64,000 nucleotides of DNA from Gammaproteobacteria bacterium. GTDB taxonomy: Bacteria; Pseudomonadota; Gammaproteobacteria; Ga0077536. The notes under the pieces are model-generated. The model was not told the origin of the DNA. It searched no databases and saw only the letters and a list, made by a program, of their open reading frames with translations. Made by a program: the position numbers and the translations under genes. The stretch is taken from positions 1,984,001 through 2,048,000 of the forward strand of contig CAXXLL010000002.1 in NCBI GenBank assembly GCA_963662545.2, read 5' to 3'. Below are positions 1 through 64,000 of this stretch, in pieces (positions within the stretch are counted from its first letter, which is position 1; every line of letters starts with the position of its first letter).

Positions 1-68
1 GTTGAATTATCATTATGAATCGGGGTCATGATCGCTGCGATCTCACCGGGAGTAGGTGACGGCTCGGC

Positions 69-617
69 TCATTCCCGCGGCGAGGGATCGAAGCCGTATA
101 CCAAGCCGACGCGACTGCGTTCGATCATCGCAATGGATAAATTCGCACCTCGCCACTCCATGGCCGACGGTATGTCGTCCGCGCCCTCGAATCGCAGCAG
201 CTCCGAGCAGGTTTCAAGATCGCGATCGTCCAACACGCCGATGCCGATGCCGCTGACTAGCAGAAGGTTTCCTTGGTCGTCGGCCAGAACGGTTTGGAGG
301 TCATTACCAGCGATGCCGGTATGGGTGGCAAAGCCCTCTTGCGGATGGTAGCGGAACACCCAGGGCGTATATTCGAGATCGACAAACACGCGCTGGGGCC
401 CGTTCTGAACGTACCAACGTCCCCGTTCATCCGCCCGATAATGCTGCGACAGAAAAGCAATCGCACGCGCGTGGCGGATCGGTTCACCCTGAATGCGCCA
501 ACCGCCGCGGCGATCCAGTGCTAGCCACCCGAAGCATTGCGGCACATTCGGCCACTTCGCCATGGCGCGCACTACGGCGTCGTCGAATTCGGGCATGCGT
601 TTATCCTGGGCGGTCAT
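69..617 (-). CDS. DUF2946-like hypothetical protein
   Basis: 182-aa ORF with AMAKWPNVPQCFGWLALDRRGGWR and WYVQNGPQRVFVDLEYTPW motifs; abuts the bioA stop. Confidence 0.8.
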   Translation of the reverse strand: MTAQDKRMPEFDDAVVRAMAKWPNVPQCFGWLALDRRGGWRIQGEPIRHARAIAFLSQHYRADERGRWYVQNGPQRVFVDLEYTPWVFRYHPQEGFATHTGIAGNDLQTVLADDQGNLLLVSGIGIGVLDDRDLETCSELLRFEGADDIPSAMEWRGANLSIAMIERSRVGLVYGFDPSPRE

Positions 618-1910
618 TCATCGCATCCCCGGCAGTGCCGAGGCCACCTCGACGATAGCCGCCGTCAAGCTAGCCAGTTCCTCATCGTCGATGATGTAGG
701 GTGGCATCACGTAGATCAAACGTCCGAACGGACGCACCCACACGCCCCGTTCGACGAATGCTAGCGGTACCCGATGCATGTCGACGGGCTCTTCGACTTC
801 GACAACACCAATGGCGCCCAACACGCGCACGTCGCGAACGTTCGCGAGTTCACGGCATGGAGCGAGGCCTTGCATGAGCGTTCGTTCGATGCGCGCGATG
901 TTTTTTCGCCAGTCGGATTCCAACAGGAGATCAATGCTCGCGCGCGCGCAAGCGCAGGCCAGTGGATTGGCCATGAAAGTGGGGCCGTGCATGAACACGC
1001 CGGGTTCACCGCGACAGATGGTGTCTGCGACTTCGCGGCTGGTCAACGTTGCGGCAAGTGTCATGTAACCGCCCGTCAGTGCTTTACCAAGGCACATGAT
1101 GTCCGGCGATATCCGCGCGTGATCGCACCCGAACAACTCCCCTGAGCGCGCGAAACCCGTTGCGATCTCGTCAGCGATCAATAACAGTCCATGCTCGTCG
1201 CAGATTTGGCGCACGGCCGCGAGGTATTGCGGATGATAAAACCACATACCTCCCGCTCCCTGTACCACGGGTTCGAGCACAACGGCGGCGATGTCCTTCT
1301 CATGCGCTTCGACGAGCGCGCGAAAGGGCTCGAAATCTGCAGGATCCCACGCCGCGGTAAAAGCGATATCCGGCCGTGGAGCGAACAGATGTTGTGGCAA
1401 CACCTCGCTGAACAGGCTGTGCATGCCGGTGACCGGATCACAGACTGCCATCGCGCCGAAGGTGTCGCCATGATAGCCGCCGCGTATGGTGAGCAGCCGG
1501 CGTTGGGGCTCACCGCGGGCTGCGCGGTACTGCAAAGCCATTTTTATGGCGACTTCGACCGCGACGGATCCCGAATCGGCGAAGAACACGTGTTCGAGTC
1601 CGGCCGGCGCAAGATCGATCAGTCGCCGCGCCAGATCGACCGCGCCTTCGTGGGTCAATCCACCGAACATGACGTGGGCCATGGCGTCGAGCTGGACGCG
1701 CACGGCGTCGTTTAAGCGTGGATGGTTGTAGCCGTGTATCGCGGACCACCACGATGCCATACCGTCGATGAGTTCGCGCCCGTCGGCGAGTTGAATACGC
1801 GTTCCCGCAGCACCGATCACCGGAAAGACCGGTGGGGGATCGACCATAGAGCTGTAGGGATGCCAGAGGTGCTCCCGATCGTAGGCGAGCCAGGCCGGGG
1901 AGGCGCTCAC
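618..1910 (-). CDS. bioA: adenosylmethionine-8-amino-7-oxononanoate aminotransferase
   Basis: Class III PLP aminotransferase: DREHLWHPY, DGMASWW, SGSVAVEVAIKMA, DEIATGF, GKALTGG, MHGPTFMANPLAC. Confidence 0.97.
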   Translation of the reverse strand: MSASPAWLAYDREHLWHPYSSMVDPPPVFPVIGAAGTRIQLADGRELIDGMASWWSAIHGYNHPRLNDAVRVQLDAMAHVMFGGLTHEGAVDLARRLIDLAPAGLEHVFFADSGSVAVEVAIKMALQYRAARGEPQRRLLTIRGGYHGDTFGAMAVCDPVTGMHSLFSEVLPQHLFAPRPDIAFTAAWDPADFEPFRALVEAHEKDIAAVVLEPVVQGAGGMWFYHPQYLAAVRQICDEHGLLLIADEIATGFARSGELFGCDHARISPDIMCLGKALTGGYMTLAATLTSREVADTICRGEPGVFMHGPTFMANPLACACARASIDLLLESDWRKNIARIERTLMQGLAPCRELANVRDVRVLGAIGVVEVEEPVDMHRVPLAFVERGVWVRPFGRLIYVMPPYIIDDEELASLTAAIVEVASALPGMR

Positions 1911-2959
1911 GATGCGTCGACAGCCTGCCAGTGAAGTTCACCCGGCGGGTCGAACACGACGATCGTCCCGGCCTTCGAGGATCGGGTGTGCCGCTTCCCG
2001 TCGCGCGTTCGACGTTCGAAGCTCATCTCGGCATCATTCACCGGCAGGCCGTAAAACGCGGGACCATTCAAGGATGCGAACGCCTCGAACCGATCGAGCG
2101 CGCGTTCTTCCTCGAACACCCGCAGGTATGCAGCCAGTGCGACCGGCGCATTGTAGATACCGGCGCATCCACAGTCTGATTCCTTCGTTGTTGCAGGGTG
2201 CGGCGCAGAGTCGGTACCGAGAAAGAAGCGGGCGTCGCCGGAACACGCGGCGCCACGCAAGGCGCGCCGGTGACGTTCGCGCTTAGCGAGCGGCAGGCAG
2301 TACATGTGAGGACGCAGGCCGCCGGCGAACATCGCATTGCGATTGATCATGAGATGATGCGGCGTGATCGTCGCCGTCAGCCAACGCGTGTCGCCGGCCA
2401 GAACGAAGTCAATCGCATCTGCCGTCGTAACGTGCTCGAACACGATCTTGAGTTCCGGATGGCGCTGTCGCAGCGGATCCAGCACGCGGTCGATGAAGAC
2501 CGCTTCGCGATCGAATACGTCGACGTCCGCATCGATTACTTCACCGTGCACGAGCAAGGGCAAGCCCACCCCGGACATCGCCTCGAACACACCGTCGAGC
2601 CGGCGGATATCGGTAACGCCCGCTTCCGAATGGGTCGTCGCGCCAGCCGGGTACAACTTGGCCGCGGTGAAAACTCCGTCGCGCGCGCCGGCAAGTAAAT
2701 CGTCGATTTGCGTAGTATCGGTCAGGTAACAAGTCATGAGGGGCTCGAATTGCGAACCATCGGGAAGACTCTTTTCGATACGCCGCCGGTAAGCATCGGC
2801 GTCCATCGCCAAGGTCACGGGCGGAGTGAGGTTCGGCATGACGATCGCGCGTCTGAAATGGCGCGCGGTGTCTGCGATCACGGCATCGAGCAGGGGCCCG
2901 TCGCGCAGATGAACGTGCCAGTCGTCGGGGTAGGGTATGGTCAATGAGGACTCGGACAT
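1907..2959 (-). CDS. pyrC: dihydroorotase (homodimeric type)
   Basis: PDDWHVHLRDG, AIVMPNL, KLYPAGATT, FFLGTDSAPH motifs. Confidence 0.97.
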   Translation of the reverse strand: MSESSLTIPYPDDWHVHLRDGPLLDAVIADTARHFRRAIVMPNLTPPVTLAMDADAYRRRIEKSLPDGSQFEPLMTCYLTDTTQIDDLLAGARDGVFTAAKLYPAGATTHSEAGVTDIRRLDGVFEAMSGVGLPLLVHGEVIDADVDVFDREAVFIDRVLDPLRQRHPELKIVFEHVTTADAIDFVLAGDTRWLTATITPHHLMINRNAMFAGGLRPHMYCLPLAKRERHRRALRGAACSGDARFFLGTDSAPHPATTKESDCGCAGIYNAPVALAAYLRVFEEERALDRFEAFASLNGPAFYGLPVNDAEMSFERRTRDGKRHTRSSKAGTIVVFDPPGELHWQAVDAS

Positions 2960-2986
2960 CGGTAGCTGAGATTAGCACGCGTGCTA

Positions 2987-3150
2987 GGGACCCTCTGAAT
3001 AAGTCATGGTGCGTCTGAATTGTTCATGCAATGGCGCAGATCAAGGCACGAACCGCAGGCCATAGCGGGAATTAGGGCTAAGGTTCGGAACGTAAGGCTC
3101 CGCAATTTCATGGGCAAGGCAGAAGTGCCATGACTTATTCAGAGGTTTCT
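2987..3150. mobile_element. MITE family A, copy 1 (IS5-like ends)
   Basis: TIRs cctctgaataagtcatgg ... ccatgacttattcagagg, flanked by CTAG and TTAA; non-coding; diverged second copy at 4914-5075. Confidence 0.8.
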
Positions 3151-3164
3151 TAACAGGCCTGTCG

Positions 3165-4322
3165 CTACAACGCACCGGTTTTCTTCAACGCATCGACTTC
3201 GTCGAGGCTGAATCCCCAATCGACCAGCGCCGCGTCGTTATCCTGGCCGGCGAGTGGCGGTGCGCTCGGCACCTCAGGTGCGGTACGGCTGAAACGGGGC
3301 ATGGGCGCCGGTTGCGTGACGCCTTCGATCTCGATGAAAGCCTGGCGTGCCCGGTTGTGCGGGTGGCGCGGCGCTTCTTCGAAGTCGAGCACCGGCGCGT
3401 AACAGGCGTCCGTACCCAACAATAGTTGATCCCATTCATCACGCGTTCGCGTCTTGAATATCGCTTCGAACTTTTCCTTGAATTCAGGCCAGCGCTCGGC
3501 GTTCATACGGTCGTTCCTCAGACCCTCGTCCGTGACTTTTAGCAAGTCCAACAAGAGTTCATAGAACTGCGGTTCGGCGGCGGCAATGGTGATGTATTTG
3601 CCGTCGCTGGTCTCATAGGTATCGTAAAAATGCGCGCCGCCGTCGATGCGGTTTTTGCCTTTCTCTCGCCATGCCCCCTGCGCGTGAATGCCGTACATCA
3701 TGGTCGTCAACAACGCCGCGCCCTCACACATGGCGACATCGATGACCTGACCATGGCCCGATTCCCGCGCTTCGAAAAAGGCGCAAGCCATGCCGAAGGC
3801 GAGCATACAGGCGCCACCGCCGTAATCACCGACGTAATTTGCCGGCGCGTACGGCTTTTCGCCGGGGCGGCCAAGCAGGTGGAGCGCGCCGGCAATTGCA
3901 ATGTAATTGGCGTCATGGCCGGACGCGTGGGCAAGCGGCCCGGTCTGTCCCCAACCGGTCATGCGCCCGTACACGAGGCGTTGGTTGCGTTCCAGGCAAA
4001 CATCGGGCCCGAGGCCGAGGCGTTCAAGTACGCCTGGCCGAAAAGGATCGATCATACCGTCGGCTGAATCGAGCAGCTTTAAGGCCGCATCGACTCCCGT
4101 GGATTTTTTCAGATCGAGTGCGATCGAGCGTTTGCCCCGATTGAGCAGGCCGTACTTGCCGGGGTTGTAAGAATCCCATTTTTCGCCAGGATATGCCCGC
4201 ACGGGGATCTTTCGATCGATGCGCAACACTACTGCGCCCATATCTGACAGCATCATGCCGCACAGGGGGCCCGGACCGATGCCGGCCTGTTCGATGATGC
4301 GAAGTCCCGCTAATGGTCCCAC
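3165..4322 (-). CDS. CaiB/BaiF family III CoA-transferase, alpha-methylacyl-CoA racemase-like
   Basis: GIGPGP, NRGKRSIALDLK, GRMTGWGQTGP, GHDANY, GDYGGG motifs. Confidence 0.9.
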   Translation of the reverse strand: MGPLAGLRIIEQAGIGPGPLCGMMLSDMGAVVLRIDRKIPVRAYPGEKWDSYNPGKYGLLNRGKRSIALDLKKSTGVDAALKLLDSADGMIDPFRPGVLERLGLGPDVCLERNQRLVYGRMTGWGQTGPLAHASGHDANYIAIAGALHLLGRPGEKPYAPANYVGDYGGGACMLAFGMACAFFEARESGHGQVIDVAMCEGAALLTTMMYGIHAQGAWREKGKNRIDGGAHFYDTYETSDGKYITIAAAEPQFYELLLDLLKVTDEGLRNDRMNAERWPEFKEKFEAIFKTRTRDEWDQLLLGTDACYAPVLDFEEAPRHPHNRARQAFIEIEGVTQPAPMPRFSRTAPEVPSAPPLAGQDNDAALVDWGFSLDEVDALKKTGAL

Positions 4323-4376
4323 GTCGTTCTCCCGCGCTACGTGAGCGCTTTATGCGTTGGTGGTTTGATGACAAAT

Positions 4377-4646
4377 CTAGAACCTATTGCAAAATTATCC
4401 GCGTGTGCGCCGGGGGCCATTTTCACGCAGTTCAAGGAGCGAGGAGCGTGGCAAAGCATAAGCTAAATGAGCGATGAGCAACGCCAAAATGCGTGATAAG
4501 GGGTCCCGCCCGAAGGGTTGTGCTCTGAAAGCGCGCTTGTTTCTTTGCAGCGCTTGTACATAGAGCAACTCAGCCCTGCGCACTGCGCCTCGCCATCGCG
4601 CGCCCACGCACAACGCGCATGCGGATAATTTTGAGATAGGTACTAG
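4377..4646. mobile_element. MITE family C (about 270 bp)
   Basis: TIRs ctagaacctattgcaaaattatccgc ... gcggataattttgagataggtactag; CTAG at both ends; no credible ORF. Confidence 0.75.
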
Positions 4647-4807
4647 TGTGCTGTCCCGTAATAAACCTTCATAATTCGCTGGTCCTCGCACCACGCTGCG
4701 GCGTTGCTCGTCGTTGCCGTATTCCCGATACGACGCCTCCTCGCGCCTTGCACCGCGGCACGAGTCCTGCGCGACTTATCGAAGTTTATTACGGGACAGC
4801 ACACTAG
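4643..4807. mobile_element. MITE family B, copy 1 (IS630-like ends)
   Basis: Perfect TIRs ctagtgtgctgtcccgtaataaac ... gtttattacgggacagcacactag; near-identical copy at 9619-9783. Confidence 0.88.
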
Positions 4808-4913
4808 TGTATTGTCTTACAAGGGCGAGTAAGTAGCCGCCGCCCAGTTACAGGCACTTTTCCTAAGCGTGCGGGGGTTCGGTGCCGTCGAGAAGCAAAA
4901 CGTCGAGATCGAA

Positions 4914-5075
4914 GCAACCTCTGAATAAGTCATGGTGGGTCTGAATGGTTCATGCAATGGTGCAGATCAAGGCACGGATCGCCGGCCATAGCAGGGACTA
5001 TTAACAAGGTTCGTAACGCCGAACTGCGCGATTTCATGGGCAAGGCAGATGGGCCATGACTTATTCAGAGGTTCC
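4914..5075. mobile_element. MITE family A, copy 2
   Basis: TIRs aacctctgaataagtcatgg ... ccatgacttattcagaggtt; collinear with 2987-3150. Confidence 0.8.
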
Positions 5076-5300
5076 CTAAGACCTCATCCTCGCCCGTTTA
5101 TCCAACTGATTGAAAGATCTCGATTGCCTTCCCGAAGCCGACCGACTCCTCGTCGATGGCAGATCACATTGTAAAAAAGCGTTAATGCCGGTTCCGGTCT
5201 ATCCTGGGAGTGAGTATGATGCGCGGTCAACCCCGTGAATCGCGGCTGAAGAGCAGCGTCGAATTTCATCTCGCAAGCCAATGAGTGATCACTCGAGCCG

Positions 5301-6254
5301 ATGGTGCCGGTGAATTCCGAAGCGTCCGAAAAGAATACGGACGGCGCCGAGGTGAGCGCGGTCAACGGCGCCATATGCACGATTGACGGCAAGGATTGCA
5401 TCTATTATGACGGCTATTGGATCCGAAATTACGAAGTTCCCAAAAACAAGGCCGCCGCACGCAGGGAACTCATCGATCAGCTGACCAAGCGGGTTTTCCA
5501 CCACACCGAACCCGGCATTAATACACCCGGCTACAACCTCGACGATGCCCGGCATGCCTTCGAGAATGAAACGCAGCCAGCGCGCAAACGCGTTAACGCC
5601 GCCATGCTGGCCGGCGCACTCCTGAATCGCGGTTCGGACATCTTCACGATGATTTTCGAGCTGAATAAACGGGGTATCGAAATTACCAAATCGAACGAAC
5701 TCATGCTCGAGTGCGAGTCCTGTTTTCTCGAGGCTTTCGACCTCGGCAAACACGTCAAGCATTACAGCGGCGAGGAGGGGCTCGACGAACTCTGGGGCGA
5801 ACCGCTGAAGGTTTTTTCCATGCCGATCGCCAGTTTCTACGAGTCGCGCTATATCAAGATTGCCCAGACCATGGCAGCCATCGATACCGTTGCCGCGCGA
5901 ATCCTGGAAACCTTTTTGAGCGTACGGGGTTTCGAGAATCTTCCTGAAAGCGTCGTTGCCTATGCCAAGGCGGCCAAACTCGAAAGCGAAACCATCAAAT
6001 CCGACCCTGCGATCTTCGAAGTGTGGCCAGATTTCGTCGTGACCGGTGACAAACTCGCCGCGTTCGAGCCGACACGGGCGATGACGAAGGAAGATCGTGC
6101 CATTTCGGTCCAAGGCGCTAAACTCGTACGCGAGGGCAAGCGCTTGATCGAATGGATCGCGTTTGCGCGGGTACCGATGCCGAAGACAACCGAAAAATAT
6201 TTTCAGGAATGTGCGGCCTTCAAGAACGCCGTCGAGGCGGCCCGCGCCGCCTGA
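5301..6254 (+). CDS. hypothetical protein
   Basis: 317-aa ORF with protein-like composition (YYDGYWIR, AMLAGALLNR, EGLDELWGEP, FYESRYIKIA); function not recognised; start uncertain. Confidence 0.8.
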   Translation: MVPVNSEASEKNTDGAEVSAVNGAICTIDGKDCIYYDGYWIRNYEVPKNKAAARRELIDQLTKRVFHHTEPGINTPGYNLDDARHAFENETQPARKRVNAAMLAGALLNRGSDIFTMIFELNKRGIEITKSNELMLECESCFLEAFDLGKHVKHYSGEEGLDELWGEPLKVFSMPIASFYESRYIKIAQTMAAIDTVAARILETFLSVRGFENLPESVVAYAKAAKLESETIKSDPAIFEVWPDFVVTGDKLAAFEPTRAMTKEDRAISVQGAKLVREGKRLIEWIAFARVPMPKTTEKYFQECAAFKNAVEAARAA

Positions 6255-6284
6255 TCGCCCGCTCGCTGCGGCGCGCGAAATCCG

Positions 6285-7727
6285 GTGGACGCGCTTTCGA
6301 AAATCGCAAGTGTCGTCGGCCCAGCCAACCTCCTCACTGACACAAAGCTGACGGCGCGCTATCTCGTCGACGAACGCCGTCTGTACCAGGGACGGGCACG
6401 CGCGGTCGTGCGTCCTGGTTCGACCGATGAAATGAGCCGGGTCGTGCGAATCTGTTACGAAAACAGCATCGCAATGGTGCCCCAGGGTGGTAACACCGGA
6501 TATTGCGGCGGTGCGACGCCTGACGACTCGGGCTCGCAACTGGTGATCAGCCTCGAACGCCTGAATCGCGTGCTCGAGGTCGACAGCAGCGGCCATTCTA
6601 TGACCCTCGAAGCGGGCGTCGTCCTGGCGAGCGCGCAACAGGCAGCGGTCGAACACGGTTTGCTGTTTCCATTGAGCATGGGCTCGGAGGGCAGCTGCCA
6701 GATCGGGGGCAATCTGTCGACTAACGCCGGCGGGGTCGTGGTGCTCAAATACGGGACGGCCGGAGATCTCGTGCTGGGCCTGGAGGTGGTCTTGCCCGAC
6801 GGCCGCATCCTGCCAGGCTTGTCGGCCTTGCGAAAGGACAACACCGGCTATGATCTCAAACGACTGTTTCTGGGGGCGGAAGGAACCCTGGGAATAATTA
6901 CGGCGGCGGTCGTCAAGCTATTCCCGCGCGCACGCTCATCCTGTGTGGCTTGGGCCGCCGTAACCGACATCGAAGCGGCCTGCGAGTTGCTGGCCAGATT
7001 ACGTGCGGAGAGCGGCGACACCGTGACGTCTTTTGAATACGTTTCATCGTTGTCTCTGGCCCACGTCATCGCAGCCCTGACCCATGTCAGGCAGCCGCTC
7101 GAAGGTGATTACACCCACTACGTGCTCACGGAATGTGCGACGGACGCCGTGCCCATCGAACAGGCCTTCGCGACAGCCATGGCGGACGGGCTCGTTCTTG
7201 ACGCGACGCTTGCCCAAAGCGAAGCACAGCGACGCGCTTTGTGGCAGATCCGCGAATCGATTCCAGAAGCGGAGAAACGGTTGGGCGGATCGATCAAGCA
7301 CGACGTTTCAGTCACCATTATCGACGTCCCGCGCTTTATCGAACACGCGCGTCAGTCGATCGAAGCGGAGTGGCCGGATGCGCGCCTGTCGATTTACGGC
7401 CATATTGGCGACGGCAATGTGCATTTCAACGTGCTGGCGCCAGGCAACGCCGATGCCCTCGCTTTTAAGCGATCCCACGGCGACCGTATCAGCCGCATCG
7501 TTCACGACCTCGCGCACGAAATGAACGGAAGCTTCAGTGCGGAGCATGGCATCGGCCAACTCAAACGGAATTTACTCGCTCAATATGCCGGGGATGTTTC
7601 GCTCGAACTCATGTGCACGATCAAACGCGCGCTAGACCCCAAAGGTCTGATGAATCCAGGCAAAGTGGTGGCGTTGGAAGCACCGCGCGCCAGCGACGGC
7701 ATAAAAAGGGATGATAGGTCTGGATAA
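6285..7727 (+). CDS. FAD-binding oxidoreductase, D-2-hydroxyglutarate/D-lactate dehydrogenase family
   Basis: PQGGNTG, CQIGGNLSTNAGG, RKDNTGYDLK, KHDVSV, GHIGDGNVHFN, SAEHGIG, LMNPGK. Confidence 0.92.
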   Translation: MDALSKIASVVGPANLLTDTKLTARYLVDERRLYQGRARAVVRPGSTDEMSRVVRICYENSIAMVPQGGNTGYCGGATPDDSGSQLVISLERLNRVLEVDSSGHSMTLEAGVVLASAQQAAVEHGLLFPLSMGSEGSCQIGGNLSTNAGGVVVLKYGTAGDLVLGLEVVLPDGRILPGLSALRKDNTGYDLKRLFLGAEGTLGIITAAVVKLFPRARSSCVAWAAVTDIEAACELLARLRAESGDTVTSFEYVSSLSLAHVIAALTHVRQPLEGDYTHYVLTECATDAVPIEQAFATAMADGLVLDATLAQSEAQRRALWQIRESIPEAEKRLGGSIKHDVSVTIIDVPRFIEHARQSIEAEWPDARLSIYGHIGDGNVHFNVLAPGNADALAFKRSHGDRISRIVHDLAHEMNGSFSAEHGIGQLKRNLLAQYAGDVSLELMCTIKRALDPKGLMNPGKVVALEAPRASDGIKRDDRSG

Positions 7728-7822
7728 GTCCATATGCTTCAATTTCGACGCCTGAGACCGATCTTGCCGACCGTCATCGAAGCGTCTCCGGCGCTCGTAT
7801 AACAACGTACCTGATCATCGGA

Positions 7823-9016
7823 ATGCAGGAGCACTACGACTACCTGGTGGTTGGCGCGGGCATCGTCGGCCTGGCGACGGCGCGACGGCTGCAGGACAGG
7901 TTCCCCGATGCCGCAGTCGCGGTACTGGAGAAGGAAGCCCGTGTTGCAACCCATCAAAGCGGTCACAACAGCGGCGTGATTCATGCGGGCGTGTACTATG
8001 CACCCGGCAGTATGAAAGCACGCTTGTGCCGCGCAGGGATTCGCCGAACGATAGAATTTTGCGAGAACAACGCCGTCGAATATCGCCGTTGCGGCAAGCT
8101 CATCGTCGCCACCAGCGACGCCGAGCGCGAACGTTTAGCCGGCATCGGTGATCGCGCCACGAAGAACGGCTGTCACTGCGAGTATCTGGATGGAATCGCG
8201 ATTCGCGATCTCGAGCCCAATGTGACGGGCGTCGCCGCACTGAAAATTACCGATACCGGCATCGCCGATTATGCGGCGCTGTGCCGGACACTCGCAGTCC
8301 TCATCGAAGACGGCGGGGGCACAGTCAGCCTGAACACGCGAGTAGAATCGATCGACGAGCGAACTAACGAAGTTCGGATAGGAAGCAATCGCGGACCATT
8401 CACCGCGAAACACCTGATCGTATGCGGCGGCCTGCAAGCGGATCGCCTTGCGCGCATGGCGGGCCTCGAGATCGATTTTGCGATCGTACCGTTTCGCGGC
8501 GATTACTACCGATTACCGCAAGCGCGTTCAACGCTCGTCTCCACCCTGATCTATCCGGTGCCCGATCCGCGCTTACCCTTTCTTGGCGTTCATTTGACCT
8601 TGACGGTCGATGGTTCGATTACGGTAGGACCCACCGCCATGCTTGCATTCGAGCGCGAAGCGTATCGCCGTTGGGCGTTCGACGTTCGCGACGCGCGGGA
8701 AATGTTCGGGTTCGCCGGTACCTGGCGAATGCTGGCCCGTTTTCCACGGGCCGGTTTAACCGAGTTGGTGCATGCCGCGAGCCGCAAGCGTTACTTGAAC
8801 CTGGTGCGAAATTATTGTCCGGCCCTGAGGCTCGACGATCTGCGCGATCATGAATGTGGTATTCGCGCGCAGGCGGTAACGCGTGCAGGCAATATGATTC
8901 ACGATTTCCTATTGAAACGTACGCCGCGCAGCGTTCACGTTTGCAACGCACCTTCGCCGGCGGCGACCTCCGCCTTCCCGATCGCGGACACTATCGTCGC
9001 GAGCCTGGCGGATTGA
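7823..9016 (+). CDS. lhgO: L-2-hydroxyglutarate oxidase
   Basis: GAGIVG, HQSGHNSGVIHAGVYY, IYPVPDP-PFLGVH, GIRAQAV, HVCNAPSPAATS. Confidence 0.93.
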   Translation: MQEHYDYLVVGAGIVGLATARRLQDRFPDAAVAVLEKEARVATHQSGHNSGVIHAGVYYAPGSMKARLCRAGIRRTIEFCENNAVEYRRCGKLIVATSDAERERLAGIGDRATKNGCHCEYLDGIAIRDLEPNVTGVAALKITDTGIADYAALCRTLAVLIEDGGGTVSLNTRVESIDERTNEVRIGSNRGPFTAKHLIVCGGLQADRLARMAGLEIDFAIVPFRGDYYRLPQARSTLVSTLIYPVPDPRLPFLGVHLTLTVDGSITVGPTAMLAFEREAYRRWAFDVRDAREMFGFAGTWRMLARFPRAGLTELVHAASRKRYLNLVRNYCPALRLDDLRDHECGIRAQAVTRAGNMIHDFLLKRTPRSVHVCNAPSPAATSAFPIADTIVASLAD

Positions 9017-9034
9017 CGAACCGGCGCCATTTAG

Positions 9035-9622
9035 ATGAACGCAAAGCCGCTCAAACGCTGTCCCTGGGTCGACCTCGATAAGACCGACTACGTCGCGTAT
9101 CACGATACGGAGTGGGGCGTGCCGGTCTACGACGATCAAGTCATGTTTGAATTCCTAACGCTCGAAGCCGCCCAGGCGGGCTTGAGCTGGTACACAGTCC
9201 TGAAAAAGCGCGAACATTACCGCAAGGCTTTCGCAGCCTTCGATCCGGTAAAGGTCGCGCGCTTCACGCCGAAGCGGATCGAAGTGCTGTTGCAGAACAA
9301 AGGGCTGATCCGCAATCGATTGAAAATCGAAGCAGCCGTTGGCAACGCACGGGCTTTTCTCGAAGTGCAGCAGGCCTATGACGGTTTTTGCAACTACATC
9401 TGGTCGTTCGTCGAAGGCAAGCCAAAAGTCAACGTGCTGCGCAAACGCGCGGACTTCGTCGCGACGAGCCCCGCGTCAGACCGCCTGAGCAAGGATCTAA
9501 AAAAGCGCGGATTTAAGTTCGTTGGTACGACCATCGTCTACGCGCACATGCAGGCCACCGGGCTCGTCAATGACCACACCGTCTCGTGTTTTCGGCGCAG
9601 GGAAATCATCGCCGGGTACTAG
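9035..9622 (+). CDS. tag: DNA-3-methyladenine glycosylase I
   Basis: RCPW, YHDTEWG, LEAAQAGLSW, IRNRLKI, FKFVG, GLVNDH-C. Confidence 0.96.
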   Translation: MNAKPLKRCPWVDLDKTDYVAYHDTEWGVPVYDDQVMFEFLTLEAAQAGLSWYTVLKKREHYRKAFAAFDPVKVARFTPKRIEVLLQNKGLIRNRLKIEAAVGNARAFLEVQQAYDGFCNYIWSFVEGKPKVNVLRKRADFVATSPASDRLSKDLKKRGFKFVGTTIVYAHMQATGLVNDHTVSCFRRREIIAGY

Positions 9623-9783
9623 TGTGCTGTCCCGTAATAAACCTTCATAATTCGCTGGTCCTCGCACCACGCTGCGGCGTTGCTCGTCGTTGCCGTATTC
9701 CCGATACGACGCCTCCTCGCGCCTTGCATCGCGGCACGAGTCCTGCGCGACTTATCGAAGTTTATTACGGGACAGCACACTAG
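9619..9783. mobile_element. MITE family B, copy 2
   Basis: Differs from 4643-4807 at one position that I can see (gcaCc vs gcaTc); inserted at the TAG stop of tag. Confidence 0.9.
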
Positions 9784-9835
9784 AATCTATCTCTAAATTA
9801 TTCGCGTATGCGAATAATTTAGAGATAGATTCTAG
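9780..9835. repeat. 26-bp perfect hairpin made of fused family-C-like termini
   Basis: ctagaatctatctctaaattattcgc-gtat-gcgaataatttagagatagattctag; the arms resemble the family C TIR. Confidence 0.85.
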
Positions 9836-9877
9836 ACATCCACGTCCTTAGAACGCGGTTGTTTAGCGAGTGTTTAT

Positions 9878-11137
9878 TCAGAATTTGACGGGAATACGCG
9901 TCCATTCGCCATCCCTGAACCGGATGGCGGTTGCGCGTCCGCCCGTGACCACCATCGATCCATCGGGCATCGCGATGGGCGTCTTCAGCCACGACAGGAG
10001 ATTCAATACCGTTCGATCGGCGAGCTGCCACTCGCCACCGTCCAGCAGGCCGATGAGACCGACCGCACCCGCGATGACGGGTTTCTCGTCATCGCCGATC
10101 GTAACCCCGAAAATACCTTCGCGACCCGAACTGGGATTATCCGACCAGGTCTCGCCGCCGTCGTGGCTCACCTGACTCACGCCGCCGGCACCGGTCAGCC
10201 ACATCTCATCGCCTTTTTGAACGCCGGCGAGCCAGTAAGCGGGTTCCGGTTCGTGGGGTACGATCTCGGTATCCCGTCTCACCCAGGTCGCGCCATTGTC
10301 CTCGCTTTGCAGGATCATGCCGAATTCACCGGCAATGGTCACCTTACCGGATTCCACCAGGACGACATTCCACGATACGTCGCCGGGCCGGAACGGCGGA
10401 CCGGGATTGAAATCGAGTTCGATCGTCGCCGGCGGGTCCTGGTCAAGTGGTGTGCTGACCTGCACGAATCCTGTGTCCGCAAGTACTTCGTAATGAGCGG
10501 GCGTCTCCGCGGGTTTACCGCCGACCGTAGCGCTGAACTTGATCGAATCGAGTTTCAGGTTACTGATGCCCAGATACCAATCCGCCTCGTGGTCGCCGAC
10601 AAACCTCACCTGGGGCTGCTTGACCTCGCTTTCCGTGATGTCGACGATTTCGAATTCCCTGCCGTCCGTACTCCTGGCCAGTAAACCGCGCCCGCCTACG
10701 GCCCATACATTACCGCCTTCGGCCGAGATATCGAGTACGGGCTCATTGTATTCCGACAATGCCGCGATGAATTCGATGGTCTTGCCATCGAACCAATAGA
10801 CACGGCCGGTCGACGACCCGATCAGCACGTCGGTATCGGACATTTTTCCAAGCGCGGTGAAATCTTCATTGGGGACGTCTGCGATGAGATGGAGTTGCGC
10901 GGAGGACTCACCGACCTCGAGCGTGCCGACGAGACCGTGATGGCCCGTGACGACGATGCGCTCGAGCCCCGGCAGGTAGGCTGCATCGAGAAAATCAGTC
11001 CGCTGCACCGAGCGTTTCGTTGCAGTCGACGCGCCGCCATAGGCAAGGGTAAGTGCCGGGACCAGGCCCATCAACGCGAGCAGAACCAGGGCCCCGGAAA
11101 AAGATCGTAATCGGTTTGCAATCATCGCCTCAGCCAT
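9878..11137 (-). CDS. YCF48/BNR-repeat beta-propeller exported protein
   Basis: N-terminal signal peptide; repeats WAVGGRGLLARSTDG, AGEFGMILQSEDNGATW, SHDGGETW. Confidence 0.85.
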   Translation of the reverse strand: MAEAMIANRLRSFSGALVLLALMGLVPALTLAYGGASTATKRSVQRTDFLDAAYLPGLERIVVTGHHGLVGTLEVGESSAQLHLIADVPNEDFTALGKMSDTDVLIGSSTGRVYWFDGKTIEFIAALSEYNEPVLDISAEGGNVWAVGGRGLLARSTDGREFEIVDITESEVKQPQVRFVGDHEADWYLGISNLKLDSIKFSATVGGKPAETPAHYEVLADTGFVQVSTPLDQDPPATIELDFNPGPPFRPGDVSWNVVLVESGKVTIAGEFGMILQSEDNGATWVRRDTEIVPHEPEPAYWLAGVQKGDEMWLTGAGGVSQVSHDGGETWSDNPSSGREGIFGVTIGDDEKPVIAGAVGLIGLLDGGEWQLADRTVLNLLSWLKTPIAMPDGSMVVTGGRATAIRFRDGEWTRIPVKF

Positions 11138-11282
11138 TCGGAATAAATTTGAGTTGAATTCACAATTGGGATTCCAAGTCGCGCATCATAGGCGACCTGG
11201 GTGACTCCCCCCCGCGGACAGGCGCGCTAAAATAGCAATAACACCGCATGCGACACAAGACCGAACGGTTGGCCGTGCGTCG

Positions 11283-11828
11283 TCAAGCTTGGTTGACGCT
11301 GCCGTAGCGTCCGCGGTAATAGAGCAGGGGCTCGGTTTCCGCCGAGTCATTGGCGAAGACGTGCTCGACCTCGCCGCAGAAGATCTGATGATCCCCGCCA
11401 GCCACCACTTCACTCACCTTACATTCAATCGATAGCAGGGTGTTGGCGAGAATGGGCGCCCCGGTCCTTCCGCCGGCATATTCTACACCCGAAAATTTAT
11501 CGTTCCCCTTTTTGGCAAAGCGGTTCGACAGTTCCTGCTGCGCCTGCGTCAGGACGTTGACGCAAAATACCCGGCTGTCCAGCATCGCCTTCAGCGTGTC
11601 GGACCCGTTGTCAACACACACCAGAAACATCGGCGGATCGAGCGACAGCGAAGTGACCGCGTTCATCGTGAGGCCAAACGGTTTTCCGTCCGTATCGACG
11701 GTGGTGACGATCGACACGCCGGAAGCCCACAGGCCGCAGGCGGTTCTGAAATCATCCGAACTGATCACGCTGTCACCCTTGCGAAACTCTTCTTTTGGGG
11801 TTGATCCGAGGCTCACCTTGCCGTTCAC
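11283..11828 (-). CDS. flavin reductase family protein (HpaC/RutF-like)
   Basis: FRTACGLWASGVSIVTT, GLTMNAVTSLSLDPP, GGDHQIFCGEV, PLLYYRG; start uncertain. Confidence 0.92.
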   Translation of the reverse strand: MNGKVSLGSTPKEEFRKGDSVISSDDFRTACGLWASGVSIVTTVDTDGKPFGLTMNAVTSLSLDPPMFLVCVDNGSDTLKAMLDSRVFCVNVLTQAQQELSNRFAKKGNDKFSGVEYAGGRTGAPILANTLLSIECKVSEVVAGGDHQIFCGEVEHVFANDSAETEPLLYYRGRYGSVNQA

Positions 11829-11890
11829 GCTGCTTTAAAAACCACGCGGCTCGCCGCCATAAGTTTGAGCCGTTGTGCGATCGGCACCCG

Positions 11891-11898
11891 TAAATTTT
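11891..11898. repeat. 8-bp target-site duplication TAAATTTT (left copy)
   Basis: Identical to 15051-15058; both copies directly abut the TIRs. Confidence 0.93.
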
Positions 11899-11932
11899 GG
11901 GACTTATATACGTGTTTACCCAAGGGCAGAAT

Positions 11933-12106
11933 TCAACCGTCCTTTGATTTTCGCGTCTTCACTGACTTCATGTAATTCCATTTCTTCTTGGGTGGGCCTC
12001 TCATAATCGAGCGCGCGATGTTTTCGGCCGTGTCGGGGATTGGCTCAGGCATCGTGTTCTTGACTGGACGACCACGGCTGCGCTTTTTGGCCGGTTCTAT
12101 AGTCAT
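11933..12106 (-). CDS. 57-aa basic protein with AT-hook-like motif (absent from the ORF track)
   Basis: MTIEPAKKRSRGRPVKNTMPEPIPDTAENIARSIMRGPPKKKWNYMKSVKTRKSKDG; ATGA overlap with the upstream stop; ends just inside the TIR. Confidence 0.7.
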   Translation of the reverse strand: MTIEPAKKRSRGRPVKNTMPEPIPDTAENIARSIMRGPPKKKWNYMKSVKTRKSKDG

Positions 12107-13396
12107 GTTGCGCTCCCTGTCGCCATGTAGCCCTTACGCTTGTTCTCCCGCCGCAATCCCGATAGCGTATAGATATTGCTCTTGAGTCGGTTGCACGGGC
12201 CACACAGTAGAATGCGATTCGAGACGTGGTTGATCCCGCCGTCGGCGCGGGGCGTGTTGTGATCCAGTTCGAGGTAGCGCGGATCGTCAAACCCACGGTC
12301 GCAGCCATGACAGCGCGGGCCATGCTGGCCTAGCAGAAAGTCGTACATTTCGGCGCGGCTCAGGCGCTGGCCTTCCGGCTCCCGTACACTTTCCTTCACG
12401 CGCAGGAACGGTGCTGCGGTCTCGCCATCATCCGTGCGGGCCGGCGGATCGGCGGTGAACGTTACGTCACCGAATAGTCCCGTGGCATCCCTCAGGCGGT
12501 CCACAACGACCTCATGGGCCTTCTCCCATATGTCCATGCCAACCCACTGCCTTTGCAGTCTCTCGGCGGCCACAAGCGTGGTGGCGCATCCCGCGAACGG
12601 GTCAAGAACTATGTCGCCGGGGTTGGAACTGGCGCGGATCATCCGCTCATAGAGCGCTAGCGGCTTCTGTGTTGGGTAGCCGACCCGTTCACTGGCCATC
12701 CCGTTTATCGTTGGAATATCCCAAACATCTGCTGGCAATTTAAGAGACTTATCGGATGTCTTCGCCTTATCGGCCGCCATGGTCGCGCTCGCAGATCCTG
12801 TTTCCAGTCGCCGCAATACTTCATTTTCGCGCTTGTCCATGACTTCTTCCGCATTGAACGACCAGATTTTCCCCTTTGCGTAGATAAAGAATGAGATCGT
12901 GTTTTCGATTCCACCTTTTCGCCGTGTGGTAGCCCCACGAATACCGCCATACCAACTCATTCTGGAAATAGTTCTTGCCGAACACGGCGTCCATGAGTGC
13001 TTTTAGGTAATGCGAGGCGGTGGGATCGCAGTGGAGGTAAATACTCCCCGTAGGCTTCAACACCCGGCGCATGGCGAGCAACCGGACGGCCATGAAGCAA
13101 AGAAATGCCCCCATGTCGTCGCCATAGCTGGACCGTGAGCCTTGGATCATGTTCATAACACGAGGATGATCGTCGGCGATCTCATCCACCCATTCCTGAT
13201 GCACGTCCCTCTCCCACGACCAGCGATCTTGAAAGCGCGCCCCTGCGGCAAGGCTGTCTGGTGTTGCGTGGAAGTCACGCCCTTTGTTGAACGGCGGGTC
13301 CGTGGCGATGAGGTCCACGGACCCCGAATTCATGGCACGGAGGAAGGGCAGGTTATCGCCGTGGAACAGCGTCCGGTTGCGCCAGTTGGCAGTCAC
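12103..13396 (-). pseudogene. N6/N4 DNA methyltransferase (beta class) fused to C-terminal HNH nuclease; 1-bp frameshift near 12883-12886
   Basis: First frame has GDNL, DPPF, SIYLHCD; second frame has YPTQKP, LDPFAGC, CxxC...DH...GG...N..LCxxCN; removing one base joins KHDLIL to YAKG and gives about 430 aa. Confidence 0.88.
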
Positions 13397-14328
13397 GCGA
13401 CCAAATCCCTATAACGCAACCGCTTCCCGACCATGCTACGAGCAGCAGCCTCCATCTGGTCTATAGTGTCAGCGGGGCGATCATTATGGCGACCGGAGAA
13501 TTCACCAATGTAGCGGCCTAGGTGCTTCTCGCTCATATGGTGGTAAGTACCGTGATAACCGCGCTTCAACAGGCTCCAAAACGACTCTATCCCGTTGGTA
13601 TGCGCCATGCCGTTCACATACTCACTGATGCTGTGCTTCACGGTTTCATGCTCGAACGGCATACCCTGATATCCGCCGTGATCGTCGGTGTAAACCGTCG
13701 CGCCCTTGGCGGCGCGCTCGCCGACGAAGCCCTGTAGGGTCTTGGCGTCCGTGTTGCCAACCACAGTGGCGCTCACTGCGTTGGTCGCGCGGTCCTTGGC
13801 TCCGACGATGATGGCCTTGCCGACGCCACCACGGCCCGCCCGTAGCTTCTTGTTGGCGTGCTTGTTCTTTTCCTTGCCACCGATGAAGGTTTCGTCCACC
13901 TCGACCGGCCCCGCGAAAGGCGAGTCTGGGTCGCTCCACGACTCTCTGATCCGGTGCGCTAGGTGCCACGCGGTTTTCTGTGTGATGCCCAAGTCGCGGT
14001 GAAGCTTCATGCTGGACGTGCCTTTGATGCCCGTCATCATTAGGTAGATCGCCATCGCCCATATCTGAAAGCCGAGTTTTGATCCTTCCATAAGCGTGCC
14101 GAGCTTGACCGAAAAATCCTTGCGGCAATCTCGGCAGCGATAGGGCTGCGGCTTGCGCGTCGCGCGCTCCTGCACGTTAAGGGAGACACAGCACGGGCAG
14201 TGCGCGCCATCCGGCCAGCGCGCTTTGACAAACCATCGCTCGGCTGTTGCGTCATCGGGAAACATGCGGGTAAGTTCGATCAGCGTGAGGCCTTTGCGGT
14301 AGTGTTTCCCTGGTGCTTTATGTGCCAT
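13393..14328 (-). CDS. IS1595 family DDE transposase
   Basis: Zn ribbon CPCC...CRDC, HTH SSMKLHRDLGITQKTAW, VEVDETF, YTDD, HTNGIESFW; RBS AGGAGG. Confidence 0.96.
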   Translation of the reverse strand: MAHKAPGKHYRKGLTLIELTRMFPDDATAERWFVKARWPDGAHCPCCVSLNVQERATRKPQPYRCRDCRKDFSVKLGTLMEGSKLGFQIWAMAIYLMMTGIKGTSSMKLHRDLGITQKTAWHLAHRIRESWSDPDSPFAGPVEVDETFIGGKEKNKHANKKLRAGRGGVGKAIIVGAKDRATNAVSATVVGNTDAKTLQGFVGERAAKGATVYTDDHGGYQGMPFEHETVKHSISEYVNGMAHTNGIESFWSLLKRGYHGTYHHMSEKHLGRYIGEFSGRHNDRPADTIDQMEAAARSMVGKRLRYRDLVA

Positions 14329-14343
14329 GATCCTGCCTCCTAA

Positions 14344-14607
14344 TTATGGAAACAGTTTACCCAACCATCGACGGAATGTCAAGCGAAACGTGGGTTTTTC
14401 AGCGGGCCTCTTACCTATCTTCACAGTCATTTCCGGTGCATCGAACTTGGTATCGGCCTCAATCTTCGCGTCGAATTCGCGGTGTAGGTAATCCAGGATG
14501 CGATCCTGAGTGCGTTTAATCTCCTTATATCTGGAGCGGCTTAAATACATTTCCACGAACACCGCGATGAGGCTGATGACAAGGGCCGCAATTCCGATCC
14601 ACTCCAC
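14344..14607 (-). CDS. small membrane-anchored passenger protein (87 aa)
   Basis: N-terminal TM segment WIGIAALVISLIAVFV followed by a charged tail; GTG start. Confidence 0.6.
   Translation of the reverse strand: MEWIGIAALVISLIAVFVEMYLSRSRYKEIKRTQDRILDYLHREFDAKIEADTKFDAPEMTVKIGKRPAEKPTFRLTFRRWLGKLFP
14354..14382 (-). promoter_or_regulatory. sigma70-type promoter for the transposase operon
   Basis: TTGACA-17 nt-TAAACT on the minus strand, upstream of the AGGAGG RBS and ATG at 14328. Confidence 0.75.
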
Positions 14608-14613
14608 CCCTTG

Positions 14614-14631
14614 ATCATGGCAGCCTCACCC
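14614..14631 (-). repeat. 18-bp direct repeat, copy 2 (extended -10-like TGCCATGAT)
   Basis: GGGTGAGGCTGCCATGAT, 17/18 identical to 14992-15009; 6 nt before the GTG of the 87-aa ORF. Confidence 0.7.
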
Positions 14632-14985
14632 ACCGGGCACCAACCACCAAATCATTGCCAAAGTAATGAGCGCGGAAGACACGAAGAGGGTGAAAGCGGC
14701 GATTGGGCTTAAGCCGGGGTAACGAGATCTTGGTCCAGCTCTCTTATTCACTACGGCGCTGGATGTTGCGGGAGGAAACGCGGGGGAGGCGGAAGTCTCT
14801 CGATCGATGTAATGCACTATCAGCCAAAGAACAGCGCACAGAAAAGCCAATCCAAATGGGATCCATGGGGATACTTGCGGCAACATCACTTGGACCCCCC
14901 AGAGCACCAAGCCCAAGATAACACCGGGAAGGATAACCTTGACGGAATCCAGACTTCTTTTACATGTGACGCTGAATAGCCGCAC
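14626..14985 (-). CDS. small membrane passenger protein with about 3 TM segments (119 aa)
   Basis: Three hydrophobic stretches; GTG start 6 nt after the repeat motif. Confidence 0.55.
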   Translation of the reverse strand: MRLFSVTCKRSLDSVKVILPGVILGLVLWGVQVMLPQVSPWIPFGLAFLCAVLWLIVHYIDRETSASPAFPPATSSAVVNKRAGPRSRYPGLSPIAAFTLFVSSALITLAMIWWLVPGG

Positions 14986-14991
14986 GTCCCC

Positions 14992-15009
14992 ATCATGGCA
15001 GCCTCCCCC
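14992..15009 (-). repeat. 18-bp direct repeat, copy 1 (extended -10-like TGCCATGAT)
   Basis: GGGGGAGGCTGCCATGAT just inside the right TIR; 6 nt before the GTG of the 119-aa ORF. Confidence 0.7.
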
Positions 15010-15050
15010 CTACGCAGCCACGATCTTGGGTAGGCACGCATATAAGCCCC

Positions 15051-15058
15051 TAAATTTT
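15051..15058. repeat. 8-bp target-site duplication TAAATTTT (right copy)
   Basis: Identical to 11891-11898. Confidence 0.93.
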
Positions 15059-15166
15059 CCCGATAAAGGTCGCGGACGTTTGCAGGGCACCCGTGTCTCA
15101 CCCGTGTGTATTACGCGCCCGACGCGGACCGAATCTTCGTCACGAATGAACACAAGATATGGAAAA

Positions 15167-15196
15167 TACTACCGCGTTGTCCCGTAATAATCTTCA
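15167..15196 (+). repeat. degenerate solitary family-B MITE end
   Basis: tactaccgcgttgtcccgtaataatcttca vs tactagtgtgctgtcccgtaataaaccttca; no partner end seen. Confidence 0.5.
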
Positions 15197-15604
15197 ATCA
15201 AGTCGCCCGGCTCTCCGGCTGGTAGCCGGCGCGAAGCGGCGTCTTTATCCAGACATATTCGTCCGCAACACAATTCTGTCGGGTACAGAATTGGACGCGA
15301 AGCGCGCTCACAGGTTGAGCGCCAGGGATGGCGCAAATCCAATGTGGACCGCCGCAGGCGGGGGGGGCTTGGAGGCCATTGCCGGACGGCCTATTCGCGC
15401 CGATTTTGCCTGATTCCGTAATCGGCTTGGCGGACACCCCGACGATCGGGCCTTCGGGATCAAGCCATGGGTCAAAACCCTCGATGGCGATGCCGTTCGG
15501 TGTGCCTCTCGAGCCCTCATCGACGCAATCGAGGCGGCTGCAATGAACTTCCATTGACTAATGATTTGGCAGAACAGGCTTCAAATGATTTTTCAACAAG
15601 AAAT

Positions 15605-15624
15605 ATGTTGCGCCAATGCAACAT
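15605..15624. promoter_or_regulatory. palindromic operator-like site upstream of the MMPL gene
   Basis: ATGTTGC-N6-GCAACAT in an AT-rich stretch about 105 bp before the start. Confidence 0.4.
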
Positions 15625-15728
15625 GATCACTGTTTATCTTTTGCAACAACCATGTCAAAATCCGCGTTGCCGCGGACTGCAGCCGTTGTATTTACACGTC
15701 TGCACAGCGGAACCCAGGGGGAGAAGAC

Positions 15729-18170
15729 TTGCAACACGCCGAAGACGCCGTCAGAAGAGGCCAAAAGGTCGCGAACTGGGTTCTCGATCACCGGCTGATC
15801 ACGATCTTGTTCGTGCTCGTCCCCACCCTGATTCTCGCTTATGCGCTACCGTCGATCGAAGTGTATTCCCGCTTCGCGGATCTATTACCGGCGAAGCACA
15901 CCTACATCAAAAACTACAACCGGATGAAGCAAACCTTTGGCGGCGCCAATGTCGTCACCATGTCACTCGAAGTCGTGGGCGAAGGAGATATCTTCACGGT
16001 TGAAACGCTGAATAAAATAAAGCTCGTGACCCAAGAGGTCGACATCATTCAGGGCGTCAACCACTACCAGGTGGCGAGCATCGCGCATCCGAAGATCCGG
16101 CGTATCCGCACCACCTCGGGTGGTTTAATCAAATCCGAACCCGTCCTGCCACGGATTATCCCGACCGATCCGGAAGGCCTCAAGAAACTCCGGGAAGAAT
16201 CGTTCAACAACGACATCATTTACGGCACCTACATTTCGGCGGACGGCAAAGCAGCATTGATACTGGCCGGCTTCGACGAAGAACGCCTGGATTACAACAA
16301 GATCTTCACGCGCTTGCAGGAACTCAAGGCCGAAGTCGAAGCGAGCGGTACAACCAAGCTCTATGTCGCCGGTGAGCCGATGTTGAAGGGGTGGATCTAC
16401 TACCATTCGTCGGAACTGGCACTGATCTTCGGCATTACGTTCGGCGTGATGGTGCTGCTGCTCTTTCTGCACTTTAGGTCACTGGCCGGCGTCATCGTAC
16501 CGATGCTCGGCACCGGCATGGCCGCGATCTGGGGGCTGGGCCTGGTCGGGTGGTTGGGCTACAACCTCGATCCGCTGATTCTGGTCGTGCCGATCTTGAT
16601 CTCGGCGCGCACCGCGAGCCATTGCGTGCAGATGATGGAGCGCTACCACGACGAGATCCGCCTCGGCGCAACGCGCGACGCGGCCGTGCGCAAGAGCATG
16701 GGCGAGCTCATCGTACCGGCATCGATCGCCATTTTCACCGATGCCGGGGGGCTTTTGGTACTCGCCGTCTCCTCGATCCCGATCATTGCGAAACTCGGAA
16801 TTTTCTGCAGCTTCTGGTCTATGAGCAACTTGCTCACCGTGACCATACTGGTGCCCCTGATGTTGTCCTACCTGCCGGCGCCGAAGGTGAGTCGCGACGA
16901 AGAGCACAAGCACGTCTACGCGCGGATCATGGCGAGCTGGTCGGTGTTTCTGACCTCGCCAAAGGCATCCGTACCGATCTTCGGTTTTGCGGGCATTTTG
17001 ATTGTGATCGCTGTTTACTACGCCAAGGACGCGGTCGTGGGCGAGAACAAACCGGGATCGCCGATCCTTTTCCAGGAATCTGAATACAACCTTGCCGCCG
17101 CGAAAATCGCCGGCAAGTTCGCGGGCGCCAACCAGTTCAGCATCTATTTCGAGTCCGAAGAAGCCCACACGATGAAGAAACCCGAAGTCGTGGAGGTGAT
17201 GGAGGAATTCGGCCGCCACATGGCGAATACGATCAACTTTGGCGGCACCCGCGATATTCCGAACCTGGTGCGCTCGATCAACCGCCTGTATCACTATGAC
17301 GACCCACGCTGGTCGCTGGTGCCGTCAACGCAGCGCGACGTCGGCAATACCCTGTTCATGTACGAGGCAGGCGCGGCCATTCCGGGCGTCATTCTCGAGT
17401 ACATGGATCTCGAAGGCCGCACGGCGAACTTCGTCGTGTTCTTCAAGGACGCGACCGGGCCAACGGTATACGCAGCGATCGACGCCGCCGAGGAATTCCT
17501 CGAGGCGCATCCCATCGAGGGCGTCACGCCGCGCTTTGCGGGTGGCATCATCGGCACAACCGCGGCAGCGAACCAGGAAGTCGAGCAATCCGAATTACTG
17601 CAGACGCTCCTCATCATGGTCGTCGTCATGACCTCGGTGATGCTGACCTACCGTTCCGTGACCGCGGCCTTGCTGGTGTTCGTGGTACTGGCGATGGCCG
17701 TTTTGATCAACCGCGCCTACATGGGTTTTCGCGGCATCGGATTGAACGTCAACACGCTGCCGGTGACGGCCGTCGGTATCGGTATCGGCGTGGACTACGC
17801 GATCTACATGCTGGACCGCATCCGCGAGGAAGTGCGCCACCGCACCATCGACGATGCGGTACGGGTGGCGCTGTCGACGACGGGCGCGGCGGTATTGTTC
17901 ACCGCGGTCACCGTGGTCGCGGGTATTTTCTACTGGATTCCGGGTTCTTCACTGCGATTCAACAGCGAAATGGCGATGCTGCTGTCACTGCTCATGGTCA
18001 GCAACATGATCGGCGCCATCTCGCTGCTGCCGCTCCTGGTCAAAGTTTTCAAACCGAGCTTCGTGATGAAGACACACCTCGACGAAATGGATACGGGCGA
18101 CGAGGGCAGCCGCGCCGTCGAAGATTTATCGCTTGCACATCATGAGCATGAACCGGCCAAGGGCACCTGA
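15729..18170 (+). CDS. MMPL/RND-family (HAE3-like) transporter
   Basis: 813 aa, two repeats of periplasmic loop plus TM bundle; FGGANVV, LNVNTLPVTAVGIGIGVDYAIY. Confidence 0.93.
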   Translation: MQHAEDAVRRGQKVANWVLDHRLITILFVLVPTLILAYALPSIEVYSRFADLLPAKHTYIKNYNRMKQTFGGANVVTMSLEVVGEGDIFTVETLNKIKLVTQEVDIIQGVNHYQVASIAHPKIRRIRTTSGGLIKSEPVLPRIIPTDPEGLKKLREESFNNDIIYGTYISADGKAALILAGFDEERLDYNKIFTRLQELKAEVEASGTTKLYVAGEPMLKGWIYYHSSELALIFGITFGVMVLLLFLHFRSLAGVIVPMLGTGMAAIWGLGLVGWLGYNLDPLILVVPILISARTASHCVQMMERYHDEIRLGATRDAAVRKSMGELIVPASIAIFTDAGGLLVLAVSSIPIIAKLGIFCSFWSMSNLLTVTILVPLMLSYLPAPKVSRDEEHKHVYARIMASWSVFLTSPKASVPIFGFAGILIVIAVYYAKDAVVGENKPGSPILFQESEYNLAAAKIAGKFAGANQFSIYFESEEAHTMKKPEVVEVMEEFGRHMANTINFGGTRDIPNLVRSINRLYHYDDPRWSLVPSTQRDVGNTLFMYEAGAAIPGVILEYMDLEGRTANFVVFFKDATGPTVYAAIDAAEEFLEAHPIEGVTPRFAGGIIGTTAAANQEVEQSELLQTLLIMVVVMTSVMLTYRSVTAALLVFVVLAMAVLINRAYMGFRGIGLNVNTLPVTAVGIGIGVDYAIYMLDRIREEVRHRTIDDAVRVALSTTGAAVLFTAVTVVAGIFYWIPGSSLRFNSEMAMLLSLLMVSNMIGAISLLPLLVKVFKPSFVMKTHLDEMDTGDEGSRAVEDLSLAHHEHEPAKGT

Positions 18171-18205
18171 ACGGCGCTCGCGGTCATTACCAATACGGGG
18201 AAACC

Positions 18206-20743
18206 ATGGGAGATAAAACCATGTCGTACTTTAAAGGCGCTTTACAAGCGACCCTGGCTTTGCTGTTGCTGGCAGTCCTTGCCATGCCGGTACAAGCCCG
18301 CATCGTCATCGACGCGTTGGGTGGCGAACTGATAGTCGAAGGGTTTCTTAAGAGTGAAACACGCGCAAGATTGTTCGCGGGTTCGTCGCACCTCGGGCAG
18401 TGGATTCAGAAGTTCCAGGTCGAGGCAGCACTGGAATACACCGACATCGGCATTTTCGATGAACTGGCCTTCGTGGTGATCGCCCGGCCCGAGTACGACA
18501 TCGTGCAGGACATGGGCGACCTGTCCAGCAATCGCGTTGGTGACGGCACCACGCAACCCGGGCGGTCGGATCTCGACACGTTCAATTTCGCCAACGATGG
18601 CCTGGGGTTCGCGGGATTTGACTTCATCCTCGGAGGGCGCGCTGTGGCCGGTACAGGCCCCCATGTCAGCACGCATACCACGGGCGGCATCGGCAGGCTC
18701 GTGCAGCACGGGTTGGCCAACCCGAGTTTCCTCGCACAGAACTTCGAAGTCGCCTTCCAGCGGACCGCGGAAAACAACAAACCATCCAATACGAACTCTA
18801 CCTTTTTCGGAACTTCGAGCCTTGGGGCGGGGCAGTCTGCGTTTCCACTGGTCGTGCAGAAATCCTCGAACCTGAACCTGGATTGCCACCGCTGTGTCGA
18901 CCTCAACGTCGACAACCTCGACGTCGCGACGGGCAATACGGATTCGAACGGTCGCTTTTATCCTTTCCGCGAAATGTACGTGGACGGCATTATCGGCGAC
19001 TGGTGGATCCGCGTCGGCAAGCAGCAGATCGTCTGGGGCAAGACCGATTTCTTCCGCTTGCAGGACTTGATCAACCCGGTCGACTTCGGCCAGCACTTCT
19101 TCTTCGACTCCTTCGAGGACATCCGCATCCCGCAGTGGATGGCGTCGATCCAGTACAAGGCCGGTTCTATCGGGCCCTTGACCGACAACGCCTTTCAGGT
19201 GGTGTGGAATTTCGACGAGTTTCAGCCCATAGGTCTGGGCAACCCGTCCCACTTCTGGGCGCATCCGTTTTCTAAGGACACCAGTACTTTCGCGATCTTC
19301 AACACCTACTTCTCGGTAGAGCCCTGCGTGGACGCAAACACCGCCGCCGGTGGCAACGCCAACGGGCTGAATACCAACGGTACCGTGTTTGCCACGTCCG
19401 ATACCTGTGGGTCGCTGGGTCCGAACGACCCCCGTCTGCCCTCAGGCTTTGGACAGCCCGTCGGTTTGAGCCACAGCGAGCGGCCGGATTGGGATATCGA
19501 GAACACGGAAGCCGGCTTCCGCTGGGAGTTTCGTGTCAGCGATTTTCGTGTCGCCCTCTCGCACTGGTATGGCTGGGGCGACATCCCGGTATTCAAGTTC
19601 CATTCGGTCAACCTGCCGACGCGCTACATCACTGGACTGGCACCGAATGATGTGCTCATCGGCGACTTGAATGCCCTGCGCCAGGACATCAACGCGATCA
19701 ATGGTGTGCCGGCTGGCGGTGCGCCCGCCGCGTCCCCGCTCGGATTCGCGCAGGCGCGAATCGCCGCCGGCGTTCTCACGCCCTACGCGACGGGAATAGG
19801 GGGTTCAGCGGTAAATAATTCCGGCGTTTTCGGCGGCGCTGTTCTGGCCGGCGTGAATGACCCGATAGTGGTCACTACCCCGCAAATGGCCGCACGTCTG
19901 TTAGCCAACGGCGCCAATGACCCGGCACTGGCAATGGCGGCACAAAACGCTCTGGCTACCGGTAACTACCAGCCCTTGTGGAGTGGGGTGGACCCGGTGC
20001 TCGCGGGCGCCGGTGGTGCCGCGGGCGGTTATGCGCCGTTCTTCAATTGCGGATCGCAGTATGGCGGCACCTTCTGCAGCCCGGTGGCCGGCGGCCAAAC
20101 CTCCATCGTGCACGACCGGGCGCACACGGTCGGTCTCGCGGTAGACTACTTCGAGTCCTGGTCCGGTGTCGTATTGCGCATCGAGTCTTCGTGGACTTTC
20201 GATGAGCTGGTCAACAACACCCGCTCGGCCGACTGGGTCGACAACAGCGACGTCATGCGATTTTCGCTCGGTTTCGACCGTCCGACCTTCATCCCGTTCC
20301 TGAACAGGACCCGCACGTTCTTCCTCTCCCTGCAGATCTTCGATACCTGGTATTGGGATCACGAGGGCGACAAGAACACCGGGTACTTCGTCGACGAACA
20401 CAACTGGATCACGACTTTCTTCTTCCTCGCGAACTATATGCGCGACACCGTGAAACCGGTCGGGTTCTACGTGTGGGAAGAGGCTACCAACTCCCACGTT
20501 GCGGGGTTCAACGTCGAATGGCTGATCGATAACCACTGGTCCGTCAAGGGTGGTTTTCACCTCATCTGGGAAGGCGACGAGAATACGACGCATGACACCG
20601 GTCCCTTCACCAACTTCATCGCGACGGGCCCTGACTTCGTACAGGATCCATATGTGACGTCCGTCTTGGGCCTGGCGCGCGAGGGTCTCGGCGCTCTGCG
20701 CAATTACGACGAAGTGTTCTTTGAACTCAAGTACCAGTTCTGA
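18206..20743 (+). CDS. DUF1302-like outer-membrane beta-barrel protein with large insertions
   Basis: Signal peptide; REMYVD-WIRVGKQQIVWGKTDFFRLQDLINPVDF; C-terminal ELKYQF barrel signal; start could be 18221. Confidence 0.85.
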   Translation: MGDKTMSYFKGALQATLALLLLAVLAMPVQARIVIDALGGELIVEGFLKSETRARLFAGSSHLGQWIQKFQVEAALEYTDIGIFDELAFVVIARPEYDIVQDMGDLSSNRVGDGTTQPGRSDLDTFNFANDGLGFAGFDFILGGRAVAGTGPHVSTHTTGGIGRLVQHGLANPSFLAQNFEVAFQRTAENNKPSNTNSTFFGTSSLGAGQSAFPLVVQKSSNLNLDCHRCVDLNVDNLDVATGNTDSNGRFYPFREMYVDGIIGDWWIRVGKQQIVWGKTDFFRLQDLINPVDFGQHFFFDSFEDIRIPQWMASIQYKAGSIGPLTDNAFQVVWNFDEFQPIGLGNPSHFWAHPFSKDTSTFAIFNTYFSVEPCVDANTAAGGNANGLNTNGTVFATSDTCGSLGPNDPRLPSGFGQPVGLSHSERPDWDIENTEAGFRWEFRVSDFRVALSHWYGWGDIPVFKFHSVNLPTRYITGLAPNDVLIGDLNALRQDINAINGVPAGGAPAASPLGFAQARIAAGVLTPYATGIGGSAVNNSGVFGGAVLAGVNDPIVVTTPQMAARLLANGANDPALAMAAQNALATGNYQPLWSGVDPVLAGAGGAAGGYAPFFNCGSQYGGTFCSPVAGGQTSIVHDRAHTVGLAVDYFESWSGVVLRIESSWTFDELVNNTRSADWVDNSDVMRFSLGFDRPTFIPFLNRTRTFFLSLQIFDTWYWDHEGDKNTGYFVDEHNWITTFFFLANYMRDTVKPVGFYVWEEATNSHVAGFNVEWLIDNHWSVKGGFHLIWEGDENTTHDTGPFTNFIATGPDFVQDPYVTSVLGLAREGLGALRNYDEVFFELKYQF

Positions 20744-20836
20744 GGATTAGTGATAGGGAAAATAACATCTTGTTTGGCATTGCGAGCGTGATCCGGCAAC
20801 GGATTTGATCGCGGCCTGAAAGAGTTTCGAAGCGAA

Positions 20837-20871
20837 TGGCGGGGGACGCAAGGTCTCCCGCCAATTTTTTT
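20837..20871 (+). terminator. rho-independent terminator
   Basis: tggcgggggac-gcaag-gtctcccgcca stem-loop followed by a T run. Confidence 0.85.
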
Positions 20872-21029
20872 GTGACGCTTCGCGCCGATTGGGAATTCCG
20901 TCGGGCGCGACGTAAACTAGCCCCCTTACGATTGCCTGTTGCTCGGAACCTTTATCGATGCGGCGGGTCGATCAACACGAACGGGCCGTTCGGCATTGCG
21001 CTCATTACTTTTCCCGGAGGATTTTTTCC

Positions 21030-22190
21030 ATGGTAAAAAATGCATTATCGGCGACCCTCGTCCTCCTTCTGATCATGTGCGGGGAGCGGGCCATGGCGAC
21101 TGACGAGGAACGGGCCGTCCGGGATGCGGTCGAGGTTGCTCGTGAACTCCTTGAATCCGACGATTTCTATGATCAGATTGCCGGGGCCGGTACGCTGGTC
21201 GATATCGGCGACATGGAGTCGCTCCAGTTCTTGACCGATTACATGGACCACGACGACTGGTCGCTGCAGCGCGCGGCCATTGACATGATGTTGAGCGTTC
21301 AACATCCCGCCGGGCTGGACCTTATTTATCGGCTGGCGTCGATACGCACCACCGGCGTCTTTATGAAATTTCTCACCGAATCGATCGCGAGCAAGCCGCG
21401 CGAGGACATGGCCGAATTCCTGATGAATGCGCTCGTCCAAAGCCAAGACCCGTGGATCCAGCGATACACCCTGCAGGCGCTCGCACTCATGCCGGTAGAC
21501 GATAAGGAAGCGCGGATCACGGCCTTTGCCGAAGCCGAATCGACGTACGCGACAGCGCGCGCCTATGCGTACTACGTCCTGATGGATACGCCGTCGCGCG
21601 AGAAATCGCTGGCCAAGCTCATCGAAATTTCGTCGAGTGGCGACGATCCGGCCCAGGAAGCCGCGGCGATCGGCCTCGGCCTCGTCGACAACGACGAAAC
21701 AAAAGCGGCACTAGCGTACATGCGGTCCTTGAATTCTCCGACGGTACAGATCGCTGCCCTGGCGAGCGCGGCAGGGTTCGGCGTCGAAGACGCGATTGCA
21801 CAGCTGATCGATACCATTGTGAATGGCAAGGGCCTGGACAGTTCGGTGGCGGCAGCGAGTATCCGGCGCGTGCCGGCCGATATCGCAGTGCAGATCTCGG
21901 AAACACTGTTGAGCTGCTGCGAATTAGATTCGGACTCCGGGACGCGCCTGATCGAGTCGTGGGGATGGATCGACGCCGATCCTGCGAAAATCTACGCTTG
22001 GAGCCTGCGCCACGAGAATCCCGATATCCGCATGCAGGCCGTGTGGTTGGTCGGTCAGCGTGAAGACAGCGAATACCTCGATGACATCATTCCCATGCTC
22101 AAGGACGACGATTCCGGCATCAGAGGCATGGCCGCATGGTCCATCGTGCGCTTGCTCGGAGACAAGTACGACCCCGGCGTGGAAATATAG
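21030..22190 (+). CDS. exported HEAT-repeat protein
   Basis: RBS GGAGG before ATG 21030; signal peptide; HEAT-like repeats (HENPDIRMQAVWLVG, DDDSGIRGMAAWSI). Confidence 0.85.
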   Translation: MVKNALSATLVLLLIMCGERAMATDEERAVRDAVEVARELLESDDFYDQIAGAGTLVDIGDMESLQFLTDYMDHDDWSLQRAAIDMMLSVQHPAGLDLIYRLASIRTTGVFMKFLTESIASKPREDMAEFLMNALVQSQDPWIQRYTLQALALMPVDDKEARITAFAEAESTYATARAYAYYVLMDTPSREKSLAKLIEISSSGDDPAQEAAAIGLGLVDNDETKAALAYMRSLNSPTVQIAALASAAGFGVEDAIAQLIDTIVNGKGLDSSVAAASIRRVPADIAVQISETLLSCCELDSDSGTRLIESWGWIDADPAKIYAWSLRHENPDIRMQAVWLVGQREDSEYLDDIIPMLKDDDSGIRGMAAWSIVRLLGDKYDPGVEI

Positions 22191-22314
22191 GCAGACGCCG
22201 CGTTGCGGTCCGAATCCTGACGGCGAACCAGAAGAGCGCGGACCGCGGCGCGGGCGTTTTGCCGCGGCAGCGATCAGGGCTCATGCAGAAAAATAGAAAA
22301 TAACAGCAAGATAA

Positions 22315-22415
22315 AACCACGAAGAACACAAAGAACACGGAGGGAAGAAAGAAAATGACCTTGTACATGCCATATTTTACTTTTTTGCTCCGTGTTCTTT
22401 GCGTTCTTCGTGGTT
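22315..22415. repeat. 28-bp inverted repeat with 9-bp internal periodicity
   Basis: aaccacgaagaacacaaagaacacggag (22315-22342) vs ctccgtgttctttgcgttcttcgtggtt (22388-22415), 27/28, around an AT-rich spacer. Confidence 0.85.
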
Positions 22416-22438
22416 CACTGCGATTGGTTTTGGGAACT

Positions 22439-23719
22439 GTGGGTTTACGGACTAAGCTATGCGCCCTGGCCTTTCTCATCTGGACCGCGGCCGGGCAGGC
22501 CGGGGACTTCGATTTCGATGTCGCCGAAGCAATGGAACTTTCACCGCCGCCGGGTACCGTGATCTCGAGCGATAATCTGGAACAGGCGGCCCAATTGCTG
22601 GACCCCGATTTCGCCGAATTAATAGCTCAGGGCTGGCTGACGATCACCGTCGGTGAGCCCATCTCATTTGATCCGCACCCGGCATACATCCAGGCGACAG
22701 AGCGCTACGGGGCAAACACCCAGCTCGGCGCTAATCCGGGTGAGTTGATCAATTACGTCGCCGGGCGGCCATTCCCTGGTGAGCTATCGACCAGCGATCC
22801 GCGCGCGGGCGAGAAACTCGCCTTGAACATGCGTTACGCCTACGCCGGCGACGGCGGAATAATTCCGGAAATGTACTGGCATTACCGCGACATGCGCAGC
22901 CAGCGGATAGAGCGGGTGCTCGAATTTGAGGCTGCGCAAATGCGCTTCATGCACCGCCATGTGATCGAACCCACACCCGAACTCAAGAACAACACCTACA
23001 AAGTCTATAGCGCCATCACCCTGACAGCCTTGGAACCCGGAGACGTTCGCCATACAAAGCTGATGATTTTCTACAACAGTGACGACAACGCCGAAGAACA
23101 AGGCTGGATGTACGTCCCACTCCTGCGGCGCGTGCGCCGCGTCGCGACGACCATGCGCACCGATTCATTTCTCGGCAGCGACATCATGATCGAAGATTTC
23201 CTCGGCTATAGCGGGCGCATCAAGGACATGGAGTGGAGCTTCGGCGGCACGCGGTACATCCTGCTGCCCATGTACCGTCACGATCAGATCGAGGTATCCG
23301 ATAAGAAGGCGCGGCGTTACGACCACCACTTCGTGGACTTTGAAGGGCATTCAGGATGTTTTCCGAAAGTCACCTGGCAGGTACGCAAGGTCTATATACT
23401 CGAAGGGACGCCCAAGCGCTCCGATCACCCATTATCTAAACGGTTCTTCTATGTCGACGCGCAGACGCTCGCACCGGTATTCGGCAAGGTCTACGACCGC
23501 GGTGGCGTTCTGTGGAAATATCTCATGGCCGGCCTGGCGCACCCCGACTCGCATCTGGAACAAAATTACGGCAGCGGCGTTCCCATGTTCGATTCATCCG
23601 CCGTGATCGATGTCCAGAACATGCATTGCACGACCCTGCAGATGATCACTCTCGCCAATATGCCCAAGATGAAGCAACGTGATTTCGAACCGTCGTCGCT
23701 CAATGTGGGTGCCCGCTGA
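22439..23719 (+). CDS. DUF1329-family periplasmic (LolA-like) protein
   Basis: NYVAGRPFP, DPRAGEK, WMYVPLLRRVRR, VYDRGGVLWK; GTG 22439 preferred because the ORF-track start 22355 lies inside a repeat. Confidence 0.88.
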   Translation: MGLRTKLCALAFLIWTAAGQAGDFDFDVAEAMELSPPPGTVISSDNLEQAAQLLDPDFAELIAQGWLTITVGEPISFDPHPAYIQATERYGANTQLGANPGELINYVAGRPFPGELSTSDPRAGEKLALNMRYAYAGDGGIIPEMYWHYRDMRSQRIERVLEFEAAQMRFMHRHVIEPTPELKNNTYKVYSAITLTALEPGDVRHTKLMIFYNSDDNAEEQGWMYVPLLRRVRRVATTMRTDSFLGSDIMIEDFLGYSGRIKDMEWSFGGTRYILLPMYRHDQIEVSDKKARRYDHHFVDFEGHSGCFPKVTWQVRKVYILEGTPKRSDHPLSKRFFYVDAQTLAPVFGKVYDRGGVLWKYLMAGLAHPDSHLEQNYGSGVPMFDSSAVIDVQNMHCTTLQMITLANMPKMKQRDFEPSSLNVGAR

Positions 23720-23773
23720 ACGGCCAAAGACAGCAACAACAACCGTCGTCAATCCGAATTGGAGGAATTAATC

Positions 23774-24679
23774 ATGGCGAGCCCACAAGCAAATGCAATC
23801 AAGGATCTTTACCGGCATTGGGTTGAGGCGATGGCCGCTAATCCCGAAATGACACTCGACGAAATGCGCGATTTGTTCGATGCCTGGGGTGATATTACGG
23901 GCGAACCGGGCGGCGTCGATTACATCGAGGTCGATGCGGGCGGCGTACAGGCGATGTGGGCCGTGCCCAAGGGCTGCCATGAGGATCGCGTTGCCCTGTG
24001 CACCCACGGCGGCGGCTATGTCGTCGGCTCGATGTACACCCACCGCAAGATATTCGGTCATATCGCGAAGGCCGTCGGCTGCAAGGCTTTGATTCTCCAT
24101 TACCGCCGGGCGCCCGAGCATCCGCATCCGGCACAGGTCGAAGATTCCGTCACCGCTTACGGCTGGCTGCTGGACCAGGGCTACAAACCCGAGCACATTT
24201 TCACGACAGGCGATTCCGCTGGCGGCGCACTGTGCACTTCGGTATTGCTCGGCATCCGGGACAAGGATTTGCCCCTGCCAGCCGCTTCCTTGCCAATGTC
24301 GCCCTGGTACGACCTCGAGGGTACGGGTGAAACCCTGAAGACCAACGCGGACAAGGACTGCCTGGTGCAAAAGGAAGTACTCCAGGGGATGGCAGGCATG
24401 TTTCTCGGCGACGCCTCGAGCAAAGATCCGCTCGCGAATCTGCTCTACGCCGACTTGTCCGGCCTGCCGCCTATCTATATCCAGGTCGGCGGTGACGAAA
24501 CCCTGTTGGACGATTCGTTGCGGTTCGAGAAAAAGGCCAAGGCGGCCGGCGTGGATGTCAAGGTCGACGTCAGTCCGGAAATGCAGCACGTGTTCCAGTT
24601 CATGGCCGGCAAGGCGCCGGAAGCGGACGACGCCGTGCAGAAAATGGCTGCCTGGGTCAAACCGCAGCTGGGCCTGTAA
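23774..24679 (+). CDS. HSL-family alpha/beta hydrolase (monoterpene epsilon-lactone hydrolase-like esterase)
   Basis: HGGGY, YRRAPEHP, GDSAGG, EMQHVF; RBS GGAGG. Confidence 0.92.
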   Translation: MASPQANAIKDLYRHWVEAMAANPEMTLDEMRDLFDAWGDITGEPGGVDYIEVDAGGVQAMWAVPKGCHEDRVALCTHGGGYVVGSMYTHRKIFGHIAKAVGCKALILHYRRAPEHPHPAQVEDSVTAYGWLLDQGYKPEHIFTTGDSAGGALCTSVLLGIRDKDLPLPAASLPMSPWYDLEGTGETLKTNADKDCLVQKEVLQGMAGMFLGDASSKDPLANLLYADLSGLPPIYIQVGGDETLLDDSLRFEKKAKAAGVDVKVDVSPEMQHVFQFMAGKAPEADDAVQKMAAWVKPQLGL

Positions 24680-24775
24680 GGCCCGCGATCGGCATGCTTT
24701 TGATCGAATCGAACGCGACCGATTGAACCGGGGCGGCGAATGCCGTCCCGGGACGGATGACGCTAAAGCGCCAAC

Positions 24776-25558
24776 ATGGACAACAAGGATTATGACCCGC
24801 GCGAACTCTTTGACCTGACCGGCAAACGCATCTTCATCACCGGCGCCTCGATGGGTCTGGGCAAGCGTTTCGCTTGGACGCTGGCACGCGCCGGCGGTGA
24901 AGTCATACTTGCAGCCCGCAGCGAAGACAAGCTCAAGGAACTGGGTGCAACCATTGCCGCGTTCGGCGGCCGTTTTGAAATCACCAAGCTGGACGTTCGA
25001 GATCGGGATGCCATTCGCCGCTGCATCGATGGCGTGGAGAATGAAGGTCCCATCGACGTACTCGTCAATAATGCGGGTGTCGCCATCGTCGGAGCGCCCG
25101 AAAATTACGCGGACGATGACTGGGACCAGGTCTACGAAACAAATCTGCGCGCGCCGTGGACGCTGGCCCAGGCCGTGATCAAACATCGTGTCGTAGATGG
25201 AAGGCCTTGCAGTATCGTGAATATCGCCTCGGTCCTAGGGTTCCGACCGCTCGGCCACATCGCGCCCTATGCGGCAGCCAAGGCCGGCCTGATCAATCTC
25301 GGGCGGGAACTGTGCGTGGATCTCGCGCACAAGGGCATCCGTATCAACGCACTCGCACCGGGTTACTTTGAAACGGAAATGAACCGCGATTGGCTCAAAT
25401 CTGACGCCGGCGAACGCCTGCGGCAACGCATTCCGACCGGGCGCTTCGGGCAGCCGGAAGATCTCGACGGCGCCATCCTGTTTCTTGCCTCGGACGCGTC
25501 GCGCTTCATGAACGGCAACGTAATCGTCGTCGACGGCGGGCACAGCGCCGGATTGTAA
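24776..25558 (+). CDS. SDR family oxidoreductase
   Basis: TGASMGLG, NNAG, YAAAK. Confidence 0.93.
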   Translation: MDNKDYDPRELFDLTGKRIFITGASMGLGKRFAWTLARAGGEVILAARSEDKLKELGATIAAFGGRFEITKLDVRDRDAIRRCIDGVENEGPIDVLVNNAGVAIVGAPENYADDDWDQVYETNLRAPWTLAQAVIKHRVVDGRPCSIVNIASVLGFRPLGHIAPYAAAKAGLINLGRELCVDLAHKGIRINALAPGYFETEMNRDWLKSDAGERLRQRIPTGRFGQPEDLDGAILFLASDASRFMNGNVIVVDGGHSAGL

Positions 25559-25565
25559 ATCCGAA

Positions 25566-25587
25566 ATTCGCCCGTTTGCGGGCGAAT
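25566..25587. terminator. hairpin between convergent genes (terminator or degenerate REP)
   Basis: attcgcccg-tttg-cgggcgaat. Confidence 0.5.
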
Positions 25588-25614
25588 CAACGCCCGATAT
25601 GCCTGCAACCCCAA

Positions 25615-26637
25615 CTACAACGCCCACAACACAAGACGCCAATCGAGCACCGCGCTTTCCTCGTATTCAGCCGTATCTGCATTCGCGCGCCGGGCGAAAC
25701 TCTCGGCGCGCAACTCACAAAGGTCGCCGCCGCCGTTGACGGCTTCCCGCCTGACCAGGGTGAACTCCGTGCGGATGATGTCCTCTTCAAGCACCGGACC
25801 GAGATGATCGCAGCCCTGCCAGCCTATCAAGGTGACGATATTCGGCATCGCGCGGCTGATCTGAGCGAGGGCGAGCGAAATCGTGTGTCCACCGTTGACC
25901 AGACGTTTGCCGAGATAACTCCGCGAAGCATCGGTATGGGTAAACGCGATGTTGCCGGTCATACGCACCAGTTCCGGAGCACAGGTGACCGTGTCCCGCG
26001 GCGCGATCGTAACCTTATCGCCCGCTGCAAACACCAGCGCCGGCACGTTAAAACGCTCCGGCGCTAAGGGCCTGAGGTCCCAATTCGACGGAATCGCCGC
26101 ACCTAATTGAACATCATCCAGCGCCTCCGGTATCCAGTCGAAGGAATCATCAGCACCCGTTTCGACTTGTGGATCGCGGCAGAGAATCATCGGGCAGCGC
26201 CAGTACTTCATGACGCACTCGCCATCGGCATTCGAGGTTTCCATTTCCAGCGCAAGCATGCCGGTTGCGGCCCGGCCCGGTTTCACCCGGTTCTGGCGTA
26301 GGCCCACTACTTTGGTCACGGTCTCGAGCGTGTCACCGATGAACACCGGCTTCAGCAGTAACAAACCGCGATAGAAGAGATTTCCCTTGACGTGCTGGGA
26401 GACGAAAGTCGTCTGGCCGTTGACCAGATTGATCACCAGCATCGGGTGTACCAGCGGTCTTTCCGAGCCAGTGACCGCACGAGACAGCACATGATCAAGG
26501 GGCAGGCGCATTCGATCGCCCGTCAGCGCCTGGTAATAAACGGCGTGACCTTCAGTCACGGTCACCGACGGCGCGCCGAAGGTCTGCCCCGTCTCGAAAT
26601 CCTCGAAATAGGGACCGTCGATGCGATGCGTGGTCAT
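25615..26637 (-). CDS. double hot-dog MaoC-like acyl-CoA (de)hydratase
   Basis: GPYFEDF, NLFYRGL-PVFIGDTL, second domain HTD-RLVNGGH; start moved to 26637 because the longer ORF runs through a REP. Confidence 0.85.
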   Translation of the reverse strand: MTTHRIDGPYFEDFETGQTFGAPSVTVTEGHAVYYQALTGDRMRLPLDHVLSRAVTGSERPLVHPMLVINLVNGQTTFVSQHVKGNLFYRGLLLLKPVFIGDTLETVTKVVGLRQNRVKPGRAATGMLALEMETSNADGECVMKYWRCPMILCRDPQVETGADDSFDWIPEALDDVQLGAAIPSNWDLRPLAPERFNVPALVFAAGDKVTIAPRDTVTCAPELVRMTGNIAFTHTDASRSYLGKRLVNGGHTISLALAQISRAMPNIVTLIGWQGCDHLGPVLEEDIIRTEFTLVRREAVNGGGDLCELRAESFARRANADTAEYEESAVLDWRLVLWAL

Positions 26638-26689
26638 CTCGGATTCTTCGCTGTCACCATGGCGTTCGAATTTCGGCGCGGCGGATGCT

Positions 26690-26752
26690 TGTAGGCGCCC
26701 GCTCGCGGGCGAGCCGGCCGGGGCCCCATTCGCCGGCAAGCCGGCTCCTACA
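26690..26752. repeat. GTAG-type REP doublet (REPIN-like)
   Basis: tgtaggcgcccgctcgcgggcga ... tcgccggcaagccggctcctaca in inverted orientation. Confidence 0.8.
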
Positions 26753-26793
26753 TCTGGTTTCTCCAGGAAGGGGCCAAGATCTTCGAAAACAAA

Positions 26794-27729
26794 TCACCTA
26801 ATCGCTATCGGATTGATGATCATCTGGACGGTACCCGTCATGCGCGCCGGCCCAAGCACGAACATGAATTCATACGCCTTGTCGGCGGCGAGTTCCCGCG
26901 TATCCATGTTTTCGAGAATGTAAATACCGGCGTAAGTGATGAGGATCTGGTGCACCTTGTAGAGCACATTCTCCGTTTCGGGCGGTAACACTTCGAGACC
27001 CCAGGTGTCGGCGCCGACCGCCATCACGTCTTTCTCGACGAGGTACTCGGCACCGCTGATGCCGAGACCCGGTTCCGCCTTGCCGAACCGCACCGGATCA
27101 GACTCGATGATTTCCAGCCATCCGGAATGGAACAGCACGACGTCACCTTTCTCGATGCTTACACCCTGTTTCTTTTCACACGCAGCTATGTCTTCGCGCG
27201 TGTAGGGCGTGCCTTCCGGCAGCATGTCTTTACCCATGCAGCTCGCCATATTGAGCAGGACGCCACGGGTAACAATCGGCGGCAGGTCTTCCATGCCGAA
27301 TTTCGTCACGCCGTCGACTTTGGCGAAATCCCGGGCCAGATTGCCGTTATAGAACACGCCGTCGGTCGCTGCATGGCCCAGGCCATCGAGCTGTGAACCG
27401 ACACCGATCCAACCGGCGATGATGTCGTCGAGAAAATTGAACTTGTTTGAACCGTAGGAGTCACCGTTGTACTGATTCGGATAGACGATACGAATGTTGA
27501 ATGTCCGGGGAGGAAAGGCCGGCGTCTCGTCGTTCGTCTCGATGCCAAGACGATAAGTTTTGCCCGTCTTGATGAGCTTGGCCGCCTTCAAGGTCAGTTC
27601 CGGCCCGAGCATATTGAACGAACCCAAGGTGTCGTCTTGACCCCATTTCGAGGGCCACCATTTCTCCTCGGCGCTGGTCATGCCGGTACACGCCGATGCG
27701 ATAATCAGCATAAGCAAACGAACCATCAT
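26794..27729 (-). CDS. cyclase/kynurenine formamidase-like metallohydrolase with signal peptide
   Basis: WGQDDTLG, GSQLDGLGH, VGADTWGLE, HQIL-GIYILEN. Confidence 0.9.
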   Translation of the reverse strand: MMVRLLMLIIASACTGMTSAEEKWWPSKWGQDDTLGSFNMLGPELTLKAAKLIKTGKTYRLGIETNDETPAFPPRTFNIRIVYPNQYNGDSYGSNKFNFLDDIIAGWIGVGSQLDGLGHAATDGVFYNGNLARDFAKVDGVTKFGMEDLPPIVTRGVLLNMASCMGKDMLPEGTPYTREDIAACEKKQGVSIEKGDVVLFHSGWLEIIESDPVRFGKAEPGLGISGAEYLVEKDVMAVGADTWGLEVLPPETENVLYKVHQILITYAGIYILENMDTRELAADKAYEFMFVLGPARMTGTVQMIINPIAIR

Positions 27730-27790
27730 TGTTATCTCCCGTTGATTGACCGCGCGATTCTAACGCGAAAGGCATTCTTGTCGTTCGGGT

Positions 27791-28900
27791 TCAGGCAAAC
27801 TCGGCGCGAATCGACGCCCCGTGTTCGTCCAGCGCCGGGACGCGGGCCGGTTGCGGCGCCTCGTCTCCCGTGCGCCGCACCAGTGATACCCGCTGACCCG
27901 AGGACACCACCTCCTTTTTTACGAGCGCGGGATGGTGCTGCAAATCACTGATATCGTTGATGTTACCGCAGGCGATACCCGCCTTCTCGAGCCTCGCCGC
28001 CATCTCTGCGCGGTTGAATTGCGTAAAAAAGGCCTCGATTTCCCCGCGCAGGCCGTCCTTGTTTTCGACGCGCGACATATTGGTCTTATAGCGCAGGTCT
28101 TCGGTCAACGCCGGGCGCCCGAGAATTTCGGTACACAGCTGCATCCATTCGCGCTGATTCTGCACGACGATGAAGATCGGTCCGTCCAAAGTTTCGAACG
28201 CGCCATAGGGTGCTATCTGTGCGTGGTCCATACCGGTCCCGCCCAGGAGCTTGCCGCCATATTCGTAAGTCGCCAAAGGTACTGCGAGCCATTCCGAGGT
28301 CACTTCGAACAGCGATACTTCGACGTGCGCTCCGCGTTCATCCCGTGCGCGACGGATCAGCGCTTTTAAAATTTCGCCGTAAGCGGTGAGGCCGGTGGAA
28401 ATATCACAGATCGAAGCACCCACCTTTGAAGGATGTCCCGGTGGCCCGGTTACCGAGCACAGGCCCGATTCCGCCTGGATCAGAGCGTCATAGGCCTTCA
28501 TTCCGGCATAAGGTCCGGTCTGGCCATAACCCGAAATACTGCACATCACCAGGCGGGGATTCAGCGCCTTGACCGCAAAGTAGCCGAAGCCCAGGCGATC
28601 GACCGCACCCGGACGTAGATTCTGAATAAAAACATCCGCACGCTGAATAATCGTCGTCAGCAAGGTCCGGTCGCCCTCACGCTTGAGATCGACCGCCAGC
28701 GATTCCTTGCCGGCATTGAGCCAGACGAAATATCCACTTTCACCGTTGATAACATCATCATAGGCTCGGGCGAAATCGCCTTCCAGGCGTTCGAGCTTGA
28801 TCACCCTCGCACCGCCCTCGGCCAGCAGTCGGCTACAGTAGGGTGCAGCGACTGCCTGTTCCAGCGAGACGACGAGCAATCCGTCCAGGGAAGCGGTCAC
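27791..28900 (-). CDS. CaiB/BaiF CoA-transferase (itaconate CoA-transferase-like)
   Basis: LEQAVAAPYCS, GDFARAYD, WLNAGKES, KAYDALIQAESG. Confidence 0.9.
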   Translation of the reverse strand: MTASLDGLLVVSLEQAVAAPYCSRLLAEGGARVIKLERLEGDFARAYDDVINGESGYFVWLNAGKESLAVDLKREGDRTLLTTIIQRADVFIQNLRPGAVDRLGFGYFAVKALNPRLVMCSISGYGQTGPYAGMKAYDALIQAESGLCSVTGPPGHPSKVGASICDISTGLTAYGEILKALIRRARDERGAHVEVSLFEVTSEWLAVPLATYEYGGKLLGGTGMDHAQIAPYGAFETLDGPIFIVVQNQREWMQLCTEILGRPALTEDLRYKTNMSRVENKDGLRGEIEAFFTQFNRAEMAARLEKAGIACGNINDISDLQHHPALVKKEVVSSGQRVSLVRRTGDEAPQPARVPALDEHGASIRAEFA

Positions 28901-28906
28901 GAATTG

Positions 28907-29067
28907 TAGTGCGCCGTCCCGCGAAAAACTTTCATAATTCGCTGGTCTTTTTCATCCCCAGCCGCGCTCGTCCTTGCGTAGAGCCCGCTACGCGGCGTCC
29001 TCGCGCCTTGCCAGAAACGAAAAATCCAGCGCGACTTACGCAACTTTTTCGCGGGACGGCACACTAG
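28907..29067. mobile_element. MITE family B, diverged copy 3
   Basis: TIRs tagtgcgccgtcccgcgaaaaa ... tttttcgcgggacggcacacta; shares ttcataattcgctggtc, cctcgcgccttgc and gcgcgactta with B1/B2. Confidence 0.82.
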
Positions 29068-30227
29068 TACGAACGTGGCAAGTCGAGTTCGTGCTCGCCG
29101 ATGAAAGCAAGGATCAGATTGGTCGAGATGGGTGCAATCCGGTAGAGGCGCGTTTCGCGGAACTTCCTCTCGATATCGTATTCCTCGGCGACGGCAAAAC
29201 CGCCGAAGGTTTGCATACAAGTGTCCGCCGCCTCCCACGACGCTTCCGATGCCAGCAGTTTGGCGAGATTGGCATACATGCCGGCGTTGTCGCCCGAATC
29301 ATAAATCCGGCATGACTTTTCCAGGACCGCTTCGGCCGCCTCGGTCTGCGCAAAAGCGCGCGCGATCGGGAACTGGATCCCCTGGTTCTGTCCGATTGGG
29401 CGGCCGAATACGATGCGTTCACGCGCGTAATCGGACGCCTTCTTGATGAACCAGCGGGCATCGCCGATGCATTCGGCCGCGACCAGGATCCGCTCCGCAT
29501 TCATGCCCGAAAGAATATAGCGAAATCCCTTGCCTTCCTCGCCGATCAGGCTCGACGCCGGGATCGGTACCTTGTCGAAAAAGATCTCGGTGGTCGAATG
29601 ATTGATCATGGTGCGGATCGGCTTGATGGTCATGCCATTTTTTTTCGCTTCGCGCATGTCGATCAGGAACACCGACAAGCCATCCAAACGCTTCTTGACC
29701 TCATCCTTCGGCGTCGTGCGCGCCAGCAGGATCATGAGATCCGAATATTCGGCGCGCGAAGTCCAGACTTTCTGGCCATTCACGATATAGCGATCGCCAT
29801 CGCGCACGGCCATGGTCGAGATGCTGCTGGTGTCCGTTCCCGCGGTCGGCTCGGTGACGCCGAACGCCTGCAAACGCAGCTCGCCCAAGGCGATGCCGGG
29901 CAGGTACTGCGCTTTCTGCTCCTTGCTGCCGTGGCGCAGCACGGTGCCCATCGTGTACATCTGGGCGTGGCAGGCGCCGGCGTTGGCGCCGAATTCGTGG
30001 ATGGCTTTCAAGATTTCCGCGCCAACGGCGATCGGCAGGCCACTGCCGCCGTATTCTTCCGGGATCAGCGAAGCCAGCAAGCCGAGTTCGGTCAGCTTGT
30101 CGACGAACTCCTTGGGGTAGGCGCGATCACGGTCCTTTGCACGCCAGTACTCGCCCGGGAATTCTTCGCAGACCTTCTTGATGGTAGCGCGCAGTTGCGC
30201 TACCACTTCCTGGTGTTCGTCGGTCAT
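29064..30227 (-). CDS. acyl-CoA dehydrogenase
   Basis: CHAQMYTMG, QAFGVTEP, NGQKVWTS, RLYRIAPISTN. Confidence 0.94.
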   Translation of the reverse strand: MTDEHQEVVAQLRATIKKVCEEFPGEYWRAKDRDRAYPKEFVDKLTELGLLASLIPEEYGGSGLPIAVGAEILKAIHEFGANAGACHAQMYTMGTVLRHGSKEQKAQYLPGIALGELRLQAFGVTEPTAGTDTSSISTMAVRDGDRYIVNGQKVWTSRAEYSDLMILLARTTPKDEVKKRLDGLSVFLIDMREAKKNGMTIKPIRTMINHSTTEIFFDKVPIPASSLIGEEGKGFRYILSGMNAERILVAAECIGDARWFIKKASDYARERIVFGRPIGQNQGIQFPIARAFAQTEAAEAVLEKSCRIYDSGDNAGMYANLAKLLASEASWEAADTCMQTFGGFAVAEEYDIERKFRETRLYRIAPISTNLILAFIGEHELDLPRSY

Positions 30228-30340
30228 GGCGATGCTCGTTTCAGGTAGTCACAGTCGCTGCGTCAACGAAGTCAGCAGCGCACGTCGCCGGTAAGTCGAC
30301 TTCTACGGACAACGACATTTTTATCCCGCCGAGATGATCC

Positions 30341-30364
30341 GTAGGAGCCCGCTTGTGGGCGAAT
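30341..30364 (+). repeat. single GTAG-type REP
   Basis: gtaggagcccgcttgtgggcgaat, same family as 26690-26752. Confidence 0.7.
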
Positions 30365-30390
30365 ACTTAGCCGAATGGCAACGACGCACC

Positions 30391-31239
30391 TCAATTCAGT
30401 GCACGAATCTTGTCGAGCACCGGCAGCAGGTAACGGTTGAAAACCTCGGGATTCTCACTCATCGGAAAATGTCCGATTTCTTCCATGATGATGCATTCCG
30501 AGTTCTTCGTATTCTTCGCCGCTTCTTCCGTCATTTCAGCCGTACAGGCAAAGTCGTAAATACCGGTCATGTAATAAATGGGCACCTTGCCCGACAGCTT
30601 CTCGGTGCGGCCGCGAAAATCGTGATCGACGCTGTAGAAATAGAGGTCGCCCTTGAATACTCCGGGACCGCCCTGGGCGTAATACCACCAGGTTTCCCAG
30701 CGGTATTTGTCCGGGCTTTGCGGCGCCATCAGGCCGAACACCGAGGTCGCACAGGTTTCGCCGCCATGTATATGCGAGTGCCGCAGCCAGTCGATATGCC
30801 AGCCCGGAGAATATTCACAGGCCTCGATGGCAATCAGCGCTTTGAGTTCGCTCTCGTACTTCTCGGCCAGGTGCATGCAGATGTTACCACCCATGGAGCT
30901 GCCCAAGATGACCGGTTTGTCGAGACCCAGTTCACGGCAGAAGGACATCAAGATGCCGGCATAGAATTTGGCCGTTAACTTGTACTCTTCGTCTTCCTTG
31001 TACCAGTCGTATGGCGGGATGGATTTTCCATGTCGGGGAAGGTCGAACGCGATGACGCGAAAATTCTTGTTGATCGCCGCATCGCACAATTGATGACGCC
31101 ACTCGCGAGAATCGGTGCCGGCTGTATGCAGGCAAACCAGAGGTATGCCTTCGCCGGCTTCTTCAAAAAAGATACGGTATTCGGTTCCTTCGTACGGAAT
31201 CCAGATGTAACGTCCCACGATCGGTTCAATATTTGCCAC
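30391..31239 (-). CDS. alpha/beta hydrolase
   Basis: CLHTAG, FDLPRHGKS, GSSMGG nucleophile elbow, GHFPMSEN; GTG start after GAGGGAG. Confidence 0.9.
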   Translation of the reverse strand: MANIEPIVGRYIWIPYEGTEYRIFFEEAGEGIPLVCLHTAGTDSREWRHQLCDAAINKNFRVIAFDLPRHGKSIPPYDWYKEDEEYKLTAKFYAGILMSFCRELGLDKPVILGSSMGGNICMHLAEKYESELKALIAIEACEYSPGWHIDWLRHSHIHGGETCATSVFGLMAPQSPDKYRWETWWYYAQGGPGVFKGDLYFYSVDHDFRGRTEKLSGKVPIYYMTGIYDFACTAEMTEEAAKNTKNSECIIMEEIGHFPMSENPEVFNRYLLPVLDKIRALN

Positions 31240-31263
31240 TTTAGTCTCCCTCAAAACAGGCGC

Positions 31264-31641
31264 TCAGATTTCGCGCATCCGGTCGAGCGCCCACATCAAC
31301 GCGCGCATGTTCTGCCACAAGACCATCTGGTCCCCTTCGAGCGTTACCCGCCCGTGCAGCGGGTGCGCCATCGCCCACAAGTCGTTGTACATGGGGGGCG
31401 GGGTTTCCTGACAGAATTTCTCCCAGCTTTCTGCCGGACCCTTGATGGCGAGTTCGTAACAGGTTTCCGGCCCGAGCTCATCGACGATTTCGGCCAGTTT
31501 TCCTTGGTCAAACGAAACGACGTACTGCTGGTCGCCGAAACCGAAGAGCAGATTCGCAGTGAAGTGTTTACCGATCCAGCTCATGGGACCGTTGTTATTG
31601 ACTGCATCCTGCCATTTCTTCATCCAGGACATGTCGAACAT
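31264..31641 (-). CDS. SCP2-like lipid-binding domain protein
   Basis: 125 aa, strong RBS GGAGG; ends in AIKGPAESWEKF...VTLEGD, an SCP2-like pattern. Confidence 0.65.
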   Translation of the reverse strand: MFDMSWMKKWQDAVNNNGPMSWIGKHFTANLLFGFGDQQYVVSFDQGKLAEIVDELGPETCYELAIKGPAESWEKFCQETPPPMYNDLWAMAHPLHGRVTLEGDQMVLWQNMRALMWALDRMREI

Positions 31642-31820
31642 GGTGTACCTCCTCCCTCTGTGATCACCGAAACCCCGTCAACGCCAAGCGCATGCGAGCG
31701 CTGGTTACAACCCACGTCTCGGGACAACGTCTCTTTAAGCAATAGGTAAATTATACGTTAGATTAAATCGAGTTCTTCGTCGACCCGTGGCGTGCGGAAG
31801 ACCGGCTCGATCCGCGCTGC

Positions 31821-32321
31821 TCAGCCCAAACCCAGCCGCAGGATCCGATCATTTTCCTCGTGCCGCGCGGCATCCGGATCCGGCTGACTGGGCACGGCAT
31901 CGATGGCGTCCACATAGGGCTGGGGAAAGTCATGGAGGCGGGCACCTGCTAGTACGAAGCCCTTGTACCAGTCATAAGGCTTGAGGCGCGTATCGATGCT
32001 GGTTTCATTCGCACGGTAGAACACGCATCGTCCCATCGGCGCGATCTCGATCCACTGATCGCGGTAACCGCGGCCCAGTCCTTCGATGCGATCGAGTATC
32101 AATTTGTCCGGTGGTCTTATGATGTAGACGGCACCAAAAGCCGTTGCAGACACCTGCTCGGCCAGATTGCATTTCCCCGAACCGTCGCCCCCGAGCTTGT
32201 TGAATTCCAGTGCCCAGCCAGACAGTTCGACCATCCCGATCGTCTCGACGATCGGGATGCGTGCCAGCAATCGCGGCGGATACAGGTTCGATCCGTAGGC
32301 GATGTAATTCACAGTATCCAT
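31821..32321 (-). CDS. gamma-glutamylcyclotransferase family protein
   Basis: YIAYGSNL, LDRIEG-GY, PYDWYK. Confidence 0.88.
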   Translation of the reverse strand: MDTVNYIAYGSNLYPPRLLARIPIVETIGMVELSGWALEFNKLGGDGSGKCNLAEQVSATAFGAVYIIRPPDKLILDRIEGLGRGYRDQWIEIAPMGRCVFYRANETSIDTRLKPYDWYKGFVLAGARLHDFPQPYVDAIDAVPSQPDPDAARHEENDRILRLGLG

Positions 32322-32424
32322 AATGGCGGTAGGTCTTTGCTTTGTGTCGCGGCGGGCGGGCTTCCTCTTAGGTGTAAACTAAGCGCGACGCCGGCACAAG
32401 CATGCCGGGGAGGGATTACGGCCA

Positions 32425-33567
32425 GTGACGGACACAGAATTTCTGACGCATGCGGACGACATTAAAGAGTGGCGCCACGGGCACGTGCCGGTCTTCAATG
32501 ACAATAAGCTCAAGCTCGGCATCTTCGGTCAGAACTGCAGCAATGGCTGCACCATTACCCACGCGCAGACGAGTTTCGAGCCCACCTACGAACACAGCGT
32601 CAAGATCAGCCAACTAGCCGACGAACTCGGCCTCGAACTGCTGGTTCCCGTCGGCCGCTGGAAACATTTCGGCGGCACGACGCGGTTCAACGAAAACAAT
32701 CTCGAAGTGTTCACCTGGGCCACGGCGATGGCCTGCAACACGCAAAACATCATGGTGTTCGCGACCTCACACGTACCCACTGTTCATCCCCTTTTCGCGG
32801 CCAAACAATGCGCGACCATCGACAATATTTCGGCCGGCCGATTCGGCCTCAATATCGTCTGCGGCTGGTTTCGCCCCGAGATCGAGATGTTCGGCATCGA
32901 GCAGCTCGATCACGATGAGCGCTACCGCATGGCCGATGACTGGTTGACCTGCATTAAGCGTGCGTGGTCGGAGCAGGACTTCGATCACACCGGCGAATAC
33001 TTCCGGATCAAGGGTGGATTCCTATTGCCGAAACCGATTCAGCAGCCCTGGCCCGTCCTGGTCAACGCCGGCAGCTCTGAGGCGGGACGCGAATTCTCTG
33101 CCCGGCACGTCGACTTCAACTTAATCACCATCACGACCGAAGAAGAGGCCCGCTTCAATATCAAAGACGTTAAGGCGCGCGCAGCCCGCCATCAGCGCGA
33201 ATGCGGCGTCATGACCTATGGCATCGTGTGCTGCCGCGACACCGAGAAAGAGGCACAGGAACTCTACGATCACATTGTTAGAGAAGGCGACTGGGAGGCG
33301 GCGAACAACATCATGGACCTGCTCGGCATCGAGAGCAGTTCCTTTGGCGACAAGGACACGGTGCGCCGCCTGGGCGAGCGCTTCATCGCGGGCTGGGGCG
33401 GCTACCCGCTGGTGGGAACGCCGGAACAAGTCGTCGAGAAAATGCAGTCGATACATAATATGGGGATCGAAGGCCTCATTCTTTCGTGGCTGGACTACCA
33501 CGAAGAACTCCAGTATTTCGGCGAACGCGTCATGCCGCTGTTGCGGGAGGCGGGGCTTCGTCAATGA
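32425..33567 (+). CDS. LLM-class flavin-dependent monooxygenase (SfnG/RutA-like)
   Basis: PVGRWKHFGG, GRFGLNIVCGW, PKPIQQP-NAGSS, PLVGTPE. Confidence 0.92.
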   Translation: MTDTEFLTHADDIKEWRHGHVPVFNDNKLKLGIFGQNCSNGCTITHAQTSFEPTYEHSVKISQLADELGLELLVPVGRWKHFGGTTRFNENNLEVFTWATAMACNTQNIMVFATSHVPTVHPLFAAKQCATIDNISAGRFGLNIVCGWFRPEIEMFGIEQLDHDERYRMADDWLTCIKRAWSEQDFDHTGEYFRIKGGFLLPKPIQQPWPVLVNAGSSEAGREFSARHVDFNLITITTEEEARFNIKDVKARAARHQRECGVMTYGIVCCRDTEKEAQELYDHIVREGDWEAANNIMDLLGIESSSFGDKDTVRRLGERFIAGWGGYPLVGTPEQVVEKMQSIHNMGIEGLILSWLDYHEELQYFGERVMPLLREAGLRQ

Positions 33568-33626
33568 TCGCCGCGACACTGCTGCGCATTTTCCATCGGC
33601 CCTAATGAATCAACCGAGGTAATAGC

Positions 33627-34793
33627 ATGGCAGCCACGGCAGAACAATTCACCGACGATGACGAAATTCAGATCCTGGATTCAATCGGCAACTGGCTCGA
33701 CAAGGAAGTTCGACCCGTGGTCAAACACTTCGACCACGAGGATGAATACCCTGCCGATCTGGTGGCGCAGATGAAGGACCTGGGACTGTTCAGCCTCATG
33801 TACCCGGTCGAGCACGGCGGTCTCGGGATGCATGCGTCCGCCTACGCCAAGCTCATTACTTTGCTTTGCGAAACGTGGATGAGCCTGGCCGGCGTCATTA
33901 ATACCCACATGATGCTGGGACATTTAATCGTACGCTTCGGCACGGAGGCGCAGAAAGCCCAATTCCTGCCGAAACTGGCGGTCGCCGAACTTCACGGCGT
34001 GCTATGCCTGACCGAACCCGATGCAGGCACGGATCTGCAGGGGATCAAAACCCAGGCAAAACGCAAGGGTGACGAATACGTCATCAATGGTTCCAAGATG
34101 TGGATCACGAACGGTATGTACGGTTCGCTCTATGCCATTCTGACCAAGACCGATCCCACCACCAAGCCCGCGCACAAAGGCATGACGATGTTCCTGGCGG
34201 AGCGGGGTCCGGGCTTTAATGTCGACGGTAAGCTCAAAAAACTCGGGTACCGGGGCCTGGAGAGTGTCGCCTTGAGTTTCGACGACTATCACATCGCCGC
34301 GGACCGCATCCTCGGCGGCGAGGAAGGGCACGGTTTTCATCACGCCGTCGGCGGGCTTGAACTCGGACGCATCAATGTCGCCGCGCGCGGCGTCGGCGTC
34401 GCGCGCGCAGCGCTGAACGACGCCGTGCGATATGCGCAGGAGCGCCGGACTTTCGGCAAGCCGATCTGTGAACATCAGTCGATACAGATCAAGCTGGCCG
34501 ACATGGCGACGCGCGTCGAGGCAGCGCGCCTGCTGGTCGAACAGGCGGCTGCAAAATTCGACCGCGGTGAACGTTGCGACATGGAGGCGGGCATGGCCAA
34601 GCTCTTCGCCTCCGAAGCGGCGCTCGAGAACGCGACTGAAGCCATGCGCGTGCACGGCGGTTACGGCTACTCCGAGGAATTCGACGTCGAGCGCTATTAC
34701 CGCGATGCGCCGCTGTTGTGTATCGGCGAAGGAACCAACGAGATCCAGCGCGTATTGATCTCGCGGCAGTTGATCAAGCGCAATCCCATTTGA
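33627..34793 (+). CDS. acyl-CoA dehydrogenase
   Basis: CLTEPDAGTD, NGSKMWITN, HGGYGY, IGEGTNEIQ. Confidence 0.95.
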   Translation: MAATAEQFTDDDEIQILDSIGNWLDKEVRPVVKHFDHEDEYPADLVAQMKDLGLFSLMYPVEHGGLGMHASAYAKLITLLCETWMSLAGVINTHMMLGHLIVRFGTEAQKAQFLPKLAVAELHGVLCLTEPDAGTDLQGIKTQAKRKGDEYVINGSKMWITNGMYGSLYAILTKTDPTTKPAHKGMTMFLAERGPGFNVDGKLKKLGYRGLESVALSFDDYHIAADRILGGEEGHGFHHAVGGLELGRINVAARGVGVARAALNDAVRYAQERRTFGKPICEHQSIQIKLADMATRVEAARLLVEQAAAKFDRGERCDMEAGMAKLFASEAALENATEAMRVHGGYGYSEEFDVERYYRDAPLLCIGEGTNEIQRVLISRQLIKRNPI

Positions 34794-34834
34794 AGCGGGC
34801 TTACCCGACCGATTCTCAGGCGAATTAACAGACC

Positions 34835-35620
34835 ATGAGTCACTTACCCACGCTGTTCCTGTCCCACGGCGCGCCCAACGCCGTGTTGCACGACGTACCC
34901 GCTCGCCGCTTCTTCGATGGCCTCGCTGCCAAACTGCCGACGCCCCAAGCGATCCTCGTGGCGTCAGCCCATTACGAAGCCTCACAGCCGTCAGTGACCG
35001 CCGTCGAACAGCCCCGCACGATTCATGATTTTTCCGGATTCGAACCCGAACTCTACACCATGCATTACGATGCGCCGGGTTCACCTGAACTGGCGTCGCG
35101 GGTCATTACCTTACTGCAGGAAAATTTTGAGGTGGAGCCGGTGAGCGACACCGATTGGGGATTGGACCACGGGGTGTGGAGTCCGCTGTCGCGTATCTAT
35201 CCGGCGGCCGACATTCCGGTCGTTGCGCTCAGCATCAATCGCCTCGGCGGTCCCGCCTGGCACGTCGACCTTGGACGCGCGCTCCGCGTGCTGCGCGAAG
35301 AAGGCGTCCTCGTCTGTGGCTCGGGTTCGATCACCCACAACCTGTCGCGCGTCAAGCCGCCGATTACGAACGACGACGCGCCGCAGTGGGCGCGGAAATT
35401 CGTGCAGTGGTTTGAAGCCCGCCTCGACGAGGGTGACGAAGCCGCGCTGCTCGAATACCGCGCGACCGCGCCCTCGGCACGCGACAATCATCCGACCGAA
35501 GAGCATCTGCTGCCGATGTTTGTCGCCCTCGGCGCCGCCAGCAAAGAATGGCAGGCAACAAAGCTGCACGGCAGCTTTACCTATGGCTCCTTGGCGATGG
35601 ACGCGTATTGTTTTTTCTGA
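34835..35620 (+). CDS. DODA/YgiD-type class III extradiol dioxygenase
   Basis: FLSHGAP, SAH, HDFSGF, GLDHG, GSGSITHNL, HPTEEH. Confidence 0.93.
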   Translation: MSHLPTLFLSHGAPNAVLHDVPARRFFDGLAAKLPTPQAILVASAHYEASQPSVTAVEQPRTIHDFSGFEPELYTMHYDAPGSPELASRVITLLQENFEVEPVSDTDWGLDHGVWSPLSRIYPAADIPVVALSINRLGGPAWHVDLGRALRVLREEGVLVCGSGSITHNLSRVKPPITNDDAPQWARKFVQWFEARLDEGDEAALLEYRATAPSARDNHPTEEHLLPMFVALGAASKEWQATKLHGSFTYGSLAMDAYCFF

Positions 35621-35855
35621 CCACGAAATAATTCGTTCGGCCGCCGCCGAACGGTCCATATCGGGTGATGGTTTCGACGACTTCGCAGACCGTGCCATTA
35701 GAACCGCCGATGATGATAGCCTGGAAAACCGATGCCGGGATTACATGTATTCGAAACAGGCAACGGAAGCTCAATTCGATCTCAACCGGGGACGCCAGCC
35801 CATTTTCGAACCGCGCTCTGGTAGCGTCCGCTATGTGTAAGATACGGCAACGCCG

Positions 35856-36959
35856 ATGATCAACTGCATCATCGGTACGCGCGCCCAGCTCATCAAGATG
35901 GCCCCGGTGCTGCTGGCCTTGGAGCGTGACAAGACACCATACCGCCTGATCTTCACCGGGCAGCACAAAACGACCATGCAAGAGCTACTCGACGAATTCG
36001 GGGTGCAAGCGGCGCCCGTCATACTCTACGACGGCGGTGAAATCACTGGCGTTGCGCAAATGGGGCGATGGTTCCTCCAGATGTTGTGGCGAGGCTTACG
36101 CGGGCGGGGCAGATTGCTCGGCTATTCGCCGCACGAACGCAATTGCGTGCTCATTCACGGTGACACGATTTCCACATTACTCGGGGCCTTGATGGGACGG
36201 TTTGCGCGCTGCGAAGTGGCCCATGTCGAAGCCGGACTCACCTCAGGACGCTTGCTCGAACCGTTTCCCGAGGAAGTCACCCGGCGCCTGGTATTCCGTC
36301 TGGCGGACGTGGCGTTTTGTCCGGGGCCATGGGCGATGAGCAATATGCGCAGGTTTCGCGCGCGTCCGGTCGACACCGGCGCTAATACGATCGTCGATGC
36401 GGTGCGGGAGGCCATGCAGCGCTTCGATGAAGCGGTGGTCGAGGTACCGGAAACCGCCTATGCCGTAGTATCGCTGCACCGATTTGAGAATATTTTCAGA
36501 GCGGAACGCTTCACGTTCATCATCGAAGCGCTGGAACGCATCGCAGAGAGAATCCGGATCGTCTTCGTCCTGCACCCCGCGACGGCCAAGCAAGCCGAAA
36601 AATTTCGGCTGCTGGAGCGTCTCAAGACCAATGCATCTATCAGTCTTTATCCGCGAATGACCTATCTATCGTTCTTGAAATTGCTTTCTCAGAGCACCTT
36701 CGTCATTACCGATGGCGGCAGTAATCAGGAGGAACTGTCCTACTTGCACATCCCGACGCTCCTAATGCGGGCCACAACGGAGCGCAAAGAGGGTTTAGAC
36801 GACAACGTGGTGATCAGCAGTTACGACAGTGGAGTCATCGAGCGCTTTGTCGATGACGCTATGGCCGGGTCGGAACGGGTGCCAGGCGAGCCAGGCGCCC
36901 AACGGCCTTCCGAGATCATTGCACGGGAACTTAAGCAGAACTATACAAAGGGCGGCTAG
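35856..36959 (+). CDS. UDP-N-acetylglucosamine 2-epimerase family protein
   Basis: GTRAQLIKMAP, TGQH, HGDT, HVEAGL-PFPEE, TDGGSNQEE. Confidence 0.9.
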   Translation: MINCIIGTRAQLIKMAPVLLALERDKTPYRLIFTGQHKTTMQELLDEFGVQAAPVILYDGGEITGVAQMGRWFLQMLWRGLRGRGRLLGYSPHERNCVLIHGDTISTLLGALMGRFARCEVAHVEAGLTSGRLLEPFPEEVTRRLVFRLADVAFCPGPWAMSNMRRFRARPVDTGANTIVDAVREAMQRFDEAVVEVPETAYAVVSLHRFENIFRAERFTFIIEALERIAERIRIVFVLHPATAKQAEKFRLLERLKTNASISLYPRMTYLSFLKLLSQSTFVITDGGSNQEELSYLHIPTLLMRATTERKEGLDDNVVISSYDSGVIERFVDDAMAGSERVPGEPGAQRPSEIIARELKQNYTKGG

Positions 36960-36964
36960 CTCGA

Positions 36965-37765
36965 TTAATGGCCCACGAAATCAGGTGTGCGTTTATCGAA
37001 AAAGGCGTTTACGGCTTCCTTATGATCGTCGGTATTCTGCAGGATCACTTGCAGCGCCGCGGACATTTCCATGATCGACTCGAAACTCGCCATAGTGCCG
37101 TCGCGCATCAGTTTCTTGGTCATGCGCAAAGCCTGCGGCGGTTGCACGCAGATGCGCTTGGCGAGCGCCATCGCCGCATCCATGAGCTCGTCGTCCGCGA
37201 CCACCTCCGACACCAGTCCCCATTCGCAGGCTGTGCGGGCATCGATAACATCGCCGGTAAAGAACAGCTGCGCCGCGCGCGACCAGCCAATCTGACGCGG
37301 CAAGAGCCAGGCACCGCCATCGCCGGGCAGCAGGCCGAGCTTTAGGAAGGTGGCGCCGAATTTAGCCGATTCGGCGGCGATGCGAATGTCGCACAAGGAC
37401 GCGACGTCATTGCCGAGCCCGATAGCGGGGCCGTTGATGGCGCCGACGATGGGTACTTCGATATCCCATAACGCGCGGATGATGCGATGAATGCTCTCGC
37501 GGTAATGGTCCCTGAGCTCCAGCGCGTTGCCGCCGAAATCTCCGCTGCGCTCGCGCATGGCCTTGAGATCGCCGCCGGCGGAAAAGGCCTTGCCCGCGCC
37601 CGTCATGATGACGCAACGCAATTGCTTGTCTTCGTTGATCGCACGTGCCGCTGCCTGAAACAACTCGCCGTCGTCGCCACGCCCCAACGGATTGCGCTTT
37701 TCCGGTCGGTTGATCGTCAGACACGCAATGGTGCCGTCGATTTCCAGTAGCAGGTCGTCACTCAT
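36965..37765 (-). CDS. crotonase/enoyl-CoA hydratase family protein
   Basis: INRPEKRN, AFSAGGD, AINGPAIGLG, PGDGG. Confidence 0.93.
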   Translation of the reverse strand: MSDDLLLEIDGTIACLTINRPEKRNPLGRGDDGELFQAAARAINEDKQLRCVIMTGAGKAFSAGGDLKAMRERSGDFGGNALELRDHYRESIHRIIRALWDIEVPIVGAINGPAIGLGNDVASLCDIRIAAESAKFGATFLKLGLLPGDGGAWLLPRQIGWSRAAQLFFTGDVIDARTACEWGLVSEVVADDELMDAAMALAKRICVQPPQALRMTKKLMRDGTMASFESIMEMSAALQVILQNTDDHKEAVNAFFDKRTPDFVGH

Positions 37766-37772
37766 CGTCGTA

Positions 37773-38828
37773 TTACCCCGTGATCGTTTGCCAGATACCG
37801 TCGCCGCCCGACTCGAAGGCGACCGTGCCCAGGTATTCACCCCATTCGCCGGCACCGCCGAATTCCGCGCGCCATGCCCATAGCTTGCGCGTCAGGAAAT
37901 GGAGCCCGTATTCGTAAGTAAAGCCAATCGCACCGTGTACCTGATGTGATAGACGCGTCAAGCGTTCGACGGCCTCGCTGGCGCGGCATTTAGCGGCGGC
38001 GATCTCGAAGCGAGCGTCGCGTTGCCCGTTCGAAATGCCACTTCGATCGAGGGCTTCGAAAGCCGCCGCCGCGATGGCGTCGACCGAAGCCATGGTGCCC
38101 GCGAGATCGGCCAGGTAGTGCTGAATGGCCTGGAACCGCGACAAGCTTCGCCCGAACTGTTCGCGCTCCGCCGCGTAGTTGACGGCGAGTTCGAGACAGG
38201 CGGCGCCGGCACCCGCGATCTGCGCGGCACGCAACATCGCACCGATCCAGTGGATGACGTCTGCCGGCAGGTCGAACGCGTAACGGGCTTCGATCTCGAG
38301 CGATCTACCGCTGACGGCGTCGCGAGGATCGAGACCGAGGTTGGCGGCTTGCTCGATCGAGGCGCCCGCGGCTGAAACAACGATGAGTTCCGCCGCGCCG
38401 TTAATGTCGGCAACGCCGATCAGGTAATCGGCGCGCCGCCCCCATGGGATCACTACACCGTCCAATGACAGACTGTTCTCGTGCACATCGCCGGCGTCTA
38501 GGACCTCGGGTATGAGGCCGGGTACGCCTGCCGGCAACATGCAATCCGCCTGGCGCGCAAGCCAGACCGCGGTAATGGTTTCCGGCACGGGCAAGGGTAG
38601 GGCGTAGTGTCCACAGGCGCGTACGATGGGATACGCGTCGGCCCAGACCCCGTCCGCGCCACCGGCGGCTTCGGCGGCGAGTACCTGGCAGATACCGAGT
38701 TCGTCGACTTGGCTCCACAGGTCATCCGGCCAGCCCGTCTCTTCGATTCGGGTCAGGACATCTCGATCGACCTGTTCAGAAAATAGACGCACGACGCTGT
38801 CTTCCAGGATCTGCCGCATGTCGTTCAT
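37773..38828 (-). CDS. acyl-CoA dehydrogenase, short subunit of a probable heteromeric pair
   Basis: REQFGRSL-FQAIQH, HQVHGAIGFT; ATGA-coupled to the upstream ACAD. Confidence 0.88.
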   Translation of the reverse strand: MNDMRQILEDSVVRLFSEQVDRDVLTRIEETGWPDDLWSQVDELGICQVLAAEAAGGADGVWADAYPIVRACGHYALPLPVPETITAVWLARQADCMLPAGVPGLIPEVLDAGDVHENSLSLDGVVIPWGRRADYLIGVADINGAAELIVVSAAGASIEQAANLGLDPRDAVSGRSLEIEARYAFDLPADVIHWIGAMLRAAQIAGAGAACLELAVNYAAEREQFGRSLSRFQAIQHYLADLAGTMASVDAIAAAAFEALDRSGISNGQRDARFEIAAAKCRASEAVERLTRLSHQVHGAIGFTYEYGLHFLTRKLWAWRAEFGGAGEWGEYLGTVAFESGGDGIWQTITG

Positions 38829-39985
38829 CGCACGCCCAGGCCTTTCGCGATGATGCCGCGCATGATTTCCGGCGTCCCGCCCCGCAGCGAGAACGACGGC
38901 GCCAATTGAATCAAGTTGCCCAGCACCTGCTGGTAATCGACACCGTGGCCGGCCAGGGTCGGTTCGAGTTCGCACAATTCCTGGGCGAGCCCGGGCAAGC
39001 CCTGTTCGAACTGGCAGCCGAGGTCCTTGACGATAGACGCGGCAAGCGCGGGATCCTCTCCTTGGTCGAGTTTACCGGCGATACTGAGCGACATGTTACG
39101 CAGTGTCGCCACCCAGGCGATCTGCGAGCCGATACGGGCCATGGTTGCGGGTGAGGCGTCCTCCCCGATGACATCGATGAGGTGCGTCAGCAGCACGAAG
39201 CAGGACAGGTAGCGCTCGGGTCCGCTGCGTTCGAACGCGAGTTCCTCGGTGACCTGCTGCCAGCCCCTGCCTTCCTTGCCGATGAGCGCGTCTTCGGGCA
39301 GCACGGCGTTTTCGAAAGCGACCTCGTTGAAATGCAGCCGACCCGTCAGATCCTTGATCGGTCGCGGCGTAATGCCCTCAGTCTTCCGTAAATCGATCAA
39401 AAACTGCGACAGGCCCGCGTGCCGGCTCTCGCTCGCGCTGTCCGTCCGGAACAGGGCGATCATGTAATCGGCCCGGTGGGCGTACGTGGTCCAGATCTTG
39501 GTGCCGTTCACCACCCAGCCGTCGGCAGTGTGTTCGGCCTTCGTGCGCAGCGAAGCCAGATCGGAGCCGGCATTGGGCTCGCTCATGCCGATGCAGAAAC
39601 AGGCCCGGCCCGCGGTGATCTTGGGGATGATCTCGTGCTTCTGTGCGGCCGTCCCGTAGCGGACGATCAGCGGTCCGCTCTGCCGATCGGCGATCCAGTG
39701 AAAACCGGCGGGCGCGCCCGCGGCGAGGCATTCCTCGACGACCACGTAGCGTTCGAAGGCACTGCGGCCGTGCCCGCCGTACGCTGCGGGTAAGGTCATA
39801 CCGAGCCAGCCGCGCGCTCCGAGCTTGGCGCTGAACTCGGGATCGTAGGCATCCCAGCTATTGCTCAGGTGAACGGCGGGATAGGCGGCGGTTTCTTCAC
39901 GGAGAAACGCCCGTACCTCGGCGCGGAGCGCATCCAATGAGGGCGGCAGCTCGCAGGGATGGAACCTGAGTTTTTCAGACAACAT
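38825..39985 (-). CDS. acyl-CoA dehydrogenase, long subunit of a probable heteromeric pair
   Basis: HWIADRQSGP, GMSEPNAGSD, ERSGPER, RGGTPEIMR. Confidence 0.92.
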   Translation of the reverse strand: MLSEKLRFHPCELPPSLDALRAEVRAFLREETAAYPAVHLSNSWDAYDPEFSAKLGARGWLGMTLPAAYGGHGRSAFERYVVVEECLAAGAPAGFHWIADRQSGPLIVRYGTAAQKHEIIPKITAGRACFCIGMSEPNAGSDLASLRTKAEHTADGWVVNGTKIWTTYAHRADYMIALFRTDSASESRHAGLSQFLIDLRKTEGITPRPIKDLTGRLHFNEVAFENAVLPEDALIGKEGRGWQQVTEELAFERSGPERYLSCFVLLTHLIDVIGEDASPATMARIGSQIAWVATLRNMSLSIAGKLDQGEDPALAASIVKDLGCQFEQGLPGLAQELCELEPTLAGHGVDYQQVLGNLIQLAPSFSLRGGTPEIMRGIIAKGLGVR

Positions 39986-40092
39986 CGGCGGTTTGAATCG
40001 GTTCGAATAAAGAGCTTGATGAAACACGCGATCGGAAGCCCGCACCGACAATATTCATCCCCGCGATTGCTACGCGTTCGTTTTTCATTACG

Positions 40093-41157
40093 TCAGACAC
40101 GCGACGCGAATTCCCACGCCCGCTCCGCGAACTGTTCGACGATATCGGTCGTGCTTGGTGCTTCCGTACTGGCCGCAGTGCCGTCCTGGACACGCTTGAT
40201 GATCCCCTGGTAGATCGCCGCCAGCCGCCACACGGTGTAAGCGCGGTAGAAATCGAGACTGGGAATTTCCGCGATACCGCTGAGTTCGCAATAGCGCGCG
40301 AGATATTCCTCCGCAGTCGGGATTCCCAGGGCCTTGAGATCGAGTCCTTCCAGAGAGCTTACACGCTCATCGATGGCCGGAATGATCCATGGCGCCATGT
40401 GGTAGGTGAAATCACCCAGCGGGTGGCCGAGCGTGCTCAGTTCCCAGTCGAGCACCGCAATCACGCGCGCCTCGGTCGGATGGAGGATCAGGTTGTCCAT
40501 GCGGAAGTCCCCATGAATCACGCAGACTTCCTGAGATTCCGGAATGTTCTTGGGCAGCCAGTCGTTGAGCCGGTCCATCAGTGGGATCTTGGACGTTTCC
40601 GATGCCACGTAGATCTTGGACCAGCGGTGGATCTGGCGCGCCATGTAGTCAGTGGTCTTGCCGAAACCCTCGAGACCGATCGCGGCATAGTCGATGCGCT
40701 GAAGTTCGACTAGGGATTTTAAAATGGCGTCGTAGATGGCCGAACGCTCTACGGGGCTATGTTCCGGCAGCGATAGATCCCAGAGAATGCGCCCCTCGAC
40801 CATCTCCATCACGTAGAACATCGTACCGACGATGCTCTCATCGTCACTGAGCGCGTAGGTTCGTGGTACGGGAAAGCCCGTGGGATGCAGCTGATGCATC
40901 ACGCGATATTCGCGATCGACCGCATGGGCCGAAGGCAGCAGCGTCCCCGGCGGTTTACGCCGCAGCACATATTTGGCGCTTGGCGTCATCAGTTGATAAG
41001 TCGGGCACGACTGACCGCCCCGGAATTCCCGCACTTCTATCGGACCCGCAAAGCCGTCAACGTGGTCGACGAGATAGCGTTCGAGTCTTTCAGCATCGAA
41101 TCGCAGGTGCTCTTGCACGTCCTTGGTGCCGGTGAATTTTTCCTGTCGCGTACTCAT
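40093..41157 (-). CDS. APH-family phosphotransferase (ACAD10/11 kinase domain or LvaA-like)
   Basis: GGQSCPTY, RRKPPG-SAHAVDREY, HGDFRMDN, VLDWELSTLGHPL. Confidence 0.92.
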   Translation of the reverse strand: MSTRQEKFTGTKDVQEHLRFDAERLERYLVDHVDGFAGPIEVREFRGGQSCPTYQLMTPSAKYVLRRKPPGTLLPSAHAVDREYRVMHQLHPTGFPVPRTYALSDDESIVGTMFYVMEMVEGRILWDLSLPEHSPVERSAIYDAILKSLVELQRIDYAAIGLEGFGKTTDYMARQIHRWSKIYVASETSKIPLMDRLNDWLPKNIPESQEVCVIHGDFRMDNLILHPTEARVIAVLDWELSTLGHPLGDFTYHMAPWIIPAIDERVSSLEGLDLKALGIPTAEEYLARYCELSGIAEIPSLDFYRAYTVWRLAAIYQGIIKRVQDGTAASTEAPSTTDIVEQFAERAWEFASRV

Positions 41158-42383
41158 CGGGTCTCCCGTTCTCCCTGCGCAACGATCGCGTCATCGTGCA
41201 GCCGGCCGATTGCGCCGCTGTCGAGTCCGAGCACCTCGGCCAAAATTTCGTCGGTGTGCTGCCCGACCCGCGGAGCGGGCCGTGGCGCTTGTCGTTCCAC
41301 ACGCGAAAAATACATTGGAGGACCGGGCACGGGGTAGGTTCCGATACCCGGCTGCTCGATACGCGAGAAGATCGGATTATCCTCAGAGCAATCGGGATCG
41401 GATGTCACCAGCTCGTGCACCGTCTGATATTTGTCCCAGCAGATCCCGCATTCATCGAAGGCCTGCGCGACGCGCTCGAACGGATGTTGCCGGATCCACG
41501 GTTCCAGCAGCGCACAGATCTCCACGCGCGCTTGAAACCGGTCGCCCTCGCCCCTGAAGTCGAGACCGAGCCGTGCTGCGAGGGCATCCATGTCGGCCGC
41601 TAGTCCCGTTGCCTCGAGCAGGCCGCGCCACTGCTTTGCCGTCACCGCGATCAGCATGATCCGCTGCTCGTCGGCGGTGACGAAATCACGTCCCAGGGCC
41701 CCGTAGAGGTAATTCCCATGGCGCGCACGCTCTTCGCCGTTGATCGAAACTTCACCGATATAGCCCAGGTGACCGATGGCGGCGAGCGCGACATCGGCCA
41801 GGGCGAGCTTGATCTGCTGCCCAACGCCCGTCAGACGGCGATGCCTCTCCGCGGCGAGCAGGTCGATGGCGGCGAGGTAAGCCGTCGCGATGTCCCAGGC
41901 GGGAAGCACGTGATTGACCGGCCGGTCGTCGTCGGCGGGGCCGGTGATGTAAGGAAACCCGACCTTGGCGTTGACCGTGTAATCCAGAGCGCTACCGCCG
42001 CGGCGGTCGCCGATGATCTCATGCTGGATCAAATCGGCACGCCGCCCGCGCAAACGTTCATAGGCAAGCCAACCACGGGCCGGCAGGTTGGTCGAGAAAA
42101 TGCCGCCTTCTTCCCCGTCTGCGCAGATCAACTCGGTGATGATCTCGCGGCCGGCCTCGGATTTGAGATCGACGGCGATCGAGCGCTTGCCTTTATTCAT
42201 TTCAGCCCAGTAAATGCTCGTGTTGTCCGCAGTCACCGGCCACCGGTGGTAGTCAATGCCACCGCCGATTTGATCGAAACGAATGACGTCGGCGCCAAGC
42301 TGCGCCAGGGTCATACCGCACATGGGCGCAGCAATGAATGCGGAACCCTCGACGATGCGTAATCCAGTCAGTATGGCTTGCAT
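41154..42383 (-). CDS. family III CoA-transferase, mesaconyl-CoA C1-C4 transferase-like
   Basis: VEGSAFIAAP, IRFDQIGGGIDYHRWP, DYTVNA, PVNHVLPAWD. Confidence 0.85.
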   Translation of the reverse strand: MQAILTGLRIVEGSAFIAAPMCGMTLAQLGADVIRFDQIGGGIDYHRWPVTADNTSIYWAEMNKGKRSIAVDLKSEAGREIITELICADGEEGGIFSTNLPARGWLAYERLRGRRADLIQHEIIGDRRGGSALDYTVNAKVGFPYITGPADDDRPVNHVLPAWDIATAYLAAIDLLAAERHRRLTGVGQQIKLALADVALAAIGHLGYIGEVSINGEERARHGNYLYGALGRDFVTADEQRIMLIAVTAKQWRGLLEATGLAADMDALAARLGLDFRGEGDRFQARVEICALLEPWIRQHPFERVAQAFDECGICWDKYQTVHELVTSDPDCSEDNPIFSRIEQPGIGTYPVPGPPMYFSRVERQAPRPAPRVGQHTDEILAEVLGLDSGAIGRLHDDAIVAQGERETR

Positions 42384-42406
42384 TAATAATGCCCTGACCG
42401 ATCGGC

Positions 42407-43264
42407 TCAGTTCGCGATGCGGGCGCTGCCGTTGCTGAGTACGGTGACACCGCGTTCCAGCGATGAACTGCGGAAGAAGGTGACGTCGCCTTCTCGCCAG
42501 ATCTCCGTTCTCAGGGTATCCCCGGGTAGAAAGGGCGCCGAGAAGCGCACCTGCATCGATTGCAGGCGATCGGCTTCGTAGTCGCAGCAACTGCGCACCA
42601 AGGCGTGCATGGCGATGCCCATAGTACAGCGACCGTGCAGAATGGGACGTTCGAAGCCGGCATTGGCGGCGATGCGCGGATCGGCATGGAGCGGATTCAT
42701 GTCGCCGCACAATCGGTAGAGCAGCGCTGCTTGAGGCAGGGTCGGTAGATCGCAGACCAAGTCTGGCTCGCGCTCCGGTGGTCCGGGCATACGCGGGCGC
42801 GGTGTATTTGCCCCGCCGAAACCGCCGTCACCACGCGCCAGTGTGTTTGAGATCACGGTCGCGATCGGTGTTTTTCCATCGACACTGGTGAGTTCCTTGC
42901 GCAAATAGACGAAGCAACCTTTCTCCGCACCGCGATCGACGACTTCTTCGACTACCGTCTCACCGGCAAGAGTCCCCTCGGCAGGAATGGGGTGGTGGAT
43001 TTCCACCGTCTCCTCGGCGTGCAGTACCTGCTTCCAGTCGAAACCGTATTCCGGCTGCTTCATCCAAAAGCCCGGGTAGGCGAGCACCATCGCGAGCGTC
43101 GGCAAGGCGCGAAGATTTTCCTCGTAGACGTAACGCAACTGCTTATCGTCCACCGGGTCGGCGCCGAATCCGAGCGCCAGCGCGTAGAGGATGGTGTCCT
43201 CGGCGGTATAGCTCGCCTCCTGCCGGTTGATGATCGTACCGGCCAGTTTGCTGTGGTCTTTCAT
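42407..43264 (-). CDS. MaoC/MFE-2-type (R)-specific enoyl-CoA hydratase
   Basis: [31 protein letters not shown] hydratase-2 motif. Confidence 0.92.
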   Translation of the reverse strand: [285 protein letters not shown]

Positions 43265-43284
43265 CTTTCCACTCTCGGGCGACG

Positions 43285-44196
43285 CTAGATCGGATCCCAG
43301 CTCCAGATGTCCTGCGATCGATCGAGTGCGTAGAAATCGGCCTCGAACGCGGGAATAAGGCGCTCGGCAATGGATTCCGGCGTCCAACCCACATCGCTGT
43401 GCGCAGAGCGCAACGGCCTGTTTTGACTCATCAGGAAGATCTCGTTCTGCCGCACCGCGAAGATCTGGCCGCTTACCTTGCTCGCGGCGTCTGAGCACAG
43501 AAAGACGGCCATCGGCGCGATCTTATCGGGGGTCATCGATTTCATGCGCTCGACGCGTTGTTTCTGGACTTCGTCGGTGATCGGGATCGTTCCGATCATG
43601 CGGGTCCACGCGAATGGCGCAATGCAGTTCGAGCGGACATTGTAGCGTTCGAGGTCGAGCGCGATGCTTTTCGACAGCGCACAGAGACCGAGCTTCGCTG
43701 CTGCGTAATTGGCCTGACCGAGATTACCGATGAGTCCGGACGTCGAAGTCATGTGCACGTAAGCACCGGTTTCGCGTTCGCGAAAATGCGTCGCCGCCGC
43801 GCGGCTGACGTAAAAACTTCCGTTCAAATGCACGTCGATGACGGCCTGCCATTCCTCGATGCTCATCTTGTGAAACATGCGATCGCGCAGTATTCCAGCA
43901 TTGTTGACCACCGCGTCGAGCTGACCGAAATTATCGATCGCATCGGCGACCATTTGCTCGGCGTCTTCGTAGCGCGCGACACTACCGAGATTGGCTCGCG
44001 CATCGCCGCCCATCGCCTTGATCTCCGCGACCACCTCCTGCGCGGGCGTGCCTTCGATATCGCCGCCGTCCGTACTCGCGCCCAAATCGTTGACTACGAC
44101 CTGGGCGCCCGCCTGAGCCATTGCCAGTGAGAAATCCCTGCCGATACCGCGTCCGCCGCCGGTCACGAGTACGACCTTGCCGTCCAAGATCCCCAT
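43285..44196 (-). CDS. SDR, MFE-2-like 3-hydroxyacyl-CoA dehydrogenase
   Basis: TGGGRGIG, VVVNDLG, NNAGILRD, GQANYAAAK. Confidence 0.93.
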   Translation of the reverse strand: MGILDGKVVLVTGGGRGIGRDFSLAMAQAGAQVVVNDLGASTDGGDIEGTPAQEVVAEIKAMGGDARANLGSVARYEDAEQMVADAIDNFGQLDAVVNNAGILRDRMFHKMSIEEWQAVIDVHLNGSFYVSRAAATHFRERETGAYVHMTSTSGLIGNLGQANYAAAKLGLCALSKSIALDLERYNVRSNCIAPFAWTRMIGTIPITDEVQKQRVERMKSMTPDKIAPMAVFLCSDAASKVSGQIFAVRQNEIFLMSQNRPLRSAHSDVGWTPESIAERLIPAFEADFYALDRSQDIWSWDPI

Positions 44197-44391
44197 GTTC
44201 TTATCACCCTCCGTTCTTGAAACCCTCTAGCAGCCCGTCGTTTTTTTACTCGCCTGCGCGAAAGGGCAGGATTTTACTCGATCCCGGGAAGGCTTGTAAT
44301 TCAGGCGGCCCGCCGTCGGAGGATACAAATCTGTTACATTCCGCGCATCAGCGGACTCTTTCAAAACCTGTCCACGCAAACCGCTTAAACC

Positions 44392-45153
44392 ATGTCGGAT
44401 ATCACCATATCGACCCTGGGCGGCATACCGCTCATCGCCGCCGACGACGACCTTGCGGCGATCATTCTAAAGGCCGCGGCCGCCGACGGGCTTGAATTTA
44501 CCGACGGCGATGTTCTCGTCGTCGCACAGAAAATCATTTCCAAGGCCGAAGGGCGGCTCACGCGCCTGAGCGATATCGAACCGGGGGAGGCCGCGCTGGC
44601 GCTGGCCGCCGAAACGGAAAAAGACCCGCGCCTGGTGCAGCTCATTCTCGACGAATCGGCTGTCGTGCTGCGGCACAAACCCGGCGTCATCATCGTTCGG
44701 CACAAACTCGGCCATGTCGGCGCCAACGCCGGCATCGATCAGTCGAACATCACGCATGACGAGGGCGACGCCGCGCTGCTGCTGCCTCGCGATCCCGATG
44801 CATCGGCCGCCAGTTTGTTCGATACGCTCAAGGACATGACGGGCAAGCACGTCGGGGTGATCATCGCCGACAGCATGAACCGGCCCTGGCGCATGGGCAC
44901 CGTCGGCGGCGCGATCGGATGCGCGGGCGTGCAGGTACTCGACGATCTCAGAGGCGCCGAAGACATGTTCGGACGCGAACTCAAAGTCGCCATGGTCAAT
45001 CGAGCGGACTCGATCGCGGCCATGGCAAGCCTGGTGATGGGTGAGACGACCGAGCGAACACCGGTCGCCCTGGTGCGCGGGCTGCCCGTCGCTGCAGAGG
45101 GTGGCAGCGCCCGAGATATCATGCGCCCGCTCGAGGACGACCTTTTCAAATGA
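44392..45153 (+). CDS. cofE: coenzyme F420-0:L-glutamate ligase
   Basis: AQKIISKAEGR, ANAGIDQSN, LLPRDPDASA, RPWRMG; no fused nitroreductase domain. Confidence 0.95.
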   Translation: MSDITISTLGGIPLIAADDDLAAIILKAAAADGLEFTDGDVLVVAQKIISKAEGRLTRLSDIEPGEAALALAAETEKDPRLVQLILDESAVVLRHKPGVIIVRHKLGHVGANAGIDQSNITHDEGDAALLLPRDPDASAASLFDTLKDMTGKHVGVIIADSMNRPWRMGTVGGAIGCAGVQVLDDLRGAEDMFGRELKVAMVNRADSIAAMASLVMGETTERTPVALVRGLPVAAEGGSARDIMRPLEDDLFK

Positions 45154-46091
45154 GTAAATATCTCGCCATCACCGGCGGCGTCGGGGGTGCCAAGCTCGCG
45201 CTGGGTCTGTCGCGTATCCTCGGTCCATCGGACCTTGGTTTTCTGGTGAATACCGGAGATGATTTCGAGCACCTTGGCTTGCACGTCTCGCCGGACATCG
45301 ACACCTTGATGTATACCTTGTCCGGACTCAGCAATCCGCTAACCGGCTGGGGCCGCGTCGGGGAGAGCTGGAATTTCATCGAGACCTTGGGTGAACTCGG
45401 CGGCGAAACCTGGTTCAAGCTGGGCGACCGCGATCTCGCCGTCCACGTCCGGCGCACCCTCTTGCTCGCCGGCGGTGAGCGACTCACCGATGTCACTGCC
45501 ACGCTTTTCCGCGCCCTCGGCGTTGAACACCCCGCGTGGCCGATGAGCGATGACCCGGTGCGCACCCTGATCGATACCGACGCCGGCCAACTATCTTTTC
45601 AGCACTACTTCGTCCGCGAGCGCTGCGAACCAGCCGTGCGCGGTTTCGAATATCGCGGCGCCGATACCGCCTCAGTCGTACCCGAATTCAAGGCGTGGAT
45701 GTCGGATCCCGATCTGGCGGGCGTCATCATTTGCCCGTCGAACCCTTTCTTGAGTATTGACCCCATCCTCGCTCTGGATGGGATCAGAGAAGCGCTCATG
45801 GCCTGTAACGCGCCCGTCATCGCCGTCTCGCCGATCGTTAGTGGCGAGGCGATCAAGGGGCCGACGGCAAAGATCATGGAAGAACTCGACGTCCCGCGCG
45901 ATGCGCGCGCGGTGGCGATGCACTACCGCGATCTGCTGGACGGATTCATCCTGGACGAAACGGACGGGCAGCTGGTCGAACCGATCGGTGCCCTCGGGCT
46001 CGAAGTCGTGCCGGCGCAAAGCCTTATGCGGACGCTGGACGACAAGATCAATCTCGCGCACACTGCGCTTAATCTCCTCGAGGCATGCTAA
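45150..46091 (+). CDS. cofD: 2-phospho-L-lactate transferase
   Basis: GGVGGAKL, NTGDDF-GLHVSPDIDT, WFKLGDRD, CPSNPFLSI. Confidence 0.96.
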   Translation: MSKYLAITGGVGGAKLALGLSRILGPSDLGFLVNTGDDFEHLGLHVSPDIDTLMYTLSGLSNPLTGWGRVGESWNFIETLGELGGETWFKLGDRDLAVHVRRTLLLAGGERLTDVTATLFRALGVEHPAWPMSDDPVRTLIDTDAGQLSFQHYFVRERCEPAVRGFEYRGADTASVVPEFKAWMSDPDLAGVIICPSNPFLSIDPILALDGIREALMACNAPVIAVSPIVSGEAIKGPTAKIMEELDVPRDARAVAMHYRDLLDGFILDETDGQLVEPIGALGLEVVPAQSLMRTLDDKINLAHTALNLLEAC

Positions 46092-46096
46092 AACTC

Positions 46097-46798
46097 ATGT
46101 GGGTCGTCGTTCCCGTCAAACGATTCTCCGATGCGAAATCGAGGCTCGCTTCGATCCTCTCTGAAGCCGAGCGTGAATCACTGACCCAGGCCATGTTGAA
46201 CGATGTGCTGCATGCACTCGGACAGAGCCAACAGGTATCAGGAATCGTCGTCATTTCTCACGAAACCCGTGCACGATACGCGGTGGAGCGGATCGGCGGC
46301 CTGTTCACTGAGGAGTCCGGATCGGGGCTGTCCAGCGCGATCGCGCAGGGCGGCGCCTGGCTGGCAAAACACGGGCAGCGCGACATGCTCATGATCCCAG
46401 GCGACGTGCCGCTGGTGTCGAGCCGTGAAATCGACGAGATCATCAATCTCCACCAGGGTGCGCCCGCCGTGACAATAACCCCAGATCGCGAGCACAACGG
46501 CACCAATGCACTCGCGGTCAGCCCGACTGACGCCATCCGGTTCGCTTACGGCGCCGACAGTTTTACCGCCCACAAGGCCGCGGCCGAAGCGGTGGGCATC
46601 GAACCGAGGATCGTGCAACTTCCCGGTTTCGCTCTCGACGTCGACAATCCCATGGATCTCAGGACTTTGCTGACCTATGACAGTGAAACCGAGACCCTCG
46701 CCTACCTTTCGGACAGCGGTATCGCCCGCCGCATCTTACCCCGGCATAATGGCGGGCCGGACAACAGCGATATCACCGCCGCCTCGCGCTTGATTTAG
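46097..46798 (+). CDS. cofC: 2-phospho-L-lactate/PEP guanylyltransferase
   Basis: VPVK-AKSRL, PGDVP, GTNAL, YGADSF-H, LDVDNP-DL; start 46085 or 46097. Confidence 0.95.
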   Translation: MWVVVPVKRFSDAKSRLASILSEAERESLTQAMLNDVLHALGQSQQVSGIVVISHETRARYAVERIGGLFTEESGSGLSSAIAQGGAWLAKHGQRDMLMIPGDVPLVSSREIDEIINLHQGAPAVTITPDREHNGTNALAVSPTDAIRFAYGADSFTAHKAAAEAVGIEPRIVQLPGFALDVDNPMDLRTLLTYDSETETLAYLSDSGIARRILPRHNGGPDNSDITAASRLI

Positions 46799-49258
46799 AT
46801 GACTCAATCTCAACGGATCCTCGATGCCGCATTGGCAGGCATGACGCCTGCGCCTCCGGACGCGTTGCAGCTTGCCGAATGTAAGGACATCGGCTCACTG
46901 CTTCAATGTGCCGGCAGCCTGCGAGACGCGGGCTTCGGATCGAGCGTCACCTACTCACGCAAGATATTCATACCGCTGACCCAGTTGTGCCGCGACGTCT
47001 GCCATTACTGCACGTTTGCACAAGCGCCCAAACGGCTTACCGCGCCCTACATGAAACTCGAGGAAGTCGTTGAACTCGCGGAGCAGGGGCGGGCCCACGG
47101 CTGCAAGGAAGCTCTTTTCACTCTGGGAGAAAAACCGGAGCTGCGCTACCAAACGGCGCGCGACGGCCTTGCCGCGATGGGCTACGCAAGCACGCTCGAA
47201 TACCTGCGCGACGCGGCCGCGGCGGTGTTCGAAAACTCCGGATTGCTACCGCACATGAATCCGGGGACCCTGACCGCGGACGAGTGCCGGATGTTGCGCG
47301 AAGTCTCACCCAGCATGGGCATCATGCTCGAATCCGCCAGTTCGCGCCTCTGTGAAAAAGGCATGCCGCATCACGGATCGCCCGACAAAGACCCCCGCGT
47401 TCGATTAGAAACCCTGCGCAATGCCGGACGGGCGCGCATCCCGTTCACCACCGGTATTCTGATCGGCATCGGTGAGACCCGCCGCGAACGAATCGAATCA
47501 TTACTGGCAATTCGTGCGGTTCACGAGGAGTTCGGCCACATTCAGGAAATCATTATCCAAAACTTCCGCGCCAAACCGGGCACGAAGATGAACCATGCGC
47601 CGGAACCCGACCTCGAGGAAATGCTCTGGACGCTCGCGCTCGCGCGCATCCTGTTCGGATCTGCCATGAGCATCCAGGCGCCGCCCAACCTGAGTCCCGG
47701 CTGTCTGCCGAATCTCGTCGCCGCCGGTATCAACGATTGGGGCGGCGTTTCGCCCCTGACGCCGGACCACGTCAATCCCGAAGCACCCTGGCCACACCTC
47801 GAGGAGCTGGCACGCGATACTCGTGCCGCCGGTAAAACGCTTCACGAACGCTTGACGATTTACCCGCACTACGTGCGCGAGGCGACCGATTGGGTTGACG
47901 AGCGCTTCCTGACACCGCTGCTCCAGGCGACGGACGCCGAAGGTTATCCGCGCTCCGATGAATGGTGCCCAGGTGACGACATCGCACCGCCCACCGAGAT
48001 CACAAGCGCAGTCACGGCCTCGCTAAAATCTGTTTCGCGTGACCTTCAGGCGATTCTCAATCGTGTCACCGACGGTGAACAACTTGCGGAAAGCGAGGTC
48101 GCGCGTCTGTTCGGCGCCCGCGGCGACGATTTTACCGCGGTATGCCGCGCCGCCGACGATCTGCGACTAGCGGTCAACGGTGACACCGTGAGTTTCGTCG
48201 TCAATCGCAACATCAATTACACCAATGTGTGCTATTTCAAGTGTCAGTTCTGCGCGTTTTCCAAGGGCAAGCTGAGCGAGAACCTGCGTGGTCAACCCTA
48301 CGACCTCGAAGCCGGCGAGATCCAGCGCCGCGTCCGGGAAGCCTGGGATCGGGGTGCGACCGAGGTCTGCATGCAGGGCGGTATTCACCCGCAATATACC
48401 GGCGAAACTTATCTCGACATCCTGCGGACGGTGAAGGATGCGGTGCCCGACATGCACGTGCACGCCTTCTCACCGCTCGAGGTCTGGCAGGGTGCGAAAA
48501 CCTTAGATCTGCCGCTCGCAGACTATCTCCAGCGCTTGCAGGACGCGGGGCTAGGGACCCTGCCCGGGACTGCCGGCGAAGTGCTGGACGACGAAATCCG
48601 CGCCATCATCTGCCCCGACAAGATCAACACGGCCCAATGGCTAGAGGTCATGCGCGTGGCGCACGCAACCGGCTTTCGAACGACCGCGACGATCATGTAC
48701 GGTCACGTCGACCATGCGATCAACTGGGCGCGCCACCTGCTGCGCGTACGTGACCTGCAGATCGAGACCGGCGGCTTCACCGAATTCGTGCCGCTGCCGT
48801 TCGTGCACATGGAAGCGCCTTTGTACCTCAAGGGTCGCGCGCGCAAGGGACCCACCTTCCGCGAGGCCGTATTAATGCACGCCGTCGCGCGGCTCACGCT
48901 GCATCCGCACATCACCAATATCCAGGCTTCGTGGGTGAAGATGGGCCATGAAGGCGTCGTCGCTTGCCTCAACGCCGGTGTGAACGATCTCGGCGGTACC
49001 TTGATGAACGAAAGCATCACCCGGGCGGCTGGCGCCTCTCACGGTCAAGAGACTTCTCCGGAGCGCATGATCGCGATGATCGAAGCGGCTGGACGCAAAC
49101 CCAGGCAGCGCACCACGACCTACGGCGAGGTTGCTTTTGAGCGCATCGAGGCGTCGCGCGGCGCGCTGGCGCTGGACACGATTGTCAATACGCCGGCGCG
49201 CCGTTATGAACGGCATGGCCGCCGTACACTGGTTCGCTCGCGCGCCCAAGCCGGTTGA
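46799..49258 (+). CDS. fbiC: bifunctional FO synthase (CofG-CofH fusion)
   Basis: Two radical-SAM motifs CRDVCHYC and CYFKCQFC; GINDWGGVSP, NDLGGTLMNESI. Confidence 0.97.
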   Translation: MTQSQRILDAALAGMTPAPPDALQLAECKDIGSLLQCAGSLRDAGFGSSVTYSRKIFIPLTQLCRDVCHYCTFAQAPKRLTAPYMKLEEVVELAEQGRAHGCKEALFTLGEKPELRYQTARDGLAAMGYASTLEYLRDAAAAVFENSGLLPHMNPGTLTADECRMLREVSPSMGIMLESASSRLCEKGMPHHGSPDKDPRVRLETLRNAGRARIPFTTGILIGIGETRRERIESLLAIRAVHEEFGHIQEIIIQNFRAKPGTKMNHAPEPDLEEMLWTLALARILFGSAMSIQAPPNLSPGCLPNLVAAGINDWGGVSPLTPDHVNPEAPWPHLEELARDTRAAGKTLHERLTIYPHYVREATDWVDERFLTPLLQATDAEGYPRSDEWCPGDDIAPPTEITSAVTASLKSVSRDLQAILNRVTDGEQLAESEVARLFGARGDDFTAVCRAADDLRLAVNGDTVSFVVNRNINYTNVCYFKCQFCAFSKGKLSENLRGQPYDLEAGEIQRRVREAWDRGATEVCMQGGIHPQYTGETYLDILRTVKDAVPDMHVHAFSPLEVWQGAKTLDLPLADYLQRLQDAGLGTLPGTAGEVLDDEIRAIICPDKINTAQWLEVMRVAHATGFRTTATIMYGHVDHAINWARHLLRVRDLQIETGGFTEFVPLPFVHMEAPLYLKGRARKGPTFREAVLMHAVARLTLHPHITNIQASWVKMGHEGVVACLNAGVNDLGGTLMNESITRAAGASHGQETSPERMIAMIEAAGRKPRQRTTTYGEVAFERIEASRGALALDTIVNTPARRYERHGRRTLVRSRAQAG

Positions 49259-49283
49259 ACGCGACCCTGCGATCGTCGAACCC

Positions 49284-50507
49284 ATGACGACTCCGCCCAA
49301 ACACATTCTCAACGGTTATCGCGTGCTCGATATGACGCACGTGATTGCCGGACCGACGGCAACGCGCTTGATGGCGGAGATGGGCGCCGAGATCATCAAG
49401 GTCGAGTTCCCGCCGCTGGGCGACGTGTCGCGCAGTTTGCCGGCCTTGAAGAACGGGCGAAGCGCGTACTACACCCAGCAGAACCGGGGCAAGAAAAGCC
49501 TTTGCCTGGACGTGAAAAGCGAAGAGGGTAAGACGATTCTGACCGATCTGATCAGAAAATCTGACGTCTTTATCGAAAATTTCGCACCGGGCGCCATCGG
49601 CCGGCTTGGTTTCGGCTGGGACAAGGTGCATGAACTCAATCGGAACATCGTCATGTGCTCGGTATCTGCGTTCGGACAAACCGGTTCACTGTCCGCCTTG
49701 CCGGGATTCGATTACATCGCACAGGCCTACAGCGGCATCACCGATATGATCGGCGAGCCAGGAGCGGCGCCGGCACTACCCATGGCTGCGATCGGCGACG
49801 TTTCGACCGGGGTCCACGCCGCGTGCGCTATCGGCTATGCCCTGCTGCATCGCGAGCGCGGCGGCGAAGGCCAGTACCTCGACATTTCGCTGGTCGACGC
49901 CTATATGGGCTGCCATGAACTGAACGTCCAGATATACAGCGTGAGCGGCGGTGCCGACGAACCGACGCGTTCCGGCAGCCACCACTACGCCGTTTGTCCA
50001 CTGGGTCTGTTCAAAGGTAAGAACGGCTGGATCTGCATCATCGCCCTGCAGCCCCAGTGGCCGTCGGTATGCCGCGCCATCGGCCGCCCGGACCTGATCG
50101 AAGATCCCCGCTACGATGTCAACGAAAAGCGTGTGGCCGCGGCGCCGGAAGTGATCGACATCATCCAGGCCTGGATCGACGCCGCGCCCTCCGACGAAGC
50201 CGTCTTCGAGGCGCTCCAAGCTGAACGCGTACCCTGCGCGCCGGTGTTGAAGATCTCCGAGGTCGTCAATCACCCGCACATGCGCGAGCGCGGCACCGTC
50301 CGCACGATTCGCGACCCCAAGCTGGGCAAGGTCGTGATGCCGGGCATGCCGCTCAGATTTTCCGGCTTCGAACACAACTGCCACATGGAAGCGGCATCGC
50401 TCGGCGAGCACAATGCCGAGGTGTTGCGCGAAGTGCTCGAATACTCCGACGACGAGATCGATACTCTCGATCGGTCCGGCGTACTCCACGACAATCCGGA
50501 CACCTGA
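49284..50507 (+). CDS. CaiB/BaiF family III CoA-transferase
   Basis: HVIAGP, QNRGKKSL, ENFAPG, GFDYIAQA. Confidence 0.92.
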   Translation: MTTPPKHILNGYRVLDMTHVIAGPTATRLMAEMGAEIIKVEFPPLGDVSRSLPALKNGRSAYYTQQNRGKKSLCLDVKSEEGKTILTDLIRKSDVFIENFAPGAIGRLGFGWDKVHELNRNIVMCSVSAFGQTGSLSALPGFDYIAQAYSGITDMIGEPGAAPALPMAAIGDVSTGVHAACAIGYALLHRERGGEGQYLDISLVDAYMGCHELNVQIYSVSGGADEPTRSGSHHYAVCPLGLFKGKNGWICIIALQPQWPSVCRAIGRPDLIEDPRYDVNEKRVAAAPEVIDIIQAWIDAAPSDEAVFEALQAERVPCAPVLKISEVVNHPHMRERGTVRTIRDPKLGKVVMPGMPLRFSGFEHNCHMEAASLGEHNAEVLREVLEYSDDEIDTLDRSGVLHDNPDT

Positions 50508-50570
50508 GTCCGCGTTCGCGATCATTCGCCCGCACACGGGCGAATGATTAACGCAAGAGCGAAAGCCAGG

Positions 50571-51473
50571 TCACTCCGGCGCTACCTCGCTCGTCGCGGC
50601 GCGGTGTTCGGTGATCGCCTTGTAGGCCAGCAGGATGAGGCCGCCGATGATGAAGCTGATGCCGACGAGGTCAGCCACATCGAGAGGCTCGTTCAAATGA
50701 AACGAGGTCGAGAACACCGCGACCACGGGTATGAAGAGAATCATCATACTGGCGACGCCCGCCGGCAGGTAGTCCAGTACGTAAACCCACAGCAGCCACC
50801 CGAAAGCGGTCGATACGAACGCGGTGAACCCGAGCGAAAGCAGGAAGCGATCCGTCCACTCGATCGGCGCTTCTCCGGCGAATCCCGCGATCACCAGGAG
50901 AAAAGTAGCCCCGAAAGCCATTTGCCACGCGGTTAGCTGCAGCAAGTCCATCGGCGCCTTGCGTTGAATGCGTTTGATCATGACGGCGCTCGCCGCCCAC
51001 AGGAAACCGGCCGTCACCGCGAGCACATTGCTTTTGAGACTCCCGTTCCCCGACCAGGGCTGAAACACCGCCGTCAGCCCGGCCGCTGCGCAAGCGACCG
51101 CCGCCCATTGCAGGCCACGGACGCGCTCGTTCAGGAACAGCCATGCCAACAAGAGCGTCCAGAAAGGCATGCTGAAGACGAGGATCGACGTGCGGTTCGC
51201 CGCGCCTTCGGTGACCGCCCATTGTGAACACCCGACCAGCCCGGTGGTATTGACGAGACCCAGGGCGAGCAGTTCCGGGATCCGTTGCGGAATGAAGCGT
51301 CGGCCCGTCAACGGCAGCGCCAGCAGCAGGCAAACGGCGCCGATTGAGCAGCGCAATGCAGCGAAGCTGAACGGTCCCGCGTCGAGCGATCCGAGCTTGA
51401 GGAAGACCCAGCTATAGCCCCAGAGGACCGACAGAGTGACGAGGGCGGCAGCAATCGGCGCGCGTATGGGCAT
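50571..51473 (-). CDS. DMT/EamA family transporter
   Basis: About 10 hydrophobic segments; LWGYSW, FLNER repeat pattern. Confidence 0.92.
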   Translation of the reverse strand: MPIRAPIAAALVTLSVLWGYSWVFLKLGSLDAGPFSFAALRCSIGAVCLLLALPLTGRRFIPQRIPELLALGLVNTTGLVGCSQWAVTEGAANRTSILVFSMPFWTLLLAWLFLNERVRGLQWAAVACAAAGLTAVFQPWSGNGSLKSNVLAVTAGFLWAASAVMIKRIQRKAPMDLLQLTAWQMAFGATFLLVIAGFAGEAPIEWTDRFLLSLGFTAFVSTAFGWLLWVYVLDYLPAGVASMMILFIPVVAVFSTSFHLNEPLDVADLVGISFIIGGLILLAYKAITEHRAATSEVAPE

Positions 51474-52079
51474 GGCAGGGCTTTCGTTAGGTTGCAGGGA
51501 AATCGAGCGCGCTCGATGGGAAGCGCGACTCTAACGCCTCCGTACCGTTTTGTCAGCTAGCCCTCATTCACCCTTGAACTGCGGCGGTTACCAGATTGCG
51601 TATTCGATCGTGCAGAACTCGGAGAAGAGGAAAGACTCCAGGATCCTGTCTGGCCGCCCGTGATCACGCCGAAGCGCGTGCTCCGATTACCCGGGGGAAA
51701 TTCGTCAGCATGTTGGCGTCGCCGGCGGGGCTCGGCGAACCCGGCCCCCTCCGCTTCAACTATGCGACGCATTGGCTCGAGCATCGACAAGACCGATCTC
51801 GGCCGCATTGTCCAGAAGAGGCTGCTGCTTTGCAGGGCGATCGGCGGGTGCTGCTGTTGGCGCCCGATGAACGAGCCCGGTGGAAGATTCAAGCGCGGTC
51901 GCAGGCTCAGTCACGACTGAGAACGAGGATTGCCCGCATCGTCTATCGAGCCGTTTGCGGGTCAAACGAACTGTTACGCAAGCTAGTTCCAAAAACCCGG
52001 CTTGCCGTGAGTCTAAATGCCTCGCGTACGATCGCTATCCCGGATAGCGGCGACAACCCGGAATAAGCTGGTGACTGTA

Positions 52080-52196
52080 GGGGGAATTTTGGGGGGAATT
52101 CTGGGGGAAATTCTGAGGACAGTTTGCTTAATTCCCGCGCAACCCATGCTGAACGGCTCGGCTTGGCATAATTAAGTAAACTGTCCCCGCAATTTC
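52080..52196. repeat. inverted repeat preceded by GGGGAATT tandem units
   Basis: gaaattctgaggacagtttgcttaatt (52107-52133) vs aattaagtaaactgtccccgcaatttc (52170-52196). Confidence 0.75.
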
Positions 52197-52613
52197 TTAA
52201 CCAGCCTTCCGAAGAATTTCTTTGCTGCGCGAGCGTCGCGTTTCTTTCGCACAAGAAGATGAATCACATCTCCATCCTGGTCTACGGCTCTGTATAGATA
52301 TCGCTGCTGACCCTCAATCCGGACGAACACCTCATCGACGTACCAGGTATCGCCGTATCCACTGTTGCGTTTTCTGAGGCAGAATGCATATTTCGGTCCG
52401 AATTTTATGCATCAGCGACGAACCGTCTCATAAGATACTTGGATCTCTCGCTGCGCGAGCAAATCCTCGATATCACCGAAGCTTAGACTGAATCGATGAA
52501 AGAGCCAGACTGTCTATTGGATGATTTCGGGCGAGAAGCGGTGGCGGTGATATTGACTATTAGGCGCTTTCATATCGCCACTTTGCCTAATCGTCGGTTA
52601 ACGTGACTATACC
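52197..52613 (-). pseudogene. IS6-family transposase remnant with one TIR
   Basis: From ATG 52573: YHRHRFSPEIIQ*TVW...SYETVRR*CIKFG...WYVDEVFV...YRAVDQDG; two in-frame stops, truncated; IS6-like end ggtatagtcacgttaa at 52598-52613. Confidence 0.9.
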
Positions 52614-52650
52614 TTTGAGAGTGTACACATTGAACCGGAGAGACTATTAG

Positions 52651-53412
52651 ATGACCGAGCATTGATTTGCGAACCGGGTCGCCCTGATCCTTGGCGGCAC
52701 CAGCGGCATCGGGCGTGCCGCAGCCTTGCGCTTTGCAGCCGAAGGCGCGGCGGTTGTCATCGGTGGCCGCAACGTTGACAACGGCGAGGATATATCCGAA
52801 GAAATTTGCGGGGCCAGCGGCGATGCGCTTTTCGCCCGGACCGACGTCGGCTCGCTCGAACAGGTCCAGGCCATCGTCGCCACCACGCTTGAACGCTTCG
52901 GCCGGCTCGATTGTGCGTTCAACAATGCCGGTTGGGAAGGCACGGGCAGCGCCACAGCCGACACCAGTGAAAGCGACTGGCAACGCATGATCGACATTAA
53001 ATTGAACGGCGTGTGGCGCGGCGTCCGCGAACAAATACCCGCTATGCTGAAAGGCAGCGGTGGCAGCATCGTCAACATGGCCGGCAACTGGGGCCTGGTC
53101 GGTTTTCCGAATTACGCCTCCTATTGTGCCGCCGCACACGGGGTCCTCGGCCTGACCAAGGCGGCAGCGCTCGAGTACGCGGGACAGGGGATCAGAATCA
53201 ACGCGGTGTACCCCGGCGCAGTCGATGCTCCGCTGCTGGATCGCATGGTCGGCGGCGACGCGTCGATCAAGGCCGCATTCGCCGCGGAGCTACCGGCCGG
53301 CCGGCTCGCGACCGAGGAAGATGTCGCTGAGGCCGTGTTATGGCTGGCGTCGGATGCGGCAGCTTACGTCAACGGCACGAGTATTGTTCTCGACGGTGGG
53401 GGCAAGCCGTGA
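52651..53412 (+). pseudogene. SDR oxidoreductase with a nonsense codon at codon 5
   Basis: ATG ACC GAG CAT TGA TTT GCG AAC CGG GTC... is in frame with GGTSGIG and with the ORF starting at 52726 (NNAG, YCAAAH); RBS GGAG upstream. Confidence 0.82.
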
Positions 53413-53417
53413 GGCGA

Positions 53418-53738
53418 TCAGTCGCCGTTCGGCACCTCGATCCACACGGCATCGCCGACGATCGTGACCGCATACGTATTGACCGGCACGATGCACGGTC
53501 GACCGACGGCAATGCCCGTGCGTATGTCAAAGCTGCCACCGTGAAAAGGACAGATAACAGCGTCGTTTTCCACCTCGCCCATCGACAGCAATGCACCACC
53601 GTGCGTACAGATGTCATCGATCGCGTGGAATCCATCTTCAAGATGATAGATCCCAATTGGATCCCGCCCGTCGAAGTTGATACGTTTACCCGAACCTGGC
53701 GCCACATCGGTCGTTTTGCAGACTTCAATCCTGGCCAT
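53418..53738 (-). CDS. Rieske [2Fe-2S] ferredoxin
   Basis: DDICTH...ICPFHGGSFDIRTG. Confidence 0.95.
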   Translation of the reverse strand: MARIEVCKTTDVAPGSGKRINFDGRDPIGIYHLEDGFHAIDDICTHGGALLSMGEVENDAVICPFHGGSFDIRTGIAVGRPCIVPVNTYAVTIVGDAVWIEVPNGD

Positions 53739-53808
53739 GGCGCTGGCATTCTACCGCAGTGCCAGGCGCCCGAATGACGCCATCACCAGCATCCATGGAA
53801 AACGCAAA

Positions 53809-55095
53809 ATGAATGACGCTAATTCCATCGCGGCCGATCTGATCCGCCGCACCGCAGCCTACGTACCCGACGTCGAGGTGCCCGACAGCGCGGCACCGAG
53901 CGCGCAAAAGCCATGGCAAACCTGGCTCGAAGCGGAGTTCGGTTTCCGCAACCACTGGTATCCCGTCGAAGCCAGCCGCAACATCCGTGACGGTGAACAC
54001 AAGCTCGTCAAGCTGCTGGGCGAAGACATCCTGTATCTCCGACGTAAAGGCCGTCTTTTCGCGATAGAAGATCGCTGCTGCCACCGCGGCACGAGGTTTT
54101 CAGTCCGCCCGATTCATTACACCGACGATACCATCACCTGTTGGCACCACACCTTCACCTTTAATCTCGACGACGGTCACATCCGCTGCATACTGAATGA
54201 TCCTGAATCGACGCTCTGCGGTGCGCGTGGAATAAAGAGCTATCCGGTGCGCGAGGAAAAGGGGATTATTTTTACGTTCGTCGGCGACATCGAGCCGCCG
54301 CCGCTCGAATACGATGTGCCGCCGGGATTCATGGACGATAACGTCGCCATAGCGGTGGCTGACCCTTATGTCGTCAATGCGAGCTGGCGCCTGGGATGCG
54401 AAGGCGGCTACGACCCCGGACATCATTTCATTCACAACTGGTCGCGCTACTCCATCAATGCCCGCATGCCGATGTCGTTCGGTTGGGTATCGGAAACGGA
54501 ATCGTTGTTGAAAGCGACTGTGTATCAAAAGAGCGACGCGGGTCCGCGCGGGTTCACACGCTTTGCCGGCGAAACCACCATCTCCATGTCCGCGACCATT
54601 CCGGGCCGCAACGGCGATGCCGACAAGGAAGTCGTCCTGCCGATACTCAAGGGACAGACGCCACCTGAAGTCGAGGCGCTAATGCGCAGTACCCAGGAAA
54701 CCAAGGTCGGGCTGTGGATGCCCTGTGGACTCAAAGTCGATCCCTGGCCGTTTCCCGGCGTGATCCACAACGAGTATTACGTGCCGCGCGACGCGACCTC
54801 GCACCACTATTTCCAATGCGGCTGGAAAGTGTGCGAAACGGACGAAGAGCGTGAGGAATGGACCGACGGCGAATTGGGCCGGGTGCGCTGGAAAGTGCCG
54901 GTGGTCGAAGATTTCACGGTACAGGATGCCGAGGCGCGCGAAGGCATCGCCAAATTCTATGCCGAAGAAGACGGCTGGGAGCAGGAGCAGCTCGCGCGGG
55001 CCGACATCGAATTGCTGATGTGGCGCGTGTTTGCCGGGGACACCTGCCGCGGGGTACAGACTATCGAACACACCAAAGGCTTGTTCAAGCGATGA
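53809..55095 (+). CDS. Rieske non-heme iron oxygenase, CarAa/OxoO (alpha3) family
   Basis: GFRNHWYP, KLLGE, DRCCHRG...TCWHH, WRL-EGGYDPGHHFIH, QDAEARE. Confidence 0.9.
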   Translation: MNDANSIAADLIRRTAAYVPDVEVPDSAAPSAQKPWQTWLEAEFGFRNHWYPVEASRNIRDGEHKLVKLLGEDILYLRRKGRLFAIEDRCCHRGTRFSVRPIHYTDDTITCWHHTFTFNLDDGHIRCILNDPESTLCGARGIKSYPVREEKGIIFTFVGDIEPPPLEYDVPPGFMDDNVAIAVADPYVVNASWRLGCEGGYDPGHHFIHNWSRYSINARMPMSFGWVSETESLLKATVYQKSDAGPRGFTRFAGETTISMSATIPGRNGDADKEVVLPILKGQTPPEVEALMRSTQETKVGLWMPCGLKVDPWPFPGVIHNEYYVPRDATSHHYFQCGWKVCETDEEREEWTDGELGRVRWKVPVVEDFTVQDAEAREGIAKFYAEEDGWEQEQLARADIELLMWRVFAGDTCRGVQTIEHTKGLFKR

Positions 55096-55099
55096 TCAT

Positions 55100-55708
55100 A
55101 TGACGTCGATCCTGCATATCGATTGCAGTGCGCGAACGAGCGGATCGGTGACGCGCGCGCTCTCCGGGCGAGTCGTAGAAAACCTGCGCACGGCCGACGC
55201 GAGCGCGACGGTGACCCGACGGGATCTGACGACAATAGATCTGCCCCATGTCGACGGCGCCGTCGCGGAAGCCTTGTTCATCGACGATGAAACGCTCGAT
55301 GAACAGCAAAAGCACGCCCTCACCTTGTCCGATCTGCTGACTGGCGAACTCCTCGCCGCGGAAACGGTGGTGGCGGGTATCCCGATGTACAACTTCAGCG
55401 TGCCGTCGAGCTTCAAGGCATGGATCGATCTTGTCGTACGCCCGCGTAAGACGTTTCGCAAGGTTGCGAACGGTCAACTCGAAGGCCTTTGCCGCGGCAA
55501 ACGACTCTTTGCCTGCACGGCCGGACACGGTCAGTTCAACGGCACACCCCTCGATCACCTGCGTCCCTATCTGGAAAAAGTGTTCGGCTTCATCGGCTTC
55601 GAGGAAGTCGTTTTCTTTGACGCCGAACGCATGGCATGGGGACCGCAAGAAAAACAACGATCGATCGCCGCGGCCAGCGTGGCCATCGATGCCCATTTCG
55701 CGACGTGA
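55100..55708 (+). CDS. FMN-dependent NADH azoreductase/quinone reductase (AzoR/AcpD-like)
   Basis: ILHIDCSAR-SVTR, PMYNFSVPSSFKAWID, FGFIGF. Confidence 0.92.
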   Translation: MTSILHIDCSARTSGSVTRALSGRVVENLRTADASATVTRRDLTTIDLPHVDGAVAEALFIDDETLDEQQKHALTLSDLLTGELLAAETVVAGIPMYNFSVPSSFKAWIDLVVRPRKTFRKVANGQLEGLCRGKRLFACTAGHGQFNGTPLDHLRPYLEKVFGFIGFEEVVFFDAERMAWGPQEKQRSIAAASVAIDAHFAT

Positions 55709-55719
55709 AGGAGAGTACC

Positions 55720-57063
55720 TTGAGCTTGAATCCAACCCCGCTGCCCTTTTCAACTGAGCAGCAAGGCTTCTACGAGGCGGCTTGCGCACAGATCGATGCT
55801 GCTCGCCTGAAACAACTCACCTTCGATCTGACCGCTATCCACAGCCCAACCGGCGCAGAGGAGGCCGCAAGCCGTTACCTCGTCGGATATATGAATGACG
55901 CGGGCCTGCCCGCCCAGTATCAGGCGGTCAGCGCGTCTAGCGGCAACTGCATCGGGCGCATCGTCGGTGACGGCACCGGCCCGACCGTTATGTTGTACGC
56001 GCCGATCGATACCCATCTCGACGCTGATCCCGATATCGATCTGCCGTGGGCGGGGCCCAGCTTGCGCGCCGATATGTTGCCGCATGCCGAAATCCATGGT
56101 GATACGGTGCTGGGCTTGGGCGCGTCCAATCCGAAATCGATGATCGCTACCTTGACGGAAGCCGCACGGTGCGTACAAGCGGCAGGGGTTCCGCTCAAGG
56201 GCGATATCCTAGTCGCTTCCTGCGGTGGTGGTATGCCTTGGATTGCGACAGAGCGCGCGCATACCGGGATCAGCAGCGGCGTCATGCACATGCTGTCGCA
56301 CGGGATCGCCGCCGACTTCGGCGTGATATTCAAACCTTGGGACGAGGTCTACTACGAACATCCCGGCATGGTCTGGTTCAAGATAACGACCTGGGGTTCG
56401 ATGGGGTATGCCGGGATCCCGCGCGGCATTCCAGAATTCCGCAGCTCCATCGTGCCCGGCGCCCGCGTCATACTCGACCTTGAGCAATGGCTTTCGGAAT
56501 ACCCGAGCGGCCACATGAGCGCGCAGATCAAACCCGAAGGCTGGATTGCCGCAGTGCGCGCCGGCTGGCCGGATAAGCCGGCCTTCCCATCGGCCGCGTG
56601 TGAGATCTATGTCGATCTGAGAACCAATCCAGACCAAAGCATGGCCGAAATCGAAGCGGAATTCGGCGCGGTCATGCGCGAGATCGTCGCCCGCCACGAT
56701 GACGTCGAGGCCACCTGGGAAACTTTCGTCACCTGTCGCGGTTCGCGCACCGAGCCCGACAATTGGATCATACAGAGTGCGTTGCGTGGCTGGGAATCGG
56801 TGCATGAACGCAGTTACCCGGGAGCCGAGATGCTGAGCGGCCAGACCGACGCGGCGACCATCTGTCAGATGGGATTACCGTTGGTGCGCATCGGCTATCC
56901 CTGGGTCGGCGACAAAGACATGCCAAAGGAATTCAGCGATGGTCTCGGTGGGATGGGCGTCGCCTTCATTCCGGATCTCATCGATCCCATGCGTCATTTG
57001 ATTTACATCCTGATCGATTCGTGTACGCGCACGCGCGAAGAAGTCGGGCTCAAACACGGCTGA
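55720..57063 (+). CDS. M20/ArgE-fold protein lacking canonical metal ligands
   Basis: SPTGAEE, GTGPTVMLYAPIDTH, GLGASNPK, VDLRT, GQTDA; TTG start after AAGGAG. Confidence 0.8.
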   Translation: MSLNPTPLPFSTEQQGFYEAACAQIDAARLKQLTFDLTAIHSPTGAEEAASRYLVGYMNDAGLPAQYQAVSASSGNCIGRIVGDGTGPTVMLYAPIDTHLDADPDIDLPWAGPSLRADMLPHAEIHGDTVLGLGASNPKSMIATLTEAARCVQAAGVPLKGDILVASCGGGMPWIATERAHTGISSGVMHMLSHGIAADFGVIFKPWDEVYYEHPGMVWFKITTWGSMGYAGIPRGIPEFRSSIVPGARVILDLEQWLSEYPSGHMSAQIKPEGWIAAVRAGWPDKPAFPSAACEIYVDLRTNPDQSMAEIEAEFGAVMREIVARHDDVEATWETFVTCRGSRTEPDNWIIQSALRGWESVHERSYPGAEMLSGQTDAATICQMGLPLVRIGYPWVGDKDMPKEFSDGLGGMGVAFIPDLIDPMRHLIYILIDSCTRTREEVGLKHG

Positions 57064-57110
57064 CGTTGGCCGCATGAACGGCGCGCATCATTCGTAACGA
57101 GGAACTCGGC

Positions 57111-58013
57111 ATGGCTGAAGTCAAAGCACTCGGATACATCGGTTGTGATATTTCCGAACCGGCGGCCTGGCAGCGCCTACTCGAGGACGTCTTCGCGCTG
57201 GAGCTGCGTGACGAGGTTGACGACGGTGTTCAACGATACCGTATGGACGCGCAGCATCATCGGCTCGCCCTGTACGAATCCGATCGGGACGCGCTCCGCT
57301 ACATCGGCTGGGCGGTCGATACGCGCCGGGATCTCGACGATCTGGGCGCCTCTCTGACCACCAAGGGCATCGAAGTGGAACGTGGGGATGCGGAGCTCTG
57401 CGCCGAGCGCTCGGTCATGGATTTGATCGTAGTTGAAGGACCCGACGGGGTGCGAATCGAAGTGTTTTTCGGTCCCGTCCAGGAGGCCAAGCCGTTCACG
57501 CCCAAGCGTGGCATGGCAGGATACAACACGGGCCTACTCGGTATGGGGCACGTGGTCTTGTCGACGGGCGATCGGGAAGCCACAGCGCAGTGGTACCAGG
57601 ACATGCTGGGTTTTCGCCTGAGTGATCACATCTTCTGGGACGGTATCGAAGCGACTTTCCTGCATTGTAATCCCCGGCATCATTCGCTCGCCTTCACCAA
57701 CCTCTTCGGTGATTTACAGGGCGGCGAACTCGGCCATTTCATGCTCGAATCGACGTCGCTGGACGACGTCGGGCGCGCCTATGACGTGGTCGGCAGCCAG
57801 GGGTTCCCGGTGGCCATGACCCTGGGCCGACACACCAACGACCAGACGACCTCGTTTTACGTCTACAGCCCCTCGGGCTGGTGGATCGAATACGGCTACG
57901 GCGGGCGCACCATCGACGACGCGGTATGGGAACCCGGGTTTTATAATTCGCCCAAGATCTGGGGCCACGAAATGATGCCGCCGCCGAGTAAGGCGGGAAA
58001 CGCGGGAAGCTGA
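57111..58013 (+). CDS. type I (VOC) extradiol ring-cleavage dioxygenase, BphC/HsaC-like
   Basis: LGYIG, GMGHVVL, FLHCNPRHHS, HFML, LGRHTND-SFY-SPSGWWIEYG. Confidence 0.95.
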   Translation: MAEVKALGYIGCDISEPAAWQRLLEDVFALELRDEVDDGVQRYRMDAQHHRLALYESDRDALRYIGWAVDTRRDLDDLGASLTTKGIEVERGDAELCAERSVMDLIVVEGPDGVRIEVFFGPVQEAKPFTPKRGMAGYNTGLLGMGHVVLSTGDREATAQWYQDMLGFRLSDHIFWDGIEATFLHCNPRHHSLAFTNLFGDLQGGELGHFMLESTSLDDVGRAYDVVGSQGFPVAMTLGRHTNDQTTSFYVYSPSGWWIEYGYGGRTIDDAVWEPGFYNSPKIWGHEMMPPPSKAGNAGS

Positions 58014-58018
58014 AGACG

Positions 58019-58888
58019 ATGAGTCAATCGATCTGGAACTATTTGCAGGGCGTCGAGTTCAAGCAGACCTACTACGACGCCAACGGCGTTAGCACCCGCG
58101 CGATCGAAGCGGGCCAGGGCCCGGTATTGATCCTCCTGCACGGGACCGGCGGGCATGCAGAAGCCTACCTCAAGAACATCGAGGCGCACGCACGGCACTT
58201 TCACGTCTACGCCATCGACATGGTCGGCCACGGCTACAGCGATGCCCCCGACATTTCGTATGACATGCAATGTTACGTCGATTTCATGCGCGACTTCCTG
58301 GATGCCATCGGTGCCGACAAAGCCTTCATATCGGGCGAGTCTCTGGGCGCGACCGTGGCATCGTGGTTTGCTCTGGCCCATCCGGAGCGCATCGACAAAA
58401 TCGTCATGAACACGGGCATGATGCTACCGCCCGACGATCAAGGCGCCAAAGATCTTCAAGTACTACTCGAGCGTACCCGCGCCGCGACCGGAACACCTGA
58501 TCGCGAAGCCATCCGCCACCGGATCCGCTGGCTCATGCACCGCGAGGAAGACATCACCGACGAGCTGGTGGAAGTGCGTTTTCAGATTTACCAACAGGAC
58601 GGCCGTGCTACCGTAATGCGCAAGATTGCCGAACAGAGTATCGGCGCCCTGCTCGATCCGACCGAGCAGAAAAAGTGGTTCCACCCGGATCTTCTACGCC
58701 AGCTTGCGTGCCCGACACTCGTGCTGTGGACCCGCTATAACCCGGGGCAATTCGTACCGCTCGCGGAAGAAGGCGCAAGTCTGATCCCGGATAGCGAACT
58801 GGTCGTGCTCGAGAACAGCGCCCACTGGCCGCAATGGGAAGAACCCGAGGCGTTCAATACGGCTCACCTCGACTTTCTTCTGCGCTGA
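58019..58888 (+). CDS. meta-cleavage product hydrolase (MhpC/BphD-like)
   Basis: LLHGTGGHAE, DMVGHG, GESLG, AHWPQWE. Confidence 0.9.
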   Translation: MSQSIWNYLQGVEFKQTYYDANGVSTRAIEAGQGPVLILLHGTGGHAEAYLKNIEAHARHFHVYAIDMVGHGYSDAPDISYDMQCYVDFMRDFLDAIGADKAFISGESLGATVASWFALAHPERIDKIVMNTGMMLPPDDQGAKDLQVLLERTRAATGTPDREAIRHRIRWLMHREEDITDELVEVRFQIYQQDGRATVMRKIAEQSIGALLDPTEQKKWFHPDLLRQLACPTLVLWTRYNPGQFVPLAEEGASLIPDSELVVLENSAHWPQWEEPEAFNTAHLDFLLR

Positions 58889-58959
58889 GAAGGACCCTGC
58901 GGCCTTCGGGACGATAAGCAGGAGAAAATGGTTCGGGCGCGGGCGTTCTCTGCGTGAGA

Positions 58960-59172
58960 AAAAGGGGTCAAGTCTTCACTTTATACAAGTCCGACCAAAC
59001 GGCATTTTAAACGTTCGACAACAAGACGAAGATTTGGGTCTTCGAACACTCATAGAATTCGCCGAGCAGATCGAAAAAATAGTGACAATGCAGGTCGTCG
59101 CTCGGGAATTATCGCGCGTGCTCGCGGCCTCGGCTTGTTCGAGTTGTAGTAAGTGAAGACTTGACCCCTTTT
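58960..59172. repeat. 213-bp element bounded by perfect 22-bp inverted repeats
   Basis: aaaaggggtcaagtcttcactt (58960-58981) and aagtgaagacttgacccctttt (59151-59172); lower-GC non-coding interior. Confidence 0.85.
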
Positions 59173-59182
59173 GAGCTAGGTG

Positions 59183-59971
59183 TCATTCGCCCTTGAATTG
59201 CGGATCCGATTTGTTTAGATATGCTTGCGCCGCCGCTTTCTGGTCGGCAGTCGTCTGCGTCAACAGGTTTTGATCCGCATCCATGTGCATGAGGGCGAGG
59301 TCGAGTGCGCCGGTGATCTGATTGACGCTGCGTTTAATCATCTGGGCGGCAATCGGAGATTTTTCGGCGTAGGTCGCGGCGAATGCTTCCGCCTGTTCGC
59401 GCAGCCGTTCAGGCTCGGCGATGCTTTCCAACAGACCCCAGGCCAGCAGGGTATCGGCGTCGACGCGTTCGCCGCCGATCACGAGGCGCTTGGCCCGCGT
59501 CGGCCCAACGAGATGGATGGTCAACGGCAGGCTCTGCCACATGAGGTTGAGACCAAGATTGATCTCGGGGTATTGAATGAAGCAGTCCGATGCGCCGACA
59601 CGAAAATCCATCGCGGTGACGAGACACGCGCCGCCGCCCAGCGCGCCGCCATTCCAGGCGCCGATCGTGATCTGATCGATACCCAGGATCGCGTGCAGGG
59701 CACGCGCGCCGATGCGAAAACGGCGGCGCTTTAGCACCATGGGCGGCTCAGCTTCGTTGCTCCAGTCAGTGAGATCGGCGCCGGAGGAAAAATGCCGGCC
59801 GGCGCCAGTGAAGATGACGACTCGCGTGTCCGCGTCATCCCGGAAAGACAGCGCGCAGGCCTCGATTTCAGCGAGGTGCTCGTAATTCAAGGCGTTCGCT
59901 CGCTCGGGACGGTTCAGGGTGACGAAGGCGATGTGATTGCGCTTTTCGATTTGGAGATGCTGGTAGGTCAT
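59183..59971 (-). CDS. enoyl-CoA hydratase/isomerase family protein
   Basis: LNRPERANAL, FSSGADL, GGALGGG, PEINLG. Confidence 0.92.
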   Translation of the reverse strand: MTYQHLQIEKRNHIAFVTLNRPERANALNYEHLAEIEACALSFRDDADTRVVIFTGAGRHFSSGADLTDWSNEAEPPMVLKRRRFRIGARALHAILGIDQITIGAWNGGALGGGACLVTAMDFRVGASDCFIQYPEINLGLNLMWQSLPLTIHLVGPTRAKRLVIGGERVDADTLLAWGLLESIAEPERLREQAEAFAATYAEKSPIAAQMIKRSVNQITGALDLALMHMDADQNLLTQTTADQKAAAQAYLNKSDPQFKGE

Positions 59972-59975
59972 GGCG

Positions 59976-60863
59976 CTATGTGAAAATGGCACCGGCCAGG
60001 TCTTCTATCTCCAAGAGCATTTCTTTCTCGTCCATGGCGAAGGGGAAAATGACCGCACCGTCGGCACCTGCCTTGGCCATCTCCGCCAATTCCGATCGAG
60101 TCCGGCATGCGCCGGGCGTACCGAAGATCGTGATCTTGAGCTGCTTCGGATCGCGGTTAAAGACATTCGCGAATTTCGTGATCTCGGCCCGACCATCGGC
60201 GATTTCCTGCGGATCGGCGGTGAAGGGCAGCCAGCCCTCACCCCATTGCGCAACCCGTCGGAAGACCCGCGGATTCGCGATACTGCCAAGCAGAACCGGC
60301 GGGTGCGGATCCTGCGCCGGTCTCGGCTTGCAGATGACCGGTGGAAAATCATAATACTTGCCGTGATGTTCGACATATTCCCCGGTCCACAATGTCTTCA
60401 TTACCTGAATCGCTTCCTTGACCTGCGTCCAGCGGTGTTCGAAATCACCACCCATGACCGTGCATTCGGGTTCGTTCCAACCGGCACCGATACCATACTG
60501 GAAGCGTCCGCCCGAATAATGGTCTAGCGATGCGATCTCGATCGCCGCGTTGATGGGGTTTCGTTCGGGCACGAGCGCGACGCCCGTGCCGAGCGCGATG
60601 GTCGAGGTGACGGATGAAGCGCGCGCCAACGCGATCAGCGGATCGGGCATCTTGAACAGATACTCCGGCGTCGGCTCTCCCGGCTCCTTGGCCGGATAAA
60701 CATCGTCGGAACCCTTCGGGATCACAGCGTGCTCGGGCACCCAGTACGATGCGAACCCGAGTTCCTCGGCGCGTTTCGCAATGACGGCTGGGTCGCCGCC
60801 TTGACGGTCACACAGCGCTTGAGCGATACCGACGCCCATCCCATTCACGTTTTTAGTTGCCAT
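59976..60863 (-). CDS. LLM-class probable F420-dependent oxidoreductase (Rv2161c-like)
   Basis: AEELGF-WVPEH, PDPLIAL, LGTGV, GIGAGWN-E, GEGWLP. Confidence 0.88.
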   Translation of the reverse strand: MATKNVNGMGVGIAQALCDRQGGDPAVIAKRAEELGFASYWVPEHAVIPKGSDDVYPAKEPGEPTPEYLFKMPDPLIALARASSVTSTIALGTGVALVPERNPINAAIEIASLDHYSGGRFQYGIGAGWNEPECTVMGGDFEHRWTQVKEAIQVMKTLWTGEYVEHHGKYYDFPPVICKPRPAQDPHPPVLLGSIANPRVFRRVAQWGEGWLPFTADPQEIADGRAEITKFANVFNRDPKQLKITIFGTPGACRTRSELAEMAKAGADGAVIFPFAMDEKEMLLEIEDLAGAIFT

Positions 60864-60981
60864 TGAATCCTCCTCGGTTCGCGGTCATTTGACCAACACC
60901 TCGACTAGGGCTGTGATTGCACGACGAAATAGTTCGGAGTGCAACTCGGAGCCGTCTGCGGACTGCAATGGAGAAATAGAT

Positions 60982-61665
60982 TTACACCAGCCGATCGGCC
61001 AGTTCTGTGATCGACTTCAACACTAGATCCGGTGTGTGCTCGGTCCGGCCGAACGGCCGATCGCGGCGATCGATGAAAGCCGCATGCATGCCGGCGGCTT
61101 TCGCACCGATGCAATCGAAGGCGTGATTGGCTACATGCATTACCTGATCGGGCGCTATGCCGAGCTTTTCGCAGGCTGTTTCATAGCTACGGCGATGGGG
61201 TTTGAAGCAGCCGGCTTCCTCGACGGAAATCGTGTGATCGAAAGGAAAGTCGATATAGGGTTTGGCCGCTTCCAGCATGTCGCGATCGCCATTGGAGAAT
61301 ATCGCGAGCGGGTAGCGCTCCGCCAGGCGCTTTAGAGCCGCTCGTACCTCCGGGAAAGGTTGCAATCGTTCGATGGCGCACACCAGGATTCGCACCTCTT
61401 CGTCAGTGAATTCAATGCCGGCACGCTCCATCGTGTAGGCCACGGCGCGATGGCCGATCTCCCGGTAGGACGTGTGGCCACGATCGCACAGGGAATCGAT
61501 CATCGAATTCTCAAAGTGCGCCCGCCGCCACCAGGTGACGAAGCGATTGGGATCACCCTCCCAGGATTTGCCCGCGAGAAACGGTGTCACGAACTCGACC
61601 AAGCCGGCCTGCATGTCGACGATGGTGCCGTATTGATCGAAAGTCAGGATCTGTATCTTTCCCAC
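60982..61665 (-). CDS. haloacid dehalogenase type II
   Basis: TFDQYGTIVD, FSNG, FKPH, HVANHAFDCIGAK. Confidence 0.9.
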   Translation of the reverse strand: MGKIQILTFDQYGTIVDMQAGLVEFVTPFLAGKSWEGDPNRFVTWWRRAHFENSMIDSLCDRGHTSYREIGHRAVAYTMERAGIEFTDEEVRILVCAIERLQPFPEVRAALKRLAERYPLAIFSNGDRDMLEAAKPYIDFPFDHTISVEEAGCFKPHRRSYETACEKLGIAPDQVMHVANHAFDCIGAKAAGMHAAFIDRRDRPFGRTEHTPDLVLKSITELADRLV

Positions 61666-61832
61666 CTTGATTTACCGTCAGCCACGAAGCGAGTTTGAAG
61701 GGCCTGCACTATACCAAGCACGCCGAGAATCGGGAGAAACCACCTAAAACAGTCATGGAAACGGCACCGCCTTGACACCCGCAAACCGCCCGCGTAGGTT
61801 GGCGCCGGCACTGAATCCCCAGGAGGACCTGC

Positions 61833-62930
61833 ATGAAACTCGGCTACTTCATGATGCCCCTGCATCATATCGACCGCGACTACCATGAGACGCTTAACGA
61901 GGACATGGAGGCCATCATCTATGCCGACGAACTGGGCTACACCGAGGCCTGGGTGGGAGAGCATTACTCGAGTGCCGTGGAGCAGATCACCTCGCCCTTG
62001 ATGTTTCACGCCAATCTCATCAGCCGCACGAAGCAGATCAAACTCGCAACGGGCGTGATCTGCCTGCCGCAGTATCATCCGGCAGTGACGGCAGGGCAGG
62101 CGGCGATGTTCGATCACCTGAGTGACGGTCGCTTCATCATGGGGGTGGGGCCCGGCGGTCTATTGTCGGACTTCGAGCTCTTCGGCGTCATGGATGAGGA
62201 CCGCATGGAAATGATGGAGGAAGCGCTCGATCAGATCCTGGAACTGTGGTCGACCGAGCCGCCCTACAAATTGCACGGCAAGCATTGGACCATCGAGATG
62301 AAGGACTGGACCCACCACGACATCAAACTCGGCTACGTTGCCAAACCGCTGCAGCAACCGCACCCGCCCATCGCGATTTCCGCCATGAGCCCGGCTTCGG
62401 GTTCGCTCAAGTTCGCCGGTCGCCGCGGGTATATCCCCGTGACGGCTAATTTTATCGCTACGTGGTCCGCCAAGACCCACTGGCCCGCCTATTGCGAAGG
62501 GGCAAAGGAAGGCGGTCAAACACCCGATGCCGAAGCCTGGCACGTGGCGCGAAGCATCTTCGTCGCCGATACCGATGAGGAAGCGGCGGCTTTCGTCGCC
62601 GCCGGGGACAGCTCTTACACGTATTACTACGAGTACATTTTCACAATCTTTGATCGCGCGGATTTCAAGGGTCCTTTCGTCGCCAATCAGGACGACGATC
62701 CCGCCGAGTTGACTGCGAATAAAGTACGCGATGCCTGTGTGATCTACGGCAGCCCGGAATCGGTCGCAAGAAAACTGCTGGCCTTGCGCGAAGAGATCGG
62801 CCATTTCGGTACCTTGCTCTACGCCGCGCACGATTGGCAGGATAAAGCCGCAATGAAAAAATCGATGCGCTTGATGGCCGAAGAAGTCATCCCCCGCGTC
62901 AATCAGACGCTCGGTGCCAAAGCGGCCTGA
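61833..62930 (+). CDS. LLM-class flavin-dependent monooxygenase (LimB/diketocamphane monooxygenase-like)
   Basis: MKLGYFMMPLH, EAWVGEH, GPGGLLSD, KPLQQPHPP. Confidence 0.9.
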   Translation: MKLGYFMMPLHHIDRDYHETLNEDMEAIIYADELGYTEAWVGEHYSSAVEQITSPLMFHANLISRTKQIKLATGVICLPQYHPAVTAGQAAMFDHLSDGRFIMGVGPGGLLSDFELFGVMDEDRMEMMEEALDQILELWSTEPPYKLHGKHWTIEMKDWTHHDIKLGYVAKPLQQPHPPIAISAMSPASGSLKFAGRRGYIPVTANFIATWSAKTHWPAYCEGAKEGGQTPDAEAWHVARSIFVADTDEEAAAFVAAGDSSYTYYYEYIFTIFDRADFKGPFVANQDDDPAELTANKVRDACVIYGSPESVARKLLALREEIGHFGTLLYAAHDWQDKAAMKKSMRLMAEEVIPRVNQTLGAKAA

Positions 62931-63023
62931 ACGAGCGGACGACCCGAACCTCGGTGCGAACGCGCTTGCGCGCCAGCGGCCCGGCGTCGTGCCTGATGCG
63001 CGTCGAGACAGGAGTGAGAACCG

Positions 63024-64000
63024 ATGAGCGATAAGCAATTGAAGTTCGGCCTCTGGTACGACTTCAGGAATCCGCCTCAGTGGCACCGCGACAATACCGA
63101 GCTGTATCACGCTTGTTTCGACCAAATCGTACGCGCCGAGCAAGCCGGCTTCGATGACATCTGGTTATCCGAGCATCATTTCCTCGACGACTGCTATTCA
63201 CCCTCGATGCTCGCCATCGGCTGCGCCATCGCGGCCCTCACGAAGACCATTCGCATTGGCACAAGTGTGCTCCTGTTACCCCTGCACGACCCGGTGCACG
63301 TCGCCGAAGACGCGGCGACGCTCGACGTGATATCGGGCGGCCGCCTCGAACTCGGCCTCGGCGTCGGCTACAAGGTCGAAGAGCTCCGCGCCTGGGGGGT
63401 CGACCCCAAGTCACGCGGACAGCGCATGGAAGAGGGGATCGAGATCATTCAACGGCTGTTTGCCGGTGAACGCTTTAGTTTTCACGGGCAATATCACGAC
63501 TTCGACGACATTCAGCTACGGCCGATGCCGGTGCAGAAAAAACCCAGGCTCTGGATCGCCGGGTTCAGCAAGGTCGCAGTCCGCCGCGCGGCGCGGGTCG
63601 GGGCCGGTTATATCGCGGTGGGGCCGATAGGACCGTTTACGAAAGTCTACCGCGACGAACTGACGAAACAGGGTCGCGATCCGGACGATTACGAAGTTGC
63701 GGCAGGGTATGCCTGGCTGCACGTCGCCCGGGATCCGGAAAAGCGGTGGTCAGAAGCGGTCGATCATCTCGCCTATCAGCAAAACTGTTACGGCGAGTGG
63801 TTCTCGGCCGCGGGTATGGATTTCATCAAACCGGTAACGGCGACGCGTGAATCCATCGAAAGCAACGACTGCTACATCGTAAGCCCCGATAAAGCAGTCG
63901 AGATGATCAAGGAGTACGTCGAAGCCACCGGCTCGAGCCGTTTCTACACCTGGGCGGTACCACCCGGCATGCATCCCAGCTGGACCGATGAACACATCGA
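63024..64000 (+). CDS. LLM-class oxidoreductase (partial, runs off the window)
   Basis: [17 protein letters not shown]...WLSEHHF...[31 protein letters not shown]; RBS AGGAG; no stop before the window end. Confidence 0.9.
   Translation, partial: [325 protein letters not shown]

Follow-up and report, generated by a model that had tools for sequence, protein, structure and literature searches.

The closest described systems to the locus considered herein are built around oxygenases of the CarAa/OxoO family, the two characterised members of which act next to a ring nitrogen. In the car operon (CarAa, CarAc, CarAd, CarBaBb and CarC) of Pseudomonas resinovorans pCAR1 and Novosphingobium KA1 pCAR3, the logic is that of an oxygenase, extradiol cleavage by the two-subunit CarBaBb and C–C hydrolysis. 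OxoO and OxoR (2-oxo-1,2-dihydroquinoline 8-monooxygenase) belong to the quinoline '8-hydroxycoumarin' route of Pseudomonas putida 86. To our knowledge, and as literature searches show, the enzymes following OxoO have not been assigned, so that any comparison with this route is one with an incompletely known pathway. Other genes of the locus recall BphC and BphD of the biphenyl pathway, in which the oxygenase is the α3β3 BphA; the AzoR enzymes, which are two-electron hydride donors; and NaaA (5-nitroanthranilate aminohydrolase, PDB 5k8m–5k8p), an enzyme with a labile metal. An excerpt of one study (PMC10306065) describes NaaA as taking off an aromatic amino group by hydrolysis, with an anthranilate derivative as its own substrate.

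Organisation and mobility of the module

The window, i.e. the whole 64,000 nt stretch of DNA analysed, harbours a seven-gene catabolic module in the genome of an uncultured marine bacterium. Its upstream edge is marked by a fragment of an IS6/IS240-family DDE transposase (52175–52411, minus strand; Pfam DDE_Tnp_IS240, 6e-19), which covers only positions 2–56 of the 139 in the profile and has an in-frame stop ahead of it. The genes encode, in order, an SDR, a ferredoxin, an oxygenase, an AzoR-like flavoprotein, an M20-fold protein, an extradiol dioxygenase and a hydrolase. Ferredoxin and oxygenase are divergent and separated, by their coordinates, by exactly 70 bp (53739–53808), a region that, from its position, presumably holds both promoters. 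An earlier note on this DNA had described the last six genes, their order and the 70 bp gap, all of which are found exactly where it placed them (53418–58888). The SDR gene, the IS fragment and the discrete nature of the block formed no part of that description.

All seven genes lie within a transferable block (52633–58948), which aligns by blastn as a single stretch of 6316 bp (6.3 kb) to positions 6825–13140 of L001, a locus from another MAG, with 92.7 % identity; the flanks show no blastn alignment to L001 on either side. Distribution of the module is patchy: besides this genome, six of 24 from the same family carry it, as does one of a sample of 399 further members of the class. On the basis of a block with foreign flanks, an IS fragment and this patchy spread, the module is horizontally mobile.

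The oxygenase and its electron supply

The oxygenase gene (53809–55095, plus strand; 428 aa) specifies a CarAa/OxoO-family Rieske non-haem-iron enzyme of the homotrimer type, matching Pfam Aromatic_hydrox (PF11723, 1.5e-64) and Rieske (4.8e-14), a fold family shared with both CarAa and OxoO. Amongst solved structures, CarAa (1ww9, 1.8e-81) ranks ahead of OxoO (1z01, 7.4e-52), and identity is 35–38 % with CarAa and 30 % with an orthologue of OxoO. In a phylogenetic tree the protein falls within a separate 106-row clade, sister to CarAa, and is an orthologue of neither enzyme, in keeping with its previous description as divergent from both; this clade is large and uncharacterised. The Rieske ligands, iron ligands and bridging Asp are all kept, being retained in 104–105 of the 105 aligned clade members. 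The pocket, in contrast, is more polar than that of CarAa, with (in CarAa numbering) K188N in all 105 members, N330T in 94, I184H in 89, Q282H in 86 and F283N in 55. Motif differences quoted before (EGGYDPGH in the window versus ENGFDPSH in CarAa, and FTVQD versus FNNDD) are real in this alignment, and since the active-site substitutions are conserved throughout the clade, the different substrate that had been proposed fits.

The Rieske-type [2Fe–2S] ferredoxin (53418–53738, minus strand; 106 aa; Pfam Rieske, 1.6e-16) shares 39 % identity with pCAR1 CarAc, scores 94.5 bits against the NCBIfam HcaC-type model (below its cut-off of 113) and adjoins the oxygenase in eight of 14 related genome loci. 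It is the predicted electron carrier to the oxygenase, in place of the Fer2-FAD-NAD reductase OxoR. There is no ferredoxin reductase within the module, just as the earlier note had it, and no CarAd; the only Reductase_C-type match of the genome lies at C2:1913975, ~123 kb before the cluster, and this and the OxoR-like matches are all outside the window. Six ferredoxin-bearing clusters (L002, L010, L011, L043, L044 and L094) likewise possess neither AzoR nor a reductase, which argues that this oxygenase system normally borrows its reductase.

The NaaA-like M20-fold protein

The M20-fold gene (55720–57063, plus strand) starts with TTG at 55720 behind AAGGAG, an alternative GTG start at 55705 overlapping the AzoR stop. 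Its product matches no Pfam family, and TIGR01910 only at 3.2e-12; the best sequence match is NaaA (5k8p, 2.7e-22), at ~21 % identity. Foldseek searches with its AlphaFold2 model (pLDDT 89.4) return NaaA as the top matches (TM 0.76–0.87, E ~3e-33), with M20 enzymes of the DapE/ArgE type trailing clearly at ~1e-25. The canonical M20 metal ligands are absent: the His of HxD (HLDT in NaaA) is Pro, the bridging Asp is Asn, Glu-Glu is Gly-Gly (Gly-Glu in NaaA against Gly-Gly-Gly here) and the next Glu is Lys, whilst Ala stands at the position of NaaA Arg289. The Asn is shared with NaaA; the other changes from NaaA, and a context of oxygenase clusters rather than naa genes, set the two apart. This uncharacterised subfamily nonetheless keeps ~70 invariant alignment columns, many of them polar, including E52, D102, D123, E152, D204, K210, E218, H219, D304, R306 and D382. 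With the canonical ligands gone, the protein may work differently from NaaA, or be no hydrolase.

Ring cleavage, C–C hydrolysis and the lower pathway

The ring-cleavage enzyme (57111–58013, plus strand) is a two-domain type I extradiol dioxygenase; its domain matches (Glyoxalase, 4.1e-27; BphC_D1) confirm that it is of the VOC type rather than the LigAB type, and it thus differs from CarBaBb. Like BphC (1han, 5.9e-56), it has a conserved His/His/Glu triad, with H147, H209, E260, H241 and Y250 invariant in 39 cluster homologues. Amongst curated families, biphenyl-2,3-diol dioxygenase fits it best, although the score against TIGR03213 (281.5 bits) is under the equivalog cut-off of 366. The last gene (58019–58888, plus strand; Abhydrolase_1, 1.9e-27) encodes a meta-cleavage-product C–C hydrolase of the DxnB2/CarC type, the best solved relatives being DxnB2 (4lxg, 1.4e-26) and CarC (1j1i, 1.1e-23). 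As in BphD, this is an α/β protein with a Ser nucleophile (motif GESLG) and a conserved Arg (38 homologues all keep S108, H269 and R187), but again under the equivalog cut-off (86 versus 462). Unlike in the biphenyl pathway, the partner of these enzymes is an α3 oxygenase. Genes for a hydratase, an acylating acetaldehyde dehydrogenase and an aldolase adjoin the cluster in L010, L011, L043, L044 and L094, and at least the latter two do so in L042, L046 and Cupriavidus; in the window's own genome, hydratase, dehydrogenase and aldolase are found at C3:2.861–2.865 Mb. These neighbours speak for a catechol whose ring is free.

A broken SDR gene and an AzoR-like flavoprotein

The SDR gene (52650–53412, plus strand; adh_short_C2, 6.2e-56) carries a premature TGA at codon 5 (52662–52664), where L001 has CGA, and contigs from four runs, each of a different study, list no difference at this position. 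The remaining ORF starts with TTG at 52726; its Pfam match begins at profile position 15, and the start of the nucleotide-binding fold is missing. Orthologues lie within the operon in L010, L011, L043–L045 and L094, and the SDR belongs to the conserved cluster. The AzoR-like FMN-dependent NADH:quinone/azo reductase (55100–55708, plus strand) is a full-length Flavodoxin_2 protein (6.5e-40) that matches E. coli AzoR (1v4b, 2.6e-30), with AzoR and quinone-reductase structures at 1.7e-30 to 7e-30; it remains below all NCBIfam cut-offs (54.7 versus 188) and, in distinction to AzoR, is encoded inside a ring-cleavage operon, where sister clusters carry the SDR. AzoR occupies this position in the oxygenase cluster only in the window, L001, L003, L024, L031 and L033. 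An SDR orthologue occurs in two of these six AzoR-bearing loci, that of the window being broken, and in ten of the 11 AzoR-less loci that hold oxygenase, M20-fold protein and dioxygenase, the loci being few and partly related, with two of the AzoR loci on cut contigs. AzoR most likely replaces the role of the SDR. Together with the M20-fold protein, these two are additions relative to the car operon.

Conservation of the cluster family

Amongst the partners of CarAa/OxoO-family oxygenases, the M20-fold protein is the most constant: of 14 related genome loci (oxygenase at least 53 % identical), 11 hold its gene. Conversely, a PF11723-type oxygenase occurs in 40 of 80 metagenome loci fetched via the M20-fold protein; where at least 4 kb is available on both sides (20 loci), oxygenase, hydrolase and extradiol dioxygenase are found in 16, 15 and 13, respectively. 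The family spans marine, soil and freshwater metagenomes and several phyla. NaaA-like M20-fold protein, extradiol dioxygenase, hydrolase and SDR also surround true OxoO/OxoR orthologues, e.g. on a Cupriavidus necator plasmid, with identities to the window's proteins of 46–50, 44, 29–34 and 41–48 %, respectively (OxoO orthologues against 1z01: L093, 807.8 bits; C. necator C39, 860.2 bits). Gene order in Cupriavidus is oxoO, oxoR-like, M20-fold (50 % identical to that of the window) and amidase. Given this same downstream set, the module is a variant of an OxoO-type cluster rather than the unrelated new pathway suggested previously, and is not peculiar to this genome.

An amidase-signature gene is found with the M20-fold gene in 34 of the 80 metagenome loci as well as in Cupriavidus, and is absent from the window's module. 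Two-subunit molybdenum hydroxylases (Fer2_2 small and MoCoBD large subunits) and TonB receptors adjoin L044, L094 and L061, which are clusters of two types; by tblastn, such hydroxylases occur in 12 of 80 metagenome and five of 19 genome loci. None adjoins the module itself, the nearest in its genome being ~70 kb off. Their presence beside related clusters supports the N-heteroaromatic substrate that had been envisaged.

A proposed route and its alternatives

Our favoured reading, held at roughly even confidence, is that the module degrades an aromatic compound whose benzene ring bears a nitrogen substituent, with quinolone-type benzo-fused N-heterocycles or lactams, or ortho-substituted arylamines arising from these, as the likeliest candidates. 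In the order of steps that we infer, a three-component Rieske system (the α3 oxygenase sister to CarAa, the ferredoxin and a reductase whose gene lies elsewhere in the genome) would oxygenate the benzene ring, either on the carbon that carries the nitrogen or on its neighbour. The NaaA-like protein would hydrolyse the remaining C–N link, freeing the nitrogen and leaving a 3-substituted catechol, to be opened by the BphC-type dioxygenase; the CarC/DxnB2-type hydrolase would then release 2-hydroxypenta-2,4-dienoate and a side-chain acid, which would enter the lower meta pathway encoded on the other replicon. The AzoR-like flavoprotein would do the job of the SDR in most sister clusters, either by catalysing the route's single reductive step or by protecting air-sensitive aminophenol, quinone-imine and catechol intermediates from oxidation. 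As the module has no amidase, a lactam substrate would call for an enzyme encoded outside it (the genome has 21 amidase-family matches) or a different first reaction.

Both the oxygenase, nearer to CarAa than to OxoO, and the hydrolase fit a carbazole-like route too, which we nevertheless consider unlikely. There, a compound resembling a diaryl amine (carbazole, an aminobiphenyl precursor, acridone or a carboline) would undergo angular dioxygenation, the C–N bond would break spontaneously, dioxygenase and CarC-like hydrolase would yield 2-hydroxypenta-2,4-dienoate and an anthranilate-like acid, and the NaaA-like enzyme would deaminate the latter to a salicylate-like acid. Whilst CarAa is the closest solved relative of the oxygenase and sister to its clade, the limited identity and the conserved polar swaps in the pocket speak against this route. 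Ferredoxin and hydrolase likewise resemble CarAc and DxnB2/CarC, but ring cleavage in carbazole operons falls to CarBaBb, and the conserved SDR or AzoR would be left without a role. The anthranilate-type substrate of NaaA, as given in the excerpt above, is in line with such a route; M20-fold orthologues, however, also reside in OxoO/OxoR operons, where anthranilate is not formed. Finally, no amidase would be required, as in the window's gene set, and the car genes of pCAR3 are likewise followed by a TonB receptor, yet the molybdenum hydroxylases of sister clusters point to a ring nitrogen of the pyridine type, and carbazole has none.

It is improbable that the route is biphenyl-like, with a nitrogen-free or incidentally nitrogen-bearing substrate converted to a cis-dihydrodiol, rearomatised by the SDR and passed to dioxygenase and hydrolase, and with the M20-fold protein acting on a side chain, e.g. 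an N-acyl amino acid conjugate. The order oxygenase–SDR–dioxygenase–hydrolase is indeed conserved in L010, L011, L043–L045 and L094, a second, canonical M20 peptidase adjoins clusters of this type, and the curated family of the dioxygenase agrees. Against this, the SDR is broken in the contigs of all four studies whilst the rest of the module is intact, and an FMN quinone reductase in its place could hardly substitute for a dihydrodiol dehydrogenase, a name that is absent from the 60 best matches of the SDR amongst solved structures; the characterised oxygenases of the family, moreover, act beside a ring nitrogen.

That the M20-fold protein is a non-enzyme, retained as a structural or regulatory partner of the oxygenase after loss of its metal site, is very doubtful. 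Every canonical ligand position is replaced in this most constant of neighbours, and in a metagenome ORF (P0190, 735 aa) the C-terminus of an oxygenase runs directly into an M20-fold protein, but the many invariant polar residues persist, the nearest relative, NaaA, is an enzyme with a labile metal, and the gene is often several kb away from that of the oxygenase and adjacent to an amidase gene instead. Least tenable is the earlier idea of AzoR supplying electrons, as the missing reductase from NADH to the Rieske ferredoxin in a new kind of three-component Rieske oxygenase: although its gene starts 4 bp past the oxygenase stop, packed tightly against the next, in a module without a reductase, six ferredoxin-bearing clusters do without either, the conventional Reductase_C-type enzyme could serve the oxygenases behind the genome's 21 Rieske-domain matches, AzoR enzymes donate hydride as two electrons, and AzoR alternates with the SDR, not with a reductase.

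From the co-occurrence of M20-fold protein and oxygenase, and from the OxoO/OxoR operons, the module is thus no one-off but one form of a widespread, partly characterised cluster type. With the favoured reading of a nitrogen-substituted aromatic as substrate, it offers candidate enzymes for the unassigned steps of quinoline-type degradation.

Organization of the module

The six genes described in the earlier note are all present, each exactly at the position claimed for it. The Rieske ferredoxin gene (53418-53738, minus strand), encoding 106 aa with a Pfam Rieske match of 1.6e-16, is separated by a divergent gap of 70 bp from the oxygenase gene (53809-55095), whose 428 aa product combines a Rieske domain (4.8e-14) with a PF11723 'homotrimeric ring hydroxylase' domain (1.5e-64). 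Starting 4 bases past the oxygenase stop is a gene for an AzoR-like flavoprotein (55100-55708; Flavodoxin_2 6.5e-40, Escherichia coli AzoR 2.6e-30), followed by that for the M20-fold protein, which most likely begins at a TTG (55720) with an AAGGAG box ahead of it, the alternative being a GTG at 55705 that overlaps the AzoR stop. The remaining two genes encode an extradiol dioxygenase with two VOC domains (57111-58013) and an alpha/beta hydrolase (58019-58888).

Two elements are added to this inventory. An SDR gene (52650-53412) adjoins the ferredoxin gene directly upstream; its codon 5 is TGA in the window and CGA in L001, a locus from a metagenome-assembled genome (MAG; 97 % related). Over the full 6.3 kb, contigs of four runs, from as many studies, differ from the window at 0-1 positions, never at the SDR stop, and this agreement indicates that the stop is not an assembly slip. 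The SDR was also considered as a cis-dihydrodiol dehydrogenase, and this was rejected, with none of its 60 best solved relatives bearing that name. Approximately 240 bp further upstream lies a truncated IS6/IS240 transposase fragment (52175-52411; PF13610 6e-19, profile positions 2-56 of 139), which is recognized when the correct stop-to-stop frame is read. ORFs near this remnant, at 51943-52254 and 51557-51892, have no Pfam match.

Alignment of the window with L001 reveals a single common block of 6316 bp (52633-58948) at 92.7 % identity, with the flanks unshared on both sides. As nothing is shared outside this block, the seven genes, judged from sequence comparison, behave as a single transferable module. 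Amongst relatives the M20-fold gene has a patchy distribution: 6 of 24 other genomes within the family carry it, as does 1 of 399 others sampled from the class.

A separate clade of CarAa/OxoO-type oxygenases

The PF11723 match of the oxygenase spans profile positions 1-241 of 241, and no beta (small) subunit gene occurs between 53418 and 58888. This combination of a Rieske and an Aromatic_hydrox domain without a beta subunit gene places the protein in the homotrimeric CarAa/OxoO family, for which, to our knowledge, the substrates of only two members are known. Residues C90, H92, C111, H114, H205, H209, D373 and D202 align with C69, H71, C90, H93, H183, H187, D333 and D180 of CarAa, which we take to be the Cys-His-Cys-His cluster ligands, the 2-His-1-Asp iron site and the bridging Asp; each is conserved in 104-105 of the 105 members of the clade.

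Amongst solved relatives, CarAa is closest (1.8e-81), with OxoO more distant (7.4e-52). Identity is 35.1 % to pCAR1 CarAa, about 37.7 % to pCAR3 CarAa and 30 % to an OxoO orthologue from Cupriavidus, which itself scores 860 bits against the OxoO structure 1z01. The phylogeny with CarAa and OxoO proposed in the earlier note was generated using FastTree on 120 rows (the query, two CarAa proteins, the OxoO orthologue and, from 120 database homologues listed, the 116 with a length of 370 aa or more). In this rough tree with one outgroup, the deeper branching of which is not to be relied on, the query falls within a 106-row clade (support 100, stem 0.69) apart from the CarAa proteins of CA10 and KA1 and 11 CarAa-like proteins. 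By both tree and identity the oxygenase is therefore not CarAa proper; nor are the other partners of the car operon found, the dioxygenase being VOC-type rather than CarBaBb and a CarAd reductase being absent from the module. It is likewise not OxoO, given 30 % identity and a window that has no OxoR-like (Fer2-FAD-NAD) gene. The ferredoxin is nearest to the HcaC/AndAb type, under their curated cut-offs, and is 39 % identical to pCAR1 CarAc. Names carried by clade members are automatic only, with JGI annotation calling these genes 'carbazole dioxygenase', an annotation against which caution is warranted. A literature search returned no paper characterizing any member of this oxygenase clade.

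Differences from CarAa are also apparent in the substrate pocket, and the divergent motifs quoted in the earlier note are visible in the alignment. Across the clade, replacements at or near the CarAa pocket comprise I184H, K188N, L202F/Y, F204W/Y, I262V, S263G, Q282H and N330T, with the subclade of the query additionally displaying N177G and F283N. Positions 275 and 282 are those engineered in deposited CarAa variants; the remaining positions are assigned to the pocket on the basis of the CarAa structure. With two histidines and one asparagine gained, these replacements argue for a substrate of more polarity than carbazole. The earlier suggestion of an uncharacterized CarAa/OxoO-type system acting on a different, probably N-heteroaromatic, substrate is upheld.

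An M20-fold protein related to NaaA

The M20-fold protein (55720-57063) has no Pfam family match, and a protein atlas search with it retrieves only generic M20 clusters. Its best solved sequence relative is 5-nitroanthranilate aminohydrolase, NaaA (5k8p; 2.7e-22), with the next match at an E-value of 0.17. An AlphaFold2 model built with 50 homologues (pLDDT 89.4, pTM 0.91) returns NaaA chains for all of the best 11 Foldseek rows (E-value ~3e-33, TM 0.76-0.87), with DapE/ArgE-type enzymes ranking behind at ~1e-25. The fold is thus that of M20 enzymes, and NaaA is the closest relative by both sequence and structure.

The active site is seemingly neither that of an M20 metallopeptidase (PF01546) nor that of NaaA. 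No HMM match to the former is found, and at the aligned dimetal motif positions, presumed here to be the canonical M20 ones, the family consensus reads P, N, GG and K: a Pro replaces the His of the HxD motif found in M20 enzymes and NaaA (HLDT), an Asn occupies the position of the bridging Asp, as in NaaA, a Gly-Gly stands at the Glu-Glu, and a Lys at the next Glu ligand. With regard to NaaA itself, the query and its family have exchanged the HLDT His for Pro, the CGE Glu for Gly and Arg289 for Ala; part of the assignment of these residues to metal or substrate binding is our assumption, with Arg289 being deduced from the title of an R289A entry. Approximately 70 columns, many acidic or His, are invariant across the 50 homologues, and from this pattern of conservation we infer that the protein is still an enzyme, its site having been rebuilt, and not an inactive relic; E52, D102, E152, E218 and H219 are candidate residues for such a site. 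NaaA swaps an aromatic amino group for a hydroxyl by hydrolysis (PMC10306065).

The family is of modest size, with 106 clusters (50 % identity) scoring 1e-30 or better. In one metagenome protein (P0190, 735 aa), a single frame joins the C-terminal two thirds of a PF11723 oxygenase to an M20-fold protein that shares 61 % identity with that of the window; the two may be genuinely fused, or a stop separating neighbouring genes may have been lost. A gammaproteobacterial genome from the class sample (G383) harbours three M20-fold copies, which are 60-70 % identical, and another (G019:C1:5541931-5543262) a 48 % copy with an in-frame TGA.

Ring-cleavage enzymes

The dioxygenase aligns over its full length to TIGR03213, under the equivalog cut-off, and to BphC (1han) at 5.9e-56. 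Its residues H147, H209 and E260, to which we assign the 2-His-1-Glu triad positions, are invariant in 39 homologues, and the protein has the features of a type I (VOC) BphC-like enzyme. The hydrolase possesses a GESLG motif with S108, and its H269 and R187 are invariant in 38 homologues; its best relatives (4lxg, 1.4e-26; 1j1i, 1.1e-23) and these residues are those of the DxnB2/CarC class, with the catalytic Asp not located in the sequence.

Recurring gene neighbourhoods

A synteny survey, as suggested in the earlier note, reveals several recurring arrangements. The M20-fold gene is the most faithful companion of the oxygenase: 14 genome loci have an oxygenase of 53 % identity or more, and 11 of these carry it; the three without it are L009, L012 (a 5-kb contig) and L013. 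The pairing is not universal, as none of five Frankia loci (L015-L019), in which the oxygenase is 42-45 % identical, has the gene. Conversely, 40 of 80 metagenome loci fetched by alignment of the M20-fold protein contain a PF11723-type oxygenase. Amongst the 20 loci flanked on either side by 4 kb or more, tblastn (E-value 1e-10 or better, coverage at least 45 %) detects an oxygenase in 16, a hydrolase in 15, a dioxygenase in 13, an amidase-signature protein in 11, an SDR in 10, a TonB receptor in eight and a molybdenum hydroxylase in six. The clade is represented in several phyla, in bacteria of marine, soil and freshwater origin, and is larger than the CarAa or OxoO group.

The window-type order is SDR, ferredoxin (minus strand), oxygenase, AzoR, M20-fold protein, dioxygenase and hydrolase. 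A second type (L010, L011, L043-L045, L094) is found in a Phycisphaerae MAG, a Steroidobacteraceae MAG and metagenomes, with L010 and L043 apparently from one organism; here the minus strand carries aldolase, acetaldehyde dehydrogenase, hydratase, DUF1097, canonical M20 and ferredoxin genes, and the plus strand oxygenase, SDR, M20-fold, dioxygenase, hydrolase, TonB receptor and two-subunit molybdenum hydroxylase genes. A third (L025, L026, L076) ends with an oxygenase paralogue (50 %). The commonest, at ~30 loci, contains hydrolase, oxygenase, Fer2-FAD-NAD reductase, dioxygenase, amidase, M20-fold, SDR and MarR genes. Since the usual first step on N-heteroaromatics is hydroxylation beside the ring nitrogen, the molybdenum hydroxylases beside two of the cluster types fit such a step.

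Individual loci hold further genes. In one related locus, L033, a thioredoxin-reductase-like Pyr_redox_2 protein (14582-15529, 315 aa) is encoded between dioxygenase and hydrolase, in a cluster that also possesses AzoR, an amidase and two oxygenase paralogues. A DUF1989 protein adjoins two different cluster types (L094 15835-16449; L033 10202-10828).

Relationship to OxoO and the quinoline route

In the commonest cluster type the oxygenase is a true OxoO orthologue (807.8 bits against 1z01 for L093). A cultured representative, Cupriavidus necator C39, has a plasmid operon of oxoO, an oxoR-like reductase gene, an M20-fold gene (50 % to that of the window) and an amidase gene; close by are the lower-pathway genes and those for MarR, a meta-cleavage hydrolase and an SDR. 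OxoO/OxoR forms 8-hydroxy-2-quinolone in the '8-hydroxycoumarin' route of quinoline degradation, and we know of no genes assigned to the nitrogen-removing enzymes that act after it to give 2,3-dihydroxyphenylpropionate; a literature search likewise found no paper assigning genes downstream of OxoO. As predicted from sequence, the content of these clusters fits this gap well: the amidase would open the lactam, the NaaA-like enzyme would convert the arylamine to a hydroxyl, the SDR could perform a reduction step, the dioxygenase and hydrolase would handle a 3-substituted catechol, and hydratase, aldolase and dehydrogenase would handle 2-hydroxypenta-2,4-dienoate. For the kynurenate (7,8-dihydroxykynurenate) pathway, a chemically attractive but speculative candidate for the target, a literature search found no paper naming its genes, and the passages on it in one review (PMC11354673) cite just the 1961 tracer work.

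The window possesses the same five families (oxygenase, NaaA-like M20-fold protein, dioxygenase, hydrolase and SDR) as ~20 OxoO-type loci; the M20-fold proteins are 46-50 % identical, the dioxygenases 44 %, the hydrolases 29-34 % and the SDRs 41-48 %. It differs in that its oxygenase is a sister of CarAa fed by a Rieske ferredoxin, that it is without an amidase, and that AzoR occupies the operon slot of the SDR. The shared downstream set, together with these differences, suggests that the module encodes an OxoO-type route in variant form, directed at another N-bearing aromatic. The notion of a stand-alone new pathway is consequently wrong, as the downstream set is common to OxoO-type clusters.

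Within such a variant route, the lack of an amidase might be accommodated in several ways: attack in the manner of CarAa would open the ring C-N bond without one, the substrate may already be an ortho-substituted arylamine, or an amidase could be borrowed from amongst the 21 amidase-family hits of the genome.

The AzoR-like protein has a flavodoxin-like fold and a full-length match to AzoR structures, with NCBIfam curated cut-offs not reached. It occurs in six loci (the window, L001, L003, L024, L031 and L033), only two of which have an SDR orthologue, that of the window being broken, whilst amongst 11 loci that combine oxygenase, M20-fold protein and dioxygenase but lack AzoR, 10 have an SDR. 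With two of the contigs cut (L024 and L031) and several of the loci closely related, these counts are a hint and not a statistic; they suggest that AzoR has taken over the role of the SDR. An FMN quinone reductase could plausibly substitute for an SDR in reducing a quinone, quinone imine or activated double bond, but could hardly do so in the oxidation of a dihydrodiol, such that AzoR in the place of the SDR counts against a biphenyl-like reading. The proposal that AzoR supplies electrons is not borne out: six sister clusters carrying the same ferredoxin are also without any reductase, and the genome has a conventional one, a single Reductase_C-type ferredoxin reductase (C2:1913975) versus 21 Rieske-domain hits. 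The ferredoxin reductase would thus be supplied in trans.

Genome and distribution of the host bacterium

The genome (5.58 Mb, three contigs, 96.85 % complete) carries lower meta-cleavage genes on the other large contig, and its relatives are uncultured Gammaproteobacteria MAGs. Runs containing the stretch include sponge, marine sediment and seawater metagenomes, along with four coded host-labelled data sets, with no RNA run amongst those listed. In contigs of the runs labelled with these four coded organisms, from four studies, the sole difference across 52600-58900 is 52816 A>G. Either the bacterium is widespread and very clonal, living in association with several hosts, or these data sets have a contaminant in common.

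Elsewhere in the window, a full coenzyme F420 biosynthesis set (44392-49258) comprises F420-0:gamma-glutamyl ligase, CofD, a CofC-like protein and an 819-aa radical-SAM CofG/CofH fusion, and there are at least three luciferase-like monooxygenase genes (59976-60863, minus strand; 61833-62930; 63024-63998). A beta-oxidation-like run on the minus strand (36965-44196) encodes an enoyl-CoA hydratase and two acyl-CoA dehydrogenase-like proteins, along with an APH-family kinase, a family III CoA-transferase, a MaoC dehydratase and an SDR. The genome as a whole has an unusual abundance of family III CoA-transferases and of amidases, the latter with 21 family hits. The other replicon harbours a second aromatic locus (G000:C3:2018839-2024349) with a Rieske oxygenase and a Rieske ferredoxin 43 % identical to that of the module, an amidase-family frame containing an in-frame TAG, and an arylmalonate-decarboxylase-like gene with 50 % identity to one beside OxoO-type clusters.

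Implications

The most interesting outcome is the recurrent pairing of these oxygenases with a NaaA-like predicted hydrolase of altered active site. A tentative, and on present indications rather doubtful, extension is that NaaA-like M20-fold proteins beside CarAa/OxoO-type oxygenases form a widely distributed family of enzymes whose active site is rebuilt and non-canonical, hydrolytically removing nitrogen from oxygenated N-aromatics (by converting an arylamine to a phenol or by hydrolysing the tautomeric imine), and that in the window this chemistry is turned, by a CarAa-sister oxygenase and an AzoR-type quinone reductase, to another substrate, probably a natural marine one. Were this so, cultured strains would be available for testing, namely Cupriavidus necator C39, Pandoraea sp. 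PE-S2R-1, Marinobacterium sp. BA1 and Paraburkholderia sp. J63; in the Pandoraea strain the oxygenase homologue (52 %) and the M20-fold homologue (54 %) come from contigs of equal length. The step from 8-hydroxy-2-quinolone to 8-hydroxycoumarin in quinoline degradation would be filled, and there would be candidate genes for N-heterocycle degradation steps known since the 1990s as chemistry only. The family would, moreover, be a second and far larger example of hydrolytic aromatic nitrogen removal, making the hydrolytic deamination of aromatic rings, so far represented only by NaaA, a general strategy.
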